The notes under the pieces were generated by a model. The model was not told where the DNA came from. It searched no databases and was given only the letters and a program-made list of their open reading frames with translations. A DNA stretch of 64,000 nucleotides from the NCBI GenBank assembly GCA_022825725.1, contig JAJDWE010000033.1:87926-151925 (forward strand), given 5' to 3'. Both the position numbers and the translations under genes were made by a program. This DNA is from Gemmatimonadota bacterium. Lineage in GTDB: Bacteria; Gemmatimonadota; Gemmatimonadetes; Palauibacterales; Palauibacteraceae. Each line of letters begins with the position of its first letter. Positions within the stretch are counted from its first letter, which is position 1. This document shows, piece after piece, positions 1 to 64,000 of the stretch.

Positions 1-1220
1 ATCTCTTCATCCCCCTCTTCATCGTTGCGCGTCATCGCATCGACGGTCGTGGCGGCGGCCATGTGGCCGATGACGTTCGTCGCCGAGCGGAAGACGTCGG
101 GCACCCGGTCGATCCCGAGCAGGATCCCGAGTCCGGCCAGCGGCACGCCCACGACATCGAGCGCCGGCACCATCGACACGATGCTCGCGCTCGGTACCGG
201 CGCCACCGTCATCGCCGCGAGGAAGATCGCGAGCACCGCCGCGGCGATGAGCCCCGCATCGAGCGGGATCCCGTACATGGCGGCGAGGAAGACCAGCGAC
301 GCGCTCTGGAAGAGGGCGCTCCCCGGGCGGTTGATCGACGCCCCGAGCGGGAGGATCAGGGTGTAGCGGTCTCGCCGGAGCCCCAGCTTCTCCGCCTCCT
401 GCAGCATCATCGGCAGCGTGCCCACCGACGTCGTCGTGGTGAAGCCGACGGTGTACGTACCCACGGTGCCACGGATGAATCGCCCCGCCCGCATGCCGCC
501 GACGAAGCGGACCATGGGCAGCAGGACGAGACCCTTGAGGATGAAGAGGCCGACGACGACCGCGAGGATAAAGACGGCGAGGTTCTGGAGCAGCGCCATC
601 CCCGTGCGCGCGACCACGGGCGCGGCCAGGCCGAACACGCCCACGGGAGCCGTCCACAGAACCCAGTTCATGAGCTTGATGAGGGCATCGCCCGCCGTCT
701 CCGCGAATCCGGTGAGCAACTCCCGCTTCTCCCGCGGCAGCGTCGTCGTAGCCGCCGCGAGAAGGACGATGAAGATGAGGATCGAGAGCAGCGATCCGTC
801 CGCCGCCGCCTGCACCGGGTTCCTCGGCACGAGGTTCACGAGGAAGTCGATCACGCCCGGGTTGGCCGTGTTCAGCTCCGTCGTCGGGGTCGGGGGCGGC
901 ACCGGCGCCGTGAAGGTGAGCGCGAAACCCATCACGCCCATCCCGATGAGGATCGCCGGCAGGGTCGTGACCCAGAAGAACCCGACGGAAAGGCCGCCGA
1001 TCCGCCCCAGCTTGCGGAGGCTCCCGATCCGCGCCACGCCGACGAACACGACCGCGGCCACGAGGGGAATCACGACCATCTGAATCGCGCGCAGGAAGAC
1101 CTGTCCGAGCGGCGCCACGGCCTCTGCCGCGCGCAAAAGCGCCGGAGAGCCGGTAACGGAGGCGGCGACCCCGAGCCCCAGTCCAAGTGCGAGACCGATG
1201 AGAATGGCGCGAGTGTTCAC
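1..1220 (-). CDS. Sodium:dicarboxylate / amino acid:cation symporter (DAACS, GltP/DctA family). N-terminus is present and the C-terminal end runs off the left edge of the window.
   Basis: Own translation of the minus strand from GTG at 1220..1218: VNTRAILIGLALGLGLGVAASVTGSPALLRAAEAVAPLGQVFLRAIQMVVIPLVAAVVFVGVARIGSL... ...TLILPLGASINRPGSALFQSASLVFLAAMYGIPLDAGLIAA... This is typical DAACS topology and motifs. It is missing from the ORF track because it has no stop inside the window. The ATG-start ORFs listed over 19..1316 are Arg-rich out-of-frame artefacts. Confidence 0.8.
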   Translation of the reverse strand, partial: MNTRAILIGLALGLGLGVAASVTGSPALLRAAEAVAPLGQVFLRAIQMVVIPLVAAVVFVGVARIGSLRKLGRIGGLSVGFFWVTTLPAILIGMGVMGFALTFTAPVPPPTPTTELNTANPGVIDFLVNLVPRNPVQAAADGSLLSILIFIVLLAAATTTLPREKRELLTGFAETAGDALIKLMNWVLWTAPVGVFGLAAPVVARTGMALLQNLAVFILAVVVGLFILKGLVLLPMVRFVGGMRAGRFIRGTVGTYTVGFTTTTSVGTLPMMLQEAEKLGLRRDRYTLILPLGASINRPGSALFQSASLVFLAAMYGIPLDAGLIAAAVLAIFLAAMTVAPVPSASIVSMVPALDVVGVPLAGLGILLGIDRVPDVFRSATNVIGHMAAATTVDAMTRNDEEGDEE

Positions 1221-2344
1221 GTCCCTTCACCCCCTCCGGATGTCCCGGCGTTCCCCGTTTCTCGCCGCTTACGGAACGCGAGCCAGGCGCCGACGGTGAG
1301 GACGGGCAGCACGTAGTAGACGATGAACCCCCAGGTGATCGTCCCGTATCCCCGGCTGATGAGGTCGATGAGGCCGAGAGGCGTGAGGGAGAGCGCGATC
1401 CCGAGGAAGACCGCCGCGACCACCGGCCTCGCCCAACCCGGCATCCCCGCGCCCCGCTCGCGCCGCGTGACGGCGAGCCGCTCGTTCACCGCGTGGATCA
1501 TCCCCGTCCCGGTCTCGATGAGCGTGCCGAAGAGGATGACCTGGTAGGCGATCTGGAACGTCCTCGACCCGAGCGCCTCGAGGATGAAGTTCGAGGGGAC
1601 GGTCGCGTCGACGATGGCTGGGTAGTGCGGCACCATGGCGAGGTAGAAGAAGAACGCCGGCAGCATCCCGATGACGCCGGCCAGGAGGCCGGCCCACACG
1701 GCCTGGTTCCGGGTCTGGATGTGGCGCACGGTGAAGAGCGCGACGGCGGCAGCGGAGAGGTTGTAGCCTCCGTACTGGACCCCCTTCACGAGCCAGTCAC
1801 CGTTGAGACTGCTGGCGGCGAAGCTCGGGCCCAGAGTGGACCCGAAGCGCATCAGCGACCACACGACGAGCGCCACGAACACGGCGTAGAGCGCGAACGA
1901 CCAGCCGGCGAAGAAGCGCTCGATCGCGACGCTCCCGTAGAAGAGAAGCAGCGCGACCGCCCCCAGCGCCACGATCACGCCCAGCGCATACGGAAGGCCG
2001 AAGGTCTCGTCCACGATCGAGCCCGCCGCCGCCCCGATGACGGCGAGCACGAGGAGCGTGAGCAGCACGTACGTGACCTCGAACAGGACCCAGGACGGCC
2101 CGAGCAGACGCTTGAAAAAGTTGCGGTATTCGTAGCTGCGGAACTGCCGCGCGAGTTCGAACGTGACGGCGCACACCGCGCTCCAGATCGCGGTCGAAAG
2201 GGCCATGGCCCAGAGGCCCGGCGTGGGGCCGATGGAGAGGAAGAACTCGACGTTCTCCCGCCCCGTGCCGTATCCGCCGGCGATCACGGCCGACTGGAAG
2301 ACGAGCCCCGGCAGCAGATAGCGGCGAAACCAGGGAGCTTTCAC
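1217..2344 (-). CDS. Polytopic membrane protein, YkvI-like putative transporter (APC-superfamily-like).
   Basis: ORF 1217..2437 has about 10 hydrophobic helices and the motif VIAGGYGTGRENVEFF, which is typical of the YkvI membrane protein family. The likely start is GTG at 2344..2342 (VKAPWFRRYLL...), preceded by the purine-rich AGAAAGGGA. Its 4-bp overlap with the downstream symporter start suggests an operon. Confidence 0.55.
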   Translation of the reverse strand: MKAPWFRRYLLPGLVFQSAVIAGGYGTGRENVEFFLSIGPTPGLWAMALSTAIWSAVCAVTFELARQFRSYEYRNFFKRLLGPSWVLFEVTYVLLTLLVLAVIGAAAGSIVDETFGLPYALGVIVALGAVALLLFYGSVAIERFFAGWSFALYAVFVALVVWSLMRFGSTLGPSFAASSLNGDWLVKGVQYGGYNLSAAAVALFTVRHIQTRNQAVWAGLLAGVIGMLPAFFFYLAMVPHYPAIVDATVPSNFILEALGSRTFQIAYQVILFGTLIETGTGMIHAVNERLAVTRRERGAGMPGWARPVVAAVFLGIALSLTPLGLIDLISRGYGTITWGFIVYYVLPVLTVGAWLAFRKRRETGNAGTSGGGEGT

Positions 2345-2465
2345 GCTGGCGTCCCTTTCTCTCGGCCGGCCCCTGCCCCAAGGTTTCGCCCGTCGGCGAG
2401 GGGCGGCTGAACCAGGGCGCCGGGTGCCGGCGGCCACATGCGACCCGCCAAGCTAGAGAGCGGAG

Positions 2466-3821
2466 ATGGAACGAGACAGACGCGAGACGTTCGGTTCACG
2501 CTTCGGGCTCGTGGCCACGATGATCGGCGTCGCCGTCGGTCTCGGGAACGTCTGGCGCTTCCCGTACATGGTCGGCGAGTTCGGCGGGGCTCCCTTCGTG
2601 GCCTTCTACGTCTTGGCCGTGGTGCTGATCGGGGTTCCCGCGCTCATGGCGGAATGGACGCTGGGCCGGCACACCCGCCGCGGCCCGGTCGGCGCGTTCG
2701 AGTCCGGCGGTCTCCCCTTCGGCCGCGCCCTCGGCTGGATCTTCTTCGTCGGCGTCACCGCCGCCACCGGCTACTACTCGAACGCGCTCGGCTGGGTGCT
2801 GTACCATGCCCTGGCCGGGCTGCTCTCCGGCGTCGGGGTCGAGATCGACGCCGCAGCGATCCTGCCCCCGGATGAGGGGTTCTCCCTCCGCTCCTTCCTG
2901 CTGCAGTGCATCTGCACCGGCGCCGTCCTCCTCACCTGCGCCGCCGTGCTGCGGCGCGGGCTGCGGGGCGGGATCGAGAAGGCGAGCCGCTTCATCGTTC
3001 CGGCGCTCCTCGCGGGGCTCGTGATCCTCATCGCTCGCTCGCTCACGCTGCCGGGGGCGGGAGAGGGTCTCCGCTGGTACCTCGGCGCCTTCGATCCCGG
3101 CGCGCTCACGCCGCCCGTCATGCTGGGGGCGCTGGGCCAGGCGATCTTCAGCCTCTCTCTGGGCGGCACCTTCATGGTCGTGTACGGTTCCTACCTGAAC
3201 CGCGACGACCCCCTGCGCGGCAACGCGGTCTTCACCGCGGGAGGCGACCTGTGCGCCGGACTCATGGCGGGGCTCGCCATCTTCCCCGCCGTGTTCGCGT
3301 TCGGACTCGAACCGGCGAGCGGCCCCGGTCTGCTCTTCGTCACGCTGCCCGAGGTGTTCGGCCGGATCCCCGCCGGAGCCGTGTTCGGAACGCTCTTCTT
3401 CCTGGCCCTGTTCGGGGGCGCCTACCTGTCGGATGTGGCGGCGCTGGAAGTACTCGTGGCCGGGGTCACCGACAACACCGGGCTCGGCCGCTCGCGCGCG
3501 GTCACGCTGACGACCGTGGTCGTGTTCGCCTTCGCGCTGCCCCCGATGATCAACATGAACGTCTTCACGCCCTGGGACCTGACCTTCGGATCGGGCTTCC
3601 AGACGCTCGGCGCGCTGCTCTCGGTCGTCGCCGTGGGGTGGGCCCTGGACCGCTCCGAAGTGCTGCGGCAGCTGGCGGCGGGCGGGAACCGGCGCGCGAA
3701 GCGGGGCGTGCCGGCGATCTGGCTCTACTACTGGCTCCGTTTCGTGATCCCCGCCGCGATCCTCGCCGTCGGCGCCTGGTGGCTCCTCACCGACGTGCTC
3801 GGCCTCTTCGCAGGGGCGTGA
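2466..3821 (+). CDS. Neurotransmitter:sodium symporter (NSS/SNF, SLC6-like) family transporter.
   Basis: The N-terminus RETFGSRFGLVATMIGVAVGLGNVWRFPY carries the NSS signature G-N-x-W-R-F-P-Y. It is a 12-TM type protein of 451 aa. Confidence 0.9.
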   Translation: MERDRRETFGSRFGLVATMIGVAVGLGNVWRFPYMVGEFGGAPFVAFYVLAVVLIGVPALMAEWTLGRHTRRGPVGAFESGGLPFGRALGWIFFVGVTAATGYYSNALGWVLYHALAGLLSGVGVEIDAAAILPPDEGFSLRSFLLQCICTGAVLLTCAAVLRRGLRGGIEKASRFIVPALLAGLVILIARSLTLPGAGEGLRWYLGAFDPGALTPPVMLGALGQAIFSLSLGGTFMVVYGSYLNRDDPLRGNAVFTAGGDLCAGLMAGLAIFPAVFAFGLEPASGPGLLFVTLPEVFGRIPAGAVFGTLFFLALFGGAYLSDVAALEVLVAGVTDNTGLGRSRAVTLTTVVVFAFALPPMINMNVFTPWDLTFGSGFQTLGALLSVVAVGWALDRSEVLRQLAAGGNRRAKRGVPAIWLYYWLRFVIPAAILAVGAWWLLTDVLGLFAGA

Positions 3822-3846
3822 CTCCCCGAGGGCGACGGATCCCGGT

Positions 3847-5076
3847 TCAACGTTCGCCTTCCGGAGCCCGTCCCATGGCGCGCAGGAGGTCCCAGTAGTC
3901 GATCCACGCCGCGGATCGCATGGAGAGGGCGCTGAGCCGCGCGCTCCGGAAGGCGTTCGCCGCGTCGAGCAACTCCAGAAGCGACATCTCGTTCTCTCCG
4001 TACGCCGCTGTCGCCGAGGCGAGGAGCGCCTCGGCATCCGCCAACAGGCCGTCGGCTGCCGTTTCGAGACGGGCGCGACTGGAGGCATAGCGGTCCGAGG
4101 CCGTCAGGAGATCGTTCTCCGCCAACCGTCTCTGGAGGTCGAGGCGATGGGCGGCCGCGGCGCTCCGGGCGTCAGCTGCCTGCCGGTTCCCCCCTCCTCG
4201 GTTGAACAACGGCAGCGGGAGATCGAGACCCAGGCTGAGTCCCTGGAATCCGCCCTCCTGCCGTCGATATCCCAGACTGACGGTCGGATCGGGCATCCAG
4301 CCGGACCTCGCAACGGCGAGGTCGGCCTGCGCGGCGTCCAGATCCCGGGCCGCGGCCTCGAGGTCCGGCCGCTCGAGCAGCGCGCCGAGTGCGGCTTCCC
4401 GAGTCACCGGGGGCGGTAGCCCTTCCAGCCCCGCGGACGGTCCGACCTCCTCGATTCCCGTCCCGGGAAAGGTGAGCGCGGCGAGGCGCCGGCGGGCGTC
4501 GCGAGACCGGAGTTCGGCCTCCGCAACAACCTGCTCTGCCTGCACCCGTTCCAGTCGCAGCCGCCGCGTTTCGTAAGCGGAGATGTCTCCCTCCTCCAGG
4601 CGGATCTCCGCATCCTCGGCGACGTCCTGGATCACCGCCACGGCCTGCCGCGCCGTGAGTTCCGCCTCTTCCGCAAACCAGGCGAGCGCCCAGGCCTCGC
4701 GAACCTCGAAGGCGAGCCGGGTCGAGTCGCTGCGGAAACGGGCGGTGCTCGCTTCGATCGTGTGGGCGGCCGCCCGGTAGCGGGCGGCGGTCCGGCCGGG
4801 CCATTCCAGGGGTTGAAAGAGGAGCAGGTTCTCCTCCCAGTACTCGTCGCCATTCCGGTCGAGGTCGTCGCGCCTGGCCGAAAGCGACGGGTTGAACCAG
4901 GCACGAGACTGGCGCGCGACTCCCGCGATCTCGGCGGCCTCGGAGCGCGCGATCCTCAGCGCGAGGCTGTTCTCTGCGAACGCCTCGAGGGCTGCCGCGA
5001 GCGAGACTCGGCGTACGGTTTCCTGACCGAGGGTCGGGCGCGGCAGAAGGAGAAGGGCGACAAGCCCCGGAAGCAT
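3847..5076 (-). CDS. Outer membrane efflux protein (TolC/OprM/CzcC-like outer membrane factor).
   Basis: Signal peptide MLPGLVALLLLPRPTLGQ. Two repeated coiled-coil/beta-barrel halves with the characteristic SLLELLDAANAFRSARLSAL and WMPDPTVSLGY motifs of the OEP family. The start was chosen at the internal ATG that gives a signal peptide. Confidence 0.75.
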   Translation of the reverse strand: MLPGLVALLLLPRPTLGQETVRRVSLAAALEAFAENSLALRIARSEAAEIAGVARQSRAWFNPSLSARRDDLDRNGDEYWEENLLLFQPLEWPGRTAARYRAAAHTIEASTARFRSDSTRLAFEVREAWALAWFAEEAELTARQAVAVIQDVAEDAEIRLEEGDISAYETRRLRLERVQAEQVVAEAELRSRDARRRLAALTFPGTGIEEVGPSAGLEGLPPPVTREAALGALLERPDLEAAARDLDAAQADLAVARSGWMPDPTVSLGYRRQEGGFQGLSLGLDLPLPLFNRGGGNRQAADARSAAAAHRLDLQRRLAENDLLTASDRYASSRARLETAADGLLADAEALLASATAAYGENEMSLLELLDAANAFRSARLSALSMRSAAWIDYWDLLRAMGRAPEGER

Positions 5077-5262
5077 GATGTAGCGGATGTTGGATTCCCT
5101 CGTCGTGATAGCCCGGATCTCAGGGCCAACCTCACGAATCGCCGCGCCGCACAGCAAGGGCGCCCGACGTGACGAGTGACCTCGCGGGTCGGTTCGACGT
5201 CAGTCTATCGTGCCGCCGCATCTGACGTCGGTCACCCGGGCGTGATCGCCCACGCATTCCCG

Positions 5263-6684
5263 TCATCGGTCGGCGGCCTCCTCCAGCATGGCGTCCAGGG
5301 CGGTTCGGTCGAACCATTCGCCCCGCCGCACGACGCCCGCGATGCGTCGCGTGTTGCCGATCGCCTGCAACGGATTGCCCTCCAGCAGCACGAGGTCGGC
5401 CGGACTGCCCGCCACCACCATGCCGGCACCCTCCTCCCGTCCGAGGAAGCGGGCCGGGTTGACCGTGGCGCTACGCAGCGCCTCGTACGGTGAGAGACCC
5501 GCGGAGACGAGTTCCTCAAGTTCCCGATGGAGGGCGAAACCCAACGGCGGCGTGTCCGTGCCGGCCATCACGGAGGCGCCGGCGGCCACAAGGGCGCGGA
5601 TCAGGGAATCCGCCACCGCGAAACCATCCATCGCGGCCTCGAAGTCGCCCGCCGTGAAGTTGCTCATCCACGGGATCGACATGCGCTCGGTGTAGAAGCG
5701 GCGCATGTCATCCGTCATGTGCGATGCCTCTTCCGTGGCGAGATAGGCGTCGACCAGGCGGTCCGGCTTGTGGATCATGCGGACCGAGAGCGTCGGCACG
5801 TTCCACGAACCGGCCTCCAGGGTACGCTGCGCGAGCGCCGGAATTCGCGAGAGGTCCCCGTATGCCCAGGCGAGCGTTCGCGATCGCAGGTCGGGGCCGG
5901 GTTGGGCCGGCGCGTCGTCGGGCACGAGGTGCCAGATGTAGCCACGAAGGTGTTCGATGCTGGCTTGACCGGCCGCGAAGGCGCCATCGAGCCCCACCTC
6001 GAACGGAATGTGCCCGGCCACGGGGATGCCGAGTCCGCGCGCCTCGGCGACGATGCCGCGGTAGGCCGCGGCAGGCACGTTGTTGTAGACCTTGATGAAG
6101 TCGTATCCGGCCGCGTGCTGCTCCCGCACGACACGGGCGCCGTCGAGGCTGTCGCGCACGATTGCGCGCCCTGCCGTGTCGATGACGGCGGCGAACTCCG
6201 GTGGCGGCAACCCCTCGACGATGGGGCCCGCCGTGCGGATGTCCGGTCCGGCCAGTTCGCCGCTGCGGACGCTGTCGCGGAAGTCGAGCGTATGGGGGCC
6301 GCCCGAGAGGATGCGCACGCCGGTCACGCCTGTGGCCAGGAACCTCGCGAGCGCCCATGCCTCCCGGAAGTGGACGTGCATGTCGTTGAGCCCCGGGATG
6401 AGGAAGCGACCGCCGGCATCGACTCGCATGGCGTCCTCGGGGACATTCGCGGCGGCCGACGACTCGACTGCGAGCACGCGTCCGCCGCCGATCAGGACGG
6501 TCATGCCGGGGAGGACGCGCTCGCCGTCCATCGGGATGACCGAGACGTCCTCTATCGCCAGCGTCACCCGCGCGGGAGCCGATCCGGCGTCGGGGCTGCA
6601 GGCCAGGAGCGACGCCAGCACCGGAAACCCCACGGCCAGGGACACGTGGCGGCGGAGCATCATGGCCGCGACCGGAACGCTCAT
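5263..6684 (-). CDS. Amidohydrolase-superfamily metal-dependent hydrolase, lipoprotein.
   Basis: Lipoprotein signal MSVPVAAMMLRRHVSLAVGFPVLASLLAC. DMHVHF (HxH metal ligands), GVTGVR, a later H and the C-terminal VMAGTDTP motif are typical of the amidohydrolase fold. Confidence 0.75.
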   Translation of the reverse strand: MSVPVAAMMLRRHVSLAVGFPVLASLLACSPDAGSAPARVTLAIEDVSVIPMDGERVLPGMTVLIGGGRVLAVESSAAANVPEDAMRVDAGGRFLIPGLNDMHVHFREAWALARFLATGVTGVRILSGGPHTLDFRDSVRSGELAGPDIRTAGPIVEGLPPPEFAAVIDTAGRAIVRDSLDGARVVREQHAAGYDFIKVYNNVPAAAYRGIVAEARGLGIPVAGHIPFEVGLDGAFAAGQASIEHLRGYIWHLVPDDAPAQPGPDLRSRTLAWAYGDLSRIPALAQRTLEAGSWNVPTLSVRMIHKPDRLVDAYLATEEASHMTDDMRRFYTERMSIPWMSNFTAGDFEAAMDGFAVADSLIRALVAAGASVMAGTDTPPLGFALHRELEELVSAGLSPYEALRSATVNPARFLGREEGAGMVVAGSPADLVLLEGNPLQAIGNTRRIAGVVRRGEWFDRTALDAMLEEAADR

Positions 6685-6845
6685 CTGTCTCCATCTGCTG
6701 CTGACGGCCGGAATCGAATGCCGATTCACACTACGTGATGTTCGGAGAGGGGTCACGCCCCGATGAGATGCCGCGCACCTGTCGAGGGCGGCGGCGTTCG
6801 TCCGCCGCTGATGCTCCGCCCGCGGGTCGACGCTAGATTGGACAT

Positions 6846-9260
6846 ATGCACCCGCACGAACTGACGCCCGCACAGCGCGCGGCCGCCGAAGATCCGGACC
6901 GGCTTCCGAGGCTCGCCGACGCCGAGTTCACGGCGCTGGGCCGCCGCGCGCGCCGCGTAGAAGGGCTGCGCAAGTCGACCGGCCGCGAGATCTACACGGA
7001 CGACATCGTCCTGCCGGGGATGCTGCACGGGAAGATCCTCCGCTCCACGGAGGCGCACGCCCGGATCGTGTCCATCGACTCGGCCGAAGCCGAGGCCCTC
7101 GAAGGCGTGCACGGCGTCATCACCGGGCGGGATCTGCCGACGCCGTACGGGATCATCCCATGGACCCGCGACGAGCACGCGCTCTGCGTCGACAAGGTGC
7201 GTTTCATCGGCGACGCGGTGGCGGCGGTGGCGGCCGTCGACGAGGACACGGCGAACACGGCGCTCGAGCGGATTCACGTCGAGTACGCGCCGCTTCCCGT
7301 CTATCTCTCGCCGGAGGAATCGCTGACGCCCGAGGCCGCCGCGGAGCCCATCCACGCGCCTCGCAAGCCGGGGGCGAACGGCAACATCCTCAAGCACGTC
7401 CACCTCGAGTTCGGGGACGTGGACGCGCACATGGCGGAAGCGGACGTCACCATCGAGGGGGAGTACTTCTTCCACGGGACGACGCACACGCCGATCGAAC
7501 CCCACTGCGCGATCTCCCGACTCAACCCGGATGGCGTGCTCGAGGTGTGGTCCTCGACGCAGGTTCCGCACTACCTGCAGCGGGAGCTGGCGCGGGTGCT
7601 CGACCACGACGTGGCGAAGGTGCGGGTCGCGCAGCCGGCCGTGGGCGGGGCCTTCGGCGGCAAGTCCGAGCCATTCGATCTCGAGTTCTGCGTCGCGCTC
7701 CTCGCGATGCGGACGGGCCGTCCGGTGAAGATCCTCTACACGCGCGAAGAACTCTTCTACTCGCACCGCGGCCGCCACCCCATGCGCATGAAGTACCGGC
7801 TCGGCGCCTCGCGCGGCGGGAAGCTTCGGGCGCTCGACGCCCACACGATCCTGGACGGCGGCGCCTATGCCTAGTTCGGCCTCGTGACGACGTACTACTC
7901 GGGACAGCTCCTCACCGCGCCCTGCCATATCGAGTCCTACCGTTTCGACTCGACGCGCGTGTACACGAACGTCGCCCCGTGCGGCCCCAAGCGCGGCCAC
8001 GGTTCCGTGCAGCCGCGCTTCGCGTACGAGATCTCGCTCGACAAGCTGGCCGGGAAGCTCGGCCTCGACCCGTTCGAACTCCGTCGCCGCAACTTCATGG
8101 GCACGGGTCGGACGGTAAACGAGTTCAAGGTCCGGTCGAACGGTTTCCTGGAGTGCCTGGAGGCAGTCGAGCGGGCCAGCGACTGGAAGACACGCTACAG
8201 GCGGCTGCCGACAGGTCGCGGCCTCGGGATGGCCGCCTCCTCCTACATCTCCGGCACGAACTACCCCATCTATCCGAACGAGATGCCCCAGGCCGCGGTG
8301 CAGGTGCAGATCGAGCGCTCCGGCCGGGTGGCGATCCTGCACGGCGCCTCGGAGATCGGGCAGGGTTCCGATTCCACCATGGCCTATATCGCGTGCGAGG
8401 AACTCGGCGTCCCGCTCGAATACGTGCGCGTTTTCTCCGCTGACACGGACCTCACGCCGGTGGACCTGGGGGCCTACTCCTCGCGCGAGACCGTGATGGT
8501 GGGAAACGCCTGTCTCGAGGCCTGCCGCGCGCTTCGAGCGCAGGTGACGGAGGCGGTCGGGGAGGTCTGGGGCGTGGCGGCCGGCCGGGTGCGTCTGGCG
8601 CGGGGCTGGGCCTTCGACGTCGAAACCGCGGAGGACTCCGACCGCCGCATCCCTCTCTCGGAGGCGTTCAACATCGCCGAGGCGAAGTTCGGCCTGCTGG
8701 GCGCGGTCGGCTCCTACGACACGCCGAAGGATGTCCACGGCGAGTACCGCGGCGGCACGATCGGATCGTCGCCCGCCTATTCCTTCACGGCGCACGTGGC
8801 CGAAGTCGAGGTCGAAGAGGACACGGGGGTCGTCGACGTGAAGGACATCTGGGTGGCGCACGACTGCGGCCGCGCGCTCAATCCCGTGCTCGTCGAAGGC
8901 CAGATCGAGGGCTCCGCCTACATGGGATTCGCGGAGGCGATCTTCGAGGAACAGCTCTTCCGCGAGGGAGAGGTGGAGGGAGGGCTGCACACGTCGCCGT
9001 CGCTGCTGGACTACCGGATCCCCACTTCCATGGACTGCCCCGAGTTCGAGGCGCTCATCGTCGAGTCGGTGGATCCGGAAGGCCCCTACGGCGCGAAGGA
9101 GGCGGGGGAGGGCCCGCTCCACCCCTCGCTCCCCGCGATCGCGAACGCGATATACGACGCGGTGGGAGTGAGGATCGACGAGCTCCCGTTCACGCCGCAG
9201 CGCGTGTGGAGGACCCTGCGCGCGCACGCCGCCGCCGCGAGCCGCGAGGACGTGGCCTGA
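6846..9260 (+). pseudogene. Xanthine dehydrogenase / aldehyde oxidase / CoxL-family molybdopterin-binding large subunit, interrupted by a single in-frame TAG at 7872..7874.
   Basis: ORFs 6846..7874 and 7884..9260 are in the same frame (both coordinates mod 3 = 0). Together they make one collinear Mo-hydroxylase large subunit: a/b-hammerhead N-domain, then ...ILDGGAYA*FGLVTTYYSGQ..., then the MoCo domains with GSVQPRFAYE, AEVEVEEDTGVVDVKDIWVAHDCGRALNP and EAGEGPL. No adjacent 2Fe-2S or FAD subunits are present. Confidence 0.8.
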
Positions 9261-9282
9261 ACCCGTCGCGCACCACGCCGGC

Positions 9283-9702
9283 ATGAGGCAGTTCGTCCGA
9301 CAACTCGGCGTCGAGACGCGGGGGAAGGGCCTGTACGAGATCACCCGGCCCGTCCTCGAGTGGGCGGCCGGGCTCGAGATCGAGACGGGCATGCTCACCG
9401 TCTACATCCGCCACACGTCGGCGTCGCTCACGATCCAGGAGAACGCGGACCCGGACGTCCTCCACGACCTCTCGAACTTCTTCGCCCGTCTCGTTCCCGA
9501 AGGCGACCGCCACTACCGGCACACGATGGAGGGGTCGGATGACATGCCGGCGCACATCCGGTCGGCCCTGACCCAGACGCACCTGGCCGTCCCGGTGCTC
9601 GACGGAGCGCCGGCTCTCGGAACCTGGCAGGGGCTCTTCCTCTTCGAGCATCGGACCCGCCCCCACCGGCGAACGGTCGTGCTGCATATCCTCGGGGAAT
9701 AG
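9283..9702 (+). CDS. YjbQ/UPF0047 family protein (secondary thiamine-phosphate synthase-like).
   Basis: 139 aa. GMLTVYIRHTSASLTIQENADPDV...DMPAHIRSAL matches the UPF0047 pattern. Confidence 0.7.
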   Translation: MRQFVRQLGVETRGKGLYEITRPVLEWAAGLEIETGMLTVYIRHTSASLTIQENADPDVLHDLSNFFARLVPEGDRHYRHTMEGSDDMPAHIRSALTQTHLAVPVLDGAPALGTWQGLFLFEHRTRPHRRTVVLHILGE

Positions 9703-9704
9703 AC

Positions 9705-11207
9705 GTGCGTAAGGCAGGGCGGATCGCGCGAAAGCCCGGCTTCCGGGCATTCGCGGCGCTCGCCGTCGCCTCGGCCGCGGCGTGCGGCGACGGGAGCATG
9801 GAACTGCCGCTGACGCGGCCGCCGATGGTCATCGGCGCCGTGGCCGACCTCGACCTGGCCGTGGGGGACACGGCGACGGTGGAGGCCTCCGGCTACTTCC
9901 GCGATCCCGACGGAGACGTTCTCTCTTTCGAGTCGAGGTCGTCAGCCGAGGAGGTCGCGGTCGCCGACGTCTCGGGGAGCACGGTCCGCATCATCGCACT
10001 GGCGCCGGGGACGTCGACGGTGGCGATCACGGCGCGCGACCCGGAAGGGCGAGCCGCCGCGCTGCGCTTCGAGGTTACCGTGCCGAATCGGGCACCCTTG
10101 GCCGTGGGCGCGATCCCGGACCTCAGGTTGGCCGCGGCGGATACGGCACGGGTGGAGGTGTCGGGCTATTTCGCCGATCCGGACGGGGAAGCGCTCGGCT
10201 ATGGCGTGGCCTCTTCGGACAGCGGGGTGGCGGCCGTCGCCGCTCGGGGCGACACGATCGACGTGATCGGCGTCGCTCCGGGAACCGCGACCGTGACGGT
10301 GACGGCGCGCGACGCGGGAGGCCTCTCGGCCGAAAGCTCCTTCACCGTGCGCGTCCGGGCATCAGGGGGCGGCTTCGACATCGTGCTCGACTTCGACACC
10401 ACAGCGACGGCGCCGCGGCGGGCCGCGGTCCTCGCGGCGGCGGAACTCTGGATGTCGGTGCTGGCCGACACGGAGCTGCCGGCCGTGACGGTCGACGACC
10501 ACATCGAATGCTACGGAGCGAACACGACGGAGCCGGTGGGGACCATCGATGATCTGATGGTTCTCGTCGAGTTCCGGGATATCGACGGTCCGGGCCGCAC
10601 GTTCGCCCAGGCCGGCGTGTGCCGTCTGCGCGAAGAATCGATGCTGCCGTTCGCCAGCGTGGCGTTCTTCGACGTGTCGGACTTCGACGGCCTCATCGAC
10701 TCCGGCGATGCGATGGAACTCGCCGTTCACGAAATCGCGCACGCGCTCGGGTTCGGCCTGCTGTGGCGCCCCCTCGGCCTCCTTCGGGATCCTGCCCTGG
10801 GCGTGGGAGCGATCGACGCGCACTTCGTCGGTCCCCTGGCCATCGCCGCCTTTGACGCAGCGGGCGGCACGGCCTACACGGGCGGGGCCAAGGTCCCCGT
10901 CGAGAACCTCGGCGGAGCCGGGAGCGCGAACCTCCATTGGCGGGGGTCCGTCCTTGGCCGCGAACTCCTGAGGCCGCTCAACAGGATCGGCGTGCCGGAG
11001 AGCTTCAGCGCGATCACGATCCAGTCGATGGCCGATCTGGGTTACATTGTCGATGTGAGCCTGGCGGAGCCGTACAGGCTTCCCGGCGCCGACGCCGCGG
11101 ACGCGAAACCCGACCGCGTGGTCGACCTGGGCGACGATGTCCTCAGGGGTCCGGTGCAGGTCTTCGACCCGCGGGGACGCCTGGTGAGGGTGCTGCACAA
11201 TCGCTAA
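9705..11207 (+). CDS. Secreted lipoprotein zinc metalloprotease, leishmanolysin-like (M8-like metzincin), with two N-terminal tandem Ig/cadherin-like domains.
   Basis: GTG start. Lipobox LAVASAAAC. Two repeats of about 90 aa (PxxVGAIxDLxLAxxDTAxVExSGYFxDPDG...). The catalytic region contains HEIAHALGFG (HExxHxxGF), as in leishmanolysin/GP63 peptidases. Confidence 0.65.
   Translation: MRKAGRIARKPGFRAFAALAVASAAACGDGSMELPLTRPPMVIGAVADLDLAVGDTATVEASGYFRDPDGDVLSFESRSSAEEVAVADVSGSTVRIIALAPGTSTVAITARDPEGRAAALRFEVTVPNRAPLAVGAIPDLRLAAADTARVEVSGYFADPDGEALGYGVASSDSGVAAVAARGDTIDVIGVAPGTATVTVTARDAGGLSAESSFTVRVRASGGGFDIVLDFDTTATAPRRAAVLAAAELWMSVLADTELPAVTVDDHIECYGANTTEPVGTIDDLMVLVEFRDIDGPGRTFAQAGVCRLREESMLPFASVAFFDVSDFDGLIDSGDAMELAVHEIAHALGFGLLWRPLGLLRDPALGVGAIDAHFVGPLAIAAFDAAGGTAYTGGAKVPVENLGGAGSANLHWRGSVLGRELLRPLNRIGVPESFSAITIQSMADLGYIVDVSLAEPYRLPGADAADAKPDRVVDLGDDVLRGPVQVFDPRGRLVRVLHNR
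9816..10365. repeat. Tandem intragenic repeat of about 270 bp (two copies) encoding duplicated Ig-like domains of the metalloprotease.
   Basis: Protein-level repeat aa 38-128 versus 129-218, with conserved DL.LA..DTA.VE.SGYF.DPDG and GT.TV.ITARD blocks. Confidence 0.55.
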
Positions 11208-11239
11208 CCCGTTCCGCCGTCGACCGTTTCCCGGGCCCG

Positions 11240-11268
11240 TTGACACCCTGTGTCACGTCTCGGACAAT
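11240..11268 (+). promoter_or_regulatory. Candidate sigma70-type promoter (TTGACA-17 bp-GACAAT) with an overlapping perfect palindrome TGACAC-ccT-GTGTCA (11241..11255), a putative repressor operator upstream of the RND pump operon.
   Basis: Read directly: ...cccgTTGACAccctgtgtcacgtctcgGACAATcaa... lies 55-85 bp upstream of the ATG at 11324, and a GGGGAG RBS sits about 10 nt before the ATG. Confidence 0.35.
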
Positions 11269-11323
11269 CAAATGGATGATGGGCGTTTCCGGTCGCGTCC
11301 GACCTTCAGGGGAGTGAATTATC

Positions 11324-12535
11324 ATGCGCAGTAGAAGTCTCGCCGTAATCGGCGGTATCGTCCTCGGCACCGCGGCGATCGTGGCTCTCCTGCTCGTTCT
11401 GGCGCCGGAGCCGGAAGCCCGGGACCTCCCGCCGCAGATCCCCTTTGCCCAGACGGGCTCCGTGACGGCCGGGTCCGGAGCGATCCCGGTCCATGGATCG
11501 GGCACCGTCCGCCCGAGAGCCGAAATCAACGTCGCACCTCAGGTCGGTGGCCAGGTCGTCTGGGTCAATCCGGGGTTCCAGAGCGGCGGGCGGGTGGAAA
11601 CGGGGCAGACGCTCTTCCGGATCGACGAAACGGACTACCTGTACCGCGTGCAGGAAGCCGAGGCCAATCTCGCGTCGCGCCGCGTGGCCTTCCTGGAGGA
11701 GCAGGAACGATCCGGGATCGCCCTCGACCAGTACAGGCTCTATTCGGAACGGCGGGCGGGAGACGGCTCTTCGACCGACCCGAGTCCGCTGACGCTGCGG
11801 GAGCCTCAACTGGAGGCGGCGCGCGCCGCGCTCAAACGCGATGAGGCCCGCCTTGCCGACGCAAACCTTGCCCTTTCGAGGACCGAGGTTAAGGCGCCGT
11901 TCACCGGATTTGTGCGCGACGAGTCCGTGGCGGTCGGACAGATCGTTTCGCCGGGCGAGCCGGTCGGACGATTGTTCGCAGCCGACGCGGTCGAGGTGAA
12001 CGTGTCCCTGTCTCACGCCGATGCAGTGTTGATTCCCGACCTGTGGGAGCTTCAGGGCGGAGGCGGCGCGTCGCGCGTCGGCGCGCGGGTCGTCGCACGG
12101 TACGGCGAGGCCGGCTACAGCTGGGAAGGTTACGTGGACCGGGGTGAGGTCTCGCTCGACGAGCAGACGCGGACGGTGGACGTGGTCGTGCGTGTCCCGG
12201 ACCCGTTCTCGGCGGGCGTCGCGGTGGAGGGGGGGGACCCGGCCAACGGCCCCCCGCCGCTGCTCGTCGGTGAGTTCGTCGATGTGGAGATCGAGGGCGT
12301 ATCTCCCGATCGTTACTTCCGCGCACCGCGCGCCGCACTCCAACCGGGCAACGAAGTCTGGGCGGTGAACGATGGCGGCGTGGTCAGCATCGTCTCCGTG
12401 CATGTGCTGCAGCGTGCGGACGACGAGGTATTTCTCACCGGCGCTCTGCGGGACGGGCAGGCGGTGATCACCGGCGGAATCCGGTTCGCGACCGAAGGGA
12501 TGCTCGTTCAGACCGGAGCCCAGCCCGCGCGATGA
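11324..12535 (+). CDS. RND efflux membrane fusion protein (periplasmic adaptor, HlyD/AcrA family).
   Basis: N-terminal TM anchor, biotinyl/lipoyl-like hairpin and coiled coil (GQTLFRIDETDYLYRVQEAEANLA...LKRDEARLADANLALSRTEVKAPFTGFV). Immediately followed by the RND pump. Confidence 0.85.
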   Translation: MRSRSLAVIGGIVLGTAAIVALLLVLAPEPEARDLPPQIPFAQTGSVTAGSGAIPVHGSGTVRPRAEINVAPQVGGQVVWVNPGFQSGGRVETGQTLFRIDETDYLYRVQEAEANLASRRVAFLEEQERSGIALDQYRLYSERRAGDGSSTDPSPLTLREPQLEAARAALKRDEARLADANLALSRTEVKAPFTGFVRDESVAVGQIVSPGEPVGRLFAADAVEVNVSLSHADAVLIPDLWELQGGGGASRVGARVVARYGEAGYSWEGYVDRGEVSLDEQTRTVDVVVRVPDPFSAGVAVEGGDPANGPPPLLVGEFVDVEIEGVSPDRYFRAPRAALQPGNEVWAVNDGGVVSIVSVHVLQRADDEVFLTGALRDGQAVITGGIRFATEGMLVQTGAQPAR

Positions 12536-12542
12536 GTCCGGG

Positions 12543-15500
12543 ATGAGCCGCAACGGGGAGTTCCACGGCGAACGTCCCGGCCCGATCGCCTACATGGCGA
12601 GCAACAGCATTGCCGCCAACCTCCTGATGTTCGGGATCCTCGCCGCCGGACTGGTGGCGCTGACCGGCATCGAGCGGGAGGCGTGGCCCACCGTCCCCTT
12701 CTATCACGTCGAAGTCTCGATGGTCTATCCCGGCGCCACCCCGGAAGAGGTGGAGGAATCGATCGTCGTCAAGATCGAGGACCAGGTCAGCGGGCTCGAC
12801 GATGTGAAGGCGGTCAAATCGGTAGCGGCCCCCGGCGTGGCGTCCGTCCGGATCGAGATGGACTCCGGTACGGACATGGCGCGCGCGCTGGATGACGTCG
12901 AATCCGCGGTCAACCGCATTCAGTCGTTTCCGACCGGGGCCGAGCGTCCCCAGTTCCGGGAGATGACGAACCGCCAGAGCATGATGCGGCTCATCGTCCA
13001 TGGCGACGTATCCGAGCGTTCGCTGAAGGAACTGGCGTACCAGATCGAGGACGAACTCACCACGCTGCCAGCCGTGTCCCAGGTCGATGTCAGCGGCGTG
13101 CGGCAATACGAGATCTCCATCGAGATACCGCTCCAGAGGCTGAGGGCCCTCGGACTCACCCTCGCCGATATCGCCAATACGATTCGCCGCAGTTCGCTGG
13201 ACCTGTCGGCCGGCAGCATCGATACCCGGGAGTCCCAGGTACGGGTCAGGACCCTCGGTCAGAGCTACGACCAGCAGGACTTCGAGGAGATCGTCCTCCT
13301 CAGCAACAGCGACGGCACGGTCGTGCGCCTGGGCGATATCGCGAGGGTGCGCGACGAATATCAGGACATCGATCTGATTCTCCGGCACCAGAATCACCCT
13401 GCGGTATTCGTGGAGGTTTACCGGGCCGGCGGCGAGCAGGTGATGGACGTCGCCACAAGCGTGCACGAGCACCTGGCGAACGAGGTGATCCCGTCCCTGC
13501 CCGACGGGGTGGGCGTCACGGTCTGGAATGACGAGTCCCGGGACTACAAGGAACGGGCCGACCTTCTCCTGAAGAACGGGATCCTGGGCCTGTTGCTGGT
13601 GTTGATCGCCCTGAGCCTGTTTCTCCAGATCCGGCTCGCCCTGTGGGTCGCGGTCGGGCTCGCGGTCTCGGGCATCGGCGCGTTGGCCGTCATGCTGGTG
13701 CTCGACTACGCGATCAACACGATCTCACTGTTCTCCTTCGTCCTCGCGATCGGCATCATCGTCGACGATGCGATCGTCGTATCCGAGCAGATCCACCTGG
13801 AACGAATGCGGGGGACCCCGGGGGTGTTGGCGGCGATCCGCGGAACGCGGCGGATCAAGGTGCCGCTGACCTTCGCCGTCCTCACGTCGGTTGCCGCGTT
13901 CATGCCGCTCCTGTTCATCCCCGGAGGCGTCGGCGAGACGTGGTCCGCGTTGCCGGTGATCGTCATCGCCATGCTGATGGTGTCGCTGGTCGAATCGTTG
14001 CTGGTGCTGCCCAATCACCTCTCCCACCTGCCGGGCCCGGAATGGGTGCCGACGAGCGCCGCCGACCGGTTCTTCGCCCGGGTCCAAAATCGCGTGGACA
14101 ACGTGCTGAAGCGGTTCGTACGGGGTCCGCTGGATCACGCGTTGCGCTTCGCGACGCGCGAGCCCGGCGTCACGGTGACAGGAGCGGTCTGCCTGCTCGT
14201 GTTGTGCATCTCCCTGCTGCCGGCAGGCATCGTCCCGACGACGTTCGCCGGCGTGGTGGAGGGGGATTTCGCCACGGCGACTCTGGAAATGCCGGATGGA
14301 ACGACCGCGCAGCGAACGCACGAAGTCGCTCAGGAACTGGAAGCGGCCGGACACAGGGTCATCGAGCGGCTCTCGGCCGACCGGTCCGAGGATGCGCCTC
14401 CGCTGCTGTCGGGGGTCACCGTAATGGTCGGCCAGCGGCCGCGGATTCAGGGCGGAGGGCTGAACCCCGCGCCGACCCTTAATCCGGAAGCCAATATCGC
14501 CACCGTCGAGTTCAAACTTCTCGGAGCGCAGCAGCGACAGGTCTCCACCGGAGAGGTCGCGCAGGCGTGGCGCGAGGAAGTGGGCGTGCTGCCCTATGTG
14601 CGCAGCCTCACGTTCACCGCCGAGATCATCGACTTCGGCAACCCGGTCGAGACCGTTCTGTCCCACTCGGACCCGGAGCGTCTCATCGGCATCGCGGACT
14701 CCGTGGTCATCGGGCTCCGCCGCGTGGGCGGCGTCTTCGACGTACGCTCCGATCACACTCCGGGCGTGCCGGAGGTTCAACTCGAGTTGCGGCCGGGAGC
14801 GCGCACCCTCGGTCTCACGCTGGAGGACCTGGCCGGGCAGGCGCGGGCCGCGTTCTTCGGCGCGGAGGCCATGCGGATCCAGCGCGGCCGGGAGGAGGTG
14901 CGGGTCTACGTGCGCCTGCCGTCCGATGAGCGGGAGTCCGTCACGGACATCGAAGGATATCTGCTTCGTACGCCGAGCGGCGGCGAGGTTCCCCTGACCA
15001 CCGTGGCCTCGTTGAACGCGGGCACTTCGCCCCCCGCGATTCAGCGGAGGGATGGCCAGCGCGTCGTTACCGTCAGTGCGGATGTGGATCCCGTGGTGAT
15101 TTCCGGCGGGGAGGCCAACGACATTCTCGAGAATTCGATCCTGGCGGACCTCACCGCCGCGGACCCGGATCTGACGTACACGCTCGGCGGCGAGCAGCAG
15201 CAGCAGGTCGAGTCCCTGGACTCGCTCTATCGCGGGTTTGCGATCGCCATGCTCCTCATCTTCGCGCTCCTGGCCATTCCCCTGCGTTCCTGGACCAAAC
15301 CGTTCATCATCATGGCCGTCATCCCGTTCGGGTTCATCGGCCTGATCCTCGGTCACCTGATTCTGGGGATCGCCGTGAGCGCGCAGTCCTTCATGGGTTT
15401 CTTCGGTCTCAGCGGCGTGGTCGTGAACGACTCCCTGGTCATGATCGATCTCATCGACAGGAAACTCAGGGACGGCGTGTCCGCGCGGACCGCGATCATC

Positions 15501-15767
15501 GAGGGCGCGAAAGGGCGGTTTCGCCCGATCCTGCTCACGTCCGTGACGACCTTTCTCGGTTTCACGCCCCTCATTCTGGAACGCGCGATTCAGGCGCAGT
15601 TCCTCGTGCCCTTTGCCGCGTCCCTCGGTTTTGGGATCCTTATCACCACCGCTCTGCTGATGCTGATCGTGCCGGCGCTTTCCACGATCCATCTGCGGCT
15701 GATCCCGCCGCGCCGAAGTTCCGGCGTCCGCGAGATACCGGTCCAGCCGCCTTCAGTCGGTGTCTGA
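12543..15767 (+). CDS. RND superfamily efflux transporter (AcrB/CzcA-like, 12 TM, about 1070 aa).
   Basis: 1074 aa. Typical RND architecture, two large periplasmic loops, and conserved blocks (SIAANLLMFGILAAG..., AIGIIVDDAIVVSE, LLAIPLRSWTKPFIIMAVIPFGFIGLILGHL). Confidence 0.9.
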   Translation: MSRNGEFHGERPGPIAYMASNSIAANLLMFGILAAGLVALTGIEREAWPTVPFYHVEVSMVYPGATPEEVEESIVVKIEDQVSGLDDVKAVKSVAAPGVASVRIEMDSGTDMARALDDVESAVNRIQSFPTGAERPQFREMTNRQSMMRLIVHGDVSERSLKELAYQIEDELTTLPAVSQVDVSGVRQYEISIEIPLQRLRALGLTLADIANTIRRSSLDLSAGSIDTRESQVRVRTLGQSYDQQDFEEIVLLSNSDGTVVRLGDIARVRDEYQDIDLILRHQNHPAVFVEVYRAGGEQVMDVATSVHEHLANEVIPSLPDGVGVTVWNDESRDYKERADLLLKNGILGLLLVLIALSLFLQIRLALWVAVGLAVSGIGALAVMLVLDYAINTISLFSFVLAIGIIVDDAIVVSEQIHLERMRGTPGVLAAIRGTRRIKVPLTFAVLTSVAAFMPLLFIPGGVGETWSALPVIVIAMLMVSLVESLLVLPNHLSHLPGPEWVPTSAADRFFARVQNRVDNVLKRFVRGPLDHALRFATREPGVTVTGAVCLLVLCISLLPAGIVPTTFAGVVEGDFATATLEMPDGTTAQRTHEVAQELEAAGHRVIERLSADRSEDAPPLLSGVTVMVGQRPRIQGGGLNPAPTLNPEANIATVEFKLLGAQQRQVSTGEVAQAWREEVGVLPYVRSLTFTAEIIDFGNPVETVLSHSDPERLIGIADSVVIGLRRVGGVFDVRSDHTPGVPEVQLELRPGARTLGLTLEDLAGQARAAFFGAEAMRIQRGREEVRVYVRLPSDERESVTDIEGYLLRTPSGGEVPLTTVASLNAGTSPPAIQRRDGQRVVTVSADVDPVVISGGEANDILENSILADLTAADPDLTYTLGGEQQQQVESLDSLYRGFAIAMLLIFALLAIPLRSWTKPFIIMAVIPFGFIGLILGHLILGIAVSAQSFMGFFGLSGVVVNDSLVMIDLIDRKLRDGVSARTAIIEGAKGRFRPILLTSVTTFLGFTPLILERAIQAQFLVPFAASLGFGILITTALLMLIVPALSTIHLRLIPPRRSSGVREIPVQPPSVGV

Positions 15768-16817
15768 CTGGAGTTCGCCGGTCGTCGACGCCGGATTCGG
15801 ATAGAACTGCCGGCAGTATCGGCGGTACTTTCCTATGGGGCCGTCGGTCCGGCTCAGGCGGGGCGGGGTCCGGTAGCGCTTCTTGTCCCAGATGACGACG
15901 TCCTGCAGGACGAAGCGCTTCTCTTCCCGGATGAAGAAGAGATTCAGCAGCCGATGGCGCAGCGGCACGGGCAGAAAGGCCAGGCCCGCGAAGAACCGGC
16001 CCGGTTTGCGGATCTCCCGCACCTGGCTGACCAGCGTCAATTCCACCGACTCGCCGTCGACCGGCGTCGAGAGCACCCAGAGACGCGCACGCATGCCGAC
16101 GGTCTTCTCGTGGATTTCGACGAAGGAGAAGCCGAGTCCATGGACGTGCGTGATGGCGGAGACGTCGGAGTGGATGTCCAACAGACCCGCGATTCGTCGA
16201 ACCATCTTGAAGTCGAAGCAGCTCTTCAGATAGGCGCCGTCGATCGAAAAGTCGGTCGGCTCGACATCGTGGTACCCGTGTGTGTACTCCAGGTGCTCCA
16301 CGTCCACGGAGTTCTCCGTCGTCTCCTGCGGGTGACCCCGGAACCGCAGGGTGGTGGACCGCAACCCGGTCCATTCCACGCCGGCCGGTGGCTCATCCGG
16401 CAGGCGCCACTGCGCCGGCCTTCCGCCGCTCCCCCACCAGGCGAAGATCATGCCGAGGACCTCGCGGGTCTCGTAGAGCTTCAACCTCGCGGCCTTCGGG
16501 GGTGGGGCATTGGGCGTGGCCACGCACTGGCCGGCGGTGTCGAACTCGAACCCGTGGAAGGGACAGACGAGGCAGCCGTCGCGCACCACGCCGCCGACCG
16601 ACGGTCCCATGTGCGATCCAAGGTGCGGACAGAAGGCGTCCGCCACGCAGATGCGGCCCTCGTCGTCGGCCCAGGCGACGATCTCCTCGCCCAGCCAGGT
16701 CTTCTCGATCAGCCCTTCCCGCACGACCGTTTTTCGGCTCGCGACGAAATACCACCCCTCGGGACACGCCGGCAGCGTACCGCTGTATGTCGAGGTTCGA
16801 TCGCTTCTGGTCGTCAT
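15753..16817 (-). CDS. Rieske [2Fe-2S] non-heme iron oxygenase, alpha-subunit-like (KshA/VanA/PobA type).
   Basis: CPHLGSHM...(17 aa)...CPFHGFEF is a Rieske CxH-X17-CxxH motif. The C-terminal catalytic domain is about 200 aa. Start chosen at MTTRSDRT. It overlaps the end of the RND gene by 15 bp, convergent. Confidence 0.8.
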   Translation of the reverse strand: MTTRSDRTSTYSGTLPACPEGWYFVASRKTVVREGLIEKTWLGEEIVAWADDEGRICVADAFCPHLGSHMGPSVGGVVRDGCLVCPFHGFEFDTAGQCVATPNAPPPKAARLKLYETREVLGMIFAWWGSGGRPAQWRLPDEPPAGVEWTGLRSTTLRFRGHPQETTENSVDVEHLEYTHGYHDVEPTDFSIDGAYLKSCFDFKMVRRIAGLLDIHSDVSAITHVHGLGFSFVEIHEKTVGMRARLWVLSTPVDGESVELTLVSQVREIRKPGRFFAGLAFLPVPLRHRLLNLFFIREEKRFVLQDVVIWDKKRYRTPPRLSRTDGPIGKYRRYCRQFYPNPASTTGELQSDTD

Positions 16818-16867
16818 GAGGCGAACTTCGCTACCGTGACGCTGGCGAGTCAACCAGGATTCAAGGG

Positions 16868-19480
16868 ATGACAATGGCTCTCGACAGTATCCGGGGCGTC
16901 GTGCTCCTTGCGCTCTTCATCGCGATGGCCGCCGGCCTGCCGGCGAACGGTTCCGGCCAGAGCGCGATCGCGGTTCCGCGCTTCGAGATCGCGTCCTCGC
17001 CGATCGAACTCGCCGGACCCGTGCGTCCCGGCGAGTATCTCGGCGTCACCGGGCCCCGGTCCGCGTGGCTGGGGGTCGAGACGGGCGAAGCGGAACTGTG
17101 GGTCCATCCCCTCAAGGTCGGGAACCGTTTCCGGCTCGGCTTCTCGACGCCGGCCTACGGGACGCCGATTCCGGGAGACGAGGTCGCGCGCACCGTGCGG
17201 GTGCGGCCCGAACTCACGACGATCACCTACAGCCACGCGGCCTTCCAGGTGCGCCAGCACATCCTCGCACCGGCCGACCTCCCCGGCCTTCTGCTCCTGC
17301 TCGACGTGGACAGCCCGGAACCGCTCGAGATCATCGCGGAGTTCGAGCCCGTGCTGAACTATATGTGGCCGGGTTCGATCGGCGGGCAGTACGCCTACTG
17401 GGACGCCCCCCGCCGCGTCTTCGTGCTCTCCGAGAGCCTGCAGGAGACGAACGCCGTCGTCGGCTCGCCGTGGGCCGTGAACTCGGTGGAACACCCGGCT
17501 CATCAACTGGGCGAGGCGCCCCGCACCATGGTGATCCCAGTCGACCCGGAGCGCGCGGGGCGGGAGTTCATCCCGATCGCGGTTGCGGGCGGTACGATGC
17601 CCCGCGAGGAGGTCTTCGCCAGCTACGAACGGTTGATCGCCGAGGCGCGCTCGCTCTACGACGCGAAGCGGGCATGGGCCGACTCGGTGCTCGCCTCCAC
17701 CGTCTCCATCGATTCGCCGGATCCGCGGCTCGATCTCGCCCTCGAGTGGGCGAAGATCAACCTGGAGGAGCAGCGCGTCTGCAACCCCGACCTCGGGTGC
17801 GGGTTCGTCGCCGGGTGGGGCCACTCCCGCAACGGAACCCGTCCCGGCTTCGGCTGGTTCTTCGGCGGCGACGCCGCGCAGACCATGTTCGCCATGGAGG
17901 CGCTCGGGCAGTGGGAGCTGGTGGCGGAGGAACTCGCCTTTCTCGCGAGGTACCAGCGCGATGACGGCAAGATCACGCACGAAATCTCCCAGGCGGCCGC
18001 GCGCATCCCGTGGTTCGATGTGTACCCGTACGCCTACTACCACGCCGACACGACGCCCTACTGGATGGTCGCCCTTTACGAGTACTGGCGGGCGAGCGGC
18101 GACGACGACCTCCTGCGTGAACTGTGGCCGGCGTACCGGCGCGCCTGGGCGTGGTGCCTCACCGCCGAAACGGACGGGGACGGGATCATCGAGAACACCG
18201 TGGGTGGGCTCGCGGCGGTCGAGGTCGGCGGCCTCGGGGCCGCGCTCCACCAGGATATCTACCTGGCGGGGATCTGGGTGGCGGCGCTTGAAGGGACGAT
18301 GGCGTTGGCCGAACACATGGGCGACGCCGGGATCGTGGGCCGGGCGCGGGAACTCGCGCCCCGTGCGCGCGCGACCCTGAACGATGCCTACTGGCTGGAC
18401 GACCCGGGACACCATGCCTTCGGGATCCTCGCCGACGGCGGAACCAACGACAACCTCACCGTGTGGCCCGCCACAGCGGCGGCGTTCGGCCTGTTCGACG
18501 AGGCCCGCGCGCGATCGACCCTCGCCCACCTCGCGAGCGACCGGATCTCGTCGGACTGGGGCGCGCACATGCTCTCGACGGAGAGCGAACTGTATCACCC
18601 GCTCCAGTACAACATGGGAACGGTATGGCCCTTCGTGACGGGATACGTGTCGTGGGCGCAGTACCGGTATCGGCGTCCGTGGGCCGGCTTCCATCTCGTG
18701 GACGCTGTGAAGCAGATGACGTTCGACTGGAGTCTGGGCCGACATCCGGAGCTGCTGTCCGGAACGTTCTACGAGCCCCTCGACCAGACCGTCCCCCACC
18801 AGTTCTTCGCGACGTCGGCCCTGGTGACACCGCTGCTGCGCGGCGTCATCGGCTGGGAACCCGATGCGCCGCTGGACCGCGTGCGCCTCGCCCCGCAACT
18901 CCCGCCGGACTGGCCGGCCATGACGGTGAGACGGCTCCGAGCCGGGGAAACGACGACGGACGTGGAGATCCGACAACGGTGGACGGCGGAAGGCGGGGAG
19001 CGACGGACGACGCTCACGACCACGGGGCCTGCGCTGACGTTCGCGTTCGTACCCGACGTGCCGGCGGGCGCGCGGGACGTATCCATCACCGTGAACGGCG
19101 TAACCACCGAACTCACCGAGGATGGAACGGTGGAGATGAGGCTGGGCGAGACCGGCGCTGCGGACGATCGCGCGGAGATCGTCGTGACATGGAATGGCGG
19201 ACTCGCGATCGCACCGCCCCGAATCGACCTCGAACCGGGCCAAAGGAGCAGCGGCCTGCGCATCCTCGACTTCAACGCAGATCCGGATGGCTGGCTTCTC
19301 GAAGTGGAGGGGCTGCCGGGTCGGAGCTACGACCTCGGAATCTTCGGCGCCACGGTCGAAGCTGACGTCGTGCAAGGGGCCGCAACGACAGCCCTGGTTA
19401 ACCCCGCGACCGTACGTATTGCGTTTCCTCCCGACACTGCGAAACGCACGACAGCTGTGGTTCGTTTCACGACCCCGTAA
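16868..19480 (+). CDS. Secreted large glycoside-hydrolase-like protein, (alpha/alpha)6-barrel, glycogen-debranching-enzyme/GH63/GH116-like.
   Basis: Signal peptide MTMALDSIRGVVLLALFIAMAAG. The middle region has FGWFFGGDAAQTMFAMEALGQWEL and later WPFVTGYVSWAQY-type aromatic-rich barrel motifs, as seen in GDE_C/GH63-like barrels. The family assignment is tentative. Confidence 0.5.
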   Translation: MTMALDSIRGVVLLALFIAMAAGLPANGSGQSAIAVPRFEIASSPIELAGPVRPGEYLGVTGPRSAWLGVETGEAELWVHPLKVGNRFRLGFSTPAYGTPIPGDEVARTVRVRPELTTITYSHAAFQVRQHILAPADLPGLLLLLDVDSPEPLEIIAEFEPVLNYMWPGSIGGQYAYWDAPRRVFVLSESLQETNAVVGSPWAVNSVEHPAHQLGEAPRTMVIPVDPERAGREFIPIAVAGGTMPREEVFASYERLIAEARSLYDAKRAWADSVLASTVSIDSPDPRLDLALEWAKINLEEQRVCNPDLGCGFVAGWGHSRNGTRPGFGWFFGGDAAQTMFAMEALGQWELVAEELAFLARYQRDDGKITHEISQAAARIPWFDVYPYAYYHADTTPYWMVALYEYWRASGDDDLLRELWPAYRRAWAWCLTAETDGDGIIENTVGGLAAVEVGGLGAALHQDIYLAGIWVAALEGTMALAEHMGDAGIVGRARELAPRARATLNDAYWLDDPGHHAFGILADGGTNDNLTVWPATAAAFGLFDEARARSTLAHLASDRISSDWGAHMLSTESELYHPLQYNMGTVWPFVTGYVSWAQYRYRRPWAGFHLVDAVKQMTFDWSLGRHPELLSGTFYEPLDQTVPHQFFATSALVTPLLRGVIGWEPDAPLDRVRLAPQLPPDWPAMTVRRLRAGETTTDVEIRQRWTAEGGERRTTLTTTGPALTFAFVPDVPAGARDVSITVNGVTTELTEDGTVEMRLGETGAADDRAEIVVTWNGGLAIAPPRIDLEPGQRSSGLRILDFNADPDGWLLEVEGLPGRSYDLGIFGATVEADVVQGAATTALVNPATVRIAFPPDTAKRTTAVVRFTTP

Positions 19481-19520
19481 GCGAGAGTCTGCTGCCCGCC
19501 GCTCCGCAACGCCTGAATAT

Positions 19521-19543
19521 CGCCAAATTGTCGTCATTTGGCG
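19521..19543. terminator. Perfect 8-bp stem hairpin CGCCAAAT-tgtcgtc-ATTTGGCG in a locally lower-GC convergent intergenic region. A second hairpin GTCGATTC-N10-GAATCGAC lies at 19698..19723.
   Basis: Read directly. It lies between the convergent 3' ends of the GH-like gene (19480) and the lysJ/argD operon (19747). No T-tract follows, so it is an intrinsic-terminator candidate only. Confidence 0.3.
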
Positions 19544-19746
19544 GTTGCCTGTCGCCCCAAAGTCGCATACGATCAGCTATCACATGAGTGCGAGTGGGGA
19601 TTGGGCGGTGTCCACGTGATCGCAAGGCTCGTGGCGACCTCCTCGGCTCGGCATAGCGCCGTCCAGTCCCCTCTCCACACACGAATTCCGGGATCCAGTC
19701 GATTCGGGCATCCGGGAATCGACGATCCGACGGCTCCCGGTCGGCG

Positions 19747-20901
19747 TCAGTCGGCCAGTACTTCCGTCAGCGTATCCGCCACCTCGTCGATCTGTGCTTC
19801 GGTGATCACGAGCGGCGGCAGCAGCCGGATGACCGTGGTGCCGGCCGGGAGGGCGAGGACGCCCCGCTCCGCGAGAGCTCCCAGGTGGGGTCGGCAGCGC
19901 TCGCGGAGTTCGACGCCGATCATGAGGCCCACCTGCCGCACGGCGCGCACGCGAGCCGACTGGCGTCGGGCGAAACGCTCGCTGAAGCGGGCGCCCAGCG
20001 CCTCCGCCCGATCGTCGAGCCGCTCATCCCGCATGAAGCGGATCGCGGCCAGGGCGGCGGCGCTGGCGAGCGGATTGCCGCCGAAGGTCGTGCCGTGCTG
20101 CCCGGGCGGCGGCTGCAGCCGTTCATGCGCCAGGACCGCTCCCAGCGGCACGCCGCCCGCGATCGCCTTCGCGAGGCAGAGCACGTCCGGCGCGACGCCG
20201 TAGCGGTCGCAGGCGAACATGCGGCCGGTGCGGCAGAAGCCCGTCTGGATCTCGTCGAACACGAGGACCGCACCGGCCTCGTCGCAGATGCGGCGCGCCG
20301 CCGACAGATAGTCCTGGCTGGCCGGCCGCACCCCGCCCTCTCCCTGCACCGGTTCGATGATGACCGCCGCCGTGTCCTCGTCCACGGCCGCGCGCAGTTT
20401 CTCGACGTGGTTGAACGGCACGAACGAGAACCCGGGCACGAGGGGCTCGAACGGTTCCCGGTACTGTTTTTTATGCGTCGCGCTCAGCGCACCCAGCGTT
20501 CGCCCGTGGAAGCCGCGCATGGCGGACACGACCCCCGCCCGTCCCGTTGCGAGGCGCGCGAACTTGATCGCCGCCTCCACCGCCTCCGCCCCCGAATTGC
20601 AGAGGAAGGCGCGCGTGAGCCCCGCCGGCGCGATCGAGACGAGTTCGGCCAGCAACCGCGCCCGGACATCGTTGTAGAAGATCCCGGGACAGGACACGAG
20701 GACCCGAGCCTGCTCCGCCAACGCCTCGGCGACGGCCGGGTTGGCGTGGCCGATGCTCGCCACGCCGATGCCGCCGACGCAGTCGATATAGCGGCGACCC
20801 TCGTCGTCCCACACGCACGCGCCCTCGCCCCGCACGACCGCGATGTCGCGCTTCGGGAACACCTCGAGCGCATACTCCCGCTCCGTCTCGCGCGCGTTCA
20901 T
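19747..20901 (-). CDS. argD/lysJ: Class III PLP aminotransferase, acetylornithine / [LysW]-aminoadipate-semialdehyde aminotransferase (ArgD/LysJ).
   Basis: Start MNARETEREYALEVF. Motifs include DCVGGIGVASIGHANP and DEIQTGFCRTG, plus the Lys in CLAKAIAGG. Its 4-bp overlap with the upstream lysZ stop indicates translational coupling. Confidence 0.85.
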   Translation of the reverse strand: MNARETEREYALEVFPKRDIAVVRGEGACVWDDEGRRYIDCVGGIGVASIGHANPAVAEALAEQARVLVSCPGIFYNDVRARLLAELVSIAPAGLTRAFLCNSGAEAVEAAIKFARLATGRAGVVSAMRGFHGRTLGALSATHKKQYREPFEPLVPGFSFVPFNHVEKLRAAVDEDTAAVIIEPVQGEGGVRPASQDYLSAARRICDEAGAVLVFDEIQTGFCRTGRMFACDRYGVAPDVLCLAKAIAGGVPLGAVLAHERLQPPPGQHGTTFGGNPLASAAALAAIRFMRDERLDDRAEALGARFSERFARRQSARVRAVRQVGLMIGVELRERCRPHLGALAERGVLALPAGTTVIRLLPPLVITEAQIDEVADTLTEVLAD

Positions 20902-21710
20902 CCGATGACCGTACCCCGTCCGGCCAGCGCCTCCGTGACCGGATGTTCGACGCACCCGTCCGCGATCACCACGCGCGTCGTGCCGGACTCCGCGACTCGC
21001 CGCAGGGCGAGCAGTTTGCGCTTCATGCGCCCGCGTGCCTCGCTCTCGCGACGCGCCAGCTCCGCGCGCCCGAGCCGTGCGACGACCGACGCCGGATCGT
21101 CAGGGTCCGCCAGGAATCCGGGCGCCTCGATCAGCTGGATCACGCAGTCCGCTCGCAATTCGTCGCTCAGCAGGGTCACGACGTCATCGTTCTCCGAGTT
21201 GATCGCCACGTTGTGCTCGTCGATGAGGGGCACGGTGACCACCGGCGTGAACCCGCCATCGAGGAGCAACGCCAGCAGCTTGCGGTTCACCTCCACCGGT
21301 TTCCCGGACAGGTCCCGTTTGATCAGCGTCTTGCCGCCCTCCCTCACCCGGATGCCCCGGTTGCGGCGACCGCGCACGAGCGCGCCGTCGAGCCCGGTGA
21401 GCCCGACCGCGTTCACGCCCTGGCCCTGCAGCAGTTCCACGATGCGCTTGTTTCGCAGGCCCGCGTAGGCCATGAGCATCACGTCGATCAGGTCGCGGTC
21501 GGAGTGTACACTCTCCTGTCCGGACACGGACGTGAGGATGCGCTTCTCGACCCCGAGCCTCCGAGCCAGCGAATCGCGCAGCGCGTTCGCGCCGTGCACG
21601 ATGACGAACGGACCGGACAAGCCCGCGAGGTCGCGAGCGATCCCCTCGAGATTGATGGATTCTCCGCCGCCGATCTTGACGAGAAGCAGCCCGTCGGATT
21701 CGCCCGGCAT
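20898..21710 (-). CDS. lysZ/argB: Short-form amino acid kinase, [LysW]-aminoadipate / acetylglutamate kinase (LysZ/ArgB).
   Basis: 270 aa. LLLVKIGGGESINLEG...FVIVHGAN...GLTGLDGALV has the AAK-family glycine-rich motifs, and the length is typical of LysZ. Confidence 0.85.
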   Translation of the reverse strand: MPGESDGLLLVKIGGGESINLEGIARDLAGLSGPFVIVHGANALRDSLARRLGVEKRILTSVSGQESVHSDRDLIDVMLMAYAGLRNKRIVELLQGQGVNAVGLTGLDGALVRGRRNRGIRVREGGKTLIKRDLSGKPVEVNRKLLALLLDGGFTPVVTVPLIDEHNVAINSENDDVVTLLSDELRADCVIQLIEAPGFLADPDDPASVVARLGRAELARRESEARGRMKRKLLALRRVAESGTTRVVIADGCVEHPVTEALAGRGTVIG

Positions 21711-21713
21711 CGG

Positions 21714-22370
21714 TCAGAACGTCCCGATGGCGCGGTTGGCCACCGGCGTCCAGGCCCCCCGCCCGTCCGAAGCCGGATAGGGCGCCGAGCACAGAATCCG
21801 CACGCCGTTCCGCCGGGCGGCATGCATCCGGAAGTAGTCCGGGTCCTCGTTGAATCGGGTCGCGAAGTGGACCCGCCGCGACGCGTCGGCGATGATCAGA
21901 TTCATCGCCCGCACGTAACGGGTACGCTTCTCGATCGCATTGAGTCCCCGCTCCAGAGCACGGCCCATGTCTCCATCATCGAAACGCTTGACGAAGTTGA
22001 ACACCTTCTCCGCGCCGATCCGCCCCCGTTCCTTGATCCGCACTCCGTGCAGCTCCCCGTTGAAGATGAACGCGCGTTCCCCGTCGAAGAACGGCATGTT
22101 GTTCTCGATCCGTATCCCCTCTCCGCGATACGCGCTCCTCGCGTGCGCGAGCAGAAGCCTAGTGCGCCCGGGCGGCGCCGCGCCGTCCTCCCACACCGGC
22201 GAGATGTTGCGGTAGACGCGCCACCCGTCGGACCCGTCGGCATCGATCCAGGCGCACCCCCACCCGTCGCCCTGATACTCGGGACTCTCTCGGGCGAGCT
22301 GCGCGAAGGCGGCGAGGTGCGGCTCCATGTCGAAGGGCTCGTCGCTGCGGACGCAGAGGATGCGGCACAC
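21714..22370 (-). CDS. Class II glutamine amidotransferase-like Ntn hydrolase (YafJ/EgtC-like, N-terminal Cys2 nucleophile), embedded in the LysW operon.
   Basis: Begins MCRILCVRS (Met-Cys nucleophile). DGWGCAW, LLLAHARSAYRGEGIRIENNMPFF and FIFNGELHG match the YafJ-type GATase-II pattern. It lies 3 nt from the lysZ start and 25 nt from the lysY stop. Confidence 0.8.
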   Translation of the reverse strand: MCRILCVRSDEPFDMEPHLAAFAQLARESPEYQGDGWGCAWIDADGSDGWRVYRNISPVWEDGAAPPGRTRLLLAHARSAYRGEGIRIENNMPFFDGERAFIFNGELHGVRIKERGRIGAEKVFNFVKRFDDGDMGRALERGLNAIEKRTRYVRAMNLIIADASRRVHFATRFNEDPDYFRMHAARRNGVRILCSAPYPASDGRGAWTPVANRAIGTF

Positions 22371-22395
22371 GAGGATTCAGCTCCGCGTGTCGCGG

Positions 22396-23418
22396 TCAGG
22401 CCGGATGCAGCCCGGGGAACTCGAGGCCCCGCGACTCCGGCAACCCGTGCATCACGTTGAACGCCTGCACCGCCTGTCCCGCCGCTCCCTTCATGAGATT
22501 GTCGATCGCGCTCAGGACGACGACCCGGCTCGAGAGCGGATCGCGCTCGAACCCCACGTCACAGTAGTTCGCGCCCGCCAGGAGGTTGGGGTCGGGATAG
22601 CGGTGGATGCCGCTCCGCTCCTTGACGATGCGTACGAACGGTTCGTCGGCGTACGCGCTCCGATAGATCTTCCACAACGCCTTCTCATCGAGATCCCGGT
22701 TCAGGAATACATGACAGGTGGCGAGGACGCCGCGCACCATTTCAACCGCCGTCGCAGAGAAATGCACGTCGCCGCCGAGCACTGCGGCGATCTCGGCCGC
22801 GTGGCGGTGGCCCGTCGGCCGATACGACCGCATGGCGCCGCTGCGCTCCGGGTGGTGGCTGCCCTCGCTGGCGCGGTTCCCGGCCTCGCTCGATCCCACC
22901 TTCACCTCGATCACGACCGAGTCCGCGACCCCCTCCCGGTACAGCGGCAGAAGCCCGAGGATGGAAGCCGTCGCGTTGCAGCCCGCGCACGCGACGAGAT
23001 CCGCGGCCGCCAGCGCCTCGCGGTTCACCTCCGCGATCCCGTACACGAACGATCCCAGGAGTTCCGGCCGAGGGTGCGGCCGGCCGTAGAAGCGCTCGTA
23101 GTCGGCCCCGTCCTCGAGCCGGAAGTCCGCGCCCAGGTCGACGATCCGCCCCGCCAGAGACCGGAACTCGTCGATGCGGCGGGACGATTCCCCGTGCGGG
23201 AGACAGAGGAAGAGCACGTCGCACTCCGACAGCTCCTCGAGCGCGCTGAAGCGCAGTCGCGTGACGCCGCGCAGGTTGGGATGGACCCGGGGCGCGAACC
23301 GTCCCGCGAAGCGCTCCGATGTGATCTGCCGCACCTCGACGTCGGGATGGCCGAGCAGGAGCCTCAACAGTTCCCCGCCGGCGTAGCCCGAGCCGCCCGC
23401 GATCGACGCGCGGATCAT
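22396..23418 (-). CDS. argC/lysY: N-acetyl-gamma-glutamyl-phosphate / [LysW]-aminoadipyl-phosphate reductase (ArgC/LysY).
   Basis: [21 protein letters not shown] (NAD(P)-binding), active-site Cys in [15 protein letters not shown]-terminal [16 protein letters not shown]. Confidence 0.85.
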
Positions 23419-24263
23419 CGGTCCGCCGCCCGGTCCGGCGAGACGACGTAGGACACGATCCTCTCCGGAATGTTCACGCCGGTCGCCTCGATGCTATTCC
23501 GGAACTCCATCGTGTAGTTCACCTCGTTGACCAGCAGTTCCCCCCCGCTCTCCAGCAGATCCACCGCGACCACGCCCCCGCCCATGGCGGCCGCCGCCCG
23601 CAGGGACAGCTCCGCGATCTCGCTCGTCACCGGACAGTTCGAGGCCGTTCCGCCGCGGGCCGTATTCGTGATCCAGTGCTCGGACGACCGGAAGATGGCC
23701 GCCACGCAGTCGTCTCCGACGACGAACGCGCGGATGTCGCGCCCGCCCTTCTCGACGTACTTCTGCACGAAGAAGATCGAGTGATGATAGCTGCCCAGGA
23801 TCGCCTTGTGTTCGAGGACCGTCTCCGCCGCGTGCCGGTCGTTGATCCTCGACAGCAGGCGGCCCCAGGAGCCGACCGCGGGCTTGAGGACCACGGGATA
23901 ACCGAGTTCCTCAATGGCCTCGAGCGCGGACTCCTCGGTGAACGCGACCCTGGCCTCGGGCTGCGGCACGCCGCATTCCTGGAGCGACGCCGCGGTGAGG
24001 ATCTTGTCTCCGCAGCGGCGCGACACCTCGTAGCGGTTCACGCAATCGAGACCGGCCCCCTCGAAAAGTCGCAACGCGTGCATGGCCCGCGAGTGGTTGA
24101 TGCAGCGCTCGAGAACGACGTCGACGTCCGGGACGTTCCGGAAATCGAACGCGAGTTTGCGGTCGTCCAGAAACACCAGTTCGACGTCGCCGCGCCCGCG
24201 CAACTCCGCGATCAGCAGCTTCTCGTCCTTGCGGATGAGGGAATGAAGAAAGCCGACTCTCAT
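23415..24263 (-). CDS. lysX: RimK-type ATP-grasp ligase LysX/ArgX (ligates substrate to the gamma-carboxyl of the LysW C-terminal Glu).
   Basis: Start [24 protein letters not shown]-grasp motifs ([54 protein letters not shown]). 4-bp ATGA overlaps with lysW upstream and lysY downstream. Confidence 0.85.
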
Positions 24264-24424
24264 TCGCCCCAGTCCTCCTCCGCGTCCGGCGCCTCTCCAA
24301 GGGTGATGGGGTCGAGGGCGAGGATCTCGAGTTCGACGCCGCACTCCTCGCATTCGAGCAACTCACCCTCGACGGGGTCGTCGGAAATCGTCGGTTCCGC
24401 GCCGCATACAGGACATTCCGGCAT
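24260..24424 (-). CDS. lysW: Amino-group carrier protein LysW (54 aa, zinc-finger N-terminus, C-terminal EDWGE).
   Basis: Own translation of the minus strand: [54 protein letters not shown]. It has the CPxCG...CxxCG zinc ribbon and ends in ...EDWGE, the LysW hallmark. It is below the ORF-track size cut-off. GAGG lies about 9 nt upstream of the ATG. Confidence 0.85.
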
Positions 24425-24475
24425 GCCGTCCATCCTCAATCTGGGGTTCTTTGCAGGGGAAGAAACTTGGTACCG

Positions 24476-25180
24476 TCAGTCCGCCGCCGGGTTCCGGAAA
24501 GGAAGCCGCAGCGCCAGGAAAAGCACGATGGCCACGGGTTCCACGAGCAGAATGTACCACGGCCAGCCCGGGAAGACGTCCAGTATCGATGCGGTCGGCG
24601 GCTTGTCGATGAGATACAGGTAGTTGGACCCGAGTACGCGGTTGATGGGATATACCGCGACGGCGTACACGTTCAGCAGCCCGAGCGCCAGCCATGGATC
24701 GCGCGCCTTCGGCCGGTAGTCCTCCACCGTCACCGCCCACACGCCCGCGATGACGGCGATTCCGTGAGACGCCATCGTCTCGTAGAAGGCGAAATGGAGA
24801 ACGCCGTGGGACGCATCGGGTGTCAGCACGGCCTGAACGGCCCCCGCGACGCCGAAGAAGTACATGAGCCGAAGGGTCCAGAGGTGCCGCGTCCACAGCC
24901 CGTACACCGTCAACCAGGCCATCGCCGCGCACAGGTGCAGCGGGAGGTCGTTCTGCAGGGTCCATAGCCCCACCGAGGCTTTCCACGTGTGCCTGAGGGC
25001 GAGGAGGAGCACGATCGCAGCGCCCATGGCGAAGCGTAGGCGGCGGCGCCGATCCTCGTCGCCAGTCATGCCTGCCCGGATCAGACAGACTCCGATCGCG
25101 ACCAGCACGCCCATCGTCACGAGATGGACCGGACCGAAGAGATCCAGCGGTACCGACTCCGTCCCGAAGAACCCGCCCAT
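24476..25180 (-). CDS. Integral membrane protein (YwaF/TIGR02206-like, unknown function).
   Basis: 234 aa, about 7 TM helices, conserved LPLHLC motif. The function is unknown and the family assignment is tentative. Confidence 0.45.
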   Translation of the reverse strand: MGGFFGTESVPLDLFGPVHLVTMGVLVAIGVCLIRAGMTGDEDRRRRLRFAMGAAIVLLLALRHTWKASVGLWTLQNDLPLHLCAAMAWLTVYGLWTRHLWTLRLMYFFGVAGAVQAVLTPDASHGVLHFAFYETMASHGIAVIAGVWAVTVEDYRPKARDPWLALGLLNVYAVAVYPINRVLGSNYLYLIDKPPTASILDVFPGWPWYILLVEPVAIVLFLALRLPFRNPAAD

Positions 25181-25224
25181 GTCAGGCTGTCATGCTGCGC
25201 GGGCCGGCCGGACGCGCCACGGGT

Positions 25225-27138
25225 TCACGCATCCGCGTCCGCGAGGGAGGAGGTGGGGATCTCCGGACCCTCCACCCGCCGTCCATCCCGCAGCGTCACG
25301 TACGCCTCCATGGCGTAGTAGGCCGGCAGGCCCAGAGCGGCGAGCCGGTTGGCGGTATCCCGGTTTCGTTCGACGACGCGCTGCCAGAATTCGCGCGGAT
25401 CCGGACCGGGGAAGGGAGCCAGATCCTTCTGCGTTTCGTGCCGGAAGATCGCCTGGACCTTGCCGCGCAGTTCGCCTTCGGAGAGCGGCACGAGGACGGT
25501 GGCTTCGTCCAGACTCCACTCCTGCCAGGCGCCGCGGTAGAGCCAGAGCCACGGGGGGTCGCCGCGGTAACCGGCGAGCGCCGCATCCACCGTCTCGAGG
25601 CACATGCGGTGCGTGCCGTGCGGATCGGACAGGTCCCCGGCGGCGAACACGATCGTCGGCCGCACCTGCTCCAGCAGCTGCGCGACGATCTCCACGTCCT
25701 CCGACGTGATCGGGTTCTTCTTCACCGCTCCCGTCTGATAGAACGGCTGGTTCAGAAAGCGGGCGCGGTCGGCGGAGAGCCCCAGCGATTCGATCGCGGC
25801 CGTGGCCTCCGTCTCGCGGATGATCCGCTTGAGTTGTTGAACCACGCCGGGATCGACGTCCCCCGGCTCCTTGCGGGCGAGCCGGTCCTCGAGAGACCGC
25901 AGCAGCTCCCCGAGGCTTGCGGCGTCGCCAAGGTCGATGACGCCGGCCGCGCGCCGCAGGAAGTCCAGGTACCGGCGCACCTCGTGGTCGAAGACGGCGA
26001 TGTTCCCGGACGTCTGATATGCCACGGTGACGTGGTTGCCGTTCTCGACGAGCTTGCGCAGCAGGCCGCCCATCGAGATCACATCGTCGTCCGGGTGGGG
26101 CGAGAAGACGACGATGTTCTGGCCGCGCGGCAGCCGGCTCTTGCCCCGGATCTTGGAGATGAGCGCGTTGAAGACCTGTCCGTTGAGCGGTTCGGCCGAA
26201 CCGTGCCGGGAGGTGAGCGGGGCGAGGTGGTTGGCGCGATAGTCGTCGGTCGCGAGGTGCAGGATCGACTTGTCGATGCGTTCGCTCAGCCAGATGACGG
26301 CCGCGGTCTCGCGCTCCGCCGTCCACTCCACATCGCCCACGAGCCACGGCGTGCGGACGCGGGTGAGATCGGAAGCGGCGGCCGGATCGAGATAGACCGT
26401 CGCGGCGGCGTGTTGCTGCAGAAAGGTCGCGGCGACATCCGCGTGGACCTCCCCCTCGACGGCTCGACGCACGATCCCGGCCTTGTGTTCGCCCGTCGCG
26501 AGCAGCACGACTTCCCGCGCTTCGAGAATCGTGGCCACGCCCATCGTGATCGCCTGCGGCGGCACGTTCTCCTCGCCGAAGAAATCGGACGCGGCATCGC
26601 TCCGGGTGACGGTGTCCAGGTAGAGCCGCCGGGTGCGGGAGTCGCGCTCGGACCCCGGCTCGTTGAAGCCGATGTGACCGCTGCGCCCGATCCCGAGAAT
26701 CTGGAAGTCGATCCCGCCCGCCAGCCGGATTCGGCGCTCGTACTCGACGCAGTGCGCCTCGACCTCCGCTTCCGGCACGTCACCTCGAGGGATGTGGCGG
26801 TGTTCCGCCGGGATGTTCACATGGTCGAACAGGTGCTCCCGCATGTAGCGGTGATAACTGTGCAGGCTGCCGGGCCGCATCGGGAAGTACTCATCGAGGT
26901 TGAAGGCGACCGCGTTGGAGAAGTCGAGTCCTTCGTCCCGATGCAGGCGGATGAGTTCCCGATAGACGCCGACGGGCGTGGCGCCGGTTGCGAGGCCGAG
27001 GACGACGGAGCGCCCGTTCTCCGCCCTCTCTCGCAGGAGCGCCGCGATCCGGCCCGCGACTTCGGCGGCGATGCTGTCGTGGTCCGGCATGATCCGGACG
27101 GGCACACGTTCCCTCCGCGCGTGTGCGGCGACGCTCAT
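25225..27138 (-). CDS. Glucosamine-6-phosphate deaminase (NagB) domain fused to a C-terminal LmbE/PIG-L-like deacetylase domain (long NagB-II type).
   Basis: N-half: LGLATGATPVGVYRELI...FNLDEY...GIGRSGHIGFNEPGS (NagB/6-phosphogluconolactonase fold). C-half: VVFSPHPDDDVISMGG (PIG-L/LmbE zinc-deacetylase motif). The start may be a few codons inside the listed ORF. Confidence 0.75.
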   Translation of the reverse strand: MSVAAHARRERVPVRIMPDHDSIAAEVAGRIAALLRERAENGRSVVLGLATGATPVGVYRELIRLHRDEGLDFSNAVAFNLDEYFPMRPGSLHSYHRYMREHLFDHVNIPAEHRHIPRGDVPEAEVEAHCVEYERRIRLAGGIDFQILGIGRSGHIGFNEPGSERDSRTRRLYLDTVTRSDAASDFFGEENVPPQAITMGVATILEAREVVLLATGEHKAGIVRRAVEGEVHADVAATFLQQHAAATVYLDPAAASDLTRVRTPWLVGDVEWTAERETAAVIWLSERIDKSILHLATDDYRANHLAPLTSRHGSAEPLNGQVFNALISKIRGKSRLPRGQNIVVFSPHPDDDVISMGGLLRKLVENGNHVTVAYQTSGNIAVFDHEVRRYLDFLRRAAGVIDLGDAASLGELLRSLEDRLARKEPGDVDPGVVQQLKRIIRETEATAAIESLGLSADRARFLNQPFYQTGAVKKNPITSEDVEIVAQLLEQVRPTIVFAAGDLSDPHGTHRMCLETVDAALAGYRGDPPWLWLYRGAWQEWSLDEATVLVPLSEGELRGKVQAIFRHETQKDLAPFPGPDPREFWQRVVERNRDTANRLAALGLPAYYAMEAYVTLRDGRRVEGPEIPTSSLADADA

Positions 27139-27141
27139 CGA

Positions 27142-29979
27142 CTAGGGGACCTTCGGCTCCGGTAGCAGCACAAACCGGGCGTACTGGTCGGTGCGGAGGT
27201 AACGGACGGCGGCCTGCCGCACCTGCTCCGCGGTCCAGCTCTCGATCCGCTCGTAGCTCGGTATCCCGTTCAGGTCCCGCCCGGCCCGTTCGAAGGAGGC
27301 CAGCTGCGACAGCCAGTACCGGTTCTCCTGCAGGCTCGTCTCCTTCCCGCGGCGCTGCGTCTCACGGACCTTGTCGACGGTCTCCGCGTCCGGTCCCTCC
27401 GCCTTCAGATTTTCGATCTCCTCGAACACGACGGCGGACAACTCCTCCGCCCGTTCCGGGTCCGAGCCGAAGGAGATGCTGAAGCGATACTCCTCGTCGG
27501 GCCGGTAGCTCAGCGACCCGCTGACGCCGACGCCGTAGGTGCCGCCGAGGTCCTCCCGCAGCACCTCCCGGAGGCGGATGTCCAGGACGTCCGCCATGGC
27601 CGAGATCGCGTTCGACTCCTCCAGCGAGTATTCCGCTTCGCCCGCGAAGATGATCTGCGTGCGGCTCTGCGGCTCCAGACCCTTGTAGACGGTCGTTTCG
27701 ATCGTCCCGGCCGGCGGATCGATCCCGATATCCCGCCAGCTCTCGACACGCCCGAGATTCGGAAGCGCCCCGAGATACTGTTCCACGAGCGGCCGGATCG
27801 CCGCGAGATCAAAGGCTCCCGTGAAGTAGAAGGTGAAGTCGCTCGCGTCCGCGAAACGGTCGAGGTAGACGTCGTACGCCGCGTCGAGGTCGGCCAGCTC
27901 CAGGTACTGCGCAAACTGCGAAAACCTGAGTACCCTCGGGTGCCCCTGCGACATCGTGGCCGAGATCGTGTCGGAAAACACGAAACCGGGATTCGCGCCC
28001 GCATTCGCGAGAAACGCCGTTTGCTGGGCCTTCAGCGCCTCGAACATCGTCTCGTCCCTGCGCGGCGAGGAGAAGTACAGGTAGATGAGTTGGAACGCGG
28101 TTTCCACGTCCTGCGGAGACGCCGATCCACTGACCCCCTCCGAGAGCGAACCGACCGAAGCGGTGACGCGCACCGCCTTGCCGGCCAGCTTCTTCGTCAA
28201 CGCCGTCTGGTCGAATTCGCCGACGCCGGACTGGCTCACGACGCCGAGGGCGAACGACACGCGTCGGTACAGGTCATCGGACAGGATCGACGTGCCGCCG
28301 GGGCTCGTCGCCGAGAAGAGGATCTCGTCGTCCTTGAAGTCCGTGGGCTTGAGGACGACCCGGACGCCGTTCTCGAGGGTCCATATCGTGACCCCCACCT
28401 CGTCGAGGACCTCCTCGCTCGCGACGGGCATGCCATCGGGAGCGACGGGAAGGAGCGGGGCATCGGCCGCCTCGTCCTCGTAGGCCTCGACCTCACGTCC
28501 CCCCACCGCGGCGAACACGCTCAGGAGGTCGTCTTCCGTTGGAGGTTCCAGGCCTTCTTTCGTGGGCGCGCTGGCGAGGACGACGCGTCCCTGCTCGGCC
28601 AGCCACGCCTGGGCGACGCCGTTCGTCTCCTCGAGCGTGATCCCGGGGAGGAAGGCGTCCACCAACTCCATCTGCGTCTCGAGATCGGGATAGGCGCTCC
28701 CCTGGAGAAACACCTGTATGTAGCGGCTCGCGAGCGCGCCGGACTCCTGGTTCTCCCGCTCGGCCAGACGGCGTTCGTATCTCCGCCGGGTGTTCGTCTT
28801 TTCGCGATCCAGCTCGCTCTCGGTGAACCCGTTCTGAACGACGCGCTCGGCCTCGGTGAGGAGCGCTTCGAGCCCGCGCTCGATCCCGCCCTCGGCGACG
28901 ACGGCGACGAGTTGGTAAGCATCCACGCCGCGCGCGAACTGCCCCTGACCCGAAAAACCGACCATGAACGGTGGGTCGGCCTGGAGCCGGAGTTCGTTCA
29001 GCCGCGCGTTCAGCATGCCGGAGTAGAGCCCTTCGACCAGCCCGCGGCGGAAGTCGCCGATGGTGCCGCGAGGGGCGGGCGGCTGCTTGTACAGCACGCC
29101 GACCTGGCTTCCCGGCGCCTCGGGGTCGGTCGCGATCGTGACGAGCGGTGGGTGGTCGATCGGGACTTCGACCGCGATCCGGGGACGCGGCTCCTCGGGC
29201 CCGGTCAGCCCCGCGAACCGCTCGCGGATCATCGCTTCCATATCGGCGCCATCGAAATCGCCGACAGCGACGATCGCCATCAGGTCCGGCCGGTACCAGT
29301 CTTCGTAGAAGCTGCGAAGCCGCTCGACGGGGGCCGTCTCGAGGAGTTCCGGCTTCCCGATCGGGAGTCGTTCCGCGTACAGCGACCCCTGGAACAGGAC
29401 CGGGAACTGCTGATCCTGTATCCGCGCTCCGGCTCCTCGACGGCCGCGCCATTCCTCGATCACAACCCCGCGCTCCTTGTCGACTTCCTCCGGGTCGAAG
29501 AGCACGCCCTGGGCCCAGTCTTCGAGGATCTGGAACGCCGTCGCGAGTGTCTCCGGGTCGTCCATCGGCACCTGGAGCATGTAGACCGTCTCGTCGAAGC
29601 TCGTGTACGCGTTGATATCGGGGCCGAACTGCATCCCGATCGACTCGAGATAGTCGACGAGCGCCTGCTTCTCGAAATTCTCCGTGCCGTTGAACGCCAT
29701 GTGCTCGACGAAGTGCGCGAACCCGAGCTGGTCCTCGTCCTCGAGGATGGAGCCCGCGTTCACGACGAGGCGCAGTTCCGCCCGGTTCTCCGGCTGATCG
29801 TTCTCGTGCACGAAGTAGCGCAGGCCGTTGTCCAGCGTCCCCGTGATGACGGCCGGATCCGGTGGAATCGGATCCGTCGGGGCCGCGGTCTGCGCCGCCG
29901 CTCCGGGAGCGGAGAGCGACGAGAGGAGGATGACGGCGATTGAAACGAAAGCGAAGCCGGACAAGCGGGGGATCTTCAT
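27142..29979 (-). CDS. Secreted M16-family zinc peptidase (pitrilysin/insulinase-like, active and inactive halves fused, 945 aa).
   Basis: Signal peptide MKIPRLSGFAFVSIAVILLSSLSAPGAAAQ. The inverted zincin motif HFVEHMAF (HxxEH) is near the N-terminus, and the second half is duplicated. Confidence 0.85.
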   Translation of the reverse strand: MKIPRLSGFAFVSIAVILLSSLSAPGAAAQTAAPTDPIPPDPAVITGTLDNGLRYFVHENDQPENRAELRLVVNAGSILEDEDQLGFAHFVEHMAFNGTENFEKQALVDYLESIGMQFGPDINAYTSFDETVYMLQVPMDDPETLATAFQILEDWAQGVLFDPEEVDKERGVVIEEWRGRRGAGARIQDQQFPVLFQGSLYAERLPIGKPELLETAPVERLRSFYEDWYRPDLMAIVAVGDFDGADMEAMIRERFAGLTGPEEPRPRIAVEVPIDHPPLVTIATDPEAPGSQVGVLYKQPPAPRGTIGDFRRGLVEGLYSGMLNARLNELRLQADPPFMVGFSGQGQFARGVDAYQLVAVVAEGGIERGLEALLTEAERVVQNGFTESELDREKTNTRRRYERRLAERENQESGALASRYIQVFLQGSAYPDLETQMELVDAFLPGITLEETNGVAQAWLAEQGRVVLASAPTKEGLEPPTEDDLLSVFAAVGGREVEAYEDEAADAPLLPVAPDGMPVASEEVLDEVGVTIWTLENGVRVVLKPTDFKDDEILFSATSPGGTSILSDDLYRRVSFALGVVSQSGVGEFDQTALTKKLAGKAVRVTASVGSLSEGVSGSASPQDVETAFQLIYLYFSSPRRDETMFEALKAQQTAFLANAGANPGFVFSDTISATMSQGHPRVLRFSQFAQYLELADLDAAYDVYLDRFADASDFTFYFTGAFDLAAIRPLVEQYLGALPNLGRVESWRDIGIDPPAGTIETTVYKGLEPQSRTQIIFAGEAEYSLEESNAISAMADVLDIRLREVLREDLGGTYGVGVSGSLSYRPDEEYRFSISFGSDPERAEELSAVVFEEIENLKAEGPDAETVDKVRETQRRGKETSLQENRYWLSQLASFERAGRDLNGIPSYERIESWTAEQVRQAAVRYLRTDQYARFVLLPEPKVP

Positions 29980-30191
29980 CTATGACTCTCGGCAGAGGGA
30001 GCGGCCTTCAGTGTCGAAGCCCGGCAAGATAGCCGACCTTCCCTGGGAGCGCATACAGCGGCGCGAGGGGGGCATGCGGGTCTGGCCGGACTCGAGCGCC
30101 GGATGCGACACTGGTGGACGTTGGGTGATCTGGTCCGAAAGAACGGGAAGAGGGAAGGGGAGGAACGAGTCGTGCTCAACCTCGGTTCGAC

Positions 30192-31178
30192 ATGAGATGG
30201 CGCAGCGTCTTCACGCTGGCGAAAGTCGTCGGCTGTATCCTTGCCACCGTCGCCGTCATCGCGGCACTCGCCTGGTCGCAGGCCCAGCCCTCCACCTCGA
30301 CCGTGGTTGACGAGACGGGCGGCATCGGCACGGAATCTGCCGCGCCTTCGGACGGAACCGCCTGGGCCTCGGACGACTGGGCGATCTTCGAGGAGAGAGT
30401 GCGGTTTGCCGCGGAGCGCGGGCTCGCGGAGATGGAGCTGGGCGAGGCCATCGTGCAGCTTGCCGAGACCTTCGTCGGGACGACGTACGAACCCGGCACG
30501 CTCGAAGTCCCCGGACCCGAGCGCCTCGTGATCAACTTCCGCGAACTCGACTGCGTGACGCTCGTCGAGACCGTCCTCGCCCTGACGCGGTTCGTCCGCG
30601 AGGAGGGCGTCGAGGCCCTTTCGGATCCGCCCGGCGCGCAGGCCCGTTACGAGGCCCACCTGACGGCGCTCCGATACCGCGGGGGCCGGCTCGACGGGTA
30701 CCCGAGCCGCCTGCACTACTTCTCGGAGTGGCTCGCGGACAACGAAGCCCGGGGGATCGTGCGCATCGCGACCGGGGAACTGGACCCCGCCATCGATCCG
30801 GAGCCCGTGAACTTCATGTCCCGGCACCCCGAAGCGTATCGGCAACTCTCGGAGCCCGGCGTGCTCCAGGCCATCGCGGCCACCGAGGCGCGGCTCGACG
30901 AGGGGCCCGGCCGCGAATACGTGCCGCAGGATCGGATCGCGCAGGTGGCGGACCGGATCCGCAACGGCGACGTGATCGCGGCCACTTCGACCGTCGAAGG
31001 GCTGGACGTCGCCCACACCGGATTCGCCGTGTGGCGCGACGGGGCGCTTCACCTCCTCCACGCTCCCCTCGTCGGAAGGTCCGTGGAGATTTCGGAGCGG
31101 CCGCTGGCGGAACGGATCCTCTCCATCGACGCGCAGGACGGCATCATGGTCGCCCGCCCCGTCGAGCCGCCTCGCTAG
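30192..31178 (+). CDS. DUF1460 domain protein (secreted/anchored, unknown function).
   Basis: N-terminal TM/signal. TFVGTTYEPGTLE...ELDCVTLVETVLAL is the DUF1460 signature region. Confidence 0.55.
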   Translation: MRWRSVFTLAKVVGCILATVAVIAALAWSQAQPSTSTVVDETGGIGTESAAPSDGTAWASDDWAIFEERVRFAAERGLAEMELGEAIVQLAETFVGTTYEPGTLEVPGPERLVINFRELDCVTLVETVLALTRFVREEGVEALSDPPGAQARYEAHLTALRYRGGRLDGYPSRLHYFSEWLADNEARGIVRIATGELDPAIDPEPVNFMSRHPEAYRQLSEPGVLQAIAATEARLDEGPGREYVPQDRIAQVADRIRNGDVIAATSTVEGLDVAHTGFAVWRDGALHLLHAPLVGRSVEISERPLAERILSIDAQDGIMVARPVEPPR

Positions 31179-34100
31179 TTGATCGTGTAGGTCATGCCGG
31201 CCTTGATCCGCCGTCCCTTGGGATCGTGCGTGAGGCCGTCGTACGACCCCTCCTGATTCACGAGGGGGGGCGCCGAATCGAACAGGTTGAAGCCCGTCAC
31301 GAAGGCGTCGATGTTGTCCGTCAGCCTCATCATCAGCGTGGCATCGAAGGTGCCGAAGGCGTCGATCACGCGGTGGGCGTACGCCGGATCGCCCGCGTTG
31401 AGGTCGTCCTCGTAGGAGGAGATGTAGTTGACGTTGCCGATGGCCGAGTAGCGGGCGCCGTGGTATCCGACCGATGCCGACCACTTCCACCGGGGCAGCG
31501 GCCAGGCGAGCGGATTGAAACGGTTGAGCTTCCCGGCCCCCTCCGTCCCGCTCACCAGCTCCACGTTGTTGTACTGGAGCGCCTTGATGTCGTAGGTGCG
31601 CGTGTAGGTGCCGTCGATTCCGAGCGAAAGCTCGCCGTTTCCGAGCGTGCGGCGCGTGGACAGACTCCAGTCGAAGCCCGAGGTCTGCATGCCGGGCCAG
31701 TTGACCAGGTCGATCCGGATGCGCTCGATGAGGGCCGAGTCGCAGGTCCCCGTGTTCCACCCGTCCGGGCACTTCACGAACTCCTGCACGGCGGCGCGGC
31801 TCGCCCCGCCCTCGTGATAGAGGCGCGTGATGCTCGAATGGGGAATCACGTTGATCACGTCCCTGAAGTCGTACGTCCAGTAATCGAACGTCGCCTGCAG
31901 GCGGCTCGGGAAGTGGAAGAAGATGAGTCCCACGTTGCCGGTCGTTGCCCGCTCCGGCTCGAGGTCGGGGTTTCCGAAGGTGTCCACCGCCTTGTAGACG
32001 TCGACCTCCTGCACGTACTCGAGCGCCGTGATCTGGTCCGTGTTCACGTCATCCACCGACGGGACGCGGAAAGTGGACTGGAGCGAACCGCGCAGGGACA
32101 GCTGGTGATCGCCCGATTCGGACAGTCTCAGCCGAAGGGACATCTTCGGGTCGAAGCTGCTTGCGACATCGTGGAACTCGTAGTTGGCGGCCACCTGTAC
32201 ATCGAACCGGTCCCCGAAACTGAGCGGAATCTCGCCGTAGAAGCGGTGCAACGTCTGCCCGTCTTCATACGGGAAATACCCCGTTGTGAAGGTGAACGGC
32301 CCCGCCTGCTCGAGGCAGGTCCGATCTCCGGGCACCTGGCAGGGGTTGATCGCCTGGTTGCCCGGGTCGTTGGGGGTCCCCGTTACGTCGAAGCGGCGGA
32401 ACTGATAGCCGAGGGCGTAGCCGAGCGTCTCCGTGAACTGGCCGGTGAAGGTGGCCTCCGCCACGAACAGGTCGGCGGTGTTGAAGAGATCGACTTCCTC
32501 ATTGATCCAGTCTATGAGCTCCGCGGAGTTGGCCCCGCCGGCCACGTAGCCCGGGTTGTCGGCGCCGGTGTAGCGCGTCCCCGGCTGCTCGGCGCGCTGG
32601 ATCGCGTTGCTGAACGGGTTGTAGAACATGCAGTTGCCCTGTCCGGCCACGGCGCCGCCCGTCGGGCCGAGCGACATGCCGGAGGGCGATGTCGGATCCA
32701 CAACCACGTCGACGCCGCAGTTCGGGCCCCCGAAGCCGCGGAAGGCGAGGTGTTTCCGGTAGGCGTACTCGGCGGGCTGGTTGACGTTGCCCGACGCCCG
32801 CGAATAGCTGACCGAGAGGTCCAGGTGGCCCCCGGTCGCCTCGAAGTAACGGTCCAGCGAGGCCGCGATCCTCTGGGTGCGCGACGACCGGTGCAGCGTG
32901 CGTCCGGGGCCGCTGTTCCCCACCATCCGCCCGTAGAAGTACCAGTCATCCTCCAGGCAGTCGGCGGCGGAAGCGAACCCGGCGTGGGCCGCGTTGGCGG
33001 CGCAGAACGCCTGGCGTCCCGGGTTCGCGGACGGCACGATCTGGTTCCCGTCGTACAGTGAGATCGGCGGGAACGAGGGCGTCGTGAGCCAGTCGGGGAT
33101 CGTGGCCTCGGACCACAGGCCCTCGAGATGGAGCGTCGTGCCCGTGCCCAGTTCGGTGTTGATCTCGCCGAAGGCCCGTATGTGGTTCTGCTTGTCGATC
33201 AGGTTGTCGTACGGCTGGTAGCGGAACCGGCACGTGACGCCTTCGTTCACGCCGCCGAAGTTCTCGCACTCCGGATCCACGAACAGGTTCGGGTTGGCGC
33301 CGAACTGCGAATCGATGAGCGCGCTCACGAACTGCGCGGGGGTCTCGTTCCCGGTCAGCGTGGGCATCAGGAACGCGCCGGGGTTCCCGTAATAGGACCA
33401 GCCGCCCCCGCCGGGTCCCGGATAGGGCCGCAGACCCCAATCACGCTCCTGGGGCCTGAGTTCCCGCCGCGCCGCCCATTCGGCGGAGAGGACGATGTTC
33501 GTCGACCCCATGCGTCCGCCCCATATCGCGGCCGCGTTCGAGTCTCCCGCCCCGCTGAAGTAGTCGTGCGCCGCGGTGACCTCGAAGCCCTCGAAATCCC
33601 GTCGCGTGACGAAGTTCGCCACGCCGGCCACCGCGTCGGAGCCGTAGATCGCGGAGGCTCCCTCCTTCAGCACTTCGATCCGGTCCAGCGCGATGGAGGG
33701 AAAGGCGTTCACGTCCACGAACCGACCGCCGGGAAGCCGCGACGGCGTGTACACCTGGCGGCGTCCGTTGAGCAGCACCAGCGTGCGCGAAGCCCCGAGA
33801 CCCCTGAGGTTGACGCTGGCCACGCTCTCGGGGATCAGCGCACCGCTGCGGTTGTACCAGCTGTTCCGTTCCCCGAGGGACCCGTGGTTGGCCCCGAGCC
33901 GCTTGAAGAAGTCCACGACCAGCGGCGATCCCTCCTCCTGCATCTCCTCGCGGGTCGACACGTCCACCGCGTACGGAAGATTGATCGGCGGTGCCTCGAA
34001 GTGCGTGCCCGTCACGACCGCCGTCAGTTCCGCGAGCGTCACGGTTCGCAGGGAGACGAGTTCCACGTCGACGACGGTTCGTGCGCCGGCCGTCACCGCG

Positions 34101-34399
34101 ACGCCCGCCCGTGTCTCGAGCGAGAAGCCGGGATAGACGAACCGCAGCGTATAGCTCCCCGTGGGGAGCCCGGTAAGGGCGTAGACCCCCTCCGCGGAGG
34201 TGAGCGCCGTGCGCGACTCGTCGCCGAGCGCCGGGCCCGTGGCCGTCACGCTCACCGTGGGCAGGCCGAGGCCGCTCTCGTCCGCGACGGTCCCGCCGAT
34301 GGCGCCTTCCTGCGCGGGGGCGGCCGCCGGCGATGCAAGCGCAAGAGCGGTAGCGAGGGTGACTCTGAGCATGCTCTTTCTCTCGATCTTCATGGTCAT
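31175..34399 (-). CDS. TonB-dependent outer membrane receptor with N-terminal carboxypeptidase-regulatory-like domain.
   Basis: Signal peptide, then GTVADESGLGLPTVSVTATGP...GVYALTGLPTGSYTLRF (CarbopepD_reg-like), a plug domain (IEVLKEGASAIYGSDAVAGVANFVTR) and a beta-barrel ending in an aromatic C-terminus (...AGMTYTIN). Confidence 0.85.
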   Translation of the reverse strand: MTMKIERKSMLRVTLATALALASPAAAPAQEGAIGGTVADESGLGLPTVSVTATGPALGDESRTALTSAEGVYALTGLPTGSYTLRFVYPGFSLETRAGVAVTAGARTVVDVELVSLRTVTLAELTAVVTGTHFEAPPINLPYAVDVSTREEMQEEGSPLVVDFFKRLGANHGSLGERNSWYNRSGALIPESVASVNLRGLGASRTLVLLNGRRQVYTPSRLPGGRFVDVNAFPSIALDRIEVLKEGASAIYGSDAVAGVANFVTRRDFEGFEVTAAHDYFSGAGDSNAAAIWGGRMGSTNIVLSAEWAARRELRPQERDWGLRPYPGPGGGGWSYYGNPGAFLMPTLTGNETPAQFVSALIDSQFGANPNLFVDPECENFGGVNEGVTCRFRYQPYDNLIDKQNHIRAFGEINTELGTGTTLHLEGLWSEATIPDWLTTPSFPPISLYDGNQIVPSANPGRQAFCAANAAHAGFASAADCLEDDWYFYGRMVGNSGPGRTLHRSSRTQRIAASLDRYFEATGGHLDLSVSYSRASGNVNQPAEYAYRKHLAFRGFGGPNCGVDVVVDPTSPSGMSLGPTGGAVAGQGNCMFYNPFSNAIQRAEQPGTRYTGADNPGYVAGGANSAELIDWINEEVDLFNTADLFVAEATFTGQFTETLGYALGYQFRRFDVTGTPNDPGNQAINPCQVPGDRTCLEQAGPFTFTTGYFPYEDGQTLHRFYGEIPLSFGDRFDVQVAANYEFHDVASSFDPKMSLRLRLSESGDHQLSLRGSLQSTFRVPSVDDVNTDQITALEYVQEVDVYKAVDTFGNPDLEPERATTGNVGLIFFHFPSRLQATFDYWTYDFRDVINVIPHSSITRLYHEGGASRAAVQEFVKCPDGWNTGTCDSALIERIRIDLVNWPGMQTSGFDWSLSTRRTLGNGELSLGIDGTYTRTYDIKALQYNNVELVSGTEGAGKLNRFNPLAWPLPRWKWSASVGYHGARYSAIGNVNYISSYEDDLNAGDPAYAHRVIDAFGTFDATLMMRLTDNIDAFVTGFNLFDSAPPLVNQEGSYDGLTHDPKGRRIKAGMTYTIN

Positions 34400-36033
34400 C
34401 GCATCTCCGGGAAACCGTCCGGGGGACGGCGGTGTCGTGTCGCATGTTCGTATCCGTACGCGAGCCGGAAGAGAAGCCCTTCGTCGTACGGCCGGGCAAG
34501 AATCTGCAGTCCCGCCGGAAGCTCTCCGTAAGTGTACCCCATCGGGACCGTGATCGCGGGCATCCCGGTGGCGGGAGCCACGCGCTGGCTGTTGTCGCCG
34601 CAGTATTCCTCATCCCCCCTGTCGATAGGGGCGGGCACGCAGAGCCACGACGGATAAAGGATCGCGTCCAGGCGTTCGTCATCCATCGCTTCCACGAGGC
34701 TCGCCAGGTACGCCTGGCGGCCCTCGTTCTCCGCGTAGTCCGGGCACGGCTCGTCCCACTCGGACGGATGTACGTCGAGCGGGGCTCCCTCGTTCCGCCG
34801 CAACGACGCCTGCGCGTAGTCGGAGTATCGTCCGTCCTCCAGCACCTCCAGGACATCCGTCATCGGCGCCGCCGGGCCCAGCGACCGCAGATAGACCCAC
34901 ATGTCGTAGCGGAAGCGGCGGCAGAACATCCCCTCCCGCCCCAGCTCCGCCGCGACGTCGAACTCGAAGGGGTCCACGATCTCGGCTCCCAGCGCCGCGA
35001 AGTCGACGAGGGCCGCTTCGAAGAGCGCGAGAATCTCCCCATCGGTCTCCTCCGGATCCGCCAGCGCGCGCAGGACGCCGATCCTCGCGCCCCGCGCCCC
35101 GTCGGCGTCCAGGAAGGCCGTGTAGTCCTCCTCCGCGCGGCCGCGTCCCGCTTCCGTGTACGGATCTGCGGAATCGTACCCGGCCACGACATTGAAAACG
35201 CGCGCGACGTCCTCCACGGTCCGGCCCATCGGGCCCGCGATATCGCGGTCGAAGGAGAGGGGGATGACGCCATCGCGGCTCGTGAGGCCGATCGTCGAAC
35301 GGATCCCGACCAGGGCGAGGTGGGAGCTGGGTCCGCGGATCGAGTTGCCCGTGTCGCTGCCCAGCCCGATGACGCCGAACGAGGCGGCGACCCCGGAGGC
35401 CGTTCCCCCGCTGGACCCGGCCGGGACGCGGTCGAGGGCGTAGGCGTTGCGCGTCGTGTCGAAGGAGGAACTGACGGACTGACGCGGACTGAACGCCCAT
35501 TCCGCCATGTTGGTCTTGGCGATCACGATCGCGTCCGCCTCGCGGATCTTCCGCACCATGAAGGCGTCGTCGGGCGGAAGGTTCTCCGCGAGCGCGATGG
35601 ACCCTCCCGTCGTGACCATGTCGTGCGTGTCGAAGTTGTCCTTGACGAGCATCGGGACACAGAAGAGCGGTCCCATCGTCTCGCCGGCGGCCTGCGCCGC
35701 GTCGAGCCGATCCGCGCGTTCGAGAGCCCGGGGGTTGAGCACGGTGATCGCGTTGATCGCGTCTTCGTAGGCCGCGACCCGGTCGAGATGCCGCTGCACG
35801 ACCGCGCGGCAGGTCGTCGTCCCGTCGCGGATCGCCGCCTGCACGTCGCCGATCGTCGCCTCCACAACCTCGAAGACCGAGTCGGCGTCGGCGCGGGGTT
35901 GGGGAGTGCACGCAACCCACCCCATCCCGAGCGCAGCGGACAGTAAGGCCGGGATTGAGCGGTGCTTCCGCTGGACACCGTTGACGGTCCACAGACGGCA
36001 AGGTGTCCCGGGTGCGTTGCTCCTCGGTCGCAT
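34396..36033 (-). CDS. Amidase-signature family amidase (secreted).
   Basis: GGSSGGTASGVAASFGVIGLGSDTGNSIRGPSS is the AS-family Gly/Ser-rich signature, with Ser-cisSer-Lys. The start is uncertain (ATG at 36033 or GTG at 36057). It overlaps the TonB receptor start by 4 bp. Confidence 0.8.
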   Translation of the reverse strand: MRPRSNAPGTPCRLWTVNGVQRKHRSIPALLSAALGMGWVACTPQPRADADSVFEVVEATIGDVQAAIRDGTTTCRAVVQRHLDRVAAYEDAINAITVLNPRALERADRLDAAQAAGETMGPLFCVPMLVKDNFDTHDMVTTGGSIALAENLPPDDAFMVRKIREADAIVIAKTNMAEWAFSPRQSVSSSFDTTRNAYALDRVPAGSSGGTASGVAASFGVIGLGSDTGNSIRGPSSHLALVGIRSTIGLTSRDGVIPLSFDRDIAGPMGRTVEDVARVFNVVAGYDSADPYTEAGRGRAEEDYTAFLDADGARGARIGVLRALADPEETDGEILALFEAALVDFAALGAEIVDPFEFDVAAELGREGMFCRRFRYDMWVYLRSLGPAAPMTDVLEVLEDGRYSDYAQASLRRNEGAPLDVHPSEWDEPCPDYAENEGRQAYLASLVEAMDDERLDAILYPSWLCVPAPIDRGDEEYCGDNSQRVAPATGMPAITVPMGYTYGELPAGLQILARPYDEGLLFRLAYGYEHATRHRRPPDGFPEMR

Positions 36034-36093
36034 ACAACTAAACTTGCCAAATCGCACCGATATGCCAAGCGCCGGAACCGCGAGGTGTCGCCG

Positions 36094-37302
36094 ATGAAGC
36101 GGAGAATCGAGACCGCCCTCTTCACCCGTCGAGATTTTGTTCGTGCCGCCAGCGCGGGACCCGCCGCGGCCTGGCTCGCCGCCTGCGGCCGCGCGGAAGA
36201 CGCGGGGTCATCGACGGACGCCGAAGCCGCCATCGCCTCCCGCGGGGAGCGGCCGCCCCGGTGGGCGAAGGATCCAGCGCCCTTCATCCAGCGCACCCTG
36301 AATCTCGAAACGCGGCTCGAACTCGTCGACGGGTTCATCACGCCGAACGAGCTGTTCTTCGTCCGAAACCATTCGCCCACGCCGGCGATCGATCCGGAGG
36401 GCTACTCGCTTCGCGTGGAGGGGGACGGCGCCGAGACCGAACTGCGGCTCGACCTGTCCACCCTCGAGTCGCTGCCGCAGCACACGATCACCGCTTACCT
36501 GGAGTGCGCCGGCAACTGGCGGGGTCTGTATCCGGAACTCACCGGCACCCGCGCGAGCGGCGGCCAGTGGACGACCGGAGCCGTGGGGTGCGCGGAGTGG
36601 TCGGGGCCGTCGCTCGCCACGGTGCTCGACCTGGCCGGCGTGCGGCCGGAAACGGTCGATGTGAATCTCGTGGGGCTGGACAGCACCGGATTCGAGCGCG
36701 CCATGCCGCTCGCGAAGGCGCGGGATCCCGACACCATCATCGCGCTGCGCATGAACGGCGAGCCGCTTCCCGCGGATCACGGGTTCCCGGCGCGATCCGT
36801 CGTTCCCGGATGGTCGGGGTCCAGCAGCATCAAGTGGCTGGGGTCCATCCAGCTCTCCACCGAGCAGGTGTGGAACGCGAACAACACGTCGTCCTACGTC
36901 CTCATCGGCGACGAGTGGCCGGCGGAGGAGCATGCGCCCGCGCAGGGGGCGGTGATCACGGAACTCGTCGTGAAGAGTGCGCTGGCCCTTCCGAGGCCTG
37001 CGCAACTGGCTCCGGGATCCCATGTCCTCCACGGGTTCGCGCACGCGCCGGCGGGACCGGTATCCGCCGTCGAATGGAGTCCGGATGGCGGAACGACGTG
37101 GATGGAGGCAGAGATCGTGGATCCGATTCTGCCCCTCGCGTGGCAACGCTTCGAGTTCGAGTGGGACGCGACCCCGGGGGCGCACACGCTGGCCACCCGA
37201 GCCACGGACGCGGCGGGGAATACGCAGCCGGACGAGCCTCTGATGAACGAAAAGGGCTACCTGCTGAACGTCCCGCTCCCGCACCCCGTGCAGGTGGAGT
37301 GA
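36094..37302 (+). CDS. Sulfite-oxidase-family molybdopterin oxidoreductase (Tat-exported, SorA/SO-like with dimerisation domain).
   Basis: Tat motif RRDFVRAASAG. Mo-domain blocks (FFVRNHSPTPAID, ITAYLECAGNWRG with the Mo-ligand Cys, HGFPARSVVPGWSGSSSIKWL), followed by an Ig-like C-terminal domain. Confidence 0.8.
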   Translation: MKRRIETALFTRRDFVRAASAGPAAAWLAACGRAEDAGSSTDAEAAIASRGERPPRWAKDPAPFIQRTLNLETRLELVDGFITPNELFFVRNHSPTPAIDPEGYSLRVEGDGAETELRLDLSTLESLPQHTITAYLECAGNWRGLYPELTGTRASGGQWTTGAVGCAEWSGPSLATVLDLAGVRPETVDVNLVGLDSTGFERAMPLAKARDPDTIIALRMNGEPLPADHGFPARSVVPGWSGSSSIKWLGSIQLSTEQVWNANNTSSYVLIGDEWPAEEHAPAQGAVITELVVKSALALPRPAQLAPGSHVLHGFAHAPAGPVSAVEWSPDGGTTWMEAEIVDPILPLAWQRFEFEWDATPGAHTLATRATDAAGNTQPDEPLMNEKGYLLNVPLPHPVQVE

Positions 37303-37338
37303 AGCGGCCCCGGACGCGCTGACGGAGCCCGAATCGCC

Positions 37339-37719
37339 GTGCTGTACCGGTTGCTCGCGGACCTCGTCCTCATCGTCCACCTGCTCTTCATCGCGTTCGT
37401 CGTCGCCGGCGGGTTCGCGGCGATCCGGTGGCCGAGGCTCGCCTGGGCGCACGTGCCCTGTTTCGTGTGGGGGGCGCTGATCGAGTTCGCCGGCTGGATC
37501 TGCCCGCTCACGCCGCTGGAGGTCAGGCTCCGGATCGCGAGCGGTCAGGCCGGTTACTCCGGCGGCTTCATCGAGCGCTACCTGCTGCCGGTCATCTATC
37601 CCGGCGCGCTCAACCGGGAGATCCAGATCTGGCTCGGGCTGTCCGTGTTGGCGCTCAACGCCGTGGCGTACGCCTGGCTTCTGCGCCGACTACGCCGGCA
37701 CGCCCGAAGCGTTCGCTGA
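37339..37719 (+). CDS. DUF2784 family small membrane protein.
   Basis: MLYRLLADLVLIVHLLFIAFVVAGGF...CPLTPLE matches the DUF2784 N-terminal consensus. It has 3-4 TM helices. Confidence 0.6.
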   Translation: MLYRLLADLVLIVHLLFIAFVVAGGFAAIRWPRLAWAHVPCFVWGALIEFAGWICPLTPLEVRLRIASGQAGYSGGFIERYLLPVIYPGALNREIQIWLGLSVLALNAVAYAWLLRRLRRHARSVR

Positions 37720-37757
37720 GCCGCGGCCCCCGCTCGCGAGCCGGCGGGGGGGGACGG

Positions 37758-38918
37758 TCAGTCGATGACGACGTTACGGGTGAGCTGTCCGTTGCTCTCC
37801 CAGTACGTCCGCTTGTTCACGAGCATCGGGTCGTCCGCCGCCGGCTGGACGTTGCCGTCCGCGTCGATCGCCCTCGAGACGATCGCGTGCCGACCCGGCG
37901 CGGCGTCCCAGTCCATGCGCCAGAACGTCCACGTGTACGGGTCGCCCCGGCCTTCGCCCAGCGTCGCCGCCTGCCACGGTCCTTCGTCCACGCGGACCTC
38001 GACCGAGGCGATGTCCGCGCCCCACGCCGCCCCGTGGATCGTGTATCCGTCCCCGTTCCGCGTGACCTTCGCGGGGACGGAGTTGATGTTCACGCGCCCC
38101 ACCGAGGTCTCCGTCCACACGGTCTCGCCGTCGCGCTCCTCCGCTCGCAGCGTCACGTAGTCGCGGGCCATGAACTTGCCCATGAAGCGGCGGTCGCGGA
38201 GTTCGATCCGCGTGAGCCATTTCACGTTGGCGATGCCGTACCAGCCGGGGGCGATGACCCGCAGCGGGAATCCGTGCTCAGTCGGCAGCGGCTCGCCGTT
38301 CACCTCGTACGCGAGGATGATGTCCGGATTCATCGCGTCCTCGAGCGAAAGGCTGCGGGCGAAGTTCTGCGTCACCGTGTTGCCCCGGATCTCCTCCTCG
38401 CCTTCATCCGCCCCGAAGAAGACGACCTCGATTCCGTCCTCCTGAACGCCGGCCTCCGCAAGAACATCGGCGAGCCGCGTCCCGGACCAGCGCGCGTTGT
38501 GGACGCCGCCGATGAACGAGGGACGGCCGCGGTTCCCGGAGCACTCCAGCGTGAACACGACCTCCTGGCGGGGCCGCGCCCTCAGGTCGGCAAGACTGAA
38601 CGTCCGTGGCTGGTCGACGAGTCCGCCGATGTCGAGATTCCAGTCGCTCTCCGCGATGACCGGCAACCCGTAGTGCCCCACGCGGAACATCTGACTGACC
38701 GGCGTGATCCAGGAATCCAGCTCTTCCCAGTTCAGGATGTTCATCCGCTCCGTCAGCCCGGGGTGGGGCCGCTGAACCCACGGGATCACCGCCTCCTGAT
38801 CGAACCCGGCGAGCCAGCCGCGGAAGATGTCCGTCGGCAGGACCGCGAGGCCGGCGGCCGCCGCGCCGCCCTGGATCAGCACCTGTCGTCGTGGAATCGG
38901 GTTTCGCTGGCTCATCAT
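37758..38918 (-). CDS. Second sulfite-oxidase-family molybdopterin oxidoreductase (Tat-exported paralog).
   Basis: Tat motif RRQVLIQGGAAAAGLAV. FTLECSGNRGRP (Mo-ligand Cys), HGFPLRVIAPGWYGIANVKWL, and an Ig-like C-terminal domain. Confidence 0.8.
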   Translation of the reverse strand: MMSQRNPIPRRQVLIQGGAAAAGLAVLPTDIFRGWLAGFDQEAVIPWVQRPHPGLTERMNILNWEELDSWITPVSQMFRVGHYGLPVIAESDWNLDIGGLVDQPRTFSLADLRARPRQEVVFTLECSGNRGRPSFIGGVHNARWSGTRLADVLAEAGVQEDGIEVVFFGADEGEEEIRGNTVTQNFARSLSLEDAMNPDIILAYEVNGEPLPTEHGFPLRVIAPGWYGIANVKWLTRIELRDRRFMGKFMARDYVTLRAEERDGETVWTETSVGRVNINSVPAKVTRNGDGYTIHGAAWGADIASVEVRVDEGPWQAATLGEGRGDPYTWTFWRMDWDAAPGRHAIVSRAIDADGNVQPAADDPMLVNKRTYWESNGQLTRNVVID

Positions 38919-39026
38919 GTCAGACCTCGCCTCCGGTGGATCGCGTGGCTCGTCGTCTTCTCCCGCCCACGCTCAAGCTCGGGTCCGATCACGCGTCGGA
39001 GCAAGACGTCATCGCAACGGCGCCTC

Positions 39027-40487
39027 TCAGCGAGCGGGTCTCCACGCGGACTCCTCCGAGGCATCCGCGGGCCCGATCCTGCCCTCCGCCGTCGCGAGCA
39101 GCTCGTCCGGCGAATGAAGACGTCCCCTGGCGAAGACGAACCAGACATCGCGGGCGGCCCGGACATCCTCCAGCGGGTTCTCCCGCACGATCACGAGGTC
39201 CGCGAGCTTCCCTTCCTCGATGCTGCCGAGTTCGTCATCGAGGCCCATCGCGCGCGCCGAATTGAGGGTCGCGATGCGGAACACGTCTGCGGGCGGGACC
39301 CCGGCGCGCGCGAACGCGAGGAGTTCGCGGTGTATGGCGAACGGCGACCAGTACCGCCCCCAGCTCGGGAGGTCCGTGCCGAGCGTGATGAGGTCGCGTC
39401 CACCGCCGTCATGGAACGCCTTCAGCGTCCGGCGCTTGATCGGCGACATCTTCGCGAACGACTCGTTCACGGGCCGGGGCGGCCGGGCCTCGATGATCTC
39501 CCGCATGTACGGCGTCAGGAAGCGGAGTTCGTCCGTCCAGTACTCCGTCATCTCCGGGTCGTGCGGACCCCAGTACCCGTAGATGGAGAGCGTGGCGTCG
39601 AAGTACACGCCGCGGTCGACGTAGAGGTCGATGATGTCGCGGAGCGCGTCCCCCTCGAAATCGTCGAACTCCTGCAGCGAAGCGTAGGCCGAGCGGTCGG
39701 CCGGCATCATGTCGCCCCCGAGGAAGTGCTCGACGCGATCGATGCCCATGAGGATCGCGTCGCGGGGGTTCACGGTGTTCCCGAACCCGGAGTCGAGGTG
39801 GGCGGTGACGGTGAGTCCGTGCTCGTGCGCCTGTTCGATGAGCACGGAGAGCTGCTCCGGCCCGGCCCCCTTTGCCTTGAAACCGGCCGTGCCCTGCGCC
39901 GCCCAGTAATCCACCTCGCGGCGGATCGAGTCGGCGGTCATCACGCCGTCGTCCCAGCCCCGCCGCCAGGATCCGAAATAGGGGCCCGAGTTGAGGAGCC
40001 GGGGACCCCTGCGCTCGCCGCGCTCGATCGCAAGCCGCAGCTCACGCATGCGGACCGGATCCAGCTCGCCGGCCGGGAAGGTCGTCGTCACGCCGTTGGC
40101 GAGGAATAGTTCCGGATAGGCAGCCGTCTCATCGACGCGGCCATCGCCGAACAGATCCACCGCGTAGTGAGCGTGCAGGTCGAAGAACCCCGGAAGGATC
40201 GTCGCTTCCCGGTCGAGGTCGATCGTAATCGTGACGTCGGCCCTGTCCGCCGGAGGGCCGATGGAGACGATCCGCCCGTCGCGAATCGTGATGCCCTCGT
40301 TCTCGACGAGCGTGCCGGTGTGCACGTCCAGCCAGTGTCCCCCCGTGACCACGTAGGTCGCGTTCTCATCCACGAGATCGACGAGGTCCATCACGACCCC
40401 CTCGCATCCGGCAAGGGTCAGGACCAGGCCGCCGATTCCCGCGGCGAGGAACGACCGCCTCCGCTGCATCCGCTGTCTCCGAACCAT
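39027..40487 (-). CDS. Amidohydrolase-superfamily lipoprotein.
   Basis: Signal/lipobox MQRRRSFLAAGIGGLVLTLAGC. DLHAHY (HxH), a later H/D, and LITLGTDLPSW. Start set at an internal ATG; MQRRR at 40469 is equally possible. Confidence 0.7.
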   Translation of the reverse strand: MVRRQRMQRRRSFLAAGIGGLVLTLAGCEGVVMDLVDLVDENATYVVTGGHWLDVHTGTLVENEGITIRDGRIVSIGPPADRADVTITIDLDREATILPGFFDLHAHYAVDLFGDGRVDETAAYPELFLANGVTTTFPAGELDPVRMRELRLAIERGERRGPRLLNSGPYFGSWRRGWDDGVMTADSIRREVDYWAAQGTAGFKAKGAGPEQLSVLIEQAHEHGLTVTAHLDSGFGNTVNPRDAILMGIDRVEHFLGGDMMPADRSAYASLQEFDDFEGDALRDIIDLYVDRGVYFDATLSIYGYWGPHDPEMTEYWTDELRFLTPYMREIIEARPPRPVNESFAKMSPIKRRTLKAFHDGGGRDLITLGTDLPSWGRYWSPFAIHRELLAFARAGVPPADVFRIATLNSARAMGLDDELGSIEEGKLADLVIVRENPLEDVRAARDVWFVFARGRLHSPDELLATAEGRIGPADASEESAWRPAR

Positions 40488-40709
40488 CGATGACCCCTCG
40501 TGGCACACGTGTCGGCCTCGCGTTCACCCGAAACGCGGACGGCCGGAACGTTCAACATAGATGCGCGCGCGTCCCTCCACGACGGACTCGATCCTGTTAC
40601 TGTGAGCCGTCGGCACGCGGCTGCCATCCGAACGGAATCGGAGTTCACACTGCACGAACCGAGCGCGGCGCTCGCCAATCCTCCCAGCGGCCTCTCGGGA
40701 CGCACGTCG

Positions 40710-41870
40710 ATGCGCCCGGCGGCGGTCGTGGCGCTCATCGTCGTCTCGCACACGACGATCGATGCGTACACCGCGTTCCTGCCGCCGCTGCTGCCGCGGA
40801 TCATGGACAACCTCGGCCTCTCGATCACGCTGGCCGCGACGCTGTCGACCGTACTCTCCATTTCGACCGCGCTCCCGCAGCCGGCTTTCGGCTACCTCGC
40901 CGACCGCTTCGGGAGGCGCGCCTTCCTCGCCGCGGGGCCGATCGTGGGGGGCGTGTTCATCTCGCTGCTGGGGATGGCGCCCAGCTACTTCGTCCTCCTC
41001 CTGTTGCTCACGGTGGGAGGACTGGGGTCGGCCGCCTTTCACCCGCCGGGGGCCTCGCTCGTCGCGCGCGCCGGGGAAGGTCGTGGAAGCGGCGTGCGCA
41101 TGTCCATCTTCTCCTTCGGGGGGGCGGCGGGCTTCGCGCTGGGGCCGATCAGCGCGGTCGCCATCGTGGGCCTGTTCGGCCTCTCCGGCCTGTGGATCGC
41201 GATGATCCCGGGGGTCGTGCTCGGGGTCGCTCTCTGGTTCGTCGCGAAGGGTCGGACCCGAGTGGGGCCGGGGACCCCGCCGCCTCCCCCGCTCGAGGTG
41301 CTCCGCAAGCTCAGGGGGCCGCTCGGTCTCGTGTTCGGGATCTCGGTCGTCGGATCCTTCGCGCAGAAGGCGATCCTCACCTTCATCCCGATCATCGCCC
41401 ACCGCGCGGGACAGAGCGAGACGGCGGGCGCCATCGTGCTCAGCGTCTATCTCGGCGCCCAGGGCCTGGGGACGCTCGCCTCCGGCTTCCTCACCGACCG
41501 GCTCAACCGGCAGCACCTCCTGGCCGCGATCAGCGTGCTCGCCGTGCCCACGCACATCCTCGCGTTCACGCTGGCGCCGGCCAGCCCCGCCGCCATCGTG
41601 ATGGCCGTGTTCGCGGGTTTCCTGAACATGGCACTGCTGCCTCCGATCGTCGTCGTGGCGCAGGAGATCCTCCCCTCGGGGACGGCGGTGAGTTCGGGCA
41701 TCGTCATGGGGCTCGCGTGGGCCGTGGGGACGCTGGCGATTCCCGTCGTGGGCGGGTTCGCGGACGCGTTCGGGCCCGTCGCCGCGACCGCGTGGTCGAT
41801 GCCGCTCCTGCTGCTCGGCGCGCTCTTCGCAATGCAGCCCTCGCTTCGCCCATACTGCAGGGCTCAGTGA
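40710..41870 (+). CDS. MFS transporter.
   Basis: 12-TM protein with an MFS motif-A-like ADRFGRR loop. The upstream part of the listed ORF is not hydrophobic, so the start was set at MRPAAVVALIVV. Confidence 0.8.
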   Translation: MRPAAVVALIVVSHTTIDAYTAFLPPLLPRIMDNLGLSITLAATLSTVLSISTALPQPAFGYLADRFGRRAFLAAGPIVGGVFISLLGMAPSYFVLLLLLTVGGLGSAAFHPPGASLVARAGEGRGSGVRMSIFSFGGAAGFALGPISAVAIVGLFGLSGLWIAMIPGVVLGVALWFVAKGRTRVGPGTPPPPPLEVLRKLRGPLGLVFGISVVGSFAQKAILTFIPIIAHRAGQSETAGAIVLSVYLGAQGLGTLASGFLTDRLNRQHLLAAISVLAVPTHILAFTLAPASPAAIVMAVFAGFLNMALLPPIVVVAQEILPSGTAVSSGIVMGLAWAVGTLAIPVVGGFADAFGPVAATAWSMPLLLLGALFAMQPSLRPYCRAQ

Positions 41871-43648
41871 TGAACCGACCGAACCCATCCGTCGTCGTGC
41901 TGGCCAGCGCCGTTGTCGCGTTGGCCGGCACCGTCCTTGCTGCCTGCGGAGGATCGCCGCCGGCCGATCCGGCCGACCTGATCCTCGTGGACGGACGCGT
42001 GATCACGCTCGACGCGGAGAGCCGCGTCGCCGAAGCCGTGGCGGTGCGCGGCGAACATGTCGTGGCCGTCGGCGCGACAGCTGAGATCGAGGTGCTCGCG
42101 GGCCCGGAGACCCGCCGCATCGACCTCGCGGGACGCGCGGTGACGCCGGGGCTCATGGACGCGCACGTCCACTTCGCGAACGGCGGCGCGAACCGCCTGT
42201 ACCGCCTCGACCTCAGCTATCCGAACGTGGAGAACATCGCGGACGTGCAGGGCATGGTCGCGGAGCAGGCCGGACGGCTGTCCGAGGGCGAGTGGGTGCG
42301 CGGCGGCGGCTGGGACGAAGGGAAGCTCGAGGAACTGCGCTACATTTACGCCTCCGACCTGGACGCCGTCGCCGCGGGGCAGCCCGTGTGGCTGGCGCAT
42401 ACGATGGGCCACTACGGCGTGGCCAACTCCCTCGCCCTCGACATGGCGGGCATCACGGCGGACACGCCCGATCCGCCCGGCGGTACGATCGACCGCGATG
42501 CCGCCGGGCAGCCGACCGGCGTCCTCAAGGAGTCCGCCATGGGTCTCGTGACCCGCCTCATCCCGCCGCCCGGACCCGGCGCGCGGCGCGAGGGGATTCG
42601 CGCGCTCGCCGACGCCTTCAACGCCGAGTGCATGACCGGCGGCAAGGACCCCGGGATCGGCCGCCGCACGTGGGAGGCCTATCGGGACGTCCTCGCCGAC
42701 GGCGACCTGACGGTGCGGATCTTCGCCCTGTGGGACGCCCGAGACGGGACGCTGGACGAGGTCCGCGCCTACGCAGACAGCCTCGCGATCTTCACGCGAC
42801 CCTACGAGTCGACCGGGGACGACCGCCTCATCCCCGGCGGCGTCAAGCTGTACAGCGACGGCAGCGGCGGCGCCCGCACGGCCTGGCTGTACCAGGACTG
42901 GAACCGGGAGCGCACCGGGACCGACACGGGCAACCGTGGCTATCCGACGATGGACCCGGACGAACTGCGCCGCCGCTTCCGGGCCTATCACGACGCCGGC
43001 CTCCACGTCTCGATCCACTCCATCGGCGACCGCGCGATCGACTGGACCGTCGACAGCTTCATCGAGGCGCTCGAGGCCACCCCCACCCGCGGGCTCCGGC
43101 ACGGGATCATCCACGCGAACATCCCCACGGATCGGGCCCTCGACGCGATGGCCGAACTCCAGCGGGAATGGCAGGCCGGCTACCCGGAGCCGTCCCCCAC
43201 CTTCACGTGGTGGATCGGCGACACCTACGCCGGAAACTTCGGGCCCGAGCGAACGCTGCGGCTGAATCCGTTCCGCTCCTACCGGGACCGGGGCATGATC
43301 TGGGCGAGCGGATCCGACTTCTTCGTCACCCCCTACCCGGCGCGCTACGGCGTCTGGGCCTCCGTCGCCCGCCAGCCGCTGCTCGGCGTCTACGGGAGCG
43401 ATCCGTACGGCGCCGCCGAGTCCGTCGACGTCGAGACGGCGCTGCGCTCGTTCACGACCTGGGCCGCGCACCAGATGTTCCTCGAAGAGAAAGTCGGGGC
43501 GATCGAACCCGGCAAGTACGCGGATCTGGCGGTCTGGGACCGCGACCCGCTCACCGTCCCGACGATCGAACTGCGGGACATGTCGTGCGAGATGACGGTC
43601 TTCAACGGTGAAGTCGTTTTCGACCGCGCGAGCGTCCCCACACCATGA
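41870..43648 (+). CDS. Amidohydrolase-3 (YtcJ-like) family metal-dependent hydrolase, lipoprotein.
   Basis: Start ATG overlaps the MFS stop (GTGATGA). Lipobox LAGTVLAAC. DAHVHF, HSIGDRAIDW, GSDFFVTPY. It is the C-terminal part of the 1052-aa track ORF, whose N-terminal 460 aa are an out-of-frame artefact over the MFS gene. Confidence 0.8.
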   Translation: MNRPNPSVVVLASAVVALAGTVLAACGGSPPADPADLILVDGRVITLDAESRVAEAVAVRGEHVVAVGATAEIEVLAGPETRRIDLAGRAVTPGLMDAHVHFANGGANRLYRLDLSYPNVENIADVQGMVAEQAGRLSEGEWVRGGGWDEGKLEELRYIYASDLDAVAAGQPVWLAHTMGHYGVANSLALDMAGITADTPDPPGGTIDRDAAGQPTGVLKESAMGLVTRLIPPPGPGARREGIRALADAFNAECMTGGKDPGIGRRTWEAYRDVLADGDLTVRIFALWDARDGTLDEVRAYADSLAIFTRPYESTGDDRLIPGGVKLYSDGSGGARTAWLYQDWNRERTGTDTGNRGYPTMDPDELRRRFRAYHDAGLHVSIHSIGDRAIDWTVDSFIEALEATPTRGLRHGIIHANIPTDRALDAMAELQREWQAGYPEPSPTFTWWIGDTYAGNFGPERTLRLNPFRSYRDRGMIWASGSDFFVTPYPARYGVWASVARQPLLGVYGSDPYGAAESVDVETALRSFTTWAAHQMFLEEKVGAIEPGKYADLAVWDRDPLTVPTIELRDMSCEMTVFNGEVVFDRASVPTP

Positions 43649-43695
43649 GGCGCCCCGGCCGCCGCCGTGTTCTCCCGCCGCGGAAAGGATAACGA

Positions 43696-44229
43696 ATGCA
43701 ACCTCGACCCCTCGCGACGGAACGTCCCATCCCGGAGAGTTGGGAGCCGGACCTCAATGCGACCCTCCTCTACATCGTGCGGGGAGGCGAAATCCTCCTC
43801 ATTCACAAGAAGCGCGGCCTCGGCGCCGGCAAGCTGAACGGGGCCGGGGGCAAGGTCGAACCCGGCGAGAGCACGATCGAGGCCGCGATGCGGGAGTTTC
43901 AGGAGGAACTGCGTGCGCGGCCCGTGGCGCCCCGGAAGGTCGGCGAAGTGGGATTCGAGGTGTTGAGCGGCATGTCCATCCTGATCCACGTCTTCCGGTC
44001 GGACGCGCTGGAGGGAGAGCCGGTCGAGACGAGCGAGGCGACCCCCGTCTGGGCGCCCGTCGACGACATCCCGTACGATCGGATGTGGGAGGACGACCGC
44101 CACTGGCTGCCGCACCTCATCGAGGACCGCCGGTTCGAGGCGTACGCCCGTTTCGAGGGCGATGACATGGTGCACTGCCAAGTGGTCTGTCTCTCCGACA
44201 CCGACAGCTTGCGCCCGGAGTCCCTCTGA
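43696..44229 (+). CDS. NUDIX hydrolase (MutT-like).
   Basis: Nudix box GGKVEPGESTIEAAMREFQEELR. Confidence 0.8.
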   Translation: MQPRPLATERPIPESWEPDLNATLLYIVRGGEILLIHKKRGLGAGKLNGAGGKVEPGESTIEAAMREFQEELRARPVAPRKVGEVGFEVLSGMSILIHVFRSDALEGEPVETSEATPVWAPVDDIPYDRMWEDDRHWLPHLIEDRRFEAYARFEGDDMVHCQVVCLSDTDSLRPESL

Positions 44230-44283
44230 AGCACCCGCGGCTTCCGACCGCCGAGTTTCTTCGCGGCTGAACCGTCCCGCCGC

Positions 44284-45126
44284 TTACTCCCGGCCGGCGG
44301 CCTGGGCTCTCAGGGCGGCGACCCGCTCCTCCGTGGGTGGGTGGGTCGTGAAGAGGGACGTGAGACCGCGACGTCGCCCCGCGAAGGGGTTCACGATCGC
44401 GAGCGAAGCGCCGGCCGGGTTCACCTCCATCGGGATTCGGCGGGCGCCGGATTCGAGGCGCTTCAAGGCGCCGGCCAGACCCATGGGATCGCCTGTGATT
44501 TCGCCCCCGGTGCAGTCCGCCTGAAACTCGTTGCGGCGGCTGATCGCCATCTGGATGATGACGGCCGCCAACGGGGCGACGATGGCCATGACCAGCATGC
44601 CGAGCGGGTTGTCGCCGTCATCGCGTCCGCCGCCGAAGATGAACCCCCAGCGGGCGATGGAGGCGATCATCGCGATGGCGCCCGCCATCGTCGCGGCGAC
44701 GGTGCCGACGAGCATGTGCCGGTGCTTGATGTGGGCAAGTTCGTGCGCGATCACACCGTCCAGTTCGCGGGGTGGGAGCGCGCGCAGGATCCCCTGCGTG
44801 AAGCAGACCACGGCGTGTTCCGGGTTGCGTCCCGTCGCGAAGGCGTTCGGCTGCGGCTGAGGCGAAACGGCCACGACCGGTGCCGGCAGGCCCGCCCGCT
44901 TCCGCAGACGCTCCACCCGGTCGTAGAGGTCCGGCGCCTGCGCCCGGTCGACGATCTGCGCCCGGTACATGCGCAGGACGACCCGGTCGCTGAACCAGTA
45001 CATCCCGAAGTTCATCGCCCCCGAAAGCACGAGGAACAGGATCGCGCCCTGCTGTCCGAACAACATCTGGCCGGCGAACACCAGAAGGAGCGTCAGGCCC
45101 GTCATGAGGCCGAATACCTTGAACAT
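44284..45126 (-). CDS. htpX: Zinc metalloprotease HtpX (M48 family).
   Basis: Four TM helices. HELAHIKHRH (HExxH) and a later NEFQAD Glu ligand. Its length and topology match HtpX. Confidence 0.85.
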   Translation of the reverse strand: MFKVFGLMTGLTLLLVFAGQMLFGQQGAILFLVLSGAMNFGMYWFSDRVVLRMYRAQIVDRAQAPDLYDRVERLRKRAGLPAPVVAVSPQPQPNAFATGRNPEHAVVCFTQGILRALPPRELDGVIAHELAHIKHRHMLVGTVAATMAGAIAMIASIARWGFIFGGGRDDGDNPLGMLVMAIVAPLAAVIIQMAISRRNEFQADCTGGEITGDPMGLAGALKRLESGARRIPMEVNPAGASLAIVNPFAGRRRGLTSLFTTHPPTEERVAALRAQAAGRE

Positions 45127-45169
45127 CCTCTTTATCCCTCCGAGATCCCTCTACGTCTCTCTTGTCGGT

Positions 45170-45889
45170 CTACCGCCCGACCGCCACGCTCCGCGCCTCG
45201 GCGATGTCCGCATCCTCCGCCTGCAGGTCGCAGAACACGAACCCGTCCCGTTCCACGACCTCGCCCCGCCGGACCGGGATCGGCCGGGACAGGATCGGAC
45301 CGTCCCACACGAAGGTATGGAACTCCCCGTTCTCCCCGCATGGATCCACGCCCTCCGGTAGGTCGGCGACGAAAGATGCGTCGAACGAGCGGCCCGCGAA
45401 GGAGGCGTCCAGCACCGCCGGGTTGATGCACACCGCGATGGCCTCGAACCCGTCCCGGATGAAGGAACGCGCAAGCGCCGCCGTGGCTTGCTTCCAGATC
45501 GGAAAGAGACACTCCAGCCCCGAGGCGGCGAGTTGCCGCTCGCGGTACTCGCGGAGGTCCTCCAGGAAGATGTCTCCGAAGGCCACGCGGCGGATTCCGT
45601 CCTCGTAAAGCCGGTCGAAGGCCTCTCCCATCGCCCGTTCATAGATTTCATTCGAGGACTGCGGCGGGACGACGACCTCGACCAGCGGGATGCCGGTCGC
45701 CGCCGCCTGGTCGCGCACGAGCGCGCGCCGCACGCCGTGCATGCTCACCCGGTCGTAGGCGTCGGTCACCGTCGTGATCAGGGTCTCGACCCGCCAGGCT
45801 CCGGACTGCTGAAGCGCGTGCAGGGCCAGCGCGCTGTCCTTGCCGCCGCTGAAGCACATCGCGATGCGTTCGCTCACTCCAGCGCTCAC
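45170..45889 (-). CDS. PP-loop ATP pyrophosphatase of the Dph6/MJ0570 (diphthine-ammonia ligase-like, COG2102) family.
   Basis: CFSGGKDS PP-loop (SGGxDS) at the N-terminus, about 240 aa. ATGA overlap with the upstream gene. Confidence 0.75.
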   Translation of the reverse strand: MSAGVSERIAMCFSGGKDSALALHALQQSGAWRVETLITTVTDAYDRVSMHGVRRALVRDQAAATGIPLVEVVVPPQSSNEIYERAMGEAFDRLYEDGIRRVAFGDIFLEDLREYRERQLAASGLECLFPIWKQATAALARSFIRDGFEAIAVCINPAVLDASFAGRSFDASFVADLPEGVDPCGENGEFHTFVWDGPILSRPIPVRRGEVVERDGFVFCDLQAEDADIAEARSVAVGR

Positions 45890-47391
45890 TCCATGACCGT
45901 CGCCTGGAACGCCCCCGTGAGGACGCGGCCCGCCCGCTTGACCTGCACCCAGATCGTGTACTCGCCCGGCTGCGGGAATGCGAACGGGAACTCGACGACG
46001 CCGGCGGGGGAGGCCGCATCGGTGGGGGACGCCGCGCCGCCGCCGGCCATCGGCGACCCTTCAGGCGCGAGCACCGAGAGCGAGCCCATGGAAATCGTGC
46101 CCGCGGGATGCAGGTGCACGAACACCGCCCCGTCATCCCTCGTGAGCGCGGCGTGGCTCCGCATCCCCATGTAGGGTTCCAGGTCGGCCGGCTTCTCGTC
46201 GGGATCCCAGACCCTGAACGACAGCACCGTCTCCTCGTCGACCCGGAGATCCCGGTCGCCCTGCCACTCGAGGATCGAACCGTCGGCCAGCGGCGCCTCG
46301 GAGCGCGGCCCGGCGAGCGCCATCGGGAGACCCGTCCACGCCGAGTCGTCGGGGTCCGGCAAGAGGCCCGCGCCCTCGCCGACCTCCCCGGGGACCGCGA
46401 GCGCCGCCGCGTCGACGGTCACCGTGTCGACGACCGTCTGCGCGAAGCCGGACTCCTGGACGATGTCGCCGTAGATGCGGTACTCGCCCGGCGGCAGGTC
46501 CGGCCACGGGACGCGGAAGGTGGACGGGTCCACGGGGACGGGGTGCACGTGGGCGAATGCGTCCATGCCCGGCGCCCCGACCACGAACATGTGCATGAGC
46601 TTGCCGTGGTCCGGCACCAGCGGGCTCCAGTCCCGGCCCCGCCACGCGGGATCGGTGATCGCGATCTCCAAGGCGGGCGTCCCTCCGTCGCGCACGATCG
46701 CGCCCTCCACGGCGAGGCGCTCGAAGATCCCGCTGCGGACATCCCGGTCCACCGCCTCCCACCAGGCGTTCCCCAGGTAGAGGAGGCCCGCGACTCCCAC
46801 CGCGGTGAGGGCCATGGCGATCCGGGCGCGGCGACGCCGCCCGTGACCCGCCGCCTCCCCCGCCGGAATCTGGCTCTCCCGCACCGCGGCCCCCGTGATC
46901 GAAACCACGCCTGCGACCAGGAGCAGCGCGAGCGCGGCCAGGATCCAGCCGAGACCCGGCGGCAGGTCGCGCACTCCGAGCATGACCGAGGTCACGGGGA
47001 CCGAGACCTCGCCGCTCCCCCGAGCCCCCTCCACCGCGACCTCGACCCGGTACGCGCCCACCGTCATGAGCCACAGCTCCGCGGCGTACAGTTCGGGATC
47101 GCCCGCCACGGGCACGGCGACGTCGGGGGGCGGCGCGCCGCCCTCCGGGGCCGCGTCCCAGCGCACGGGGCGCACGGTCACGCGGTCCGCGCCGCCGCCC
47201 GACACGCGGACGGAGACCTCCGCCAGTCCAGGGATGACCTCCGGCGGACGGATGACGACGGAGACGGGGTACGGCCCCGCCTCGCCGCTGAAGAAGACGT
47301 TCTTGCTCCCGACGTGCCCCGTCGCCACGACGTACAGCCCGGCCACGAACGCGGCTGTCCGCGCGAGGCGGGCGGCCCGGCCGGGCCTCAC
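45886..47391 (-). CDS. Hypothetical membrane-anchored protein with two tandem His/Met-rich beta-sandwich (YtkA/FixH-like) domains, possibly metal-binding.
   Basis: The likely start is GTG at 47391, overlapping the stop of the upstream gene (GTGA). The Arg-rich 81 aa upstream in the track ORF overlap the previous gene and were rejected. Three TM segments. The repeated pattern M.M...F.H.HP...PGEY.I is seen in KLMHMFVVGAPGMDAFAHVHP...PGEYRIYG and YMGMRSHAALTRDDGAVFVHLHPAG...PGEYTIWV. Confidence 0.5.
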   Translation of the reverse strand: MRPGRAARLARTAAFVAGLYVVATGHVGSKNVFFSGEAGPYPVSVVIRPPEVIPGLAEVSVRVSGGGADRVTVRPVRWDAAPEGGAPPPDVAVPVAGDPELYAAELWLMTVGAYRVEVAVEGARGSGEVSVPVTSVMLGVRDLPPGLGWILAALALLLVAGVVSITGAAVRESQIPAGEAAGHGRRRRARIAMALTAVGVAGLLYLGNAWWEAVDRDVRSGIFERLAVEGAIVRDGGTPALEIAITDPAWRGRDWSPLVPDHGKLMHMFVVGAPGMDAFAHVHPVPVDPSTFRVPWPDLPPGEYRIYGDIVQESGFAQTVVDTVTVDAAALAVPGEVGEGAGLLPDPDDSAWTGLPMALAGPRSEAPLADGSILEWQGDRDLRVDEETVLSFRVWDPDEKPADLEPYMGMRSHAALTRDDGAVFVHLHPAGTISMGSLSVLAPEGSPMAGGGAASPTDAASPAGVVEFPFAFPQPGEYTIWVQVKRAGRVLTGAFQATVME

Positions 47392-48611
47392 CGGCGGACG
47401 CGCAGCCACCAGTTCCCCAGCCACAGGCCCGAGCGGGCCGAGACGAACGCGATCGGCAGCGCCCACCACGCCGCGGCGACAAACCGCGATGCGGAGAACT
47501 CGCCTGCGAGGTACGGGCCGCCGTGCCAGAACACGTTCTGCCAGGCGCCGGGCGCCGCCGTGTAGCCCCACGTGTCGCCCTGGAAGAAGTAGTTCCGTGC
47601 CCCCTCGGAGAGCATGAAGTCGGCGAAAACCCACTGGATCGCGCCGAAGAGGGCCACGAAGGCGACGCCCCCCACGGCCGCGATCCGCCAGTCCGCCGAT
47701 CTCCGCTCAGGCGCCTCGCCCGGCGCCGAATGTCGCCGCAGCAGGAGGTCGATCACGATCGCCGGCGCGAACAGGAGGAGCGGGAACTCGGGCGCCACCA
47801 TGTGGGTGACCGGACGCAGGATCGGCGCGAGCATCGGCTCCGCCGGGAAGAGCGGCAACACCCACATCATCGCGAGCGAGACGCCGGTATAGACGAGCGC
47901 CGCGCACGTCGCCGGCCACCGCATCTGCCCGGCCCTCCCGATGGCGAAGAGGAGGACGGGAAAGACCGCCGCCATGATGAGGTGGAACGTCGCCCCGTGC
48001 ATCTGGTTCGGGAACGTGTACTCCAGCAGCAGCACGGAAAGCGACAGGATCAGCATCGCGGCGCTGAACACGTAGGCCCCCGCGAGCTTGCGCCGGCCCG
48101 CCTCCGAGGCCCGGTTGTGCCACGACAGCGCCATCAGCAGAGCGCCCACCTGGATCGCATAGATCCCAAGCGCCAGGACCACGTGGGGCGGGCTCAGGAT
48201 CTCGACGTCGAGCCCGTACGCGTTGTGCCACCAGTCGTCGAGCGGCGCGGACGTGAGCATGGCGATCGCGCCCCAGATCGCCACCCAGGCCCCGAGCGGC
48301 GCCCGGAAACCCCACATGCGGACGGAGCGTCCGACCTCCGCATCCGTCCCCGAGAACGTCGTCTTCAGCGCGAGCCATCCGCACGACAGCCCCGCCGCCA
48401 GCCCGCCCGCGTAGACGAGCAGGTGGGCGGGCGTGAAGAGGGTGTCCCGCCCGATCGTCCGGTGCCACGAGATGTCCCAGGTGATGCCCACGATCACGGC
48501 CGCCGAGGCGAAGAGGATCGCGGTCAGAGGCCACGGGATGCTGTCCGCCGACTCCGCCGCGCCCTCGCGCCTCGCGAGGACAGAGGCAGGTGCTGCTGTC
48601 GATTCCATCGC
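47388..48611 (-). CDS. Hypothetical polytopic integral membrane protein (about 10 TM, Trp-rich).
   Basis: Start chosen at MESTAAPASVL, before the first TM (PWPLTAILFASAAVIVGITW). There are several conserved-looking W/H residues in the loops (WHRT, DDWWHNAYG). No family is recognised. Confidence 0.5.
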   Translation of the reverse strand, partial: AMESTAAPASVLARREGAAESADSIPWPLTAILFASAAVIVGITWDISWHRTIGRDTLFTPAHLLVYAGGLAAGLSCGWLALKTTFSGTDAEVGRSVRMWGFRAPLGAWVAIWGAIAMLTSAPLDDWWHNAYGLDVEILSPPHVVLALGIYAIQVGALLMALSWHNRASEAGRRKLAGAYVFSAAMLILSLSVLLLEYTFPNQMHGATFHLIMAAVFPVLLFAIGRAGQMRWPATCAALVYTGVSLAMMWVLPLFPAEPMLAPILRPVTHMVAPEFPLLLFAPAIVIDLLLRRHSAPGEAPERRSADWRIAAVGGVAFVALFGAIQWVFADFMLSEGARNYFFQGDTWGYTAAPGAWQNVFWHGGPYLAGEFSASRFVAAAWWALPIAFVSARSGLWLGNWWLRVRR

Positions 48612-48727
48612 TTTCCCCCGAAATCCTTCCTCCCGCAGCCGGCTACTCAATGGGCTGCGGGCTATCGACACATCCGATCCACCGCCCGAAGATAGGTCTG
48701 GTTCAACCGAGATGCAGGAGATTCGAC

Positions 48728-50227
48728 GTGAGACCAGAGAGATTCCGGCACCCGCGCCCGGGGTGGCCCGCGAGCGCGGTCGCCGCAGCGGCCCTCGCCC
48801 TTGGCATCGTCGGCTGCGCCGGGCCGGACCCGACATCGGACCCCGCCGCCTCCGACTCGTCCCCTGCCTCGCTTACGGCGGAGCAGATCGACGCGATTCA
48901 CGCCATCGCCGCGTCCCCGATCGAGGCGGGTCGCGCCGCGGGCATGTCGATCGCCGTCGTGCGCGGGACGGACACGCTCCTGATCGAGGAGTTCGGTCAC
49001 GCCGACCTCGAACTCGGCGTGCTCACGCCCCCGGACGCCGTCTACGAGGTCGGGTCCGTGACCAAGCAGTTCACCGCGGCCGCCGTTCTCCTCCTGCGGG
49101 AGGAAGGGAAGCTCTCCCTCGACGACCCGCTCACGAGGTGGCTGCCCGACTACCCCGTCGGGGACCGGACCGTCACCGTCCGGCAACTCCTGGACCACAC
49201 CTCGGGCATCAAGGGCTACACCGAGATGGAGCATCTCTGGGCGGAACTCGCTCCCCTCGAACTCCCGCGGGACACGCTCGTCACGCTCTTCTCCGCCGAG
49301 CCCTTCGATTTCGAACCCGGCACGGCGATGACCTACAACAACTCGGGCTACTTCCTCGCCGGACTCGTCATCGAGGCGGCGAGCGGGATGAGCTACGAGG
49401 ACTTCGTCGAGGGGCGCCTCTTCGGCGAGGCCGGGATGGAGAACTCCCGCTACTGCCACAAGGACGAACTCACCCCGAACCGCGCGAAGGGGTACGAGCC
49501 GGGCGACGACGGGCTGCACCCGGCGCCCTACCTCGACCACCAGTGGCCCTACGCCGCGGGATCGCTCTGCTCCACGGTGCGCGACCTCGTCGCCTGGAAT
49601 CAGGCCCTCCACGGGGATGGGGAGGGCGGCGAGATCCTGACTCCCGAGAGCTATCGCCTGATGATCACGCCCGAGCCCCTGCTGGACGGCACGGATCTGC
49701 GCTACGCGAAGGGTCTCGCGATCACGGATCGGGATGGGACCCCGCGGATCGGACATGGCGGCGGGATCTTCGGCTACGTCACCGACCTCCGCTACGTCCC
49801 ATCCGAGGATCTGTCCATCGCGGTGCTCATCAACACAGCCGGAGGCGCCTCGCCCGGGGGGATCGCGGGAGAGATCGAAGACGTGGTGCTCGGCGCGCCG
49901 GCGGAGCCCGTCGCGGTGCCTTTCGAAGGCGATCCCTCACCCTACGCGGGCCGCTACGAGGGTCCCGCCCGCGGCCAGCGGATCACCGCGACGGTGGCGG
50001 CCGAGGACGGACAACTGACGATCGACACGGGAGGCGGCGAGCCGGCCACCCTCTCGTGGCTTGGCGGCGACGAATTCGCGGATGGGCGAACCCTTTATCG
50101 GTCCATCCGCGGAGGAGATGCCGGAGGCGCCGAAGCCGCCGGAGGTGCCGGCGCTGCCGCCCCCTTCAGTGAACTTCGGATGGACGTCGTTTCGGGACAC
50201 TTCGTCCTGCGGAGGATGACCCCATGA
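48728..50227 (+). CDS. Class C beta-lactamase / penicillin-binding-protein-like serine hydrolase, lipoprotein.
   Basis: GTG start giving VRPERFRHPRPGWPASAVAAAALALGIVGC (lipobox). The SVTKQF (SxxK) active-site motif and YNNSGY (YxN) are present. Confidence 0.8.
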   Translation: MRPERFRHPRPGWPASAVAAAALALGIVGCAGPDPTSDPAASDSSPASLTAEQIDAIHAIAASPIEAGRAAGMSIAVVRGTDTLLIEEFGHADLELGVLTPPDAVYEVGSVTKQFTAAAVLLLREEGKLSLDDPLTRWLPDYPVGDRTVTVRQLLDHTSGIKGYTEMEHLWAELAPLELPRDTLVTLFSAEPFDFEPGTAMTYNNSGYFLAGLVIEAASGMSYEDFVEGRLFGEAGMENSRYCHKDELTPNRAKGYEPGDDGLHPAPYLDHQWPYAAGSLCSTVRDLVAWNQALHGDGEGGEILTPESYRLMITPEPLLDGTDLRYAKGLAITDRDGTPRIGHGGGIFGYVTDLRYVPSEDLSIAVLINTAGGASPGGIAGEIEDVVLGAPAEPVAVPFEGDPSPYAGRYEGPARGQRITATVAAEDGQLTIDTGGGEPATLSWLGGDEFADGRTLYRSIRGGDAGGAEAAGGAGAAAPFSELRMDVVSGHFVLRRMTP

Positions 50228-52062
50228 CCACGCATCGAACCCCTGCTCGCCGCGCTCGCAGCGTGTTCCCCGCGGGGCTGGTCCCGGCCGTCACGGCCCT
50301 TGCCGCCGCGTCGGCCACATCCGCCGCTCCCGCGTCCGCCCAGGAGGTCGCGGGGCTCGTCGGGGCGGAATCGAGCGAACTCGCACCGGTCGTGGAGCGC
50401 TACTCCGCGGACCGCGTCGCCCTCGGCCGCCGCTGGACCGTCTCCTACTCTCCCGAGCGCAACGCGCGCTTCAACGAGTTCTTCTCCGGCTGGCAGCGGG
50501 AGATCGACGCGCTTGATTTTGAGGCGCTGAGTCTCGAGGGACGCGTGGACTACGTCCTCCTCCTCAACGAACTGCGCTACCAGCTGGACCTGCTGACGCG
50601 CGAGGCGGGGCTCGCCGCCGAGATGGACGGATTCATCTCCTTCACCTCGCTCATCGTGGAACTGGAGGAGCGCCGCCGGCGTCGCGAGCCGGTGGAGTCG
50701 GAGGCGGCCGCCGCCCGCCTCGCGGAGCTCCCCGCCGAGATCGAGGCCGTCCGAGGCGAAGTCGAGGCCCGGCTCGAGGGCGGGGAAGACGTCTCGCGGA
50801 TCGTCGCGCTGCGGGCGGTGACGGCGCTCGCCGAGCGCACGCGGCTCCTCGAAGACTGGTACGAGCATTACGCCGGCTACGATCCCGTCTTCACCTGGTG
50901 GAACGAGGACCCGTACGCCCGCGCCAGGGCCGCGCTCGACGGCTACGCGACCTTCCTGCGCGAGTCGGTCATCGGCTACCGCGAGGGCGAGGACGAACCC
51001 ATCGTCGGCGACCCGATCGGCGCGGAGGGTCTCGCCGCGGACCTGCGCCGCGAGATGATCCCCTACAGCCCTGCGGAGCTCATCGCGATCGCCGAGCGCG
51101 AGTACGCGTGGTGCGAGGAGCGGATGATCGAGGCCTCCCGCGAACTCGGCTACGGGGACGACTGGCGGGCGGCCCTCGAGTACGTGAAGACGCTGCACCG
51201 TGACCCCGGCGACCAGCCGCAGATGATCCGCGAACTCGCCGACGAGGCGCTCGCATTCGTCACGGAGCGCGACCTCGTCACCGTCCCCCCGCTCGCCGAC
51301 GAGATCTGGCGCATCGAGATGATGTCGCCCGAGCGGCAGAAAGTGTCGCCCTTCTTCCTCGGCGGAGAGGTGATCCAGGTCTCCTTCCCCACCGACGGGA
51401 TGGAGCACGAGTACAAGCTCATGAGCATGCGGGGGAACAACGAACACTTCTCCCGCGCGACGGTTCACCACGAACTCATTCCGGGACACCACCTGCAGGG
51501 GTTCATGACGAGCCGCTTCAACTCCCACCGGCGCGCGTTCTCCACCCCGTTCTGGGGCGAGGGGTGGGCGCTCTACTGGGAGATGCTGCTCTGGGATCTC
51601 GACTTCCCGTCCACCCCCGAGGATCGCATCGGCATGCTCTTCTGGCGCATGCACCGCACGGCCCGGATCATCTTCTCCCTCTCCTTCCACCTCGAGCGCA
51701 TGACCCCGCAGGAGGCGATCGATTTCCTCGTCGAGCGCGTGGGGCACGAGCGCGCGAACGCCGAGGCGGAGGTGCGGCGGAGCTTCAACGGCTCCTACTC
51801 CCCGCTGTACCAGGTCGCCTACATGATCGGCGGGCTCCAGTTCCGGGCCCTGCACGAACAACTCGTGCAGTCGGGGGAGATAACGAACCGCGCCTTCCAC
51901 GACGCGATCCTCAAGGGCGGCCGGATGCCGGTCGAGATGGTGCGCGCGCGCCTGCTCGGCGAGGCGCCGGCGAGGGACTTCGAATCGGCGTGGCGCTTCC
52001 AGGGCGACCCGCTGCGCCGTACGACGTCCGAGGAACCGGCCGTGCCGGAGACCGCACACTGA
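50224..52062 (+). CDS. DUF885 family protein (putative secreted metallopeptidase-like).
   Basis: Signal peptide. HHELIPGHHLQ (HExxPGHH) is the DUF885 hallmark. Confidence 0.75.
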   Translation: MTTHRTPARRARSVFPAGLVPAVTALAAASATSAAPASAQEVAGLVGAESSELAPVVERYSADRVALGRRWTVSYSPERNARFNEFFSGWQREIDALDFEALSLEGRVDYVLLLNELRYQLDLLTREAGLAAEMDGFISFTSLIVELEERRRRREPVESEAAAARLAELPAEIEAVRGEVEARLEGGEDVSRIVALRAVTALAERTRLLEDWYEHYAGYDPVFTWWNEDPYARARAALDGYATFLRESVIGYREGEDEPIVGDPIGAEGLAADLRREMIPYSPAELIAIAEREYAWCEERMIEASRELGYGDDWRAALEYVKTLHRDPGDQPQMIRELADEALAFVTERDLVTVPPLADEIWRIEMMSPERQKVSPFFLGGEVIQVSFPTDGMEHEYKLMSMRGNNEHFSRATVHHELIPGHHLQGFMTSRFNSHRRAFSTPFWGEGWALYWEMLLWDLDFPSTPEDRIGMLFWRMHRTARIIFSLSFHLERMTPQEAIDFLVERVGHERANAEAEVRRSFNGSYSPLYQVAYMIGGLQFRALHEQLVQSGEITNRAFHDAILKGGRMPVEMVRARLLGEAPARDFESAWRFQGDPLRRTTSEEPAVPETAH

Positions 52063-52081
52063 CGCGCTGAAAGGAAGACAC

Positions 52082-53998
52082 ATGGCTCGCGACCCGCAGT
52101 TGACGGCGATCACCGGTATCATCCTCGCTCTGGGCGCCGCGGCTGGCGGCGGGAGCGAGCTTCACGCGCAGAACAGCGGCGAGGACGGCGTCCTCTCGGT
52201 CGACCAGCTCCTCTCCATCGAGTCCGTCGTCGGAGGCGCACCCGCCTGGTCCCCGGACGGCTCCGCGATCCTGTTCGAGTCCGGGCTCTCGGGCGGTCTC
52301 ATGACCCTGCCTCCCGAGGGCGGCTTCCCCACGCGCGTGCCCGTGGACATGGGCAGCTCCGGCCACTTCCTCTCCTCCCAGATGCCGGGCTGGTCCCCGT
52401 CCGGGACGTGGATCTCCTACGTGTCGGACAAGAGCGGCGCCCCCGAGATCTGGCTCTGGTCGACGCGGGACGGGGTCGACGTCCAGCTCACCGACCTCGG
52501 CGCGCGCATAAACTCCATGCGCTGGTCCCCTGACGAACGCTCCATCGTCTTCGCCGGAGACCGCTACGGGAACTACGACATCTGGAAGGTGGACGTCGCC
52601 ACCCGCCGCGTGGACCGTCTCACCGAGGACAAGCGCTACGAGGTCTTCCCGACCTGGACGCCGGACTCACGCCACATCCTCTACGTCCGCCTCGACGAGG
52701 CGTGGGAGGACCACGACGTGATCGAGGTCGATGCCGCCGGCGACAGCCCGCGGACGGTGATCGAGGACCGCGACTTCTTCGACTACGGGGCGGGCGCCAC
52801 GTTCGGGTATCCGAGCGTATCCCCGGACGGCAGCCAGATCCTCTTCCGCTCCCACCGGAGCGGCTGGATCAACTATTGGCTCGCGCCCCGGGATGGAGGC
52901 GACCCCCGCCCGGTCGCCCCAGCGGAGGCCGACCAGAGCGCTGCGGCGTGGTCCCCCGATGGACGCTGGATCGCCTACACCGAGAACCATAACGGGCACC
53001 ACGACCTGCGCGTCGTGTCGGCGGACGGCGGCGAGCCGCGGGTGCTCGTGTCGCCGAAAGGCGGCGTCGCGTCGAGCCCCTCGTGGTCTCCGGACGGCCA
53101 GGCGATCGCGTACCTGCAGGAAGACCTGCTGAGCCCGCGCGACCTCCACGTCGTCTCACGCGAGAACGGGAGCAGCCGGCGGCTCACCTCCTCCATGCCC
53201 GCCGGCAACTTCGGCGCCCGGCTCGTCGCGCCGGAGAAGATCCATTACGAAAGCACGGATGGATACTCGATCCCCGCCTACCTCTACCGGCCGCCGGGGG
53301 CCGCGGCCGGCGACGACCTGCCCGGCGTGATGTGGATCCACGGGGGTCCCACGTCGCAGTTCCACGACACCTTCCAGCAGCACGTGCAGTTCTTCGTCCA
53401 GAGGGGATACGTCGTCCTCCTGCCCAACATCCGCGGGAGTTCGGGCTACGGGAAGGCGTTCGCCGACGCGAACAACGGCTGCTGGGGGCACTGCGACCTG
53501 GAGGATGTCGTCGCGGGGGCGGACTACCTGCGGGCGCTCCCAGGGGTCGACCCGGAGCGGATCGGGATCACGGGGACGAGCTACGGCGGCGTGATGAGCA
53601 TGTACGCGGTGGCTTTCGCGCCGGACGCCTTCCGCGCGGCGATCCCGGGATCGGGATACACGGATTGGGTCCACTTCCAGCACGGCGAGAACGAACTCCG
53701 GCACATCAAGCTGCTCGACCACGAACTCGGCCCGTTCGAGACGAGCGAGGACGTGTGGAGCCACAGTTCGTCGATCTCGCACGTCGCCGACGTCTCGACG
53801 CCGATCCTCCTCGTGCATGGCGTCGGCCGCTATCCGGGCTCGGACCAGTCCGAGATCTTCGCGCGGGCGCTGGAGAACTACTACAAGCCCTTCCAGTACA
53901 AGACGTACCCGAACGAGAACTACTACGTGTACGGGAAGGCGAACCGCCGGCAGATGCTCCTCGACATGCTCGACTTCTTCGAGCAGTTCCTGAAGTGA
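52082..53998 (+). CDS. S9 family serine peptidase (prolyl oligopeptidase / acylaminoacyl-peptidase-like) with N-terminal TolB-like beta-propeller.
   Basis: WSPDG repeats in the N-terminal half. The C-terminal alpha/beta hydrolase carries GTSYGG (GxSxGG nucleophile), and the Asp/His region is DWVHFQHG...LLVHG. Confidence 0.85.
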   Translation: MARDPQLTAITGIILALGAAAGGGSELHAQNSGEDGVLSVDQLLSIESVVGGAPAWSPDGSAILFESGLSGGLMTLPPEGGFPTRVPVDMGSSGHFLSSQMPGWSPSGTWISYVSDKSGAPEIWLWSTRDGVDVQLTDLGARINSMRWSPDERSIVFAGDRYGNYDIWKVDVATRRVDRLTEDKRYEVFPTWTPDSRHILYVRLDEAWEDHDVIEVDAAGDSPRTVIEDRDFFDYGAGATFGYPSVSPDGSQILFRSHRSGWINYWLAPRDGGDPRPVAPAEADQSAAAWSPDGRWIAYTENHNGHHDLRVVSADGGEPRVLVSPKGGVASSPSWSPDGQAIAYLQEDLLSPRDLHVVSRENGSSRRLTSSMPAGNFGARLVAPEKIHYESTDGYSIPAYLYRPPGAAAGDDLPGVMWIHGGPTSQFHDTFQQHVQFFVQRGYVVLLPNIRGSSGYGKAFADANNGCWGHCDLEDVVAGADYLRALPGVDPERIGITGTSYGGVMSMYAVAFAPDAFRAAIPGSGYTDWVHFQHGENELRHIKLLDHELGPFETSEDVWSHSSSISHVADVSTPILLVHGVGRYPGSDQSEIFARALENYYKPFQYKTYPNENYYVYGKANRRQMLLDMLDFFEQFLK

Positions 53999-54666
53999 CG
54001 GTCGCGGGGCACGCCGCGCGTTTCCTCGCGGCGACTCTCATCCTCGTGGGCTGCGAGCGCGTCGAGCCCGTCCCATCCTCCGATGTCGGGGCGGAGGCCA
54101 TCGCTCTCCGCGCCGCGACGGAGGCCGGCCCGGTGGAAGTGGCCGTGGAGACGAGCCAGGGGGAGTTCGTCATCGCCGTCCACCGCGAGTGGGCGCCGCT
54201 GGGGGCCGAGCGGTTTCTCACTCTCGTCGAATCCGGCTATTACGACGACGCCCGTTTCCACCGCGTCGTCCCCGACTTCATCGTGCAGTGGGGACTCGCC
54301 GGCGACCCCGCCCTCACCGCCGAGTGGATGAACGCCTACATCCCCGACGACCCCGTCGCCGCCTCCAACACCCGCGGCCGCATCGCCTTCGCCTTCACCG
54401 ACCCCGGGACCCGCGCGACCCAGGTGTATATCAGCCTCGTGGACAACGTGCGCCTCGACTCGACGGGATTCGCCCCCTTCGGCGAGATCGTGAGCGGGAT
54501 GGACGTCGTGGATGCGCTGTACTCGGGCTACGGAGAGAACTCGGGCGGCGGCCTGCGGCGAGGCGACCAGAGCCGCATCGTCACCGAGGGCAACAGCTAC
54601 CTCGACCGCGAATACCCGCTCCTGGATCGCCTCATCAGAGCTGCTCCTCGCGGCGCCCCGAAGTAG
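53995..54666 (+). CDS. Cyclophilin-type peptidyl-prolyl cis-trans isomerase (lipoprotein/secreted).
   Basis: GTG start overlapping the S9 stop. Lipobox LILVGC. FHRVVPDFIVQWG and MNAYIPDD...FAPFGEIVSGMDVVD are cyclophilin motifs. Confidence 0.8.
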   Translation: MTVAGHAARFLAATLILVGCERVEPVPSSDVGAEAIALRAATEAGPVEVAVETSQGEFVIAVHREWAPLGAERFLTLVESGYYDDARFHRVVPDFIVQWGLAGDPALTAEWMNAYIPDDPVAASNTRGRIAFAFTDPGTRATQVYISLVDNVRLDSTGFAPFGEIVSGMDVVDALYSGYGENSGGGLRRGDQSRIVTEGNSYLDREYPLLDRLIRAAPRGAPK

Positions 54667-55483
54667 ACCGTTCCTGCTCGGCCTCCTGCCTCGCTCTGTC
54701 ACGGTCGTACAGTTCCTCGCGAGTCAGGTTGTCCGACATTCGCAGTCCCACCCCGCGGGCATCGAAATCCTCGAATACCAACTGTGACCTCTGCAGGCGG
54801 ATCAGTTCGTCGGCGCCTGCTGCCCCCAACGCGAGTAGCTCGTCCAACTCGTCGCGCGTGAAAGGCGCGCCCTCCGCCGTTCCTTGCACCTCGACCAGGC
54901 GTCCGTCCTCGAGGTGGACGAAATTGAAGTCGACGTCCGCCGCGGCGTCCTCCACGTACTCCAGGTCGAGCCTCGCCTCGCCGTCCACCATGCCGGCGCT
55001 GATCGCGGCGACCCACTGGCGGAGCGGGCTGGCCTGGAGAACACCGTCCGACACCAGGCGCTGGAAGGCCATCTCGAGTGCCACACAGGCCCCCGTGATC
55101 GAGGCCGTGCGGGTGCCGCCGTCGGCGACGAGGACGTCGCAGTCCACCGTCACGGTTCGTTCGCCGAGCGCCGTGAGGTCGACCGCGGCCCGTAGCGAGC
55201 GGCCGATGAGGCGCTGGATTTCCTGGGTGCGGCCTCTCGCGCCGCGCCGCTCCCGGCGGGTGCGCTCGGCCGTGGCCCGGGGCAGCATGGCGTACTCGCC
55301 CGTGACCCAGCCGCCGCGGCCCTCGCGCCACGGCGGGACGCTTTCGTCGACGGAGGCCGTGCAAAGCACGCGCGTCATCCCCATCGTGATCGTGCAGGAT
55401 CCCTCGGCGAAGGGGGCCGTTCCCGTCTCCAGGGTCGTGGGTCGCAGGGCGTCCAGCGCCCGGCCGTGTGGACGTGCCGGCAT
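54635..55483 (-). CDS. rph: Ribonuclease PH.
   Basis: Collinear with E. coli Rph (GTAPFAEGSCTITMGMTRVLCTASV...TQEIQRLIGRSLRAAVDL...DCDVLVADGGTRTASITGACVAL), plus a charged C-terminal extension of about 40 aa. Confidence 0.9.
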   Translation of the reverse strand: MPARPHGRALDALRPTTLETGTAPFAEGSCTITMGMTRVLCTASVDESVPPWREGRGGWVTGEYAMLPRATAERTRRERRGARGRTQEIQRLIGRSLRAAVDLTALGERTVTVDCDVLVADGGTRTASITGACVALEMAFQRLVSDGVLQASPLRQWVAAISAGMVDGEARLDLEYVEDAAADVDFNFVHLEDGRLVEVQGTAEGAPFTRDELDELLALGAAGADELIRLQRSQLVFEDFDARGVGLRMSDNLTREELYDRDRARQEAEQERSTSGRREEQL

Positions 55484-55521
55484 GGGGCAGCCTCGGTCGA
55501 AGGTCGAAAAGGGAAAAACCG

Positions 55522-57198
55522 ATGAACGTCGAGCGCGTTGAGAGTATGCCGGCCGCGACCCCGCTGCGATGGCGGATCCCTGCCGCGTGTCTGGTGCTGG
55601 CGGGCGTGACGGCGGCCTGCGCGCCGGGCGACGCCCCGGAGGCGGAAGCGGAGATCGTCCCGACGAGCGTGCTGTTCACCGGCGCGACGGTGATCGACGG
55701 ATCGGGAGAGGCCTCGTTCACGGCCGACGTGGCGGTGGAGGGCGACCGGATCACCTTCGTCGGCGACGCTGCGGAGAGCGAGGCGGCGCCCGCCACGCAG
55801 GACACGATCCCGCTCGACGGCCTCCTGCTCACGCCCGGCTTCATCGACATGCACAGCCACATCAGCGTCATCACCGTCGGCGAGGCGTACGGCCTCCCCG
55901 CGGTCGAATTCCTCACGCAAGGGATCACGACGGGCGTGATCGGGGTCGACGGCGCGAGCAGCACGGACCTCGCCGCGCTCTACGCGGACCTCGAGGCGTC
56001 GGGCGTCGGAAAGAACATCATCTCCTATATCGGACACGGCTCCGTCCGGGGGACGGTCATGGGCATGGACGGCCGCGCCCCGACCCCGGGCGAACTCGAC
56101 GAGATGAGGGCCCTCGTCCGGAAGGGGATGGAGGACGGCGCCTTCGGGCTTTCGACGGGACTCTTCTATACGCCCGGCTACTACGCGGAGGCCGACGAGG
56201 TCATCGAACTCGGCCGGGTGGCGGCGGAGTATCCCATCGGCGGCGAGCACGCCCCGGTCTACGACACCCACGACCGGGATCTCGGGGCGGCGTATCAGGG
56301 CATCGGTTACCACAACTCGATCCGTGAGGCCATCCACATCGGAGCGGAATCCGGGCTCCGCACGATTTTCAGCCACTTCAACGCGCAGGGGGCCGCGCTC
56401 TACGGGCGGGCCTCGGAGGGCGCGGCGATCATCGACTCGGCGCGCGCCGAGGGCATCGAGGTGGCGGGCGCCCAGCACGTCTACACGTCCACGATGTCGA
56501 GCCTGCGCGCCTACACGATCCCGCGCTGGGCGCAGGCCGGCGGTCCGGAGCAGATGGTGCGCCGCTTCGCCAACCCGGATACGGCCCGGATCCTCGACGT
56601 GCAGACGATGGAGATGCTCGAGATCCGAGGCGGGGCGGAGAAGATCGTGTTCGCCGACGCGCGGCCCGAGTTCAACGGCAAGACGCTGGCCGACGTGGCG
56701 GCCGAGCGCGGACTGCCCGTACCCGAGGCCGTGCGCGAGATCATGTCCGAGTCGAACCCGTGGGTGATGAACCGCGATCTCTACGACGTCGAGAACACGC
56801 GCTACCTCGCCACGATGCCGTGGATGATGACGTGCACCGACGGCGCGACGCCCGCCCCGGGCGCCGAGATCGTGCACCCCCGCGTGTACGGGACCTTCCC
56901 GAAGAAGATCAAGGACTTCGTGGACCGGGACGGCGCGATCGGGCTGCCGTTCGCGATCCGGGGCATGTCGGGCCTCGCCGCGGACTTCCTGCGTCTCGAT
57001 GACCGCGGTTATGTGCGCGAGGGGATGGTGGCCGACATCGCGGTCATCGATCTCGACCGGTTCACGGACCGCGCGACGTACGACGACCCGCACCAGTTGT
57101 CCGAGGGTGTCGTTCACCTGCTCGTGAACGGCCGCTTCGCGATCCGCGACGACGAGGTGACCGGCGAACTCGCCGGCCGTCCGTTGCGGCGACCTTGA
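55522..57198 (+). CDS. Amidohydrolase-superfamily N-acyl-D-amino-acid deacylase (D-aminoacylase)-like lipoprotein.
   Basis: Signal/lipobox LVLAGVTAAC. PGFIDMHSH, and a domain organisation typical of D-aminoacylases (small beta-domain plus TIM barrel, C-terminal ADIAVIDLD). Confidence 0.75.
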   Translation: MNVERVESMPAATPLRWRIPAACLVLAGVTAACAPGDAPEAEAEIVPTSVLFTGATVIDGSGEASFTADVAVEGDRITFVGDAAESEAAPATQDTIPLDGLLLTPGFIDMHSHISVITVGEAYGLPAVEFLTQGITTGVIGVDGASSTDLAALYADLEASGVGKNIISYIGHGSVRGTVMGMDGRAPTPGELDEMRALVRKGMEDGAFGLSTGLFYTPGYYAEADEVIELGRVAAEYPIGGEHAPVYDTHDRDLGAAYQGIGYHNSIREAIHIGAESGLRTIFSHFNAQGAALYGRASEGAAIIDSARAEGIEVAGAQHVYTSTMSSLRAYTIPRWAQAGGPEQMVRRFANPDTARILDVQTMEMLEIRGGAEKIVFADARPEFNGKTLADVAAERGLPVPEAVREIMSESNPWVMNRDLYDVENTRYLATMPWMMTCTDGATPAPGAEIVHPRVYGTFPKKIKDFVDRDGAIGLPFAIRGMSGLAADFLRLDDRGYVREGMVADIAVIDLDRFTDRATYDDPHQLSEGVVHLLVNGRFAIRDDEVTGELAGRPLRRP

Positions 57199-57247
57199 CA
57201 GCCGCGGAAGATCAGCGGCCACGTATCGACAGATCGGGAGCCAACCC

Positions 57248-59140
57248 ATGATTCCGTCCCGCCTGGCAGCGCCCGCAGCGGCCCTTCTCGCCTTCGCCTT
57301 TCTTCCGGCGGCGGCCGCCGCCCAGACAGGGATCGTCATCGAGGACGGGCAGGCGCAGATCGTCCCGGCCTTCGCGGATTCGTCCACCTGGATCCGCCAC
57401 GATCTGTGGGTCGAGACCGGGTTCGACTCCGACGGCGACGGCCGCCCGGACCGCGTCCACGTGGATGTGACCCGTCCGGCGCAGACCGAGAGCGAAGAGA
57501 TCACGGTCCCGGTCATCTACGAGACGAGTCCGTACTACTCGGGCGTAGCCGGCATCGACTTCGCGCACTTCTGGGACCTGCGCCAGGAGGTGGGCGGCGA
57601 GCCGCGGCCGCGCGATCCCTTCCCGCCCACGATCCGCCACATCCCGAACCAGCCGCGGATCTCGAATTCACACGTGGTGACCTGGGTGCCCCGGGGGTTC
57701 GCGGTCGTCCACTCGCAGTCGCCCGGGACGGGCCAGTCACAGGGGTGTCCGACGGTGGGCGGCGCGAACGAGTCGCTGGCGCCCAAGGCGGTCATCGACT
57801 GGCTCAACGGCCGGGCCCGCGGCTTCACGAGCGTGGACGGAGACGAGGAAGTCGAGGCCTGGTGGGCGACCGGACGAGTCGGGATGACGGGCACCTCCTA
57901 CAACGGGACGCTGCCCCTCGCGGCCGCGACGACCGGGGTCGAGGGCCTCGAGGCGATCATTCCTGTCGCGCCCAACACCTCCTACTACCACTACTACCGC
58001 TCCAACGGGCTCGTGAGGGCGCCGGGCGGATACCCAGGCGAGGACATCGACGTCCTCTTCGACTTCATCTTCAGCGGATTCCCCGAGGTCCGCGACTACT
58101 GCCTCGCCAACGTCCGCGACGAGATGACGGCGCAGCTGGACCGGGTGACCGGCGACTACAGCGATTTCTGGGCCGGGCGGGACTACCTGAACCACATCGA
58201 CGGCGTGCGCGCCGCCACCCTCATGAGCCACGGTTTCAACGACTGGAACGTCATGCCCGAGCACAGCTACCGCATCTCGATGGCGCTGCGGGAACGGGGC
58301 GTGCCGCTGCAGATCTTCTATCACCAGGGCGGGCACGGGGGGCCGCCGCCGCTCGAACTCATGAACCGGTGGTTCACCCGCTACGTGGCCGGCGTGGAGA
58401 ACGGAGTGGAAGACGACCCCGAGGCGTGGATCGTACGAGAGGGAGACGGCCCGCGGGAGCCCACGCCCTATCCGAGCTACCCGCACCCCGAGGCCGAGGG
58501 CGTGTCGCTTCAGCCGGGAGGCGACGGGCACTGGACGGGCACCCTCTCCCTCGACGATTCGGAGGGCGGCGACGCATCGGGGGCTGCCCCCGGCGCGGGG
58601 GCGGGAACCGGGACGGTCGTCGACAACTTCGCGTTCGCGGGGGACGAACTCGCCGCGGCGGAGTGGTCGAACCACCGCCTGCTGTACGCGACCCCCGAAC
58701 TGCGCGAGGACGTCCATCTCTCGGGCGTCGCCACCGTCCGCGTACGGGTGTCGGCGGACGCGCCTGCGGCCAACCTGTCCGTGTGGCTGGTGTCGCTGCC
58801 CTGGGCCGGGGGCGGGGAGATCAACGACAACCTCATCACGAAGGGCTGGGCCGATCCGTCCAACGCGGGCGCCGACGATGTCGCGTCGCCCCGCACCGGC
58901 ACGCCGCTTAGGCCGGGAGAGTTCGTCGAGATGGAGTTCGCGCTGCAGCCCGACGACCAGGTGATCCCCGCCGGCGCCCGCATCGGCCTGATAATCTTCT
59001 CCAGCGACCAATCGTTCACGCTTCACCCCGACCCCGGCACGACCCTGACCGTCGACCTCGGCAACACGAGCATCTCGCTTCCCGTCGTAGGAGGGAACGC
59101 GGCTCTGCGCCGCGCCCTGGGAGTGCCCGCCTCCCAGTAG
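57248..59140 (+). CDS. Xaa-Pro dipeptidyl-peptidase / CocE-NonD family (S15) hydrolase.
   Basis: Signal peptide. GTSYNG nucleophile elbow, and a C-terminal beta-sandwich domain typical of S15/CocE. Confidence 0.8.
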   Translation: MIPSRLAAPAAALLAFAFLPAAAAAQTGIVIEDGQAQIVPAFADSSTWIRHDLWVETGFDSDGDGRPDRVHVDVTRPAQTESEEITVPVIYETSPYYSGVAGIDFAHFWDLRQEVGGEPRPRDPFPPTIRHIPNQPRISNSHVVTWVPRGFAVVHSQSPGTGQSQGCPTVGGANESLAPKAVIDWLNGRARGFTSVDGDEEVEAWWATGRVGMTGTSYNGTLPLAAATTGVEGLEAIIPVAPNTSYYHYYRSNGLVRAPGGYPGEDIDVLFDFIFSGFPEVRDYCLANVRDEMTAQLDRVTGDYSDFWAGRDYLNHIDGVRAATLMSHGFNDWNVMPEHSYRISMALRERGVPLQIFYHQGGHGGPPPLELMNRWFTRYVAGVENGVEDDPEAWIVREGDGPREPTPYPSYPHPEAEGVSLQPGGDGHWTGTLSLDDSEGGDASGAAPGAGAGTGTVVDNFAFAGDELAAAEWSNHRLLYATPELREDVHLSGVATVRVRVSADAPAANLSVWLVSLPWAGGGEINDNLITKGWADPSNAGADDVASPRTGTPLRPGEFVEMEFALQPDDQVIPAGARIGLIIFSSDQSFTLHPDPGTTLTVDLGNTSISLPVVGGNAALRRALGVPASQ

Positions 59141-59239
59141 CGCCCGGCGGATGCAACCCCGGGGCCACCCATCAGCATCTACCGACGTGAGGCCGTTGCC
59201 TGCGGGCACGGTTCGTGAACGCCGAGGAACCAAACCGGG

Positions 59240-60433
59240 GTGGAATCCATGGGCCGACTCCTCTTCGCCGGACTCCTGTGCACGAGCCTGGCCTGTGCCG
59301 AGCCCGGTTCCGAGGGGGACGCCGCGACCCCGCGAGGGGTTCTGGTCTCCGATTCGGCGGGCGTCAGGAACGTGGATCTTGGCGCGGTCGAGGAACTGGC
59401 GCCCCCCGGCCTGACGCCAACCCTCGTCTTCTCCACCCGGGATCTCGGGATCGAGTTGTTCTGGGTCGGCGATGCCGTCCTGCTCGGAAACGGCGGCCTC
59501 GCGCTGGCCAACACCGGTTCGAGCGAGGTGCTGCTCTTCTCCGGCGATGGTTCGACGACGGCCCGGATCGGGGGGCAGGGTGAGGGGCCCGGGGAATTCA
59601 GCAGCGTCAGCACACTCCTCGCCACGGACGAAGGGTTCCTGGCCTACGACGCGCGCCTGGCCCGCCTCAGCGAGTTCTCGGAGAGCGGGAAGTTCCTCAC
59701 GTCATCGCCTCTCTCCCCCCAGAGCGCCATCGTGTCCCTGAAACCGCTGGCGAGAGACGCGGCCGGGCGCATGCTGGCGATCCTGGGAGAACAGCGCTTC
59801 TTCCTCCCGGAGGGGATGAAGAGGGATACGACCCCAATCCTTTCGTTCACGGATTCCGGGGCGGAGCCCGACACGCTCGGCATGCTGCCCGCCCAGGAAT
59901 GGGCCTACGGCGGCATGCCCGGCGGCGGGATGACGCGCACCGAACCGGCGTTCGGGCGGAACATCGCGGCTGGCGGCTTCCGCGACCGGGCCCTGATCGG
60001 CGACAACGACGTACTGAACCTCTCCGTCTACGGGGCCGACGGGCGGCTGACGCGTCTGATTCGGGGCTCGGGCGGCGGGTGGACGGTCACGGCCGATGAA
60101 ATCGAGGCATGGAGAGCGGCGCGGCTCGCCCGCAGGGGTCCCGACGTCCCCGAATATTACGTGGAATTCGTCCGGAATGCCCCCTGGCGCGAGACCCATC
60201 CGGCCTTCCACTCCGCGGTCCTGGGACCCGACGAGATGGTGTGGATCGGGCTCGCGACCCGGGCGGGCGACGAAACGCGATGCTGGCTCGTCCTCGGCCC
60301 CGACGGGCAGCCGCGCGGACAGCTTGACCTTCCTAAGGAAGCGAGGGTGCTGGCGATCGATGCCGACCGCTTCGTCCTCCTACAGACGAACGCCCTCGAC
60401 GAGGAGGAGATCCGGCTCTACCGCTACCGGTAG
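59240..60433 (+). CDS. Hypothetical lipoprotein, predicted beta-propeller-like.
   Basis: Lipobox LLCTSLAC. Repetitive Gly/Asp-rich beta-strand blocks. No catalytic motif recognised. Confidence 0.45.
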   Translation: MESMGRLLFAGLLCTSLACAEPGSEGDAATPRGVLVSDSAGVRNVDLGAVEELAPPGLTPTLVFSTRDLGIELFWVGDAVLLGNGGLALANTGSSEVLLFSGDGSTTARIGGQGEGPGEFSSVSTLLATDEGFLAYDARLARLSEFSESGKFLTSSPLSPQSAIVSLKPLARDAAGRMLAILGEQRFFLPEGMKRDTTPILSFTDSGAEPDTLGMLPAQEWAYGGMPGGGMTRTEPAFGRNIAAGGFRDRALIGDNDVLNLSVYGADGRLTRLIRGSGGGWTVTADEIEAWRAARLARRGPDVPEYYVEFVRNAPWRETHPAFHSAVLGPDEMVWIGLATRAGDETRCWLVLGPDGQPRGQLDLPKEARVLAIDADRFVLLQTNALDEEEIRLYRYR

Positions 60434-60478
60434 CCCCGCTGGCCGGACCCCGCCCACCACCCGCGAAACCGTCGGCGA

Positions 60479-60508
60479 TTGAATTCGGTACGGTTCTCCC
60501 GGTATGCT
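60479..60508 (+). promoter_or_regulatory. Candidate sigma70-like promoter TTGAAT-18 bp-TATGCT upstream of the DUF305 gene.
   Basis: Read directly: gcgaTTGAATtcggtacggttctcccggTATGCTgatcc, about 70 bp upstream of the ATG at 60580. Confidence 0.3.
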
Positions 60509-60579
60509 GATCCGTCGTTCCGGGTCGTGACCCGCCCGCGAACGAGGGACCCCGGACAAACGGTACCAAACGGCGAAGC

Positions 60580-61251
60580 ATGAGGACCCAGCGCAGGCTT
60601 CTCATCCTCCTCACAGGACTTCTCGCGGCCGGCCAGGCGTGCGCGAGTGCGGGGCGCGGTCCGTCCGACGAGGCCGTCAGACCGGATGCGGCGCGCGTGG
60701 CGGAACTCGAGGCGATCTACCGGGCGCGCGCGGAAGCGGCCCTCGAGGGTGCGCACGAGGCCGACATCCGCTTCATGACGCACATGATTCCGCACCATGC
60801 CCAGGCGCTCGTCATGGCGGGATTCGCGCCGGACAACGGTGCCAGCCCCTCGATCCGGACCCTCTGCGCCAGGATCATCAACGCCCAGACCGATGAGATC
60901 GGCGTCATGAGCCGCTGGCTCTCCGACCGCGGTCTCCCCGTGCCCGAGACCGGAGACATGCGGGGCCACGGGGACGGGGCCATGCTCATGGCCGGGATGC
61001 TGACCCCGGAACAACTCGCGGAACTCGAGGCTGCGCGCGGCCCCGACTTCGACCGCCTCTTCCTCGAATACATGATCCAGCACCACAAGGGCGCCGTCAC
61101 GATGGTGCGGGAGTTGTTCGCGACGGATGGCGCCGCGCAGGATGACTTCGTCTTCAAGCTGGCCTCCGACATCCATGTCGATCAGGCCACGGAAATCGCC
61201 CGCATGGAAATCATGCTCGAGGCGCTCGCCGCGCCGGAGCCGGGCGGCTGA
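60580..61251 (+). CDS. DUF305 family secreted four-helix-bundle protein.
   Basis: Signal peptide/lipobox LLAAGQAC. Duplicated histidine motifs MIPHHAQA and MIQHHKGAV are typical of DUF305. Confidence 0.75.
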   Translation: MRTQRRLLILLTGLLAAGQACASAGRGPSDEAVRPDAARVAELEAIYRARAEAALEGAHEADIRFMTHMIPHHAQALVMAGFAPDNGASPSIRTLCARIINAQTDEIGVMSRWLSDRGLPVPETGDMRGHGDGAMLMAGMLTPEQLAELEAARGPDFDRLFLEYMIQHHKGAVTMVRELFATDGAAQDDFVFKLASDIHVDQATEIARMEIMLEALAAPEPGG

Positions 61252-61284
61252 TTCGTGCAGTTCACCCCTATCGAAGGATCCGAC

Positions 61285-63216
61285 ATGTCCGCAGTGACGA
61301 AGAAACGCGACGACACCCGTTTCACCGCGCGCCTCGCGACGGTGCTCGCCGGCGCGATCGCCGTGGGAGGGTTGGCCGGCTGTGCATACCAGTCGGCGCA
61401 GACCGGCATGGCCACCGCTCCGGTGGCCGCGGCGGCCGCGCCCATGGGGCTTCAGGTCAATCCGCCCACGCCGGACCCGCGCGTCGGGCTCGCGCCCGGC
61501 ATGTTCGATGCGGGCGAGGCGATCTGGAATCTCGATCTCGTGTCCGCCACGCCCCCGCCGGACCCGTTCGTGGGCAAGACGAACTCCGACCTCGCCTTCT
61601 CCGGTCCCTACGCGATCCAGGGGAACTACGACGGCATTCAGATCTGGGACATCTCCGATCCCGCCAATCCGCAGACCGTCGTGACGTACGTCTGTCCCGC
61701 CTCGCAGAGCGACGTCTCGGTGTACGAGAACCTCCTGTTCGTCTCGGGCGAGGGGTTCGGCGGGCGGCTGGACTGCGGCGACCAGGGAATCGAGGAGGCC
61801 GTGAGCCACGACCGGCTCCGCGGCATCCGGATCTTCGACATCTCCGACATCACGGCGCCGGAGTACGTCGCGAACGTGCAGACCTGCCGCGGCTCCCACA
61901 CGCACACGCTGCTGGAACACCCCGGGGATGACGAGAACGTCTACGTCTACGTGTCAGGCTCCGCGCCGGTGCGTCCCGCCGAGGAACTCGCCGGCTGCTC
62001 GGCCGCGCCGCCCGCCGAGGATCCGAACTCCGCCCTCTTCCGCATCGAGGTCATCCGCGTGCCGCTCGCGGACCCCGCGAGCGCCGAGATCGTGAGTTCG
62101 CCCCGCATCTTCGAGGACCTCGTTGCACCCCCGACGCACGGCCCGGCCCCCGACGACATCGCCGCGCTCGAGGCGGCCCGGGAGCGCGGCGCCTTCATCA
62201 TCGAGGTGATGGGGGAGGAAATGGTGCTACCCGACCAGTCCGCCGCCGCGATGCTCGGGCAGTTCGTGGCCCAGCGCGGAGGCGAAGGTCCGCCGACCGC
62301 CGCCGACAGCGCGGCGCTGCGGGAGGCGCTGCCCATGATCATCGCGCAGGCGATGGGAGGGCAGGGAGATGGAGACGGCCCCGCACCCGGCCCGACCCAG
62401 TGCCACGACATCACGGTCTACCCCGCCATCGGCCTCGCCGGCGGCGCGTGCGAGGGCTACGGCATGCTGATCGACATCCGCGACCCGGCGAATCCGGTGC
62501 GGCTCTCCGCGGTGGCCGACTCCAATTTCTCCTACTGGCATTCGGCCACCTTCAACAACGACGGCACCGCCATCCTGTTCACGGACGAATGGGGCGGGGG
62601 CGGGGCGCCGAAGTGCCGGGCCTCGGACCCGATGGAGTGGGGCGCGAACGCGATCTTCACCATCGAGGGCACGGAGATGGAGTTCCAGAGCTACTTCAAG
62701 CTGCCCGCGCCGCAGACCCCGGAGGAGAACTGCGTGGCCCACAACGGATCGCTGATCCCGATCCCGGGCCGCGACATCATGATCCAGGGCTGGTACCAGG
62801 GCGGCGTCTCGCTCATCGACTGGACCGATCCGACGAACCCGGCCGAGATCGCCTACTTCGACCGCGGGCCGGTAAACGCCGAGGTGATGGAGAACGGCGG
62901 CAGCTGGTCCGTCTACTGGTACAACGGCGTCATCGTCAATTCCGAGATCGCCCGCGGTCTCGACATTCTCGAGCTGGTCCCGAGCGAGGCGCTCACGCAG
63001 AACGAGATCGATGCAGCCAACTCCGTCGAGTTGACGCACCTGAACTCGCAGGGTCAGCCGATCTTCGAATGGCCCGCGACCTTCGCGCTGGCGAGGGCCT
63101 ACCTCGACCAGTTGGAGCGGCACGGCGGACTCTCCGCCGACCGGATCGGCGCGATCCGCGCTGAACTCTCCGGCGCCGAGGGGATGTCCGGATCCGGCCG
63201 GGCCGGCGCGCTGTGA
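61285..63216 (+). CDS. LVIVD-repeat beta-propeller lipoprotein, Cys-rich, with a helical C-terminal tail.
   Basis: Lipobox VGGLAGC. Repeated ...IQIWDISDPANP..., GIRIFDISDITAPE, MLIDIRDPANPVRL and VSLIDWTDPTNPAEI blocks (LVIVD-type blades). There are eight spaced Cys. Start set at MSAVTKKRDD. Confidence 0.65.
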   Translation: MSAVTKKRDDTRFTARLATVLAGAIAVGGLAGCAYQSAQTGMATAPVAAAAAPMGLQVNPPTPDPRVGLAPGMFDAGEAIWNLDLVSATPPPDPFVGKTNSDLAFSGPYAIQGNYDGIQIWDISDPANPQTVVTYVCPASQSDVSVYENLLFVSGEGFGGRLDCGDQGIEEAVSHDRLRGIRIFDISDITAPEYVANVQTCRGSHTHTLLEHPGDDENVYVYVSGSAPVRPAEELAGCSAAPPAEDPNSALFRIEVIRVPLADPASAEIVSSPRIFEDLVAPPTHGPAPDDIAALEAARERGAFIIEVMGEEMVLPDQSAAAMLGQFVAQRGGEGPPTAADSAALREALPMIIAQAMGGQGDGDGPAPGPTQCHDITVYPAIGLAGGACEGYGMLIDIRDPANPVRLSAVADSNFSYWHSATFNNDGTAILFTDEWGGGGAPKCRASDPMEWGANAIFTIEGTEMEFQSYFKLPAPQTPEENCVAHNGSLIPIPGRDIMIQGWYQGGVSLIDWTDPTNPAEIAYFDRGPVNAEVMENGGSWSVYWYNGVIVNSEIARGLDILELVPSEALTQNEIDAANSVELTHLNSQGQPIFEWPATFALARAYLDQLERHGGLSADRIGAIRAELSGAEGMSGSGRAGAL

Positions 63217-63352
63217 TCGCTGGCCGACTCCGTGTCCGGTGACGCCGCCGGGGCGGGAGACGCCGCGAAGGTCCGCATGCTGGCCGACGCGGTCCGGGCC
63301 CTCGCGAACGCGGGGATGTAGGGACAGCGGGCGGACACCGGGCCCAGTCCCG

Positions 63353-63718
63353 GACATGCCCGTTCTGATCGAAGCCCCGGCCGTCATCGAGGCGGCCGGG
63401 AACAAGCCCAAGCGCATCGAGGAGTACGCCGGCCGCGTCCGAACGGGGCACGACGGCGTCAGCGTGGCGCGGATGGTGGCGCCCTCCGGGTGGGTCGAAC
63501 CGGGTCAGCGTCCCGAGTTCGAGGAGATCACCGTCGTGCTGCGCGGATCACTCCACGTAGAGCACGAAGGCGGCGCCCTGGACGTGGAGGCGGGCCAGGC
63601 GGTCGTCACACATGCCGGCGAATGGGTCCGCTACAGCACGCCGGGCCCGGAAGGCGCCGAGTACATCGCCATCTGCCTCCCCGCCTTCTCCCCCGACACC
63701 GTCCACCGCGACCCTTAG
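63353..63718 (+). CDS. Cupin-domain small protein.
   Basis: About 120 aa from MPVLIEAP. A two-beta-sheet cupin-like pattern (VARMVAPSGW...EITVVLRGSLHVEHEG...AVVTHAGEWVRY). The upstream part of the track ORF is Arg/Pro-rich and was rejected. Confidence 0.5.
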   Translation, partial: DMPVLIEAPAVIEAAGNKPKRIEEYAGRVRTGHDGVSVARMVAPSGWVEPGQRPEFEEITVVLRGSLHVEHEGGALDVEAGQAVVTHAGEWVRYSTPGPEGAEYIAICLPAFSPDTVHRDP

Positions 63719-64000
63719 TCCGGGAGCCCTTCCCAGCGAACGTCGGGTACGTCCCGGAATCGTTCTGCCATCACCTCGAGCGCTTCGGGGTTGTCGTCCA
63801 CGAGGAGGAAGTCGCGCCCCAGTTCGTGGGCGGCCATGCCGGTCGTGCCGCTGCCGGCGAAGAAATCCAGGACGAGGTCGCCCGGGTTGGACGACGCGGT
63901 GATGATGCGGCGCAGGATGCCCAGCGGCTTCTGGGTCGGATATCCCGTCCGCTCCGCGCCGCTCGTGGGGACGATCGTGTGCCACCACGTGTCCGTGGGC
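63715..64000 (-). CDS. DNA methyltransferase (N6-adenine/N4-cytosine, PF01555-type) C-terminal fragment. The gene continues beyond the right edge of the window.
   Basis: Own translation of the minus strand: ...TGYPTQKPLGILRRIITASSNPGDLVLDFFAGSGTTGMAAHELGRDFLLVDDNPEALEVMAERFRDVPDVRWEGLPD*. TQKP...SNPGDLVLDPFAGSGTT is the classic AdoMet-binding block of beta-class DNA MTases. Confidence 0.75.
   Translation of the reverse strand, partial: PTDTWWHTIVPTSGAERTGYPTQKPLGILRRIITASSNPGDLVLDFFAGSGTTGMAAHELGRDFLLVDDNPEALEVMAERFRDVPDVRWEGLPD

Follow-up and report, generated by a model that had tools for sequence, protein, structure and literature searches.

An in-frame amber codon in a molybdenum-hydroxylase large-subunit gene of a Gemmatimonadota bacterium, and its serine counterpart in sibling assemblies

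What does a single in-frame amber codon signify when it falls inside an otherwise well-formed gene for the large subunit of a molybdenum hydroxylase? In the contig analysed here, from a marine bacterium, such a codon (TAG) divides a xanthine-dehydrogenase-family gene into two open reading frames, and it might reflect a young nonsense allele, an error in the deposited record, gene decay, a functional split of the enzyme, or programmed decoding of the codon. The first-pass annotation of this DNA placed a recent nonsense mutation or a sequencing or assembly error first, an ordering which agrees with every test described below. Throughout, the window denotes the whole stretch of DNA analysed (64,000 nucleotides), which is possibly derived from a sponge metagenome, and positions are counted from its first base. 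The coordinates of the features discussed are collected in Table 1.

Table 1. Window coordinates and strands of the features discussed in the text.
Feature	Position	Strand	Remarks
Xanthine-dehydrogenase-family molybdopterin-binding large-subunit gene	6846..9260	+	804 codons, codon 343 a stop; assigned by translation, Pfam, orthologs, PDB and NCBIfam
N-terminal ORF	6846..7874	+	342 aa
In-frame amber codon TAG	7872..7874	+	base 7873 is A; C (TCG, Ser343) in sibling assemblies
Downstream ORF	7884..9260	+	458 aa, GTG start; mechanical call, same frame as 6846..7874
Amidohydrolase, divergently transcribed	5263..6684	-	473 aa; Pfam Amidohydro_1/3; neighbour kept in all Palauibacter-clade relatives
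yjbQ/UPF0047 gene, directly 3' of the large subunit	9283..9702	+	own terminator is TAG
M16 peptidase gene holding the 28261-28312 cluster	27142..29979	-	
Gene with the second nonsense change	61285..63321	+	678-aa protein reduced to 643 aa (last 35 residues lost)

The interrupted gene and the residue expected at codon 343

The two ORFs had been described as sharing one frame and together encoding a full-length MoCo subunit with the TAG as its sole interruption. Translation and Pfam analysis confirm this description, the reading frame having a single internal stop in the context LDGGAYA-stop-FG. The a/b-hammerhead, MoCoBD_1 and MoCoBD_2 domains are present in that order (PF01315, E value 1.8e-32; PF20256, E value 1.3e-65), and matches to PF02738 flank the stop (E values 4.2e-53 and 1.6e-15). 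Upstream of the stop, Pfam recognizes Ald_Xan_dh_C followed by profile positions 6-169 of the 244 of MoCoBD_1, while the rest of MoCoBD_1 (174-244) and then MoCoBD_2 are recognized downstream. One codon thereby cuts a full-length large subunit inside the MoCoBD_1 domain, and the downstream ORF is the C-terminal 57% of that subunit and not a separate gene. In relatives, the region corresponding to 7884..9260 is read through uninterrupted as part of a single 804-aa protein. The active-site motif VGGAFGGKSE (residues 266-275) and the C-terminal Glu-containing segment GAKEAGEGPL (residues 749-758) are both invariant in the ortholog alignment and align to the corresponding enzyme of Thauera aromatica described below; we take both segments to have the catalytic role that is general to the family.

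The best solved relative is the alpha subunit of 4-hydroxybenzoyl-CoA reductase, HcrA, from T. aromatica (PDB: 1RM6_A; E value 2.9e-179), and the two proteins align over their whole lengths (query 30-798, chain residues 10-769). The best NCBIfam model, TIGR03194, scores 833.4 bits, below its curated equivalog cutoff of 994.55, and the protein accordingly counts as a xanthine-dehydrogenase-family large subunit and not a certified HcrA. HcrA (PDB: 1RM6 and 1SB3) shares with the present protein the loop GGAYA-x-[FY]G and the use of a CoxS/HcrC-like 2Fe-2S small subunit as partner. The amber position corresponds to Gly in HcrA (GGAYAGYG), whereas it is Ser in the Palauibacter clade, and, unlike in the HcrA system, no gene for an FAD/[4Fe-4S] beta subunit adjoins either the large- or the small-subunit gene here.

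Positions 7854-7883 read GAC GGC GGC GCC TAT GCC TAG TTC GGC CTC. The first-pass annotation had expected Ser or Tyr at the TAG, reached by a single-base change from TCG or TAC, and had proposed an alignment to homologs as a check. This alignment gives Ser. A protein search returned thousands of homologs, and the residue was counted in the best 120 (identity 73-98%, mostly about 800 aa and intact), from Gemmatimonadota and many of them named Candidatus Palauibacter; Ser occupies the position in 118 of the 120, in the context DGGAY[AS]-S-FGLV. At the nucleotide level, a locus scan with one genome per species yielded 80 related loci, every one of which has a Ser codon (TCG in 51, TCC in 23, TCT in 2 and AGC in 1, with the remaining 3 reading GGYESFG and likewise having Ser). 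TAG was found at this position in none of the 80 loci and none of the 120 best protein homologs. Tyr is not borne out, nor is TAC as the original codon; TCG is ancestral and the change is C to A at position 7873. The protein search also returned intact 804-aa orthologs at 73-98% identity. Apart from its stop, the gene is undamaged, conserved and under selection, and encodes the large subunit in a member of the Gemmatimonadota that resembles Candidatus Palauibacter.

A second truncated product, a 346-aa protein in ENA (P0122), was considered as an independent truncation and rejected, its allele and its lineage being different and its lesion being a 1-base frameshift. It is encoded on a 5,179 bp contig from a related lineage, and the frameshift lies a few codons before the amber site (window ~7855-7890), in a GGCGGCGCC run, where the translation passes from TLDG to APTPRSVS and then stops. 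This frameshift is probably an assembly or sequencing error unrelated to the TAG.

Partner subunits and gene order

The flanking genes are an amidohydrolase on the opposite strand and yjbQ downstream, as had been reported, and neither is a 2Fe-2S or FAD subunit. The accompanying claim that no partner subunits lie nearby holds within the window, where gene tables and a motif scan revealed no Fer2_2 or FAD_binding_5 gene. It fails just outside. A search for coxS/coxM-like partners in the upstream flank and the window located a 2Fe-2S small-subunit gene (Fer2+Fer2_2, 208 aa; L093:607-1233) on scaffold_107, a sibling assembly considered below. This gene is on the same strand as the large subunit and 13.1 kb upstream of it, i.e., ~6.3-6.9 kb before window base 1. 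The same search found no FAD subunit (FAD_binding_5 or CO_deh_flav_C by Pfam) from 7.5 kb upstream of the window through to its end. Some members of the molybdenum-hydroxylase family have no FAD subunit, and its absence does not exclude membership.

Eleven genes separate the two subunit genes: YjgF/RidA-like, beta-lactamase-family, AbiEi/AbiEii, OmpH, amidohydrolase, QueF, SDF, a gene with no Pfam match, SNF, OEP, and a second amidohydrolase. In a distant relative (locus L026), by comparison, the small-subunit gene (9439..10008) overlaps the start of the large-subunit gene at 10001. The small subunits of L093 and L026 are 75.1% identical and the large subunits 75.7%, a matching divergence which argues that the L093 gene product and the interrupted large subunit are cognate partners. 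A search with the L026 small subunit likewise returned Palauibacter orthologs at ~76-77% identity. A small-subunit gene directly precedes the large-subunit gene in most of the other Gemmatimonadota. In 54 of the 66 loci from distant members (identity 76% or less), the strand that carries the large subunit also has a gene with the QCGFCTPG motif upstream of it; Pfam confirmed Fer2+Fer2_2 in both of the loci tested (L030 and L088), and no FAD-binding subunit was found beside the operon in either. By these comparisons the large subunit is not an orphan, its cognate 2Fe-2S gene lying just beyond the edge of the window.

The order amidohydrolase, Mo subunit, yjbQ, M8-peptidase, RND is the same in Palauibacter-clade relatives with an intact gene. 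Because the arrangement without an adjacent partner is common to all Palauibacter-clade relatives in which the gene is intact, it is the ancestral arrangement of the clade and is not a sign of decay. That the amidohydrolase and yjbQ are kept as neighbours may point to a role in the degradation of heterocycles. In this clade the large subunit has been pulled 13 kb away from its FeS partner, and subunits that seem to be orphans may only look so in a limited window.

Sibling assemblies and a second nonsense change

The yjbQ product of the window is also encoded on four other public contigs. The closest sibling, ENA scaffold_107 (sample SAMN22237331, 183 kb), shows 10 differences from the window in 63,998 bases and is probably from the same population as the window contig. 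The differences are at 7873, at 63214, and in a group of eight clustered at 28261-28312; no indels were found, and no scattered differences beyond the first two. From window position 1 to 25767, position 7873 is the sole difference (C in scaffold_107). Likewise, this C is all that distinguishes scaffold_107 over 8,420 bases, and the Logan contig of SRR16351684 over 2,412 bases, from the window. The second sample (ENA scaffold_83, SAMN22237330; Logan run SRR16351685) has TCG too and differs from the window at a few dozen sites. In all, C is present at 7873 in four other assemblies from two samples, namely scaffold_107, scaffold_83, and the Logan contigs of SRR16351684 and SRR16351685.

The 342-aa and 458-aa products, on the other hand, have a single recorded source, an NCBI contig of 187,539 bp. 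Searches of JGI metagenome contigs gave 0 matches, both with the exact 26-mer of either allele and with the fully degenerate pattern D-G-G-A-Y-A-TAG-F-G-L-V. The amber stop is private to one deposited assembly, and the intact TCG allele is probably carried by the same population as well.

The Logan contigs of both runs begin at the identical base, window position 7643, at the family-conserved stretch coding for GGAFGGKSEP. Our guess is that the assembly graph may branch here on account of paralogous Mo-hydroxylase genes in the metagenome, and not because of the SNP 230 bp away.

Both of the isolated differences from scaffold_107 (7873 and 63214) are stops. At 63214-63216, the window has TGA where scaffold_107 has CGA (Arg), a T versus C difference at 63214. 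Scaffold_83 encodes the same full-length 678-aa protein, and the shortened product is again recorded only from the 187,539-bp NCBI contig. Pfam gave no match for the full-length protein, whose one similarity is a weak match to 'choice-of-anchor B'. Stop-producing changes make up 2.7% of all possible coding substitutions here and 4.7% of the GC-to-AT substitutions. As the stop at 7873 was picked because it is a stop, 63214 provides the only independent evidence, with p ~0.03-0.05, a value which is suggestive and not conclusive.

The cluster at 28261-28312 is of a different kind. It comprises eight differences within 52 bp, with one amino-acid change (L/I), and here the window agrees with scaffold_83 from the other sample and not with scaffold_107. 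It has the appearance of a short tract of recombination or of a strain haplotype, and it shows the assemblies to be mosaics of co-existing strains.

Origin of the amber codon

On balance, we lean toward the amber codon being a genuine and very young nonsense allele, at the level of the strain or the sample, that the assembly path followed. A C-to-A change at 7873 would have converted TCG (Ser343) to TAG, only in the deposited MAG contig. If the allele is expressed, translation would end after residue 342, within the first Moco-binding domain, and the predicted product would be without the end of MoCoBD_1, the whole of MoCoBD_2, and the C-terminal segment containing AKEAGEGPL. With neither the second Moco-binding domain nor the active-site segment at the C terminus in its product, this would be a null allele, and it would segregate beside the intact one.

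The age of the lesion is constrained by the pattern of substitution. Relative to the ortholog at locus L001 (95.5% identical), the ratio of synonymous to non-synonymous codon differences is 36:11 in the part preceding the stop and 47:11 in the part following it, and comparisons with the orthologs at L012 and L013 gave similar figures. No second lesion was found in the gene. The pattern of purifying selection is the same in both halves of the gene, with no long-term decay. Since selection is equal on both sides and the lesion is single, the stop is either very young or not real.

In favor of a real allele, the isolated differences from scaffold_107 amount to ~3 per 100 kb, which is ordinary for strain variation. 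In a short-read de Bruijn assembly, where only read-supported k-mers are normally emitted, consensus errors would be expected to be rarer than this. We infer that the A at 7873 is present in real reads and is not a consensus artefact. Against a real allele, the A was found in no second assembly, and the four that have C are independent. In addition, the second nonsense change at 63214 hints at a non-randomness that neither a real allele nor random error explains.

That the stop is instead an error of base calling, consensus or assembly confined to one deposited contig, with the organism itself having TCG and an intact, functional gene, is a serious possibility to which we give somewhat less than even weight. 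All other assemblies of the same or the sister sample have C at 7873 and, in the closest of them, the sequence is otherwise identical for tens of kilobases. The same NCBI contig has, as a further private and damaging change, the one at 63214 (CGA to TGA), and there could be a problem with the quality of this record. Both substitutions, C to A as well as C to T, moreover belong to the classic damage-type artefacts. However, the 64 kb are free of indels and of other scattered differences, and random errors would yield a stop only ~2.7% of the time. Short-read graph assemblers also normally emit no bases that reads do not support, a point which bears on this contig to the extent that its assembler has been correctly deduced. 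That the MAG was built by such an assembler is hinted at by a sibling MAG, one of whose contigs has a k141-style name, and by a paper on Ircinia sponges in which MAGs were assembled with Megahit (Kelly et al. 2022, PMC9531527). The text of this paper gives no SAMN identifier, and its tie to the present samples is a guess from the label 'KELL22'. The paper on the Palauibacterales (PMC10469786) contains nothing on the molybdenum-hydroxylase family.

Whether allele or error, the finding comes down to a private nonsense SNP of an ordinary sort, or to a base error, in the record of one MAG. It resembles the ordinary nonsense pseudogene or assembly SNP of a MAG in that a single base creates the stop, that one record alone has it and that sibling assemblies have the intact allele, and it does not differ from these in kind; what is unusual is that the one further isolated difference from scaffold_107 likewise creates a stop. 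When a MAG shows a single in-frame stop, this should not be taken as recoding or decay before sibling assemblies and reads have been checked.

Should both stops be real and lie on one haplotype, they would mark a sublineage of a (possibly sponge-associated) symbiont that accumulates loss-of-function changes far above the neutral expectation. We regard this as unlikely. The cause could be that genes are adaptively inactivated inside a single host, or that the genome is beginning to erode, and the contig would then capture loss-of-function evolution very early, at its first step, with the intact ancestor in the same sample.

The remaining readings fare much worse than a young allele or an error in the record. 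The first-pass annotation had named a decaying orphan subunit as one form of the recent mutation, and an old pseudogene of this kind, a large subunit that has lost its partners and is degrading, is highly improbable. Its one support is that no FeS or FAD subunit gene occurs within the 64-kb window, and this is countered by the Fer2+Fer2_2 gene on the same strand 13.1 kb upstream. Only one lesion is present, the ratio of synonymous to non-synonymous differences is equal on the two sides of the stop, and intact copies of the gene exist in the same population, in a sibling that differs at 10 positions, and in all relatives that have the same, ancestral gene order. The notion of decay is contradicted on each of these counts.

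It is scarcely conceivable that the 342-aa and 458-aa pieces, the latter restarting at the GTG at 7884, assemble into a functional split enzyme. The precedent is nicotinate dehydrogenase NdhL/NdhM from Eubacterium barkeri, whose Mo subunit is made as two consecutive pieces, a natural split seen in chains A and B of PDB 3HRD, and a GTG does occur 10 nt past the stop. The 3HRD split, however, falls near query residue 441-476 and not at 343; it is conserved and functional and lies ~100 or more residues further on, whereas the present break is private and inside a domain, namely MoCoBD_1, in the invariant GGAYASFG loop. No relative is split at residue 343, and a restart would lose S343, F344 and G345, which are invariant in the ortholog alignment, and turn L346 into the initiator Met.

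Programmed decoding of the amber codon as pyrrolysine, by a suppressor tRNA or by read-through, to give the full-length protein has next to no probability, and its last place in the first-pass annotation, which saw no support for Pyl machinery, was well judged. The case resembles pyrrolysine systems in having an in-frame TAG inside an enzyme gene, and the sole point in favor of recoding is that this TAG is single in a frame that is otherwise perfect. It differs from them in that the TAG is conserved neither in the 80 loci nor in the 120 best homologs, and the degenerate pattern brought up no TAG allele in the JGI metagenomes either. Scaffold_107, otherwise identical here, uses TCG, and a site that has a Ser codon in an otherwise identical assembly cannot be programmed. 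The scaffold_107 loci spanning window positions 3847..63718 (~93% of the window) contain 43 complete called genes, and TAG terminates 10 of these, the adjoining yjbQ included; TAG is an ordinary terminator in this neighborhood, which argues against recoding. Finally, a tRNA scan of the 64-kb window found none, an Rfam search of the whole window returned no matches, and no Pyl-type family was present among its Pfam-annotated genes.

Two other groups of genes in the window may be recorded. Genes of the sulfite-oxidase family (Oxidored_molyb + Mo-co_dimer) are present at 36094..37302 (+) and 37758..38915 (-), flanking a DUF2784 gene, so that the region encodes further Moco enzymes. At ~19.7-24.4 kb on the minus strand, a cluster of LysW, LysX, semialdehyde dehydrogenase, amino-acid kinase and aminotransferase genes looks like one for carrier-protein (AAA-type) biosynthesis of lysine or arginine.

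Follow-up and report, generated by a model that had tools for sequence, protein, structure and literature searches.

Organization of the lysW operon

In LysW-mediated lysine biosynthesis, the product is released from its carrier protein by the M20 hydrolase LysK. A 64-kb stretch of DNA from a Gemmatimonadota bacterium, hereafter the window, carries a LysW operon in which a candidate Ntn hydrolase gene lies between lysY and lysZ, and this raises the question of which enzyme frees lysine from LysW in this organism. The operon consists of six genes on the minus strand (19747-24424) in the order lysW-lysX-lysY-Ntn-lysZ-lysJ, and neighbouring genes either overlap by 4 bp or lie no more than 25 bp apart. 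The chain had been described in these terms by the first-pass annotation, and examination of the ORFs and sequence showed its coordinates, overlaps and gaps to be exact to the base. The genes are as follows:

24260-24424, minus strand: lysW, ATG start, 54 aa, ending EEDWGE, with a GAGGA ribosome-binding site upstream
23415-24263, minus strand: lysX, ATP-grasp ligase, overlapping lysW by 4 bp
22396-23418, minus strand: lysY/argC, [LysW]-aminoadipyl-phosphate reductase (TIGR01850, 376.3 bits; cut-off 233.6), with a 4-bp overlap with lysX
21714-22370, minus strand: Ntn gene, GTG start, 218 aa (MCRILC...), with GGAG 10 nt upstream, following lysY after a 25-bp gap
20898-21710, minus strand: lysZ/argB, [LysW]-aminoadipate kinase, starting after a 3-bp gap from the Ntn stop codon
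19747-20901, minus strand: lysJ/argD, [LysW]-aminoadipate-semialdehyde transaminase, 384 aa from the ATG at 20901, with a 4-bp overlap with lysZ

LysW exceeded the TIGR01206 cut-off (57.6 bits; cut-off 53.2) and also matched PF21344; it has a Zn ribbon (CPVC...CEEC) and is acidic (pI 4.05), with 18 Asp or Glu residues and no Lys or Arg. LysX scored 330.8 bits against TIGR02144 (cut-off 275.6), matched PF22626 and PF08443, and is predicted to attach the substrate amino acid to the LysW Glu54 gamma-carboxyl. The best NCBIfam match of LysJ was Thermus LysJ (LysJ_Th_th) at 480.5 bits, under the cut-off of 700, while its score against the argD subfamily TIGR00707 (439.8 bits) was above the cut-off of 410. 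The lysJ gene model in a 97%-identical contig (L081) is likewise 384 aa long.

Known LysK/ArgE-type [LysW]-lysine hydrolases (M20; NF003367; PDB 5XOY) cleave the gamma-glutamyl isopeptide that joins LysW Glu54 to the lysine alpha-amino group, and their genes occur in comparable operons, where they lie either between other lys genes or downstream of lysJ. The window had been reported to lack such a gene, and this was borne out: phmmer and tblastn searches of the 64 kb with E. coli ArgE and bona fide Deinococcus LysK as queries, together with Pfam scans of the other ORFs, revealed no M20/LysK homolog, and none was seen in a Pfam scan of the 97%-identical contig.

Family and fold of the Ntn protein

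As judged from its sequence and a structure model, the 218-aa protein is a stand-alone Ntn hydrolase of the class-II-GATase fold with a Met-Cys start. The AF2 model (pLDDT 86.8, pTM 0.88) is a single 218-aa domain with a predicted four-layer alpha-beta-beta-alpha Ntn fold that Foldseek matched to EgtC, GlmS and PurF with a probability of 1.00, the closest solved structure being EgtC (E 2e-12, TM 0.71). Profile alignment with YafJ extended over the full length (hhalign 92.8%, E 4e-7), and the best PDB sequence match was 3MDN (2e-7). The fold and profile matches uphold the initial description of an EgtC/YafJ-like Ntn hydrolase, yet the protein scores below the gathering cut-off of Pfam GATase_4 (22.1 bits; cut-off 23) and far under that of EgtC TIGR03442 (47.5 bits; cut-off 218.65). 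It belongs to a small family (374 clusters at 50% identity), and both the protein (pI 9.0) and the family (median pI 8.9) are basic, as opposed to the acidic LysW.

EgtC (PDB 4ZFJ/4ZFK/4ZFL), which shares the stand-alone class-II-GATase fold and the Cys1 nucleophile, is the gamma-glutamyl amidohydrolase of the ergothioneine pathway, in which it removes the gamma-glutamyl group by cleaving a gamma-glutamyl amide and does not transfer ammonia (PMC9103826). However, the two proteins are only ~22% identical, no egtA/B/D/E genes occur within 10 kb of the Ntn gene, and the substrate of the Ntn protein would, unlike that of EgtC, be a protein C-terminus whose alpha-amino group is blocked. The class II GATase-like proteins E. 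coli YafJ and SPO2029 (PDB 3MDN), assigned to Pfam GATase_4, likewise stand alone and are uncharacterised; the Ntn protein is ~40 residues shorter than YafJ, reads GRIGAEK in place of the YafJ ETDSEK, and has a different genomic context.

Active site

The key residues of the Ntn protein are C2, R78, N104-G105, G119 and E121-K122. The nucleophile had been placed at Cys2, and its context held up on inspection, as the window reads GTG-TGC and the residue directly after the start is Cys in 78 of 79 Ntn loci; many database gene models of the family begin too late, so that the catalytic Cys is cut off. The invariant residues R78 and N104-G105 line up with R73 and N98-G99 of GlmS, and the framework of Cys1, Arg (alpha-carboxylate) and Asn-Gly (oxyanion) is common to the Ntn protein and the glutaminase domains of GlmS and PurF. 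In the GlmS and PurF structures, D123 and D127, respectively, bind the free alpha-amino group of glutamine, and the Arg its alpha-carboxylate. This Asp is absent from the Ntn protein: as judged from the sequence alignment and the predicted position of the helix, invariant G119 aligns with the Asp of GlmS 'ETDTE' and YafJ 'ETDSEK', although the HMMER alignment to 3MDN places the G119 stretch in a different register. The pattern suggests that the site retains the pocket for the glutamyl alpha-carboxylate and has lost that for the alpha-amino group. An invariant Gly in place of Asp would be expected, because the proposed substrate is a peptide-linked C-terminal Glu with no free alpha-amino group.

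Linkage to LysW clusters and cluster-level exclusion of LysK

Relatives of the Ntn protein are encoded in 129 species genomes. The best 80 of the 129, which span Gemmatimonadota, Acidobacteriota, several Gammaproteobacteria orders, Calditrichota, Deltaproteobacteria and Zixibacteria, were examined for gene context; among these, lysY was directly upstream of the Ntn gene in 74/79 and lysZ directly downstream in 77/79. The window's gene order was repeated in 72/79 species-level genome loci from several phyla, a recurrence showing that the arrangement is not due to chance, and within clusters the Ntn genes are kept at 50-97% identity across phyla. More distant family members occur in lysW-HCS-lysX-lysY-lysZ-lysJ-Ntn (P0197, 31% identity) and lysZ-lysJ-Ntn-lysW-lysX-lysY (P0261, 28% identity), which brings to three the gene orders with an Ntn gene inside a LysW cluster; one member, P0264, is an exception and is not beside lysW genes. 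The co-occurrence with lysW clusters envisaged at first pass was thus found across genomes, and the position of the Ntn gene in LysW clusters is conserved in at least six bacterial phyla. Since 75 of 82 Ntn-type LysY proteins belong to one clade, however, the locus counts are not phylogenetically independent. The first-pass annotation had also considered that the gene order might be common and already annotated with another defined role; common it is, but database relatives of the Ntn protein are named "hypothetical protein," with no defined role of another kind.

The linkage bears on whether the Ntn protein could be a housekeeping YafJ/EgtC-type amidohydrolase that sits in the operon by accident. 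Its weak similarity to GATase_4, EgtC and YafJ would fit such an origin, but its score is below every family threshold, no egt genes are nearby, and linkage to lysW genes in three gene orders across phyla is hard to reconcile with accident, so that we regard this explanation as extremely improbable.

In none of the Ntn-type loci was a LysK detected within 10 kb, and the sole M20 protein near these loci (L062) scored 65.9 bits versus a LysK cut-off of 363. We defined a complete cluster as one with lysX, lysY, lysZ and lysJ present and flanked on each side by 1.2 kb or more (n = 68). Results showed 59 complete clusters with Ntn only, 8 with LysK only, none with both, and 1 with neither (Fisher 1.2e-9, a value that ignores phylogeny and compares Ntn and LysK locus sets drawn by different queries). 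A plasmid of Deinococcus sp. NW-56 has the same gene order with LysK last and the Ntn gene absent.

The same linkage and active-site evidence would also be consistent with a proofreading or recycling hydrolase that removes misloaded or stalled cargo, such as LysW-gamma-Glu, instead of releasing product, and enzymes of the LysX family and those downstream are promiscuous between AAA and Glu (PMC12998189). However, a release enzyme would still be required and none is linked; moreover, editing enzymes are seldom so universally kept, and mutual exclusion with LysK is not expected of them. A proofreading role is therefore very unlikely.

LysW proteins ending in glutamine

LysW ended in EDWGQ in 12/74 (~15%) of Ntn-type loci versus 0/69 elsewhere (Fisher 3e-4), while the remaining 62/74 Ntn-type clusters, including the window, have a Glu-ended LysW. 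The association of LysW-Gln with the Ntn gene was not foreseen in the first reading of the sequence. Six further Gln-type loci were fetched, and the Ntn gene was present in 6/6 and LysK in 0/6; in all, 98 LysW database clusters end in Q. Carrier function needs the terminal Glu, as indicated by E54A in ArgW (PMC10433800). Since this residue is essential, a Gln-ended LysW requires a glutaminase-type step.

Conceivably, the Ntn enzyme serves solely to mature the carrier, converting LysW-Gln to LysW-Glu, and lysine release falls to a canonical LysK whose gene lies in another part of the genome. Proteins of this fold ancestrally hydrolyse glutamine, and Gln-ended LysW is found only alongside the Ntn gene. 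LysK, in addition, can be unlinked, as Thermus lysK is from the lys cluster, and several long metagenome LysW clusters have neither gene. However, the 62 Glu-ended clusters need no maturation and still keep the Ntn gene, and the lack of any complete cluster with both Ntn and LysK is unexpected if their jobs differ. Therefore, we consider maturation as the sole function unlikely.

Pathway product

Genes for homocitrate synthase, homoaconitase and homoisocitrate dehydrogenase were not found in the 64-kb window. However, nine Ntn-type clusters (L054, L057, L065, L068, L076, L085, L173, L174, and L178), from several phyla, have a homocitrate-synthase-like (HCS-like) gene inside the cluster; the best equivalog for HCS-like genes in related loci is homocitrate synthase, with scores below cut-off. 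LysZ of the window passes the NF010659 '[LysW]-aminoadipate kinase' model (238.9 bits; cut-off 223). From the HCS-like gene and the LysZ kinase model, we infer that the product is lysine rather than ornithine. The specificity residues of LysX, which the first-pass annotation had looked to for the identity of the cargo, point the same way: a ten-residue stretch contains the Asn-Thr pair of AAA-type LysX, as far as the inferred placement of the motif holds (signature-motif background from PMC10433800).

The cluster might instead make ornithine/arginine or a non-canonical amino acid, with the Ntn enzyme releasing that product or donating ammonia as a glutaminase. LysW systems are known that are bifunctional or specific for arginine (PMC10433800, PMC12998189), a Gemmatimonadota paper puts such genes in a LysW-glutamate route to ornithine (PMC11651109), and a second paralogue of LysX occurs in one locus. 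The HCS-like genes, LysZ and LysX argue against another product. Ammonia donation corresponds to an early suggestion that the enzyme aminates an intermediate, which is not favoured: no fused or partnered synthase or acceptor domain was found, the protein being a single domain of only 218 aa flanked by LysY and LysZ genes, and the amino group already comes from LysJ. Since synthase domain and ammonia channel are both lacking, the Ntn protein is not an amidotransferase. Overall, a different product or an amination role seems distinctly unlikely.

Proposed function and mechanism

We propose that the Ntn enzyme probably replaces M20 LysK in the last step of LysW-mediated alpha-aminoadipate lysine biosynthesis. 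The non-orthologous replacement suggested at first pass gains support in every comparative test applied, from the linkage, the exclusion of LysK among clusters, Cys2, the active-site pattern and LysW-Gln. The protein is most likely a [LysW]-gamma-lysine hydrolase that would also deamidate LysW-Gln. There is about an even chance that it is an amidase dedicated to gamma-glutamyl groups at protein C-termini and has a dual role, releasing lysine and, in lineages where lysW ends in CAG or CAA, converting an inactive LysW-Gln pro-form to the active carrier.

In the mechanism we envisage, removal of Met1 would leave a free Cys1 thiol that attacks the gamma-carbonyl of the LysW C-terminal residue. Arg78 would hold the free alpha-carboxylate of this residue, Asn104-Gly105 would form the oxyanion hole, and Gly119, in place of the alpha-amino-binding Asp, would make space for the peptide bond that links Gly53 and Glu54 in LysW. 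The leaving amine would be L-lysine in each catalytic cycle and ammonia in the case of nascent Gln-ended LysW, and hydrolysis of the LysW-thioester would regenerate LysW-Glu54 for LysX. Any hydrolase acting on LysW gamma-amides has to spare LysW-gamma-AAA, and such discrimination is presumed of the Ntn enzyme, as is its substrate.

LysK and the Ntn protein would carry out the same reaction in the absence of homology, the former being a di-metal M20 enzyme of ~360 aa and the latter a metal-independent Cys hydrolase of 218 aa. Unlike LysK, the Ntn enzyme would proceed via an acyl-enzyme intermediate (the LysW-thioester) and could accept the amide LysW-Gln, which is not expected of LysK. If correct, this would be a clean non-orthologous displacement of a metallohydrolase by a cysteine Ntn hydrolase, and would account for Gln-ended LysW genes despite the essential terminal Glu. 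A dedicated amidase with the dual role would further define a new functional family of the Ntn superfamily that recognises a protein and not a small gamma-glutamyl compound, and LysW would then be the first amino-group carrier known to be synthesised as a pro-carrier and switched on by its own release enzyme. A literature search found no published description of such an Ntn enzyme, which might also serve as a tool for cleaving gamma-glutamyl isopeptides at protein C-termini.

In genome-based reconstructions of such organisms, lysine is among the commonest putative auxotrophies (PMC10469786). If our proposal is correct, the missing last step of lysine biosynthesis would be filled in at least six bacterial phyla, including abundant marine and sponge-associated groups (Palauibacterales, Arenicellales, SUP05 relatives, Vicinamibacteria, and Calditrichota), and part of the reported lysine auxotrophies may be an annotation gap.

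The lysW operon of the window

The first-pass annotation described six tightly packed minus-strand genes at 19747-24424, and this arrangement is borne out by the open reading frames, the sequence itself and, for the five known genes, matches in NCBIfam/Pfam.

Genes of the lysW operon (window coordinates)
24260-24424, minus strand: lysW, 54 aa, with a CPVC...CEEC zinc ribbon, 18 acidic and 0 basic residues, and the C-terminus EEDWGE
23415-24263, minus strand: lysX (NCBIfam/Pfam)
22396-23418, minus strand: lysY/argC (NCBIfam/Pfam)
21714-22370, minus strand: Ntn gene, 218 aa, GTG start, product beginning MCRILC..., GGAG 10 nt upstream
20898-21710, minus strand: lysZ/argB (NCBIfam/Pfam)
19747-20901, minus strand: lysJ/argD (NCBIfam/Pfam)

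The lysW/lysX, lysX/lysY and lysZ/lysJ junctions are 4-bp overlaps, while gaps of 25 bp and 3 bp separate the Ntn gene from lysY and lysZ, respectively. Curated NCBIfam cut-offs were exceeded for LysW, LysX, ArgC and the '[LysW]-aminoadipate kinase' model, and the top NCBIfam match of LysJ was the Thermus protein. No M20 peptidase was found within the 64-kb window, which upholds the earlier claim that LysK, the canonical M20 release enzyme, is missing from it. The window holds no lysine or arginine genes besides the operon, its remaining genes encoding transporters, peptidases, amidohydrolases and molybdoenzymes, and its proteins are about 96-98% identical to those of a Candidatus Palauibacter chromosome (Gemmatimonadota).

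Searching the entire window with Rfam revealed neither a lysine riboswitch nor any other family, and no promoter or terminator signals above those of shuffled sequences were found at 19300-25400. Upstream of lysW, on the same strand (24476-29979, minus), lie genes for an M16 peptidase, a glucosamine-6-P isomerase/PIG-L fusion and then a TMEM164-like membrane protein, the last ending 52 nt before the lysW start. Given this spacing, the shared strand and the lack of promoter or terminator signals between them, transcription may extend beyond the six lys/Ntn genes. Among the molybdoenzymes, a xanthine-dehydrogenase/aldehyde-oxidase-type molybdenum hydroxylase gene (6837-9260, plus strand) is split by an in-frame TAG at 7872-7874, with MoCoBD_1 positions 6-169 in the first open reading frame and 174-244 in the second, the frame being unchanged; the interruption could mean that the gene has decayed to a pseudogene, that the sequence contains an error or that the stop codon is recoded. 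A DUF2784 gene at 37303-37719 lies between two divergently placed genes of sulfite-oxidase type (Oxidored_molyb plus Mo-co_dimer), one at 35959-37302 on the plus strand and the other at 37758-38972 on the minus strand.

Fold and active site of the Ntn protein

An AlphaFold2 model of the Ntn protein, built with 54 homologues, reached a pLDDT of 86.8 and a pTM of 0.88. Foldseek matched it best, among solved structures, to EgtC, the ergothioneine gamma-glutamyl amidohydrolase (E 2e-12, TM 0.71), with GlmS and PurF (glutaminase domains) and 3MDN, an uncharacterised protein, coming next, and the family profile aligned over its full length to E. coli YafJ (hhalign, 92.8%, E 4e-7). The YafJ/EgtC-type assignment of the first-pass annotation therefore stands as regards fold and full-length profile, but the protein falls below the family cut-offs themselves (GATase_4, 22.1 bits against 23; EgtC, 47.5 against 218.65). 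Direct hhalign comparison of the family with GlmS gave no usable link (probability 0.2%), and the correspondence to GlmS was instead made via the YafJ profile, MAFFT and Foldseek. The nucleophile context proposed for Cys2 holds on alignment, with a Cys codon directly after the start codon in 78 of 79 genome loci. Relative to GlmS, the invariant residues C2, H76-x-R78 and N104-G105 correspond to C1, HTR73 and N98-G99. The Asp of 'ETDTE' in GlmS and 'ETDSEK' in YafJ is replaced by an invariant Gly in the Ntn family (GRIG119AEK), even in members that are only 28-31% identical; this mapping is based on sequence alignment and a predicted helix at 120-128, and a HMMER alignment to 3MDN sets a different register there.

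In GlmS and PurF structures, the Arg holds the alpha-carboxylate of glutamine and the Asp its free alpha-amino group. Retention of the Arg with loss of the Asp would be expected for a glutamyl substrate whose carboxylate is free and whose amino group lies in a peptide bond. The C-terminal Glu54 of LysW, the residue that bears the cargo, is a glutamyl end of this kind. The Ntn protein lacks a second domain and is therefore a hydrolase, not an amidotransferase. The protein is basic (pI 9.0; family median 8.9), as against a pI of 4.05 for LysW.

Distribution of the Ntn family and of LysK

The family is small (3094 proteins when clustered at 90%, 374 clusters when 50% identity is required), and scanning a single genome from each species recovered 129 relatives. 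Complete genomes that carry the cluster include NZ_OZ253465.1, OZ220691.1 and Caldithrix abyssi DSM 13497. Locus statistics were taken from the best 80 of these 129, which come from Gemmatimonadota, Acidobacteriota (Vicinamibacteria), Calditrichota, Zixibacteria, Deltaproteobacteria and, within the Gammaproteobacteria, Acidiferrobacteraceae, SUP05 Thioglobus, Arenicellales plus Poriferihabitaceae, and Ectothiorhodospiraceae. The gene recurs inside lysW clusters across genomes: among these best 80 relatives, lysY lies directly upstream in 74 of 79 loci and lysZ directly downstream in 77 of 79. Clustering of all open reading frames in the 80 loci revealed no conserved neighbours across phyla beyond the six genes. 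Two divergent members occur in other orders, lysW-HCS-lysX-lysY-lysZ-lysJ-Ntn (31% identical; HCS, homocitrate synthase) and lysZ-lysJ-Ntn-lysW-lysX-lysY (28% identical), and both overlap the end of lysJ, where many canonical clusters have LysK.

P0264, a 29%-identical relative with Cys2 and the Gly motif (L089:1331-1990, L090:2414-3073), lies outside a lysW context, among methyltransferases and an NAD-salvage cluster (NrtR, NAPRTase, NAD synthase). It marks the edge of the family; its genome may carry a lys cluster elsewhere, or its branch may have another substrate. Apparent fusions of Ntn to LysY or LysZ (P0159, P0241, P0209) were rejected as frameshift or read-through artefacts and are not Rosetta-stone fusions. 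A tblastn search of PLSDB matched the Ntn protein to no plasmid.

A canonical cluster on a Deinococcus plasmid has the order HCS-hacA-hacB-lysW-lysX-lysY-lysZ-lysJ-lysK, with nothing between lysY and lysZ, and its LysK scores 420 bits against a curated cut-off of 363. Searches with this LysK and with E. coli ArgE recovered no LysK from the window, nor from any Ntn-type locus to a distance of 10 kb; the one M20 protein found, 9 kb from the Ntn-type locus L062, is not LysK. The two genes were then counted in complete clusters.

Ntn and lysK genes in complete clusters (loci encoding all four of lysX, lysY, lysZ and lysJ, with 1.2 kb or more of flanking sequence on both sides)
Ntn only: 59 loci
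LysK only: 8 loci
Both Ntn and LysK: 0 loci
Neither Ntn nor LysK: 1 locus

As 75 of 82 Ntn-type LysY sequences fall in a single clade, the loci are less independent than the Fisher's exact value for this exclusion (1.2e-9) assumes. Of 80 metagenome loci sampled independently, through LysX, 23 carried LysK, 2 carried Ntn, none carried both and 55, mostly short contigs, carried neither.

LysW proteins ending in Gln

In Ntn-type loci, 62 LysW proteins end in EDWGE and 12 in EDWGQ followed by a stop codon. The Gln-ended proteins are quite different from each other in sequence, both Gln codons occur among their genes, and their sources are Arenicellales, other Gammaproteobacteria and one Calditrichota; none of 69 LysW proteins from LysK-type or unassigned clusters ends in Gln (Fisher 3e-4). 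One further variant, L088:4951-5124, ends EEDWG-TGA as opposed to EEDWGE in the near-identical L087:8753-8929; since the two differ within a G run, the cause is probably a miscounted homopolymer rather than a carrier without terminal Glu.

A single-sequence search for Gln-ended LysW gave 7 candidates, and a profile was used instead, yielding 98 database clusters, of which one comes from a Caldithrix abyssi MAG and another from a KSB1 genome. We predicted beforehand that an Ntn gene would accompany every Gln-ended LysW. Six new Gln-type loci on long contigs bore this out: each places an Ntn gene, matched at E 1e-64 to 1e-76 and starting M/V-C-R-L-L, between lysY and lysZ, and LysK is missing from all of them.

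The gamma-carboxyl of the terminal Glu is the attachment point on LysW, and E54A abolishes carrier function (PMC10433800), so that a Gln end must first be deamidated. Deamidation is the native chemistry of the Ntn/class II GATase fold. However, most Ntn-type clusters, including that of the window, encode Glu, and carrier maturation therefore cannot be the main job of the enzyme.

Lysine or arginine

Three features together favour a route from aminoadipate to lysine: nine Ntn-type loci of several lineages in which an HCS-like gene separates lysW from lysX, a window LysZ that passes the aminoadipate-kinase model, and a ten-residue stretch of the window LysX with an Asn-Thr pair, the motif placement being inferred. 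This pair has been reported for the alpha-aminoadipate-specific LysX of Sulfolobus (PMC10433800). The pathway may also be used bifunctionally, for ornithine. In one Ntn-type locus, a further LysX paralogue is encoded after lysY and before the Ntn gene (L068:3500-4483; TIGR02144, 322 bits). Second lysX genes were likewise seen in L105, L121, L131, L155 and L169, several LysK-type metagenome clusters having theirs upstream of HCS. Such clusters recall the Sulfolobus LysX/ArgX pair, and the second lysX hints at dual Lys/Arg use.

Proposed function and implications

We propose that the Ntn enzyme would hydrolyse any amide carried on the gamma-carbonyl of the last LysW residue, the leaving group being lysine in each cycle and, for a Gln-ended carrier, ammonia once; a terminal Gln would then be tolerated only where the enzyme has displaced LysK. 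That it acts on the C-terminal gamma-carbonyl of LysW appears highly likely, and that it replaces LysK is probable, while the case for its being a LysW-Gln deamidase as well is evenly balanced.

The first-pass annotation had considered that the gene order might prove common and already be annotated as a glutamine amidotransferase. The order is indeed common, but every named database member is annotated only as 'hypothetical protein', and neither NCBIfam release 20 nor Pfam has a model for the family. Public models of 198-204 aa (P0007, P0013, P0029, P0277-P0285 and others) have starts called past the true GTG/ATG and lose Cys2, which may help explain why the family stayed unnoticed. Full-text searches for literature tying LysW to glutamine amidotransferase, Ntn, EgtC, YafJ or EDWGQ returned nothing relevant. 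The gene is absent from the GapMind 2026 preprint on gap filling, and the Caldithrix abyssi genome paper describes an eight-gene locus with 'LysWXZYJ and Hcs', naming neither LysK nor an extra gene.

We consider it reasonably likely that the last enzyme of a known pathway is here a non-orthologous one, which would make up a functional family new to the Ntn superfamily. Lysine is among the commonest putative auxotrophies in a study of Palauibacterales (PMC10469786), calls that may reflect the missing annotation of the Ntn gene, and papers on marine Gemmatimonadota assign LysW genes to ornithine synthesis via KEGG modules (PMC11651109). If the Ntn enzyme completes the lysine pathway, both the auxotrophy and the ornithine assignments may need revisiting.

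Follow-up and report, generated by a model that had tools for sequence, protein, structure and literature searches.

A stand-alone Ntn hydrolase encoded in LysW operons as a candidate replacement for the release enzyme LysK

The LysW operon of the window

The window analysed here, a stretch of 64,000 nucleotides with a GC content of 68.8%, contains an operon with the gene order lysW-lysX-lysY-NTN-lysZ-lysJ, in which neighbouring genes overlap by 4 nt or are separated by gaps of 3 and 25 nt. All of the enzymes of the LysW pathway are encoded in it except LysK, the M20 hydrolase that frees lysine from LysW. The additional gene, which we refer to as NTN, had been placed within a LysW operon by an earlier note on this DNA, and that is where it lies. 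In the order of transcription, the genes are as follows:

24260..24424, minus strand: lysW, a zinc-ribbon amino-group carrier of 54 aa that ends in ...AEEDWGE (TIGR01206, 57.6 bits, cut-off 53.2)
23415..24263, minus strand: lysX, the ATP-grasp ligase that loads alpha-aminoadipate onto LysW (TIGR02144, 331 bits)
22396..23418, minus strand: lysY, an argC-type reductase (TIGR01850, 376 bits)
21714..22370, minus strand: NTN, a stand-alone Cys-nucleophile Ntn hydrolase of class-II GATase-like fold (ORF, codon bias, and homologues)
20898..21710, minus strand: lysZ, [LysW]-aminoadipate kinase (NF010659, 238.9 bits, cut-off 223)
19747..20901, minus strand: lysJ, a class-III aminotransferase (LysJ_Th_th, 480 bits, the best NCBIfam match)

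The lysX ATG overlaps the lysW stop codon (ATGA), the lysY ATG overlaps the lysX stop codon, and 3 nt lie between the NTN stop codon and the lysZ ATG. The start of lysJ is likely the ATG at 20901, which overlaps the lysZ stop codon, the mechanical ORF reaching 20955, and its product also scores 440 bits against the argD subfamily TIGR00707 (cut-off 410). Aligned to LysX of T. thermophilus (3vpd/1uc8), the LysX of the window has the specificity motif F-I-T-NS of the aminoadipate (lysine) type, as such motifs are defined in PMC12998189. The lysW product, for which PMC10433800 describes the EDWGE motif at the C-terminus and what this motif does, is the protein that we propose as the substrate of NTN.

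The earlier note gave an ORF at 21714-22370, coordinates that are exact and to which only the strand (minus) has to be added. The ORF comprises 218 codons and a stop codon, with a GGAG sequence 10 nt 5' of its GTG start, and given this start the literal N-terminus VCRILC is read as fMet-Cys-Arg-Ile-Leu-Cys, which is the MCRILC previously described. The GC content at the three codon positions (0.65/0.50/0.87) is typical for the true genes of the window. There are 3094 protein clusters homologous to NTN, for which the only database name is “hypothetical protein”, and the Met-Cys-Arg start is kept in the homologues down to 26% identity. From these clusters and their conserved start we conclude that the ORF is no product of chance and that NTN is a real and conserved gene. 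As had been noted, there is no fused synthase domain, NTN being 218 aa in length and the members of its family ~205-245 aa.

Fold and active site of NTN

The AlphaFold model of NTN (pLDDT 85, pTM 0.87) conforms to the four-layer alpha-beta-beta-alpha fold of the Ntn-hydrolase/class-II amidotransferase superfamily. The top fold match in the PDB is EgtC (Foldseek E 2e-11, TM 0.73-0.76, 20-21% identity), followed by the glutaminase domains of GlmS, PurF, and GFAT, and the best 50 of the 69 matches at E ≤ 1e-3 are all EgtC or one of these glutaminase domains. By sequence, the best PDB match is 3mdn, a YafJ-type class-II GATase domain protein (E 4e-10). The comparison of a structure model with EgtC and with glutaminase domains had been suggested as a check on the YafJ/EgtC-type fold deduced earlier from motifs, and its outcome agrees with that deduction. 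Since NTN stands alone, it was also correct to describe it as a hydrolase or amide-transfer module and not as a classical GATase. The match to Pfam GATase_4 (PF13230) covers residues 1-116 only and, at 22.1 bits, is below the gathering threshold of 23; a precomputed Pfam match is absent from most of the homologues. With 47.5 bits against a cut-off of 218.65 for the NCBIfam EgtC model (TIGR03442), NTN is outside the EgtC family proper. Neither Pfam nor NCBIfam gives an M20 match and the fold is that of Ntn hydrolases, so NTN is not a member of the LysK/ArgE/DapE family and is at most a functional analogue of these enzymes.

EgtC (4zfj, 4zfk, 4zfl) is the gamma-glutamyl-hercynylcysteine sulfoxide hydrolase of ergothioneine biosynthesis. 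Like NTN it is a stand-alone Cys-Ntn hydrolase (~230 aa); it cleaves a gamma-glutamyl amide and frees the amine, and the two proteins have the DGWG, R-S-A, and NG motifs in common. However, the sequence alignment between them is limited to residues 31-117, the gene context of NTN is LysW operons and not egt clusters (no egt genes were seen around NTN at the 80 loci described below), and the gamma-glutamyl donor that we propose for NTN is a protein C-terminus whereas that of EgtC is a free gamma-glutamyl compound. With the GlmS/PurF/GFAT/AsnB domains and the YafJ-type 3mdn, NTN shares the Met-Cys N-terminus, the Arg that binds the alpha-carboxylate, the Asn-Gly oxyanion hole, and the four-layer fold, but it has no synthase domain or partner and differs from class-II amidotransferases by exchanges of Asp to Gly and of His to Met or Gln. 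We considered and rejected a role as the glutaminase subunit of a synthase partner, as there is no conserved neighbour that could be the partner and the Asp that binds the alpha-amino group is missing.

The active-site residues are numbered here from Met1. Cys2 and Arg3 are invariant in 21 NTN members, down to 26% identity, and an M-C-R start was seen in all of the full-length representatives inspected. Most of the motifs named in the earlier note are found, as QGDGWG (33-38), AHARSA (75-80), and FNGELHG (103-109), but the N.HPF block is not: the actual sequence is E-N-N-M-P-F (89-94) and the noted spacing was one off. The canonical His of class-II amidotransferases (in “NAHP”) is therefore Met in NTN, and it is Gln in the other subfamily. 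Arg78 and Asn104 show no variation in the family alignment, and conservation of Gly105 is 90% or higher. Arg78 aligns with the Arg of H-x-R-x-A, the alpha-carboxylate binder, and N104-G105 with the NG of 3mdn and EgtC that forms the oxyanion hole; in an alignment with GlmS, R78 corresponds to R73 and N104-G105 to N98-G99 of GlmS. NTN lacks the Asp by which the free alpha-amino group of glutamine is bound in class-II amidotransferases (GlmS D123, PurF D127). In place of this Asp is the invariant Gly119, which aligns with the D of “TDSE” in 3mdn and, by the same alignment, is presumably the counterpart of GlmS D123. The exchange of this Asp for an invariant Gly fits what would be expected if the substrate of NTN were the peptide-linked C-terminal Glu of LysW, and the sequence comparisons suggest that Gly119 could have such a role and that the LysW tail could dock in this pocket. 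Only R3, R78, and K122 are fully conserved among the basic positions of the family. We also considered whether NTN presents a basic surface to the acidic LysW, but net charge does not support this as a general feature: the pI varies between 5.0 and 10.0 within the family, so that no electrostatic signature of LysW binding is common to its members.

Gene linkage, LysK, and the C-terminus of LysW

Relatives of NTN occur in 479 species-level genomes that are labelled as Gemmatimonadota, Acidobacteriota, Gammaproteobacteria, Calditrichaceae, Melioribacteraceae, and others. A genome scan with a narrower alignment gave 80 species-level genome loci, each with 56% identity or more to the query and labelled by their submitters as Gemmatimonadota, Acidobacteriota, Gammaproteobacteria, and Calditrichaceae. 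At 79 of these loci at least one gene of the LysW pathway is beside NTN, and at 67 all five Lys genes are found within 3.5 kb and on the same strand. Members with 27-40% identity reside in LysW operons of another gene order, W-X-Y-(HCS)-Z-J-NTN, termed class B, in which NTN is positioned 1-2 nt 3' of lysJ. In one class-B operon the aminoadipate pathway is complete, as HCS, the two subunits of homoaconitase, and homoisocitrate dehydrogenase are encoded there as well. Among distant members examined singly, six of seven are located in LysW operons. A consistent location of orthologs outside lysW contexts, which the earlier note had named as evidence that would count against its reading, is thus not what we find, at either the close or the distant loci. 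For two members of the family (L074, and P0186 in L089/L090) there is no LysW context. As a separate observation, one database ORF has NTN fused to the LysZ kinase domain.

To our knowledge, the release step of all characterised LysW systems is catalyzed by LysK, an M20 metallopeptidase unrelated to NTN, and in some bacteria that use LysK, Thermus being an example, lysK is located apart from the LysW operon. When LysW operons were sampled via an unrelated query, LysX, NTN and M20 were mutually exclusive in five of five, a small sample in which both LysK-type controls are archaeal: an M20 gene follows lysJ, without NTN, in L211 and L214, while NTN is present and M20 absent in L212, L213, and L215. 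We scanned 2.0 Mb of sequence from loci with NTN or LysW-Gln (~10 kb on each side) for M20 enzymes with a two-motif regular expression that recognizes E. coli DapE as well as the Pyrococcus-type LysK of L211, and there was no match. The reaction that we propose for NTN, hydrolysis of the LysW-gamma-Glu-N(alpha)-Lys isopeptide, is the same as that of LysK (an M20 enzyme and ArgE homologue, from T. thermophilus, Sulfolobus, and Thermococcus), and the slot that LysK occupies after lysJ in the archaeal control operons is the one held by NTN in class-B operons. The two enzymes are nevertheless non-homologous. LysK is a two-metal M20 peptidase of ~330-360 aa with the M20 motifs H-x-D, D-x-K, and E-E, whereas NTN, which is ~215 aa in length and has an alpha-beta-beta-alpha fold, is an N-terminal-Cys hydrolase independent of metals.

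LysW ends in the essential Glu in 71 of the 79 lysW genes of NTN operons, and in the other eight, which come from at least three lineages, the terminus is ...EDWGQ; in both LysK-type controls (L211, L214) it is Glu. A metagenome scan added 69 Gln-ended LysW genes. Where the metagenomic LysW-Gln operons reach lysZ (22 cases), NTN is present in 20 and the remaining two end before its expected position. Activation of an inactive carrier or modifier precursor at its C-terminus is familiar from ubiquitin-like proteins and from the Pup-Gln of mycobacteria. Pup-Gln is close in logic to LysW-Gln, as in both the residue used for coupling is blocked as encoded, and in Pup it is deamidated by Dop (GGQ to GGE) before ATP-dependent ligation. 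Dop is unrelated to NTN, having a glutamine-synthetase-like carboxylate-amine ligase fold, and the ubiquitin-like proteases are papain-like. Conversion of a C-terminal Gln to Glu is not expected of an M20 enzyme such as LysK, whereas the chemistry of NTN would accomplish it, and we infer that NTN may convert LysW-Gln to LysW-Glu. Neither an Ntn/GATase-like enzyme in LysW pathways nor a Gln-terminated LysW is described in the literature searched, which includes few subscription journals, or in the GapMind 2026 preprint.

Proposed function of NTN and its alternatives

Based on the sequence data and the gene contexts presented above, we propose that NTN probably acts as a LysW gamma-glutamyl amidohydrolase, both in place of LysK and in the deamidation of LysW-Gln. 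Its presence in a LysW operon in which LysK is missing makes it most likely that it cuts the finished lysine off LysW, and its fold, which is that of gamma-glutamyl amide hydrolases (EgtC and the GlmS/PurF glutaminase domains), we count in favor of this function. In the hypothetical mechanism, removal of the initiator Met would expose Cys2 as the N-terminal nucleophile and the acidic EDWG-Glu tail of LysW would enter the pocket. The alpha-carboxylate of the terminal Glu would be bound by Arg78, as glutamine is by Arg73 in GlmS/PurF, and the Gly(-1)-Glu peptide bond would be accommodated by Gly119, the residue that stands where an Asp normally binds a free alpha-ammonium group. Cys2 would then attack the gamma-carbonyl of LysW-gamma-Glu-N(alpha)-Lys while Asn104-Gly105 provides the oxyanion hole, and the departure of lysine would leave a LysW-gamma-glutamyl thioester on NTN, which water would hydrolyze to regenerate LysW-Glu for LysX. 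In the lineages with a Gln-ended lysW the leaving group would be NH3 instead of lysine, and the reaction, otherwise unchanged, would turn inert LysW-Gln into active LysW-Glu.

A narrower role, which we regard as unlikely, would be that NTN serves carrier maturation or repair only, deamidating LysW-Gln that is either gene-encoded or formed by attack of ammonia on the LysX acyl-phosphate, with lysine freed by an M20 LysK/ArgE encoded elsewhere. Such a role would account for the association of LysW-Gln with NTN, it is a direct fit to glutaminase-type chemistry, and LysK need not cluster with the operon, the M20 search having covered ~10 kb on each side. It would not explain why NTN is kept with invariant catalytic residues in operons of which the great majority already encode a LysW ending in Glu, and the mutual exclusion of NTN and M20 in the five sampled operons and the LysK position of class-B NTN after lysJ also argue against it. 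Furthermore, LysK-type organisms manage without NTN, so that a general need for repair is not evident.

More far-reaching, and quite doubtful in our view, is the idea that there are two mechanistic types of LysW system, of which the NTN type works through a covalent carrier-enzyme thioester, with NTN both activating LysW, which can be encoded as the inert pro-form LysW-Gln, and unloading it. In its strongest version NTN would be an ATP-free transamidase. The Cys2 thioester would be resolved not by water but by the alpha-amino group of a fresh aminoadipate, so that the release of lysine is coupled to a reloading of the carrier without ATP, LysW-Gln would be loaded directly, and LysX would serve only for priming or rescue. 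The chemistry is that of gamma-glutamyl transfer, Cys-Ntn enzymes by their nature pass through a thioester, the donor would already be at hand in activated form as LysW-Gln, and the position of NTN is often an internal one, between lysY and lysZ, and not the operon end. We nonetheless judge transamidation improbable, as LysX is kept in every operon seen, no acceptor-binding feature was identified in NTN, and stand-alone relatives such as EgtC are plain hydrolases.

NTN might also act on a small molecule, either as a glutaminase that supplies the glutamate donor of LysJ or as a hydrolase of free gamma-glutamyl compounds, and be merely co-regulated with the pathway. In favor of such a role are the glutaminase-type fold, the small molecules that EgtC and 3mdn, the nearest relatives of known structure, act on or bind, and the few members found outside LysW operons. 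The role is very improbable given that the Asp that binds a free alpha-amino group is an invariant Gly in NTN and that a tight and ancient linkage over two gene orders is unexpected for a generic glutaminase, and it leaves both the missing LysK and LysW-Gln unexplained. Least credible of all is a role in proofreading, in which NTN would remove misloaded amino acids, for example glutamate, from LysW and thereby reserve the pathway for aminoadipate. This role would use the same isopeptide chemistry, and the measurable glutamate side activity of LysX-type ligases could be cited for it (PMC12998189), but it would require discrimination between substrates one methylene group apart and explains neither the absence of M20 from NTN operons nor the link to LysW-Gln.

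If NTN is indeed the LysW gamma-glutamyl amidohydrolase that we favor, a large set of bacteria would have a non-homologous and mechanistically different release enzyme in the LysW pathway, and the class-II amidotransferase/Ntn fold would gain a new class of substrate, a protein C-terminus. In the route to lysine and ornithine via LysW (amino-group carrier protein), a textbook case of pathway evolution, the assignment would close an apparent gap that leads automated reconstructions to call the carriers of NTN lysine/ornithine auxotrophs or “incomplete”. Gln-terminated LysW would be a previously unremarked pro-carrier that requires enzymatic activation, in parallel with Pup-Gln and Dop, and some 3000 “hypothetical proteins” would gain a function. 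NTN could then be recognized by its M-C-R start, a G-x-x-G-A-E/Q-K motif in place of the D-S/T-E motif, and its lysW context.

As to the product of the pathway, LysW-mediated glutamate conversion has been assigned to ornithine synthesis in Gemmatimonadota (PMC11651109). For the operon of the window we consider a role in ornithine or arginine synthesis less likely, as the F-I-T-NS motif of LysX points to lysine rather than ornithine and LysZ scores above the [LysW]-aminoadipate kinase cut-off, and the operon may yet be bifunctional. At locus L212 a complete argC-J-B-D-R-G operon adjoins the NTN-type LysW operon, which is therefore not needed there for arginine.

The NTN gene and its operon

The gene under study, NTN, is a real gene, the fourth in a compact minus-strand operon of six. 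Because the GC content of the window is 68.8%, many mechanical ORFs are found on both strands; codon-position GC gives a single coding frame at this site, on the minus strand at 21714-22370 (GC1/2/3 of 0.65/0.50/0.87), a strand on which the earlier note was silent. The ORF has 218 codons and a GTG start, so that the printed VCRILC reads fMet-Cys-Arg-Ile-Leu-Cys. The GTG is preceded by a GGAG at a distance of 10 nt, lysZ follows with its ATG 3 nt from the NTN stop codon, and homologues form 3094 clusters at 90% identity, the closest being 97% identical.

Genes of the LysW operon
24260-24424, minus: lysW, TIGR01206 above cut-off, end ...AEEDWGE
23415-24263, minus: lysX, TIGR02144, 331 bits
22396-23418, minus: lysY
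21714-22370, minus: NTN
20898-21710, minus: lysZ, [LysW]-aminoadipate kinase equivalog, above cut-off
19747-20901, minus: lysJ

Going by the coordinates, neighboring genes overlap by 4 nt at the W/X, X/Y and Z/J junctions. The mechanical ORFs of lysX (23415-24353, minus, 312 aa) and lysJ (19747-20955, minus, 402 aa) reach back into the genes before them; judged by homology and by the ATGA start/stop overlaps, the true starts are at 24263 (MRVGFLH...) and 20901 (MNARETE...), respectively. Apart from LysK, the M20 hydrolase that frees lysine from LysW according to pathway summaries in the literature (including PMC10433800), the operon holds the whole second half of the LysW alpha-aminoadipate pathway. 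In a gapless alignment with T. thermophilus LysX (3vpd/1uc8), the window LysX has F-I-T-NS at the five specificity positions, the motif for aminoadipate (LysX), ArgX having I-Y-V-GF and bifunctional enzymes Y-I-T-NA (PMC12998189). Because this motif is of the aminoadipate type, lysine is the most likely product of the operon.

A conserved block lies upstream of lysW in Gemmatimonadota, at 24476-29979 (minus) in the window and also in loci L001 and L003-L060.

Genes of the block upstream of lysW
27142-29979, minus: two-domain M16 peptidase
25225-27138, minus: NagB-like/PIG-L deacetylase fusion, NF002557, 860 bits
24476-25180, minus: TMEM164-family membrane acyltransferase, in Palauibacter only

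Fold and active site of NTN

NTN is labeled "hypothetical protein" in every source giving a name. Pfam returns only GATase_4, sub-threshold (22.1 bits vs a cut-off of 23, residues 1-116), and NCBIfam only EgtC, far sub-threshold (47.5 bits vs 218.65). An AlphaFold model made with 24 homologues has high confidence (pLDDT 85, pTM 0.87). In the PDB it matches best the ergothioneine amidohydrolase EgtC (E 2e-11, TM 0.73-0.76, ~20% identity), then the glutaminase domains of GlmS, PurF and GFAT; a profile made from 21 diverse members picks out the YafJ-type 3mdn (E 4e-10) along with EgtC. The earlier note was therefore right about the fold, that of a class-II amidotransferase-type Cys-Ntn hydrolase standing alone. 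When 1.84 billion cluster representatives were searched exhaustively with a profile, only 520 clusters reached E <= 1e-3, most of them stand-alone proteins of 205-245 aa, with many shorter entries that are fragment-like, and the family is small and distinct. One predicted protein of 477 aa (P0166) joins an NTN domain (1-153) to an amino-acid-kinase (LysZ-type) domain (215-401), and may be a genuine fusion or else an artefact in which the adjacent NTN and lysZ were merged or joined by a frameshift.

Numbered from Met1, the DGWG (35-38), AHARSA (75-80) and NGEL.G (104-109) blocks listed in the earlier note are present, but its "N.HPF" is absent as written: the residues are E-N-N-M-P-F (89-94), with Met at the canonical His and the spacing one off. 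Invariant in members down to 26% identity are C2, R3, Q33, G36, G38, W60, H76, R78, P93, N104, G116, G119, N157, Y179 and S195, and conservation reaches 90% or more at G105 and K122. NTN was aligned to 3mdn, EgtC and E. coli GlmS. R78 aligns with the Arg that binds the glutamine alpha-carboxylate (GlmS R73) and N104-G105 with the oxyanion-hole Asn-Gly (GlmS N98-G99), and the invariant G119 stands at the position of the Asp ("TDSE" of 3mdn; GlmS D123) that binds the free alpha-ammonium group of glutamine; in GlmS and PurF all these roles are well established. From the aligned residues we infer that family members retain what is needed to hydrolyze gamma-glutamyl amides and to bind an alpha-carboxylate, and probably no longer expect a free alpha-amino group. 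The C-terminal Glu of a protein, with its free alpha-carboxylate and its alpha-nitrogen in a peptide bond, would match this description exactly. EgtC is nearest to NTN in structure and chemistry, but NTN scores below the family thresholds of both EgtC and GATase_4, has no Asp at the canonical position and is in a different gene context.

Distribution of NTN and of LysK

NTN relatives are present in 479 genomes (one genome scanned per species). The window is ~96% identical to a Candidatus Palauibacter chromosome (Gemmatimonadota), and the best 80 loci also include MAGs labeled Longimicrobiales, Vicinamibacteria and Marinacidobacterium (Acidobacteriota), as well as Arenicellales, Acidiferrobacteraceae, Ectothiorhodospiraceae and SUP05 (these four Gammaproteobacteria) and Calditrichaceae. 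By tblastn, lysW, X, Y, Z and J are all within 3.5 kb on the same strand in 67 of these 80 loci and at least one is in 79, the shortfalls being due to contig ends or to one clade of Gammaproteobacteria in which the cluster is split; L074 is the sole locus with NTN alone. The possibility raised in the earlier note, that orthologs lie consistently away from lysW, is contradicted by these 79 loci and by most of the distant members examined singly, P0186 having no LysW context on its short contigs.

Gene orders around distant NTN members
P0128, 39% identical: W-HCS-X-Y-NTN-Z-J
P0170, 34% identical: X-Y-NTN-Z-J
P0199, 28% identical: W-X-Y-HCS-Z-J-NTN, then class-I lysyl-tRNA synthetase
P0256, 27-29% identical: W-X-Y-Z-J-NTN
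P0269, ~30% identical: W-X-Y-HCS-homoaconitase large and small subunits-homoisocitrate dehydrogenase-Z-J-NTN

There are two gene orders, and in the second (class B) NTN starts 1-2 nt after lysJ, the slot that M20 takes in LysK-type operons. A two-motif regular expression that detects E. coli DapE and the Pyrococcus-type LysK of L211 found no M20 signature in the window and 90 NTN loci (1.64 Mb; ~10 kb either side of each locus) or in 0.38 Mb of loci with a Gln-ended LysW. In an independent sample, five contexts of T. kodakarensis LysX homologues inspected ~10 kb either side, NTN and M20 are mutually exclusive in 5/5 operons.

Contexts of the sampled LysX homologues
L211, Pyrococcus abyssi LysX: HCS-HACN-HICDH-W-X-Y-Z-J-M20, without NTN
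L214, MAG labeled Nitrososphaerota: W-X-Y-Z-J-M20, without NTN
L212, Melioribacteraceae: X-Y-NTN-Z-J, without M20
L213, MAG labeled Woesearchaeota: X-Y-NTN-Z-J, without M20
L215: X-Y-NTN-Z-J, without M20

In the Melioribacteraceae MAG a complete argC-argJ-argB-argD-argR-argG operon (L212:13904-18846) directly follows the NTN-type operon, so arginine synthesis there does not depend on the LysW operon, and a pathway with ArgJ offers no ArgE able to moonlight as LysK. Paralogous lysine (carrier-protein) and arginine (N-acetyl) pathways adjoin here. A Caldithrix genome paper reports "LysWXZYJ and Hcs" in an eight-gene locus and names no LysK.

The split cluster occurs in one clade of Gammaproteobacteria-labeled MAGs (L050, L064, L065, L070, L071, L077), where lysW-lysX-lysY-NTN are together and lysZ-lysJ lie apart (8 kb in L050) with transporters and a Rieske protein between; lysW was found in five of the six loci, always Gln-ended, and not in L077. 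In two distant NTN-type operons an aminoacyl-tRNA synthetase is the next or next-but-one downstream gene (L002:8694-10979, class I LysRS, PF01921; L086:10297-11751, class II, Lys/Asp/Asn type), consistent with lysine as product.

Glutamine-ended LysW and the proposed reaction

The attachment site of the carrier is the C-terminal Glu of the EDWGE motif (PMC10433800). Among the 79 LysW genes of NTN operons, eight have the ending ...EDWGQ, and these come from three or more unrelated lineages (41%, 48% and ~69% GC); Gln-ended lysW genes in NTN loci include L050:6452, L064:8987, L065:7963, L070:7775, L071:7974, L083:5621 and L084:5035, and one more is at L212:7637-7807. Searching JGI metagenomes for DNA that encodes [E/D]-E-D-W-G-Q-stop gave at least 120 matches (loci L091-L210), and 69 of the 120 listed are genuine LysW genes, each having two CxxC knuckles. 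Among these listed matches, 22 loci reach lysZ, none with an M20 signature, and NTN is present in 20, in either gene order, the remaining two being class-B contigs that stop either ahead of lysJ or 71 nt past it. Every LysW-Gln operon complete enough to judge, among the matches listed and the NTN loci, has NTN, and LysW of both LysK-type controls (L211, L214) is Glu-ended. Because LysX, an ATP-grasp ligase, cannot activate a gamma-carboxamide, LysW-Gln carriers need deamidation, for which the co-operonic, glutaminase-fold NTN is the obvious candidate. Deamidation and the release step proposed below are one reaction with different leaving groups, NH3 in the former and lysine in the latter, and LysW-Gln points independently and strongly to the LysW C-terminus as the putative substrate.

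Reading the observed fold, catalytic residues, context and distribution jointly, we consider it fairly probable that NTN is a hydrolase that frees lysine from LysW-gamma-Glu-N(alpha)-Lys and also deamidates LysW-Gln. We propose that removal of Met would expose Cys2 and that the LysW tail would bind with Arg78 on the terminal alpha-carboxylate and Gly119 making room for the Gly(-1)-Glu peptide bond. Cys2 would then attack LysW-gamma-Glu-N(alpha)-Lys at its gamma-carbonyl, Asn104-Gly105 forming the oxyanion hole. Lysine would depart, and hydrolysis of the LysW-gamma-glutamyl thioester would regenerate LysW-Glu. With LysW-Gln, ammonia would be released in the first turnover.

An enzyme of maturation or repair only, with LysK encoded elsewhere, is an unlikely alternative, since 71 of the 79 associated carriers are already Glu-ended and NTN and M20 exclude each other in the five sampled operons. 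A transamidase that reloads aminoadipate without ATP is attractive, but LysX is always retained and we regard this role as improbable. The loss of the alpha-amino-binding Asp argues against a small-molecule glutaminase or gamma-glutamyl hydrolase, to which we give slightly less credence still, and a proofreader of mis-loaded LysW is the least probable role of all. As the proposed releasing hydrolase, NTN would do a job like that of LysK, but its fold and catalytic type differ and it is not a member of the LysK family.

The searchable literature has no link between an Ntn/amidotransferase-like protein and LysW pathways, no mention of Gln-terminated LysW and no occurrence of the string EDWGQ, although subscription journals may hold a prior description of either the link or the carrier. 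What would be new here is the proposed non-orthologous replacement of the terminal enzyme together with a pro-carrier form of LysW, a proposal that should interest specialists and lends itself to direct testing.

An orphan LysW-like zinc-ribbon gene with an EDWGQ end (L113:6135-6300, minus) has no lysX, Y, Z or J nearby. Its neighbors at 2675-5261 are an AAA ATPase, a choloylglycine-hydrolase-family protein (PF02275), which is another N-terminal-Cys Ntn hydrolase, and a GNAT acetyltransferase, and it may belong to a different carrier-protein system.

Follow-up and report, generated by a model that had tools for sequence, protein, structure and literature searches.

The window, as we call the whole 64-kb stretch of Gemmatimonadota DNA analysed here, contains a six-gene operon that runs on the minus strand from 24424 down to 19747 in the order lysW, lysX, lysY, a gene for an Ntn-hydrolase-like protein, lysZ and lysJ. 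The first of these, lysW (24260..24424), consists of 54 codons and a stop, with its ATG at 24424..24422 and its TGA at 24262..24260, and its translation is exactly the 54-amino acid peptide quoted in an earlier, sequence-only reading of this DNA, which gave no strand for the ORF. It is followed on the same strand by lysX (23415..24263), encoding the ATP-grasp ligase that loads an amino acid on the C-terminus of LysW; lysY (22396..23418), encoding an acyl-phosphate reductase of the argC family; the gene for an EgtC-like Ntn hydrolase (21714..22370), a stand-alone, class-II glutamine-amidotransferase-like protein of 218 amino acids in which a GTG start is followed by Cys2; lysZ (20898..21710), encoding a [LysW]-aminoadipate kinase of the amino-acid kinase family; and lysJ (19747..20901), encoding a class-III aminotransferase.

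Translational coupling is suggested by ATGA overlaps at three of the operon junctions: lysW ends and lysX begins within one ATGA (GAATGAGAGTC, the lysX ATG being 24263..24261), the start of lysY overlaps the stop of lysX, and the start of lysJ overlaps the stop of lysZ. The lysZ gene begins 3 nt past the stop of the Ntn hydrolase gene. For lysJ the likely start is the ATG at 20901, and the profiles align with the long ORF from its residue 20 onwards. A search of the whole window against Rfam at gathering thresholds gave zero matches, which leaves no known RNA, a lysine riboswitch included, upstream of lysW, while a tRNA scan of the window found none. The 'lysW' of a lysine-riboswitch paper (PMC5584792) is the name of an unrelated transporter. 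Scanning 19400-25400 for promoter and terminator consensus sequences turned up a single promoter-like site, which falls within the TMEM164-like gene upstream, and, on the other strand, a weak terminator-like site; both are no better than chance.

Two further in-frame starts, an ATG at 24433 and a TTG at 24439, lie 5' of the lysW ATG, and it is because of these that the ORF list gives 59 amino acids for this gene. The likely start is nevertheless ATG 24424, since relatives outside the genus lack the upstream starts and the Shine-Dalgarno-like GAGG (24434..24437, minus strand) abuts ATG 24433. Read directly, this GAGG stands at a 9-nt spacer from ATG 24424, and in the six closest loci (L001-L006) GGAGG is kept at the same spacing before lysW. 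Both signals that the sequence-only reading had asked for, a GAGG some 9 nt upstream of the start and an ATGA shared with lysX, are there. It had also described the 54-codon gene as lying under a 60-aa cut-off and as invisible to the ORF track. The latter holds at a 60-aa cut-off, but not for public annotation, since the identical protein of Candidatus Palauibacter genomes is already called LysW at NCBI.

Membership of the LysW family, which the sequence-only reading had proposed to settle with LysW/ArgW profiles, is borne out by both curated LysW models, TIGR01206 (57.9 bits against a cut-off of 53.2) and PF21344 (56.1 bits against 27), with profile E-values of 6.7e-16 and 2.7e-15. The model of archaeal LysW/ArgW carriers, NF041070, was failed (55.5 bits against 75), which has no bearing on membership as the protein here is bacterial. 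LysW-type carriers are small proteins whose N-terminal zinc ribbon has three or four cysteines (PMC10433800), and in the window protein the ribbon takes the form CxxC…CxxC (C4/C7/C25/C28). The C-terminus reads AEEDWGE directly before the stop and aligns with the termini of the solved chains 3wwl_A, 5k2m_E and 3vpb_E. Two of these chains are matched over their full length, with the four cysteines and EDWGE aligned: 5k2m_E, the bifunctional lysine/ornithine carrier of Thermococcus kodakarensis, which is the best solved match (9.5e-13), and 3wwl_A from Thermus thermophilus (2.9e-12). The Thermus protein (PDB 3wwl, 5ein) is, like the one here, a four-cysteine zinc ribbon of 54 amino acids with an EDWGE tail that aligns end to end, and haloarchaeal ArgW has the same cysteines and the same tail (PMC10433800). 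The protein contains 18 aspartates and glutamates and no lysine, arginine or histidine (computed pI about 4), and, judging from this composition, its acidic surface is a putative docking face for the pathway enzymes.

The length of lysW is meaningless on its own in DNA of 69% GC, where short ORFs are plentiful (16 kb contain 101 that reach 40 aa), and its significance comes from the profile E-values and from conservation. These same measures bear on whether 24260-24424 is only a chance open frame, with a longer overlapping ORF as the real gene. The obvious contender is a 151-aa ORF with a GTG start in another frame of the minus strand (23911..24366), which overlaps both lysW and lysX. Its GC content by codon position (0.75/0.73/0.47) is the reverse of that of real genes, with only 0.47 at the third position compared to 0.85-0.90, and within the lysW overlap its frame has stops in 34 of 41 relatives and only 10% of its changed codons are synonymous. 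The other same-strand rival, an extension of the lysX frame upstream to 24353, has stops in 40 of the 41. By comparison, the lysW frame is open in all 41, its diversity at first, second and third codon positions is 0.24/0.18/0.56, and the share of its changed codons that are synonymous is 51%, where the other frames on that strand give 8-10%, a substitution pattern that shows purifying selection. The 151-aa ORF is not a gene, as the sequence-only reading had held, and the chance-frame explanation, refuted by profiles, frame conservation and GC3, retains practically no credibility.

Conservation in the syntenic loci of relatives, the remaining point on which the sequence-only reading had let its claim depend, is extensive. 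Of 80 syntenic, lysX-anchored loci, 78 have the small ORF upstream of lysX; they come from Gemmatimonadota, Acidobacteriota, Gammaproteobacteria, Ignavibacteria/Bacteroidota, Binatia and others. All 127 full homologous ORFs keep both CxxC…CxxC and EDWG. In about a quarter of them (30/127) the protein ends in EDWGQ, with a glutamine in place of the final glutamate.

The partner genes point the same way. The lysX product passes TIGR02144 (331.4 bits against 275.6), matches PF22626, the LysX pre-ATP-grasp domain, and aligns with T. thermophilus LysX (3vpd_A) at 3.6e-87. In that alignment it has the GSWGR motif, with which the ligase recognises the EDWGE of the carrier (PMC10433800). LysY passes TIGR01850 (376 bits against 233.6) and LysZ passes NF010659 (238.9 against 223) and belongs to PF00696. 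LysJ matches PF00202 (379.9 bits) and passes the argD subfamily model TIGR00707 (439.8 against 410), but falls below the cut-off of the LysJ model NF042418 (480 against 700). Kinase, reductase and aminotransferase are of the same families as in Thermus, although the arrangement differs, for in Thermus HB27 lysZ, lysY and lysX are adjacent (TTC1541-1543) with lysJ and lysK elsewhere (PMC3356886), whereas here lysJ is inside the operon. The suggestion that the operon would be misread as an ordinary argBCD cluster if lysW were overlooked does not hold, since the ligase scores as LysX and the kinase as [LysW]-aminoadipate kinase in their own right; the arg-like neighbours belong to a carrier-protein pathway and standard annotation already records them so.

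The gene at 24260-24424 exists, belongs to the LysW family and heads this operon, and nothing counts against its being lysW. Taken as a whole, a lysW gene heading a six-gene carrier-pathway operon is very probably the right explanation of the locus. It is also an ordinary finding, already known and annotated by standard pipelines.

By analogy with the characterised Thermus and archaeal systems, LysX would use ATP to join the α-amino group of an amino acid to the γ-carboxyl of the C-terminal Glu54 of LysW. LysZ would then phosphorylate the LysW-bound substrate, LysY would reduce the phosphorylated intermediate, LysJ would transaminate it and a hydrolase would free the product from LysW. Chemistry and cargo are in this sense inferred.

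We consider it probable, with some reserve, that the cargo is α-aminoadipate, giving lysine, and this is because the window LysX has the Thermus-type ligase motif. Its positions 180/190/201/256-257 are F, I, T, N and S (Thermus positions 182/192/203/258/259), and F-I-T-NS is also what T. thermophilus LysX, an enzyme strictly specific for aminoadipate, carries at these places (PMC12998189); the two share GSWGR as well. In ligases that use glutamate the motif is I-Y-V-GF, Y-I-T-NA or another, haloarchaeal one (PMC12998189, PMC10433800), and neither I-Y-V-GF nor the haloarchaeal motif, which are the glutamate-specific signatures, is present in the window ligase. The bifunctional Thermococcus ligase has Y-I-T-NA, and the glutamate-only NgArgX of Natrinema has a motif of its own with Ala-Leu at the last two positions (PMC10433800), both different from the F-I-T-NS found here. 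Related operons lend support at the level of the family, since in Ignavibacteria/Bacteroidota a homocitrate-synthase-like gene stands between lysW and lysX.

The gene content of the genus, however, lends some weight to a different reading in which LysW acts as ArgW, carrying glutamate to ornithine for arginine, and the diaminopimelate pathway provides lysine, as is the case in haloarchaea. The KO table published for 48 Palauibacterales MAGs (PMC10469786 supplement 10) contains no rows for homocitrate synthase, homoaconitase or homoisocitrate dehydrogenase, and 2-aminoadipate transaminase occurs in one MAG only, itself without LysW. The LysW-positive MAGs of that table, with K05826-K05830, lack argB, argJ and argD (argC is called in one only) but have argF, argG, argH, asd, dapB, dapF and lysA, a pattern that fits a role from glutamate to ornithine. 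In the window itself, tblastn found no homocitrate-synthase-like gene, and Pfam scans covering 20 window ORFs that lie between 3 and 41870 showed no aminoadipate-forming family. There is a precedent among haloarchaea, Natrinema gari J7-2, which, like the genus here, has the carrier pathway (ArgW/ArgX) and diaminopimelate genes but no recognised aminoadipate-forming genes (PMC10433800). Moreover, the same gene set in Gaopeijiales, another order of the Gemmatimonadota, has been read as a 'LysW-L-glutamate pathway' to ornithine (PMC11651109), and Thermus LysZ and LysY act on LysW-Glu derivatives with about 60% and 15-20%, respectively, of the activity they show with LysW-AAA derivatives (PMC12998189).

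Several observations nevertheless make this arginine role unlikely. The ligase motif is identical to that of the strictly aminoadipate-specific Thermus enzyme and unlike that of every characterised glutamate-loading ligase, and KOfam calls the Palauibacterales ligase K05827, with no row for K19412 (argX) in the same table. A related operon with argG/argH (L051) also holds a second ligase, whose motif begins with isoleucine, which suggests that arginine is not what the F-I-T-NS ligase serves. The MAGs of the table have proA/proB and ornithine aminotransferase, which could provide ornithine instead. A missing KO is also weak evidence, for the homocitrate-synthase-like protein encoded in relatives' operons is under every curated cut-off.

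An aminoadipate-type ligase motif and the missing argB, argC, argJ and argD of the genus could be reconciled by a bifunctional system, as in Thermococcus and Sulfolobus, in which LysW, LysZ, LysY and LysJ carry both aminoadipate and glutamate. The downstream Thermus enzymes are promiscuous, and Thermus LysX becomes able to load glutamate through the one substitution F182I (PMC12998189). Against this, wild-type Thermus LysX is at least 10-fold poorer on glutamate than on aminoadipate and uses it in an overnight reaction only (PMC12998189), the operon here has a single ligase with the monofunctional Thermus motif, and the relatives that do seem dual carry a second ligase. We regard a dual role as improbable. 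Further from primary metabolism, amino-group carrier proteins are used in natural-product pathways, as in some actinomycete clusters and with a mention of Serratia (PMC11726168), and the species name, although nothing else, suggests a genus rich in biosynthetic clusters. That the window LysW is the carrier of such a secondary-metabolite pathway is, however, very improbable, given that operons with these six genes in this order are found in many phyla and have no tailoring enzymes close by, that relatives' operons are linked to homocitrate-synthase-like or argG/argH genes, and that the flanks in the window hold unrelated housekeeping, transport and peptidase genes (Pfam, the 20 ORFs noted above). 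Synthesis of lysine from α-aminoadipate thus remains our preferred role for the pathway.

For the last step of such a pathway Thermus has LysK, an M20 metallopeptidase, and the Natrinema system an ArgE/LysK-type hydrolase. In contrast, no lysK was found in the window, in the loci of close relatives or in the KO table of the genus, where there is no row for K05831 (PMC10469786 supplement 10). Using as tblastn query the bona fide LysK of the related locus L025 (NF003367, 372 against a cut-off of 363), we found none in the 64-kb window and none in 79 of 80 lysX-anchored loci, and one weak match of 27% only among the 80 loci found with the Ntn hydrolase. What the operon does have, unlike Thermus, is the Ntn hydrolase gene between lysY and lysZ, and no such hydrolase is reported for the Natrinema system. 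In the 80 loci retrieved with the hydrolase itself, this gene occupies the same place in every case where both neighbours were captured, and most of those retrieved with lysX have it there as well. L025, the sole complete lysW-to-lysJ locus without it, has lysK after lysJ, although this is one locus. The identification of the Ntn hydrolase with Thermus 'OrfF' is wrong, OrfF being an old name of LysW.

The Ntn hydrolase scores just under the cut-off of PF13230 (22.1 bits against 23) and far under that of the EgtC model TIGR03442 (47.5 against 218.65). Its AlphaFold2 model (pLDDT 86) finds its best solved fold in EgtC, the Ntn γ-glutamyl amidohydrolase of the ergothioneine pathway (PDB 4zfj/4zfk/4zfl), with an E-value of 1e-12 and a TM-score of 0.73-0.76. 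Both are stand-alone class-II amidotransferase folds with no synthase domain, and both have an N-terminal cysteine and the conserved Arg and Asn-Gly positions. In the family of the window protein Cys2 is nearly invariant and R78 and N104-G105 are invariant. However, identity to EgtC is about 21% and the context is lysWXY-ZJ, not egt genes, so that the protein shares the fold and catalytic cysteine of EgtC but is not its orthologue. At NCBI it goes under 'hypothetical protein' or 'class II glutamine amidotransferase'. In the literature on LysW and LysK in metagenome-assembled genomes we found no function assigned to the amidotransferase-like gene, and it is not covered in the GapMind 2026 preprint.

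A tentative proposal, to which we give appreciable but less than even weight, is that this EgtC-like Ntn hydrolase is the missing last enzyme of a widespread bacterial variant of the LysW pathway. It would act as a cysteine γ-glutamyl amidohydrolase on the C-terminus of LysW, freeing lysine (or ornithine) from LysW-γ-Lys, and would stand in for LysK. The same chemistry would turn a C-terminal glutamine of LysW into the required glutamate and so would explain the EDWGQ ends seen among relatives. The proposal is based on the synteny, the structural match to EgtC, the nearly invariant Cys2 with its invariant Arg and Asn-Gly, the absence of lysK, the converse arrangement in L025, and the fact that the C-terminal glutamate (Glu54) is essential in ArgW (PMC10433800). 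Literature searches listed no paper containing EDWGQ or EDWGE, although EDWGE occurs in PMC10433800. Counting against a releasing role for the Ntn hydrolase are the ArgE-like M20 proteins (K01438) that exist elsewhere in Palauibacterales genomes (PMC10469786 supplement 10), since a diverged LysK could be among them.

The locus illustrates how a 60-aa ORF cut-off hides a real and functionally important gene. The more useful observation, and the only potentially novel element, is a widespread type of LysW operon that lacks lysK, contains an uncharacterised Ntn hydrolase and often has a carrier ending in glutamine. If the Ntn hydrolase is indeed the enzyme of release and maturation, it would fill a gap behind genome-based calls of lysine and arginine auxotrophy, and carrier-mediated amino-acid synthesis would then have two unrelated solutions to its last step.

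The window segment 24260..24424 encodes the 54-residue peptide that the sequence-only reading had quoted for it, on the minus strand, from ATG 24424..24422 to TGA 24262..24260; the strand had been left unstated, and translation of the plus strand is meaningless. As had been predicted, a GAGG is present at 24437..24434, with a spacer of 9 nt to the ATG, and the stop codon overlaps the start of the next gene, lysX, through ATGA. In the ORF listing the frame is 59 aa long, with an in-frame TTG (24439) and ATG (24433) upstream. Comparison with related sequences nevertheless points to ATG 24424 as the likely start, because these upstream codons are missing in relatives outside the genus and because the GAGG directly abuts ATG 24433.

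The length of the open frame is in itself uninformative, since the DNA is 69% GC and 16 kb of it hold 101 ORFs of 40 aa or more. However, the peptide scores above the cut-off of both LysW profiles, the curated NCBIfam equivalog TIGR01206 (57.9 bits against 53.2, E 6.7e-16) and PF21344 of Pfam (56.1 bits against 27), and aligns end to end with LysW chains of known structure, one from Thermococcus kodakarensis (5k2m_E, 9.5e-13) and one from Thermus thermophilus (3wwl_A, 2.9e-12), which match its four cysteines and EDWGE terminus. It contains 18 acidic and no basic residues. When relatives of the adjacent ligase were collected at one genome per species, giving 80 loci, tblastn showed 78 of them to have a LysW ORF ahead of lysX. 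Selection was assessed on 42 gap-free sequences, the window and 41 relatives, in which diversity at codon positions 1, 2 and 3 is 0.24, 0.18 and 0.56 and, of the codons that changed, 51% did so synonymously when read as lysW and 8-10% when read in either remaining frame of that strand. All 41 relatives keep the lysW frame free of stops, stops interrupt the lysX frame where it extends upstream in 40 of the 41, and GC by codon position in lysW is 0.75/0.44/0.76. The 151-aa ORF at 23911..24366, on the same strand as lysW in a different frame, exists but is spurious, as had been supposed, with stops in its frame in 34/41 relatives and a GC3 of 0.47 against 0.85-0.90 in the surrounding genes. The gene is thus a bona fide lysW, and the earlier observation and its interpretation were both correct. 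It was hidden only by the 60-aa ORF cut-off, as public databases name an identical protein from Gemmatimonadales and Candidatus Palauibacter MAGs 'lysine biosynthesis protein LysW' (e.g., MDE2719228.1, MXX69866.1, WP_420615385.1), the closest genome locus being that of Candidatus Palauibacter sp. (NZ_OZ244907.1, LysX identity 97%). K05826 (LysW) also appears in the published KO table of the Palauibacterales (PMC10469786). Being already annotated, the lysW gene is in itself an ordinary finding.

lysW is the first of six tightly packed minus-strand genes running from 24424 down to 19747, followed by lysX (TIGR02144, 331 vs 275.6 bits), lysY/argC (TIGR01850, 376 vs 233.6 bits), a class-II-amidotransferase-like gene of 218 aa (21714-22370), lysZ, the [LysW]-aminoadipate kinase (NF010659, 238.9 vs 223 bits), and lysJ, a class-III aminotransferase. 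ATGA overlaps join W to X, X to Y and Z to J, and the two remaining gaps are 25 and 3 nt. Scans of the window detected no known RNA element or tRNA, and a scan of 19400-25400 gave no convincing promoter or terminator. By analogy with characterised systems, LysX would join the alpha-amino group of its substrate to the gamma-carboxyl of Glu54 in an ATP-dependent reaction, LysZ would phosphorylate the tethered molecule, LysY reduce it and LysJ transaminate it, before a hydrolase frees the product. On the same strand, a gene for a TMEM164-related integral membrane acyltransferase (24476-25180) ends 51 nt upstream of lysW; it is probably outside the pathway, as its position beside the operon is shared only by members of the genus, those of the closest loci of Palauibacter (L001-L006). 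Elsewhere in the window, a xanthine-dehydrogenase-family molybdopterin subunit (6846-9260, plus strand) is interrupted by an in-frame TAG at 7872-7874 (…LDGGAYA*FGLVTTYY…), which the MoCoBD_1 domain spans (profile positions 6-169, then 178-244); the gene may be a pseudogene, the stop may be read through, or the sequence may be in error.

Two lines of evidence, at the level of the enzyme and of the genome, disagree on the amino acid carried by LysW. At the positions of the five-residue specificity motif defined for LysX/ArgX the window LysX has F-I-T-NS, the motif of the strictly aminoadipate-specific Thermus LysX, which differs from I-Y-V-GF of Sulfolobus ArgX and Y-I-T-NA of the bifunctional Thermococcus enzyme (PMC12998189); haloarchaeal ArgX has a further, different motif (PMC10433800). 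F-I-T-NS is found in 74/80 of the relatives and F-V-T-NS in the remaining 6. In Ignavibacteria/Bacteroidota-type relatives a gene of the homocitrate/isopropylmalate-synthase family lies between lysW and lysX (L057, 4783-5949; equivalents in L034, L040, L042, L054, L061-L067, L123, L125, L127, L140, L151, L156 and L159). The L057-type protein reaches none of the curated cut-offs (best 338 bits vs 517; TIGR02146 337 vs 413.6) and thus may escape automatic pathway calls. After lysY, L051 (3781-4659, I-A-A-SC), L052 (2587-3513, I-A-A-GC) and L032 (7898-8800, I-I-A-SS) carry a second LysX paralogue whose motif begins with Ile. The L051 operon, of which 5876-8437 is a further part, also includes a homocitrate-synthase-like gene and runs on into argG and an argH-like lyase, an arrangement suggestive of a joint carrier operon for lysine and arginine that has two ligases. 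Taken together, these loci suggest that arginine use in this bacterial family requires a second ligase, and the window has none.

The genome-level evidence, which comes from the KO assignments tabulated for 48 Palauibacterales MAGs (PMC10469786, supplementary file 10), fits an ornithine role. MAGs with K05826-K05830 have no KO row for homocitrate synthase, homoaconitase or homoisocitrate dehydrogenase; they lack argB (acetylglutamate kinase), argJ and argD, and just one has an argC call, yet argF/G/H, asd, dapB, dapF and lysA are present. These MAGs also have two K00052 (leuB-like) copies, and most lack leuA (K01649). Ornithine is moreover the published reading of the same genes in another Gemmatimonadota order (PMC11651109). 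However, absent KOs are weak evidence. In relatives, the homocitrate-synthase-like protein linked to the operon stays under every curated cut-off, and proA/proB with an ornithine aminotransferase could supply ornithine instead. We regard ornithine as an unlikely product and a dual role, in lysine and ornithine, as somewhat less likely still; alpha-aminoadipate is the probable cargo and lysine the product.

In Thermus, lysZ, lysY and lysX are adjacent and lysK, an M20 hydrolase, is encoded elsewhere (PMC3356886). The window operon differs in that the amidotransferase-like gene lies between lysY and lysZ, and tblastn found no lysK in the window. The KO table has no row for K05831 (lysK) in the Palauibacterales. 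Among the first 80 loci lysK was found only in L025, directly after lysJ (9889-10953; NF003367, 372 vs 363 bits), and L025 is the single lysW-through-lysJ locus without the amidotransferase-like gene, apart from L051 and L052, where a second ligase replaces it and no lysK was found. L025 is labelled Nanoarchaeota, yet its LysX is 70% identical to bacterial ones, so the record may be mis-binned; a similar doubt applies to L077, labelled Methanosarcinales. Of the 80 metagenomic loci found with the 218-aa protein, all that include both neighbours have the gene between lysY and lysZ, and it is a constant component of such operons in many phyla.

Translation of the 218-aa protein starts at a GTG and continues with Cys2, which is nearly invariant in the family; Arg78 and Asn104-Gly105 are invariant. 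Its homologues, in more than 3000 clusters, are named 'hypothetical' or by domain only. Its AlphaFold2 model (pLDDT 86) best matches EgtC (E 1e-12, TM 0.73-0.76), a stand-alone Ntn gamma-glutamyl amidohydrolase, and the predicted fold resembles that of a stand-alone class-II amidotransferase-like Ntn hydrolase. In related loci 30/127 full-length LysW ORFs end in EDWGQ instead of EDWGE, upstream of lysX in L019, L026-L029, L031, L034, L037, L038, L041-L044, L048 and L050-L052, the rest being in L056, L058, L059, L062, L068, L074, L077, L078, L106, L120, L127, L128 and L133. The close relatives L074 (Q) and L057 (E) differ, so the switch arose more than once. ArgW requires its terminal Glu (PMC10433800), and a Gln-ending LysW, having no free gamma-carboxylate, would need deamidation before use by LysX. 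We tentatively propose, as a possibility short of an even chance, that the 218-aa protein is a putative hydrolase of gamma-glutamyl amides at the LysW C-terminus; if true, one enzyme would account for LysK-free product release, the tolerated terminal Gln and the strict synteny. On the other hand, the complementarity of LysK and the Ntn hydrolase rests on one locus, L025, and ArgE-like M20 proteins present in the genus could take the LysK role. Both the Ntn hydrolase conserved in the operon and the carriers of relatives that end in Gln deserve separate follow-up, and published predictions of lysine, arginine and leucine auxotrophy in the Palauibacterales may need revisiting.
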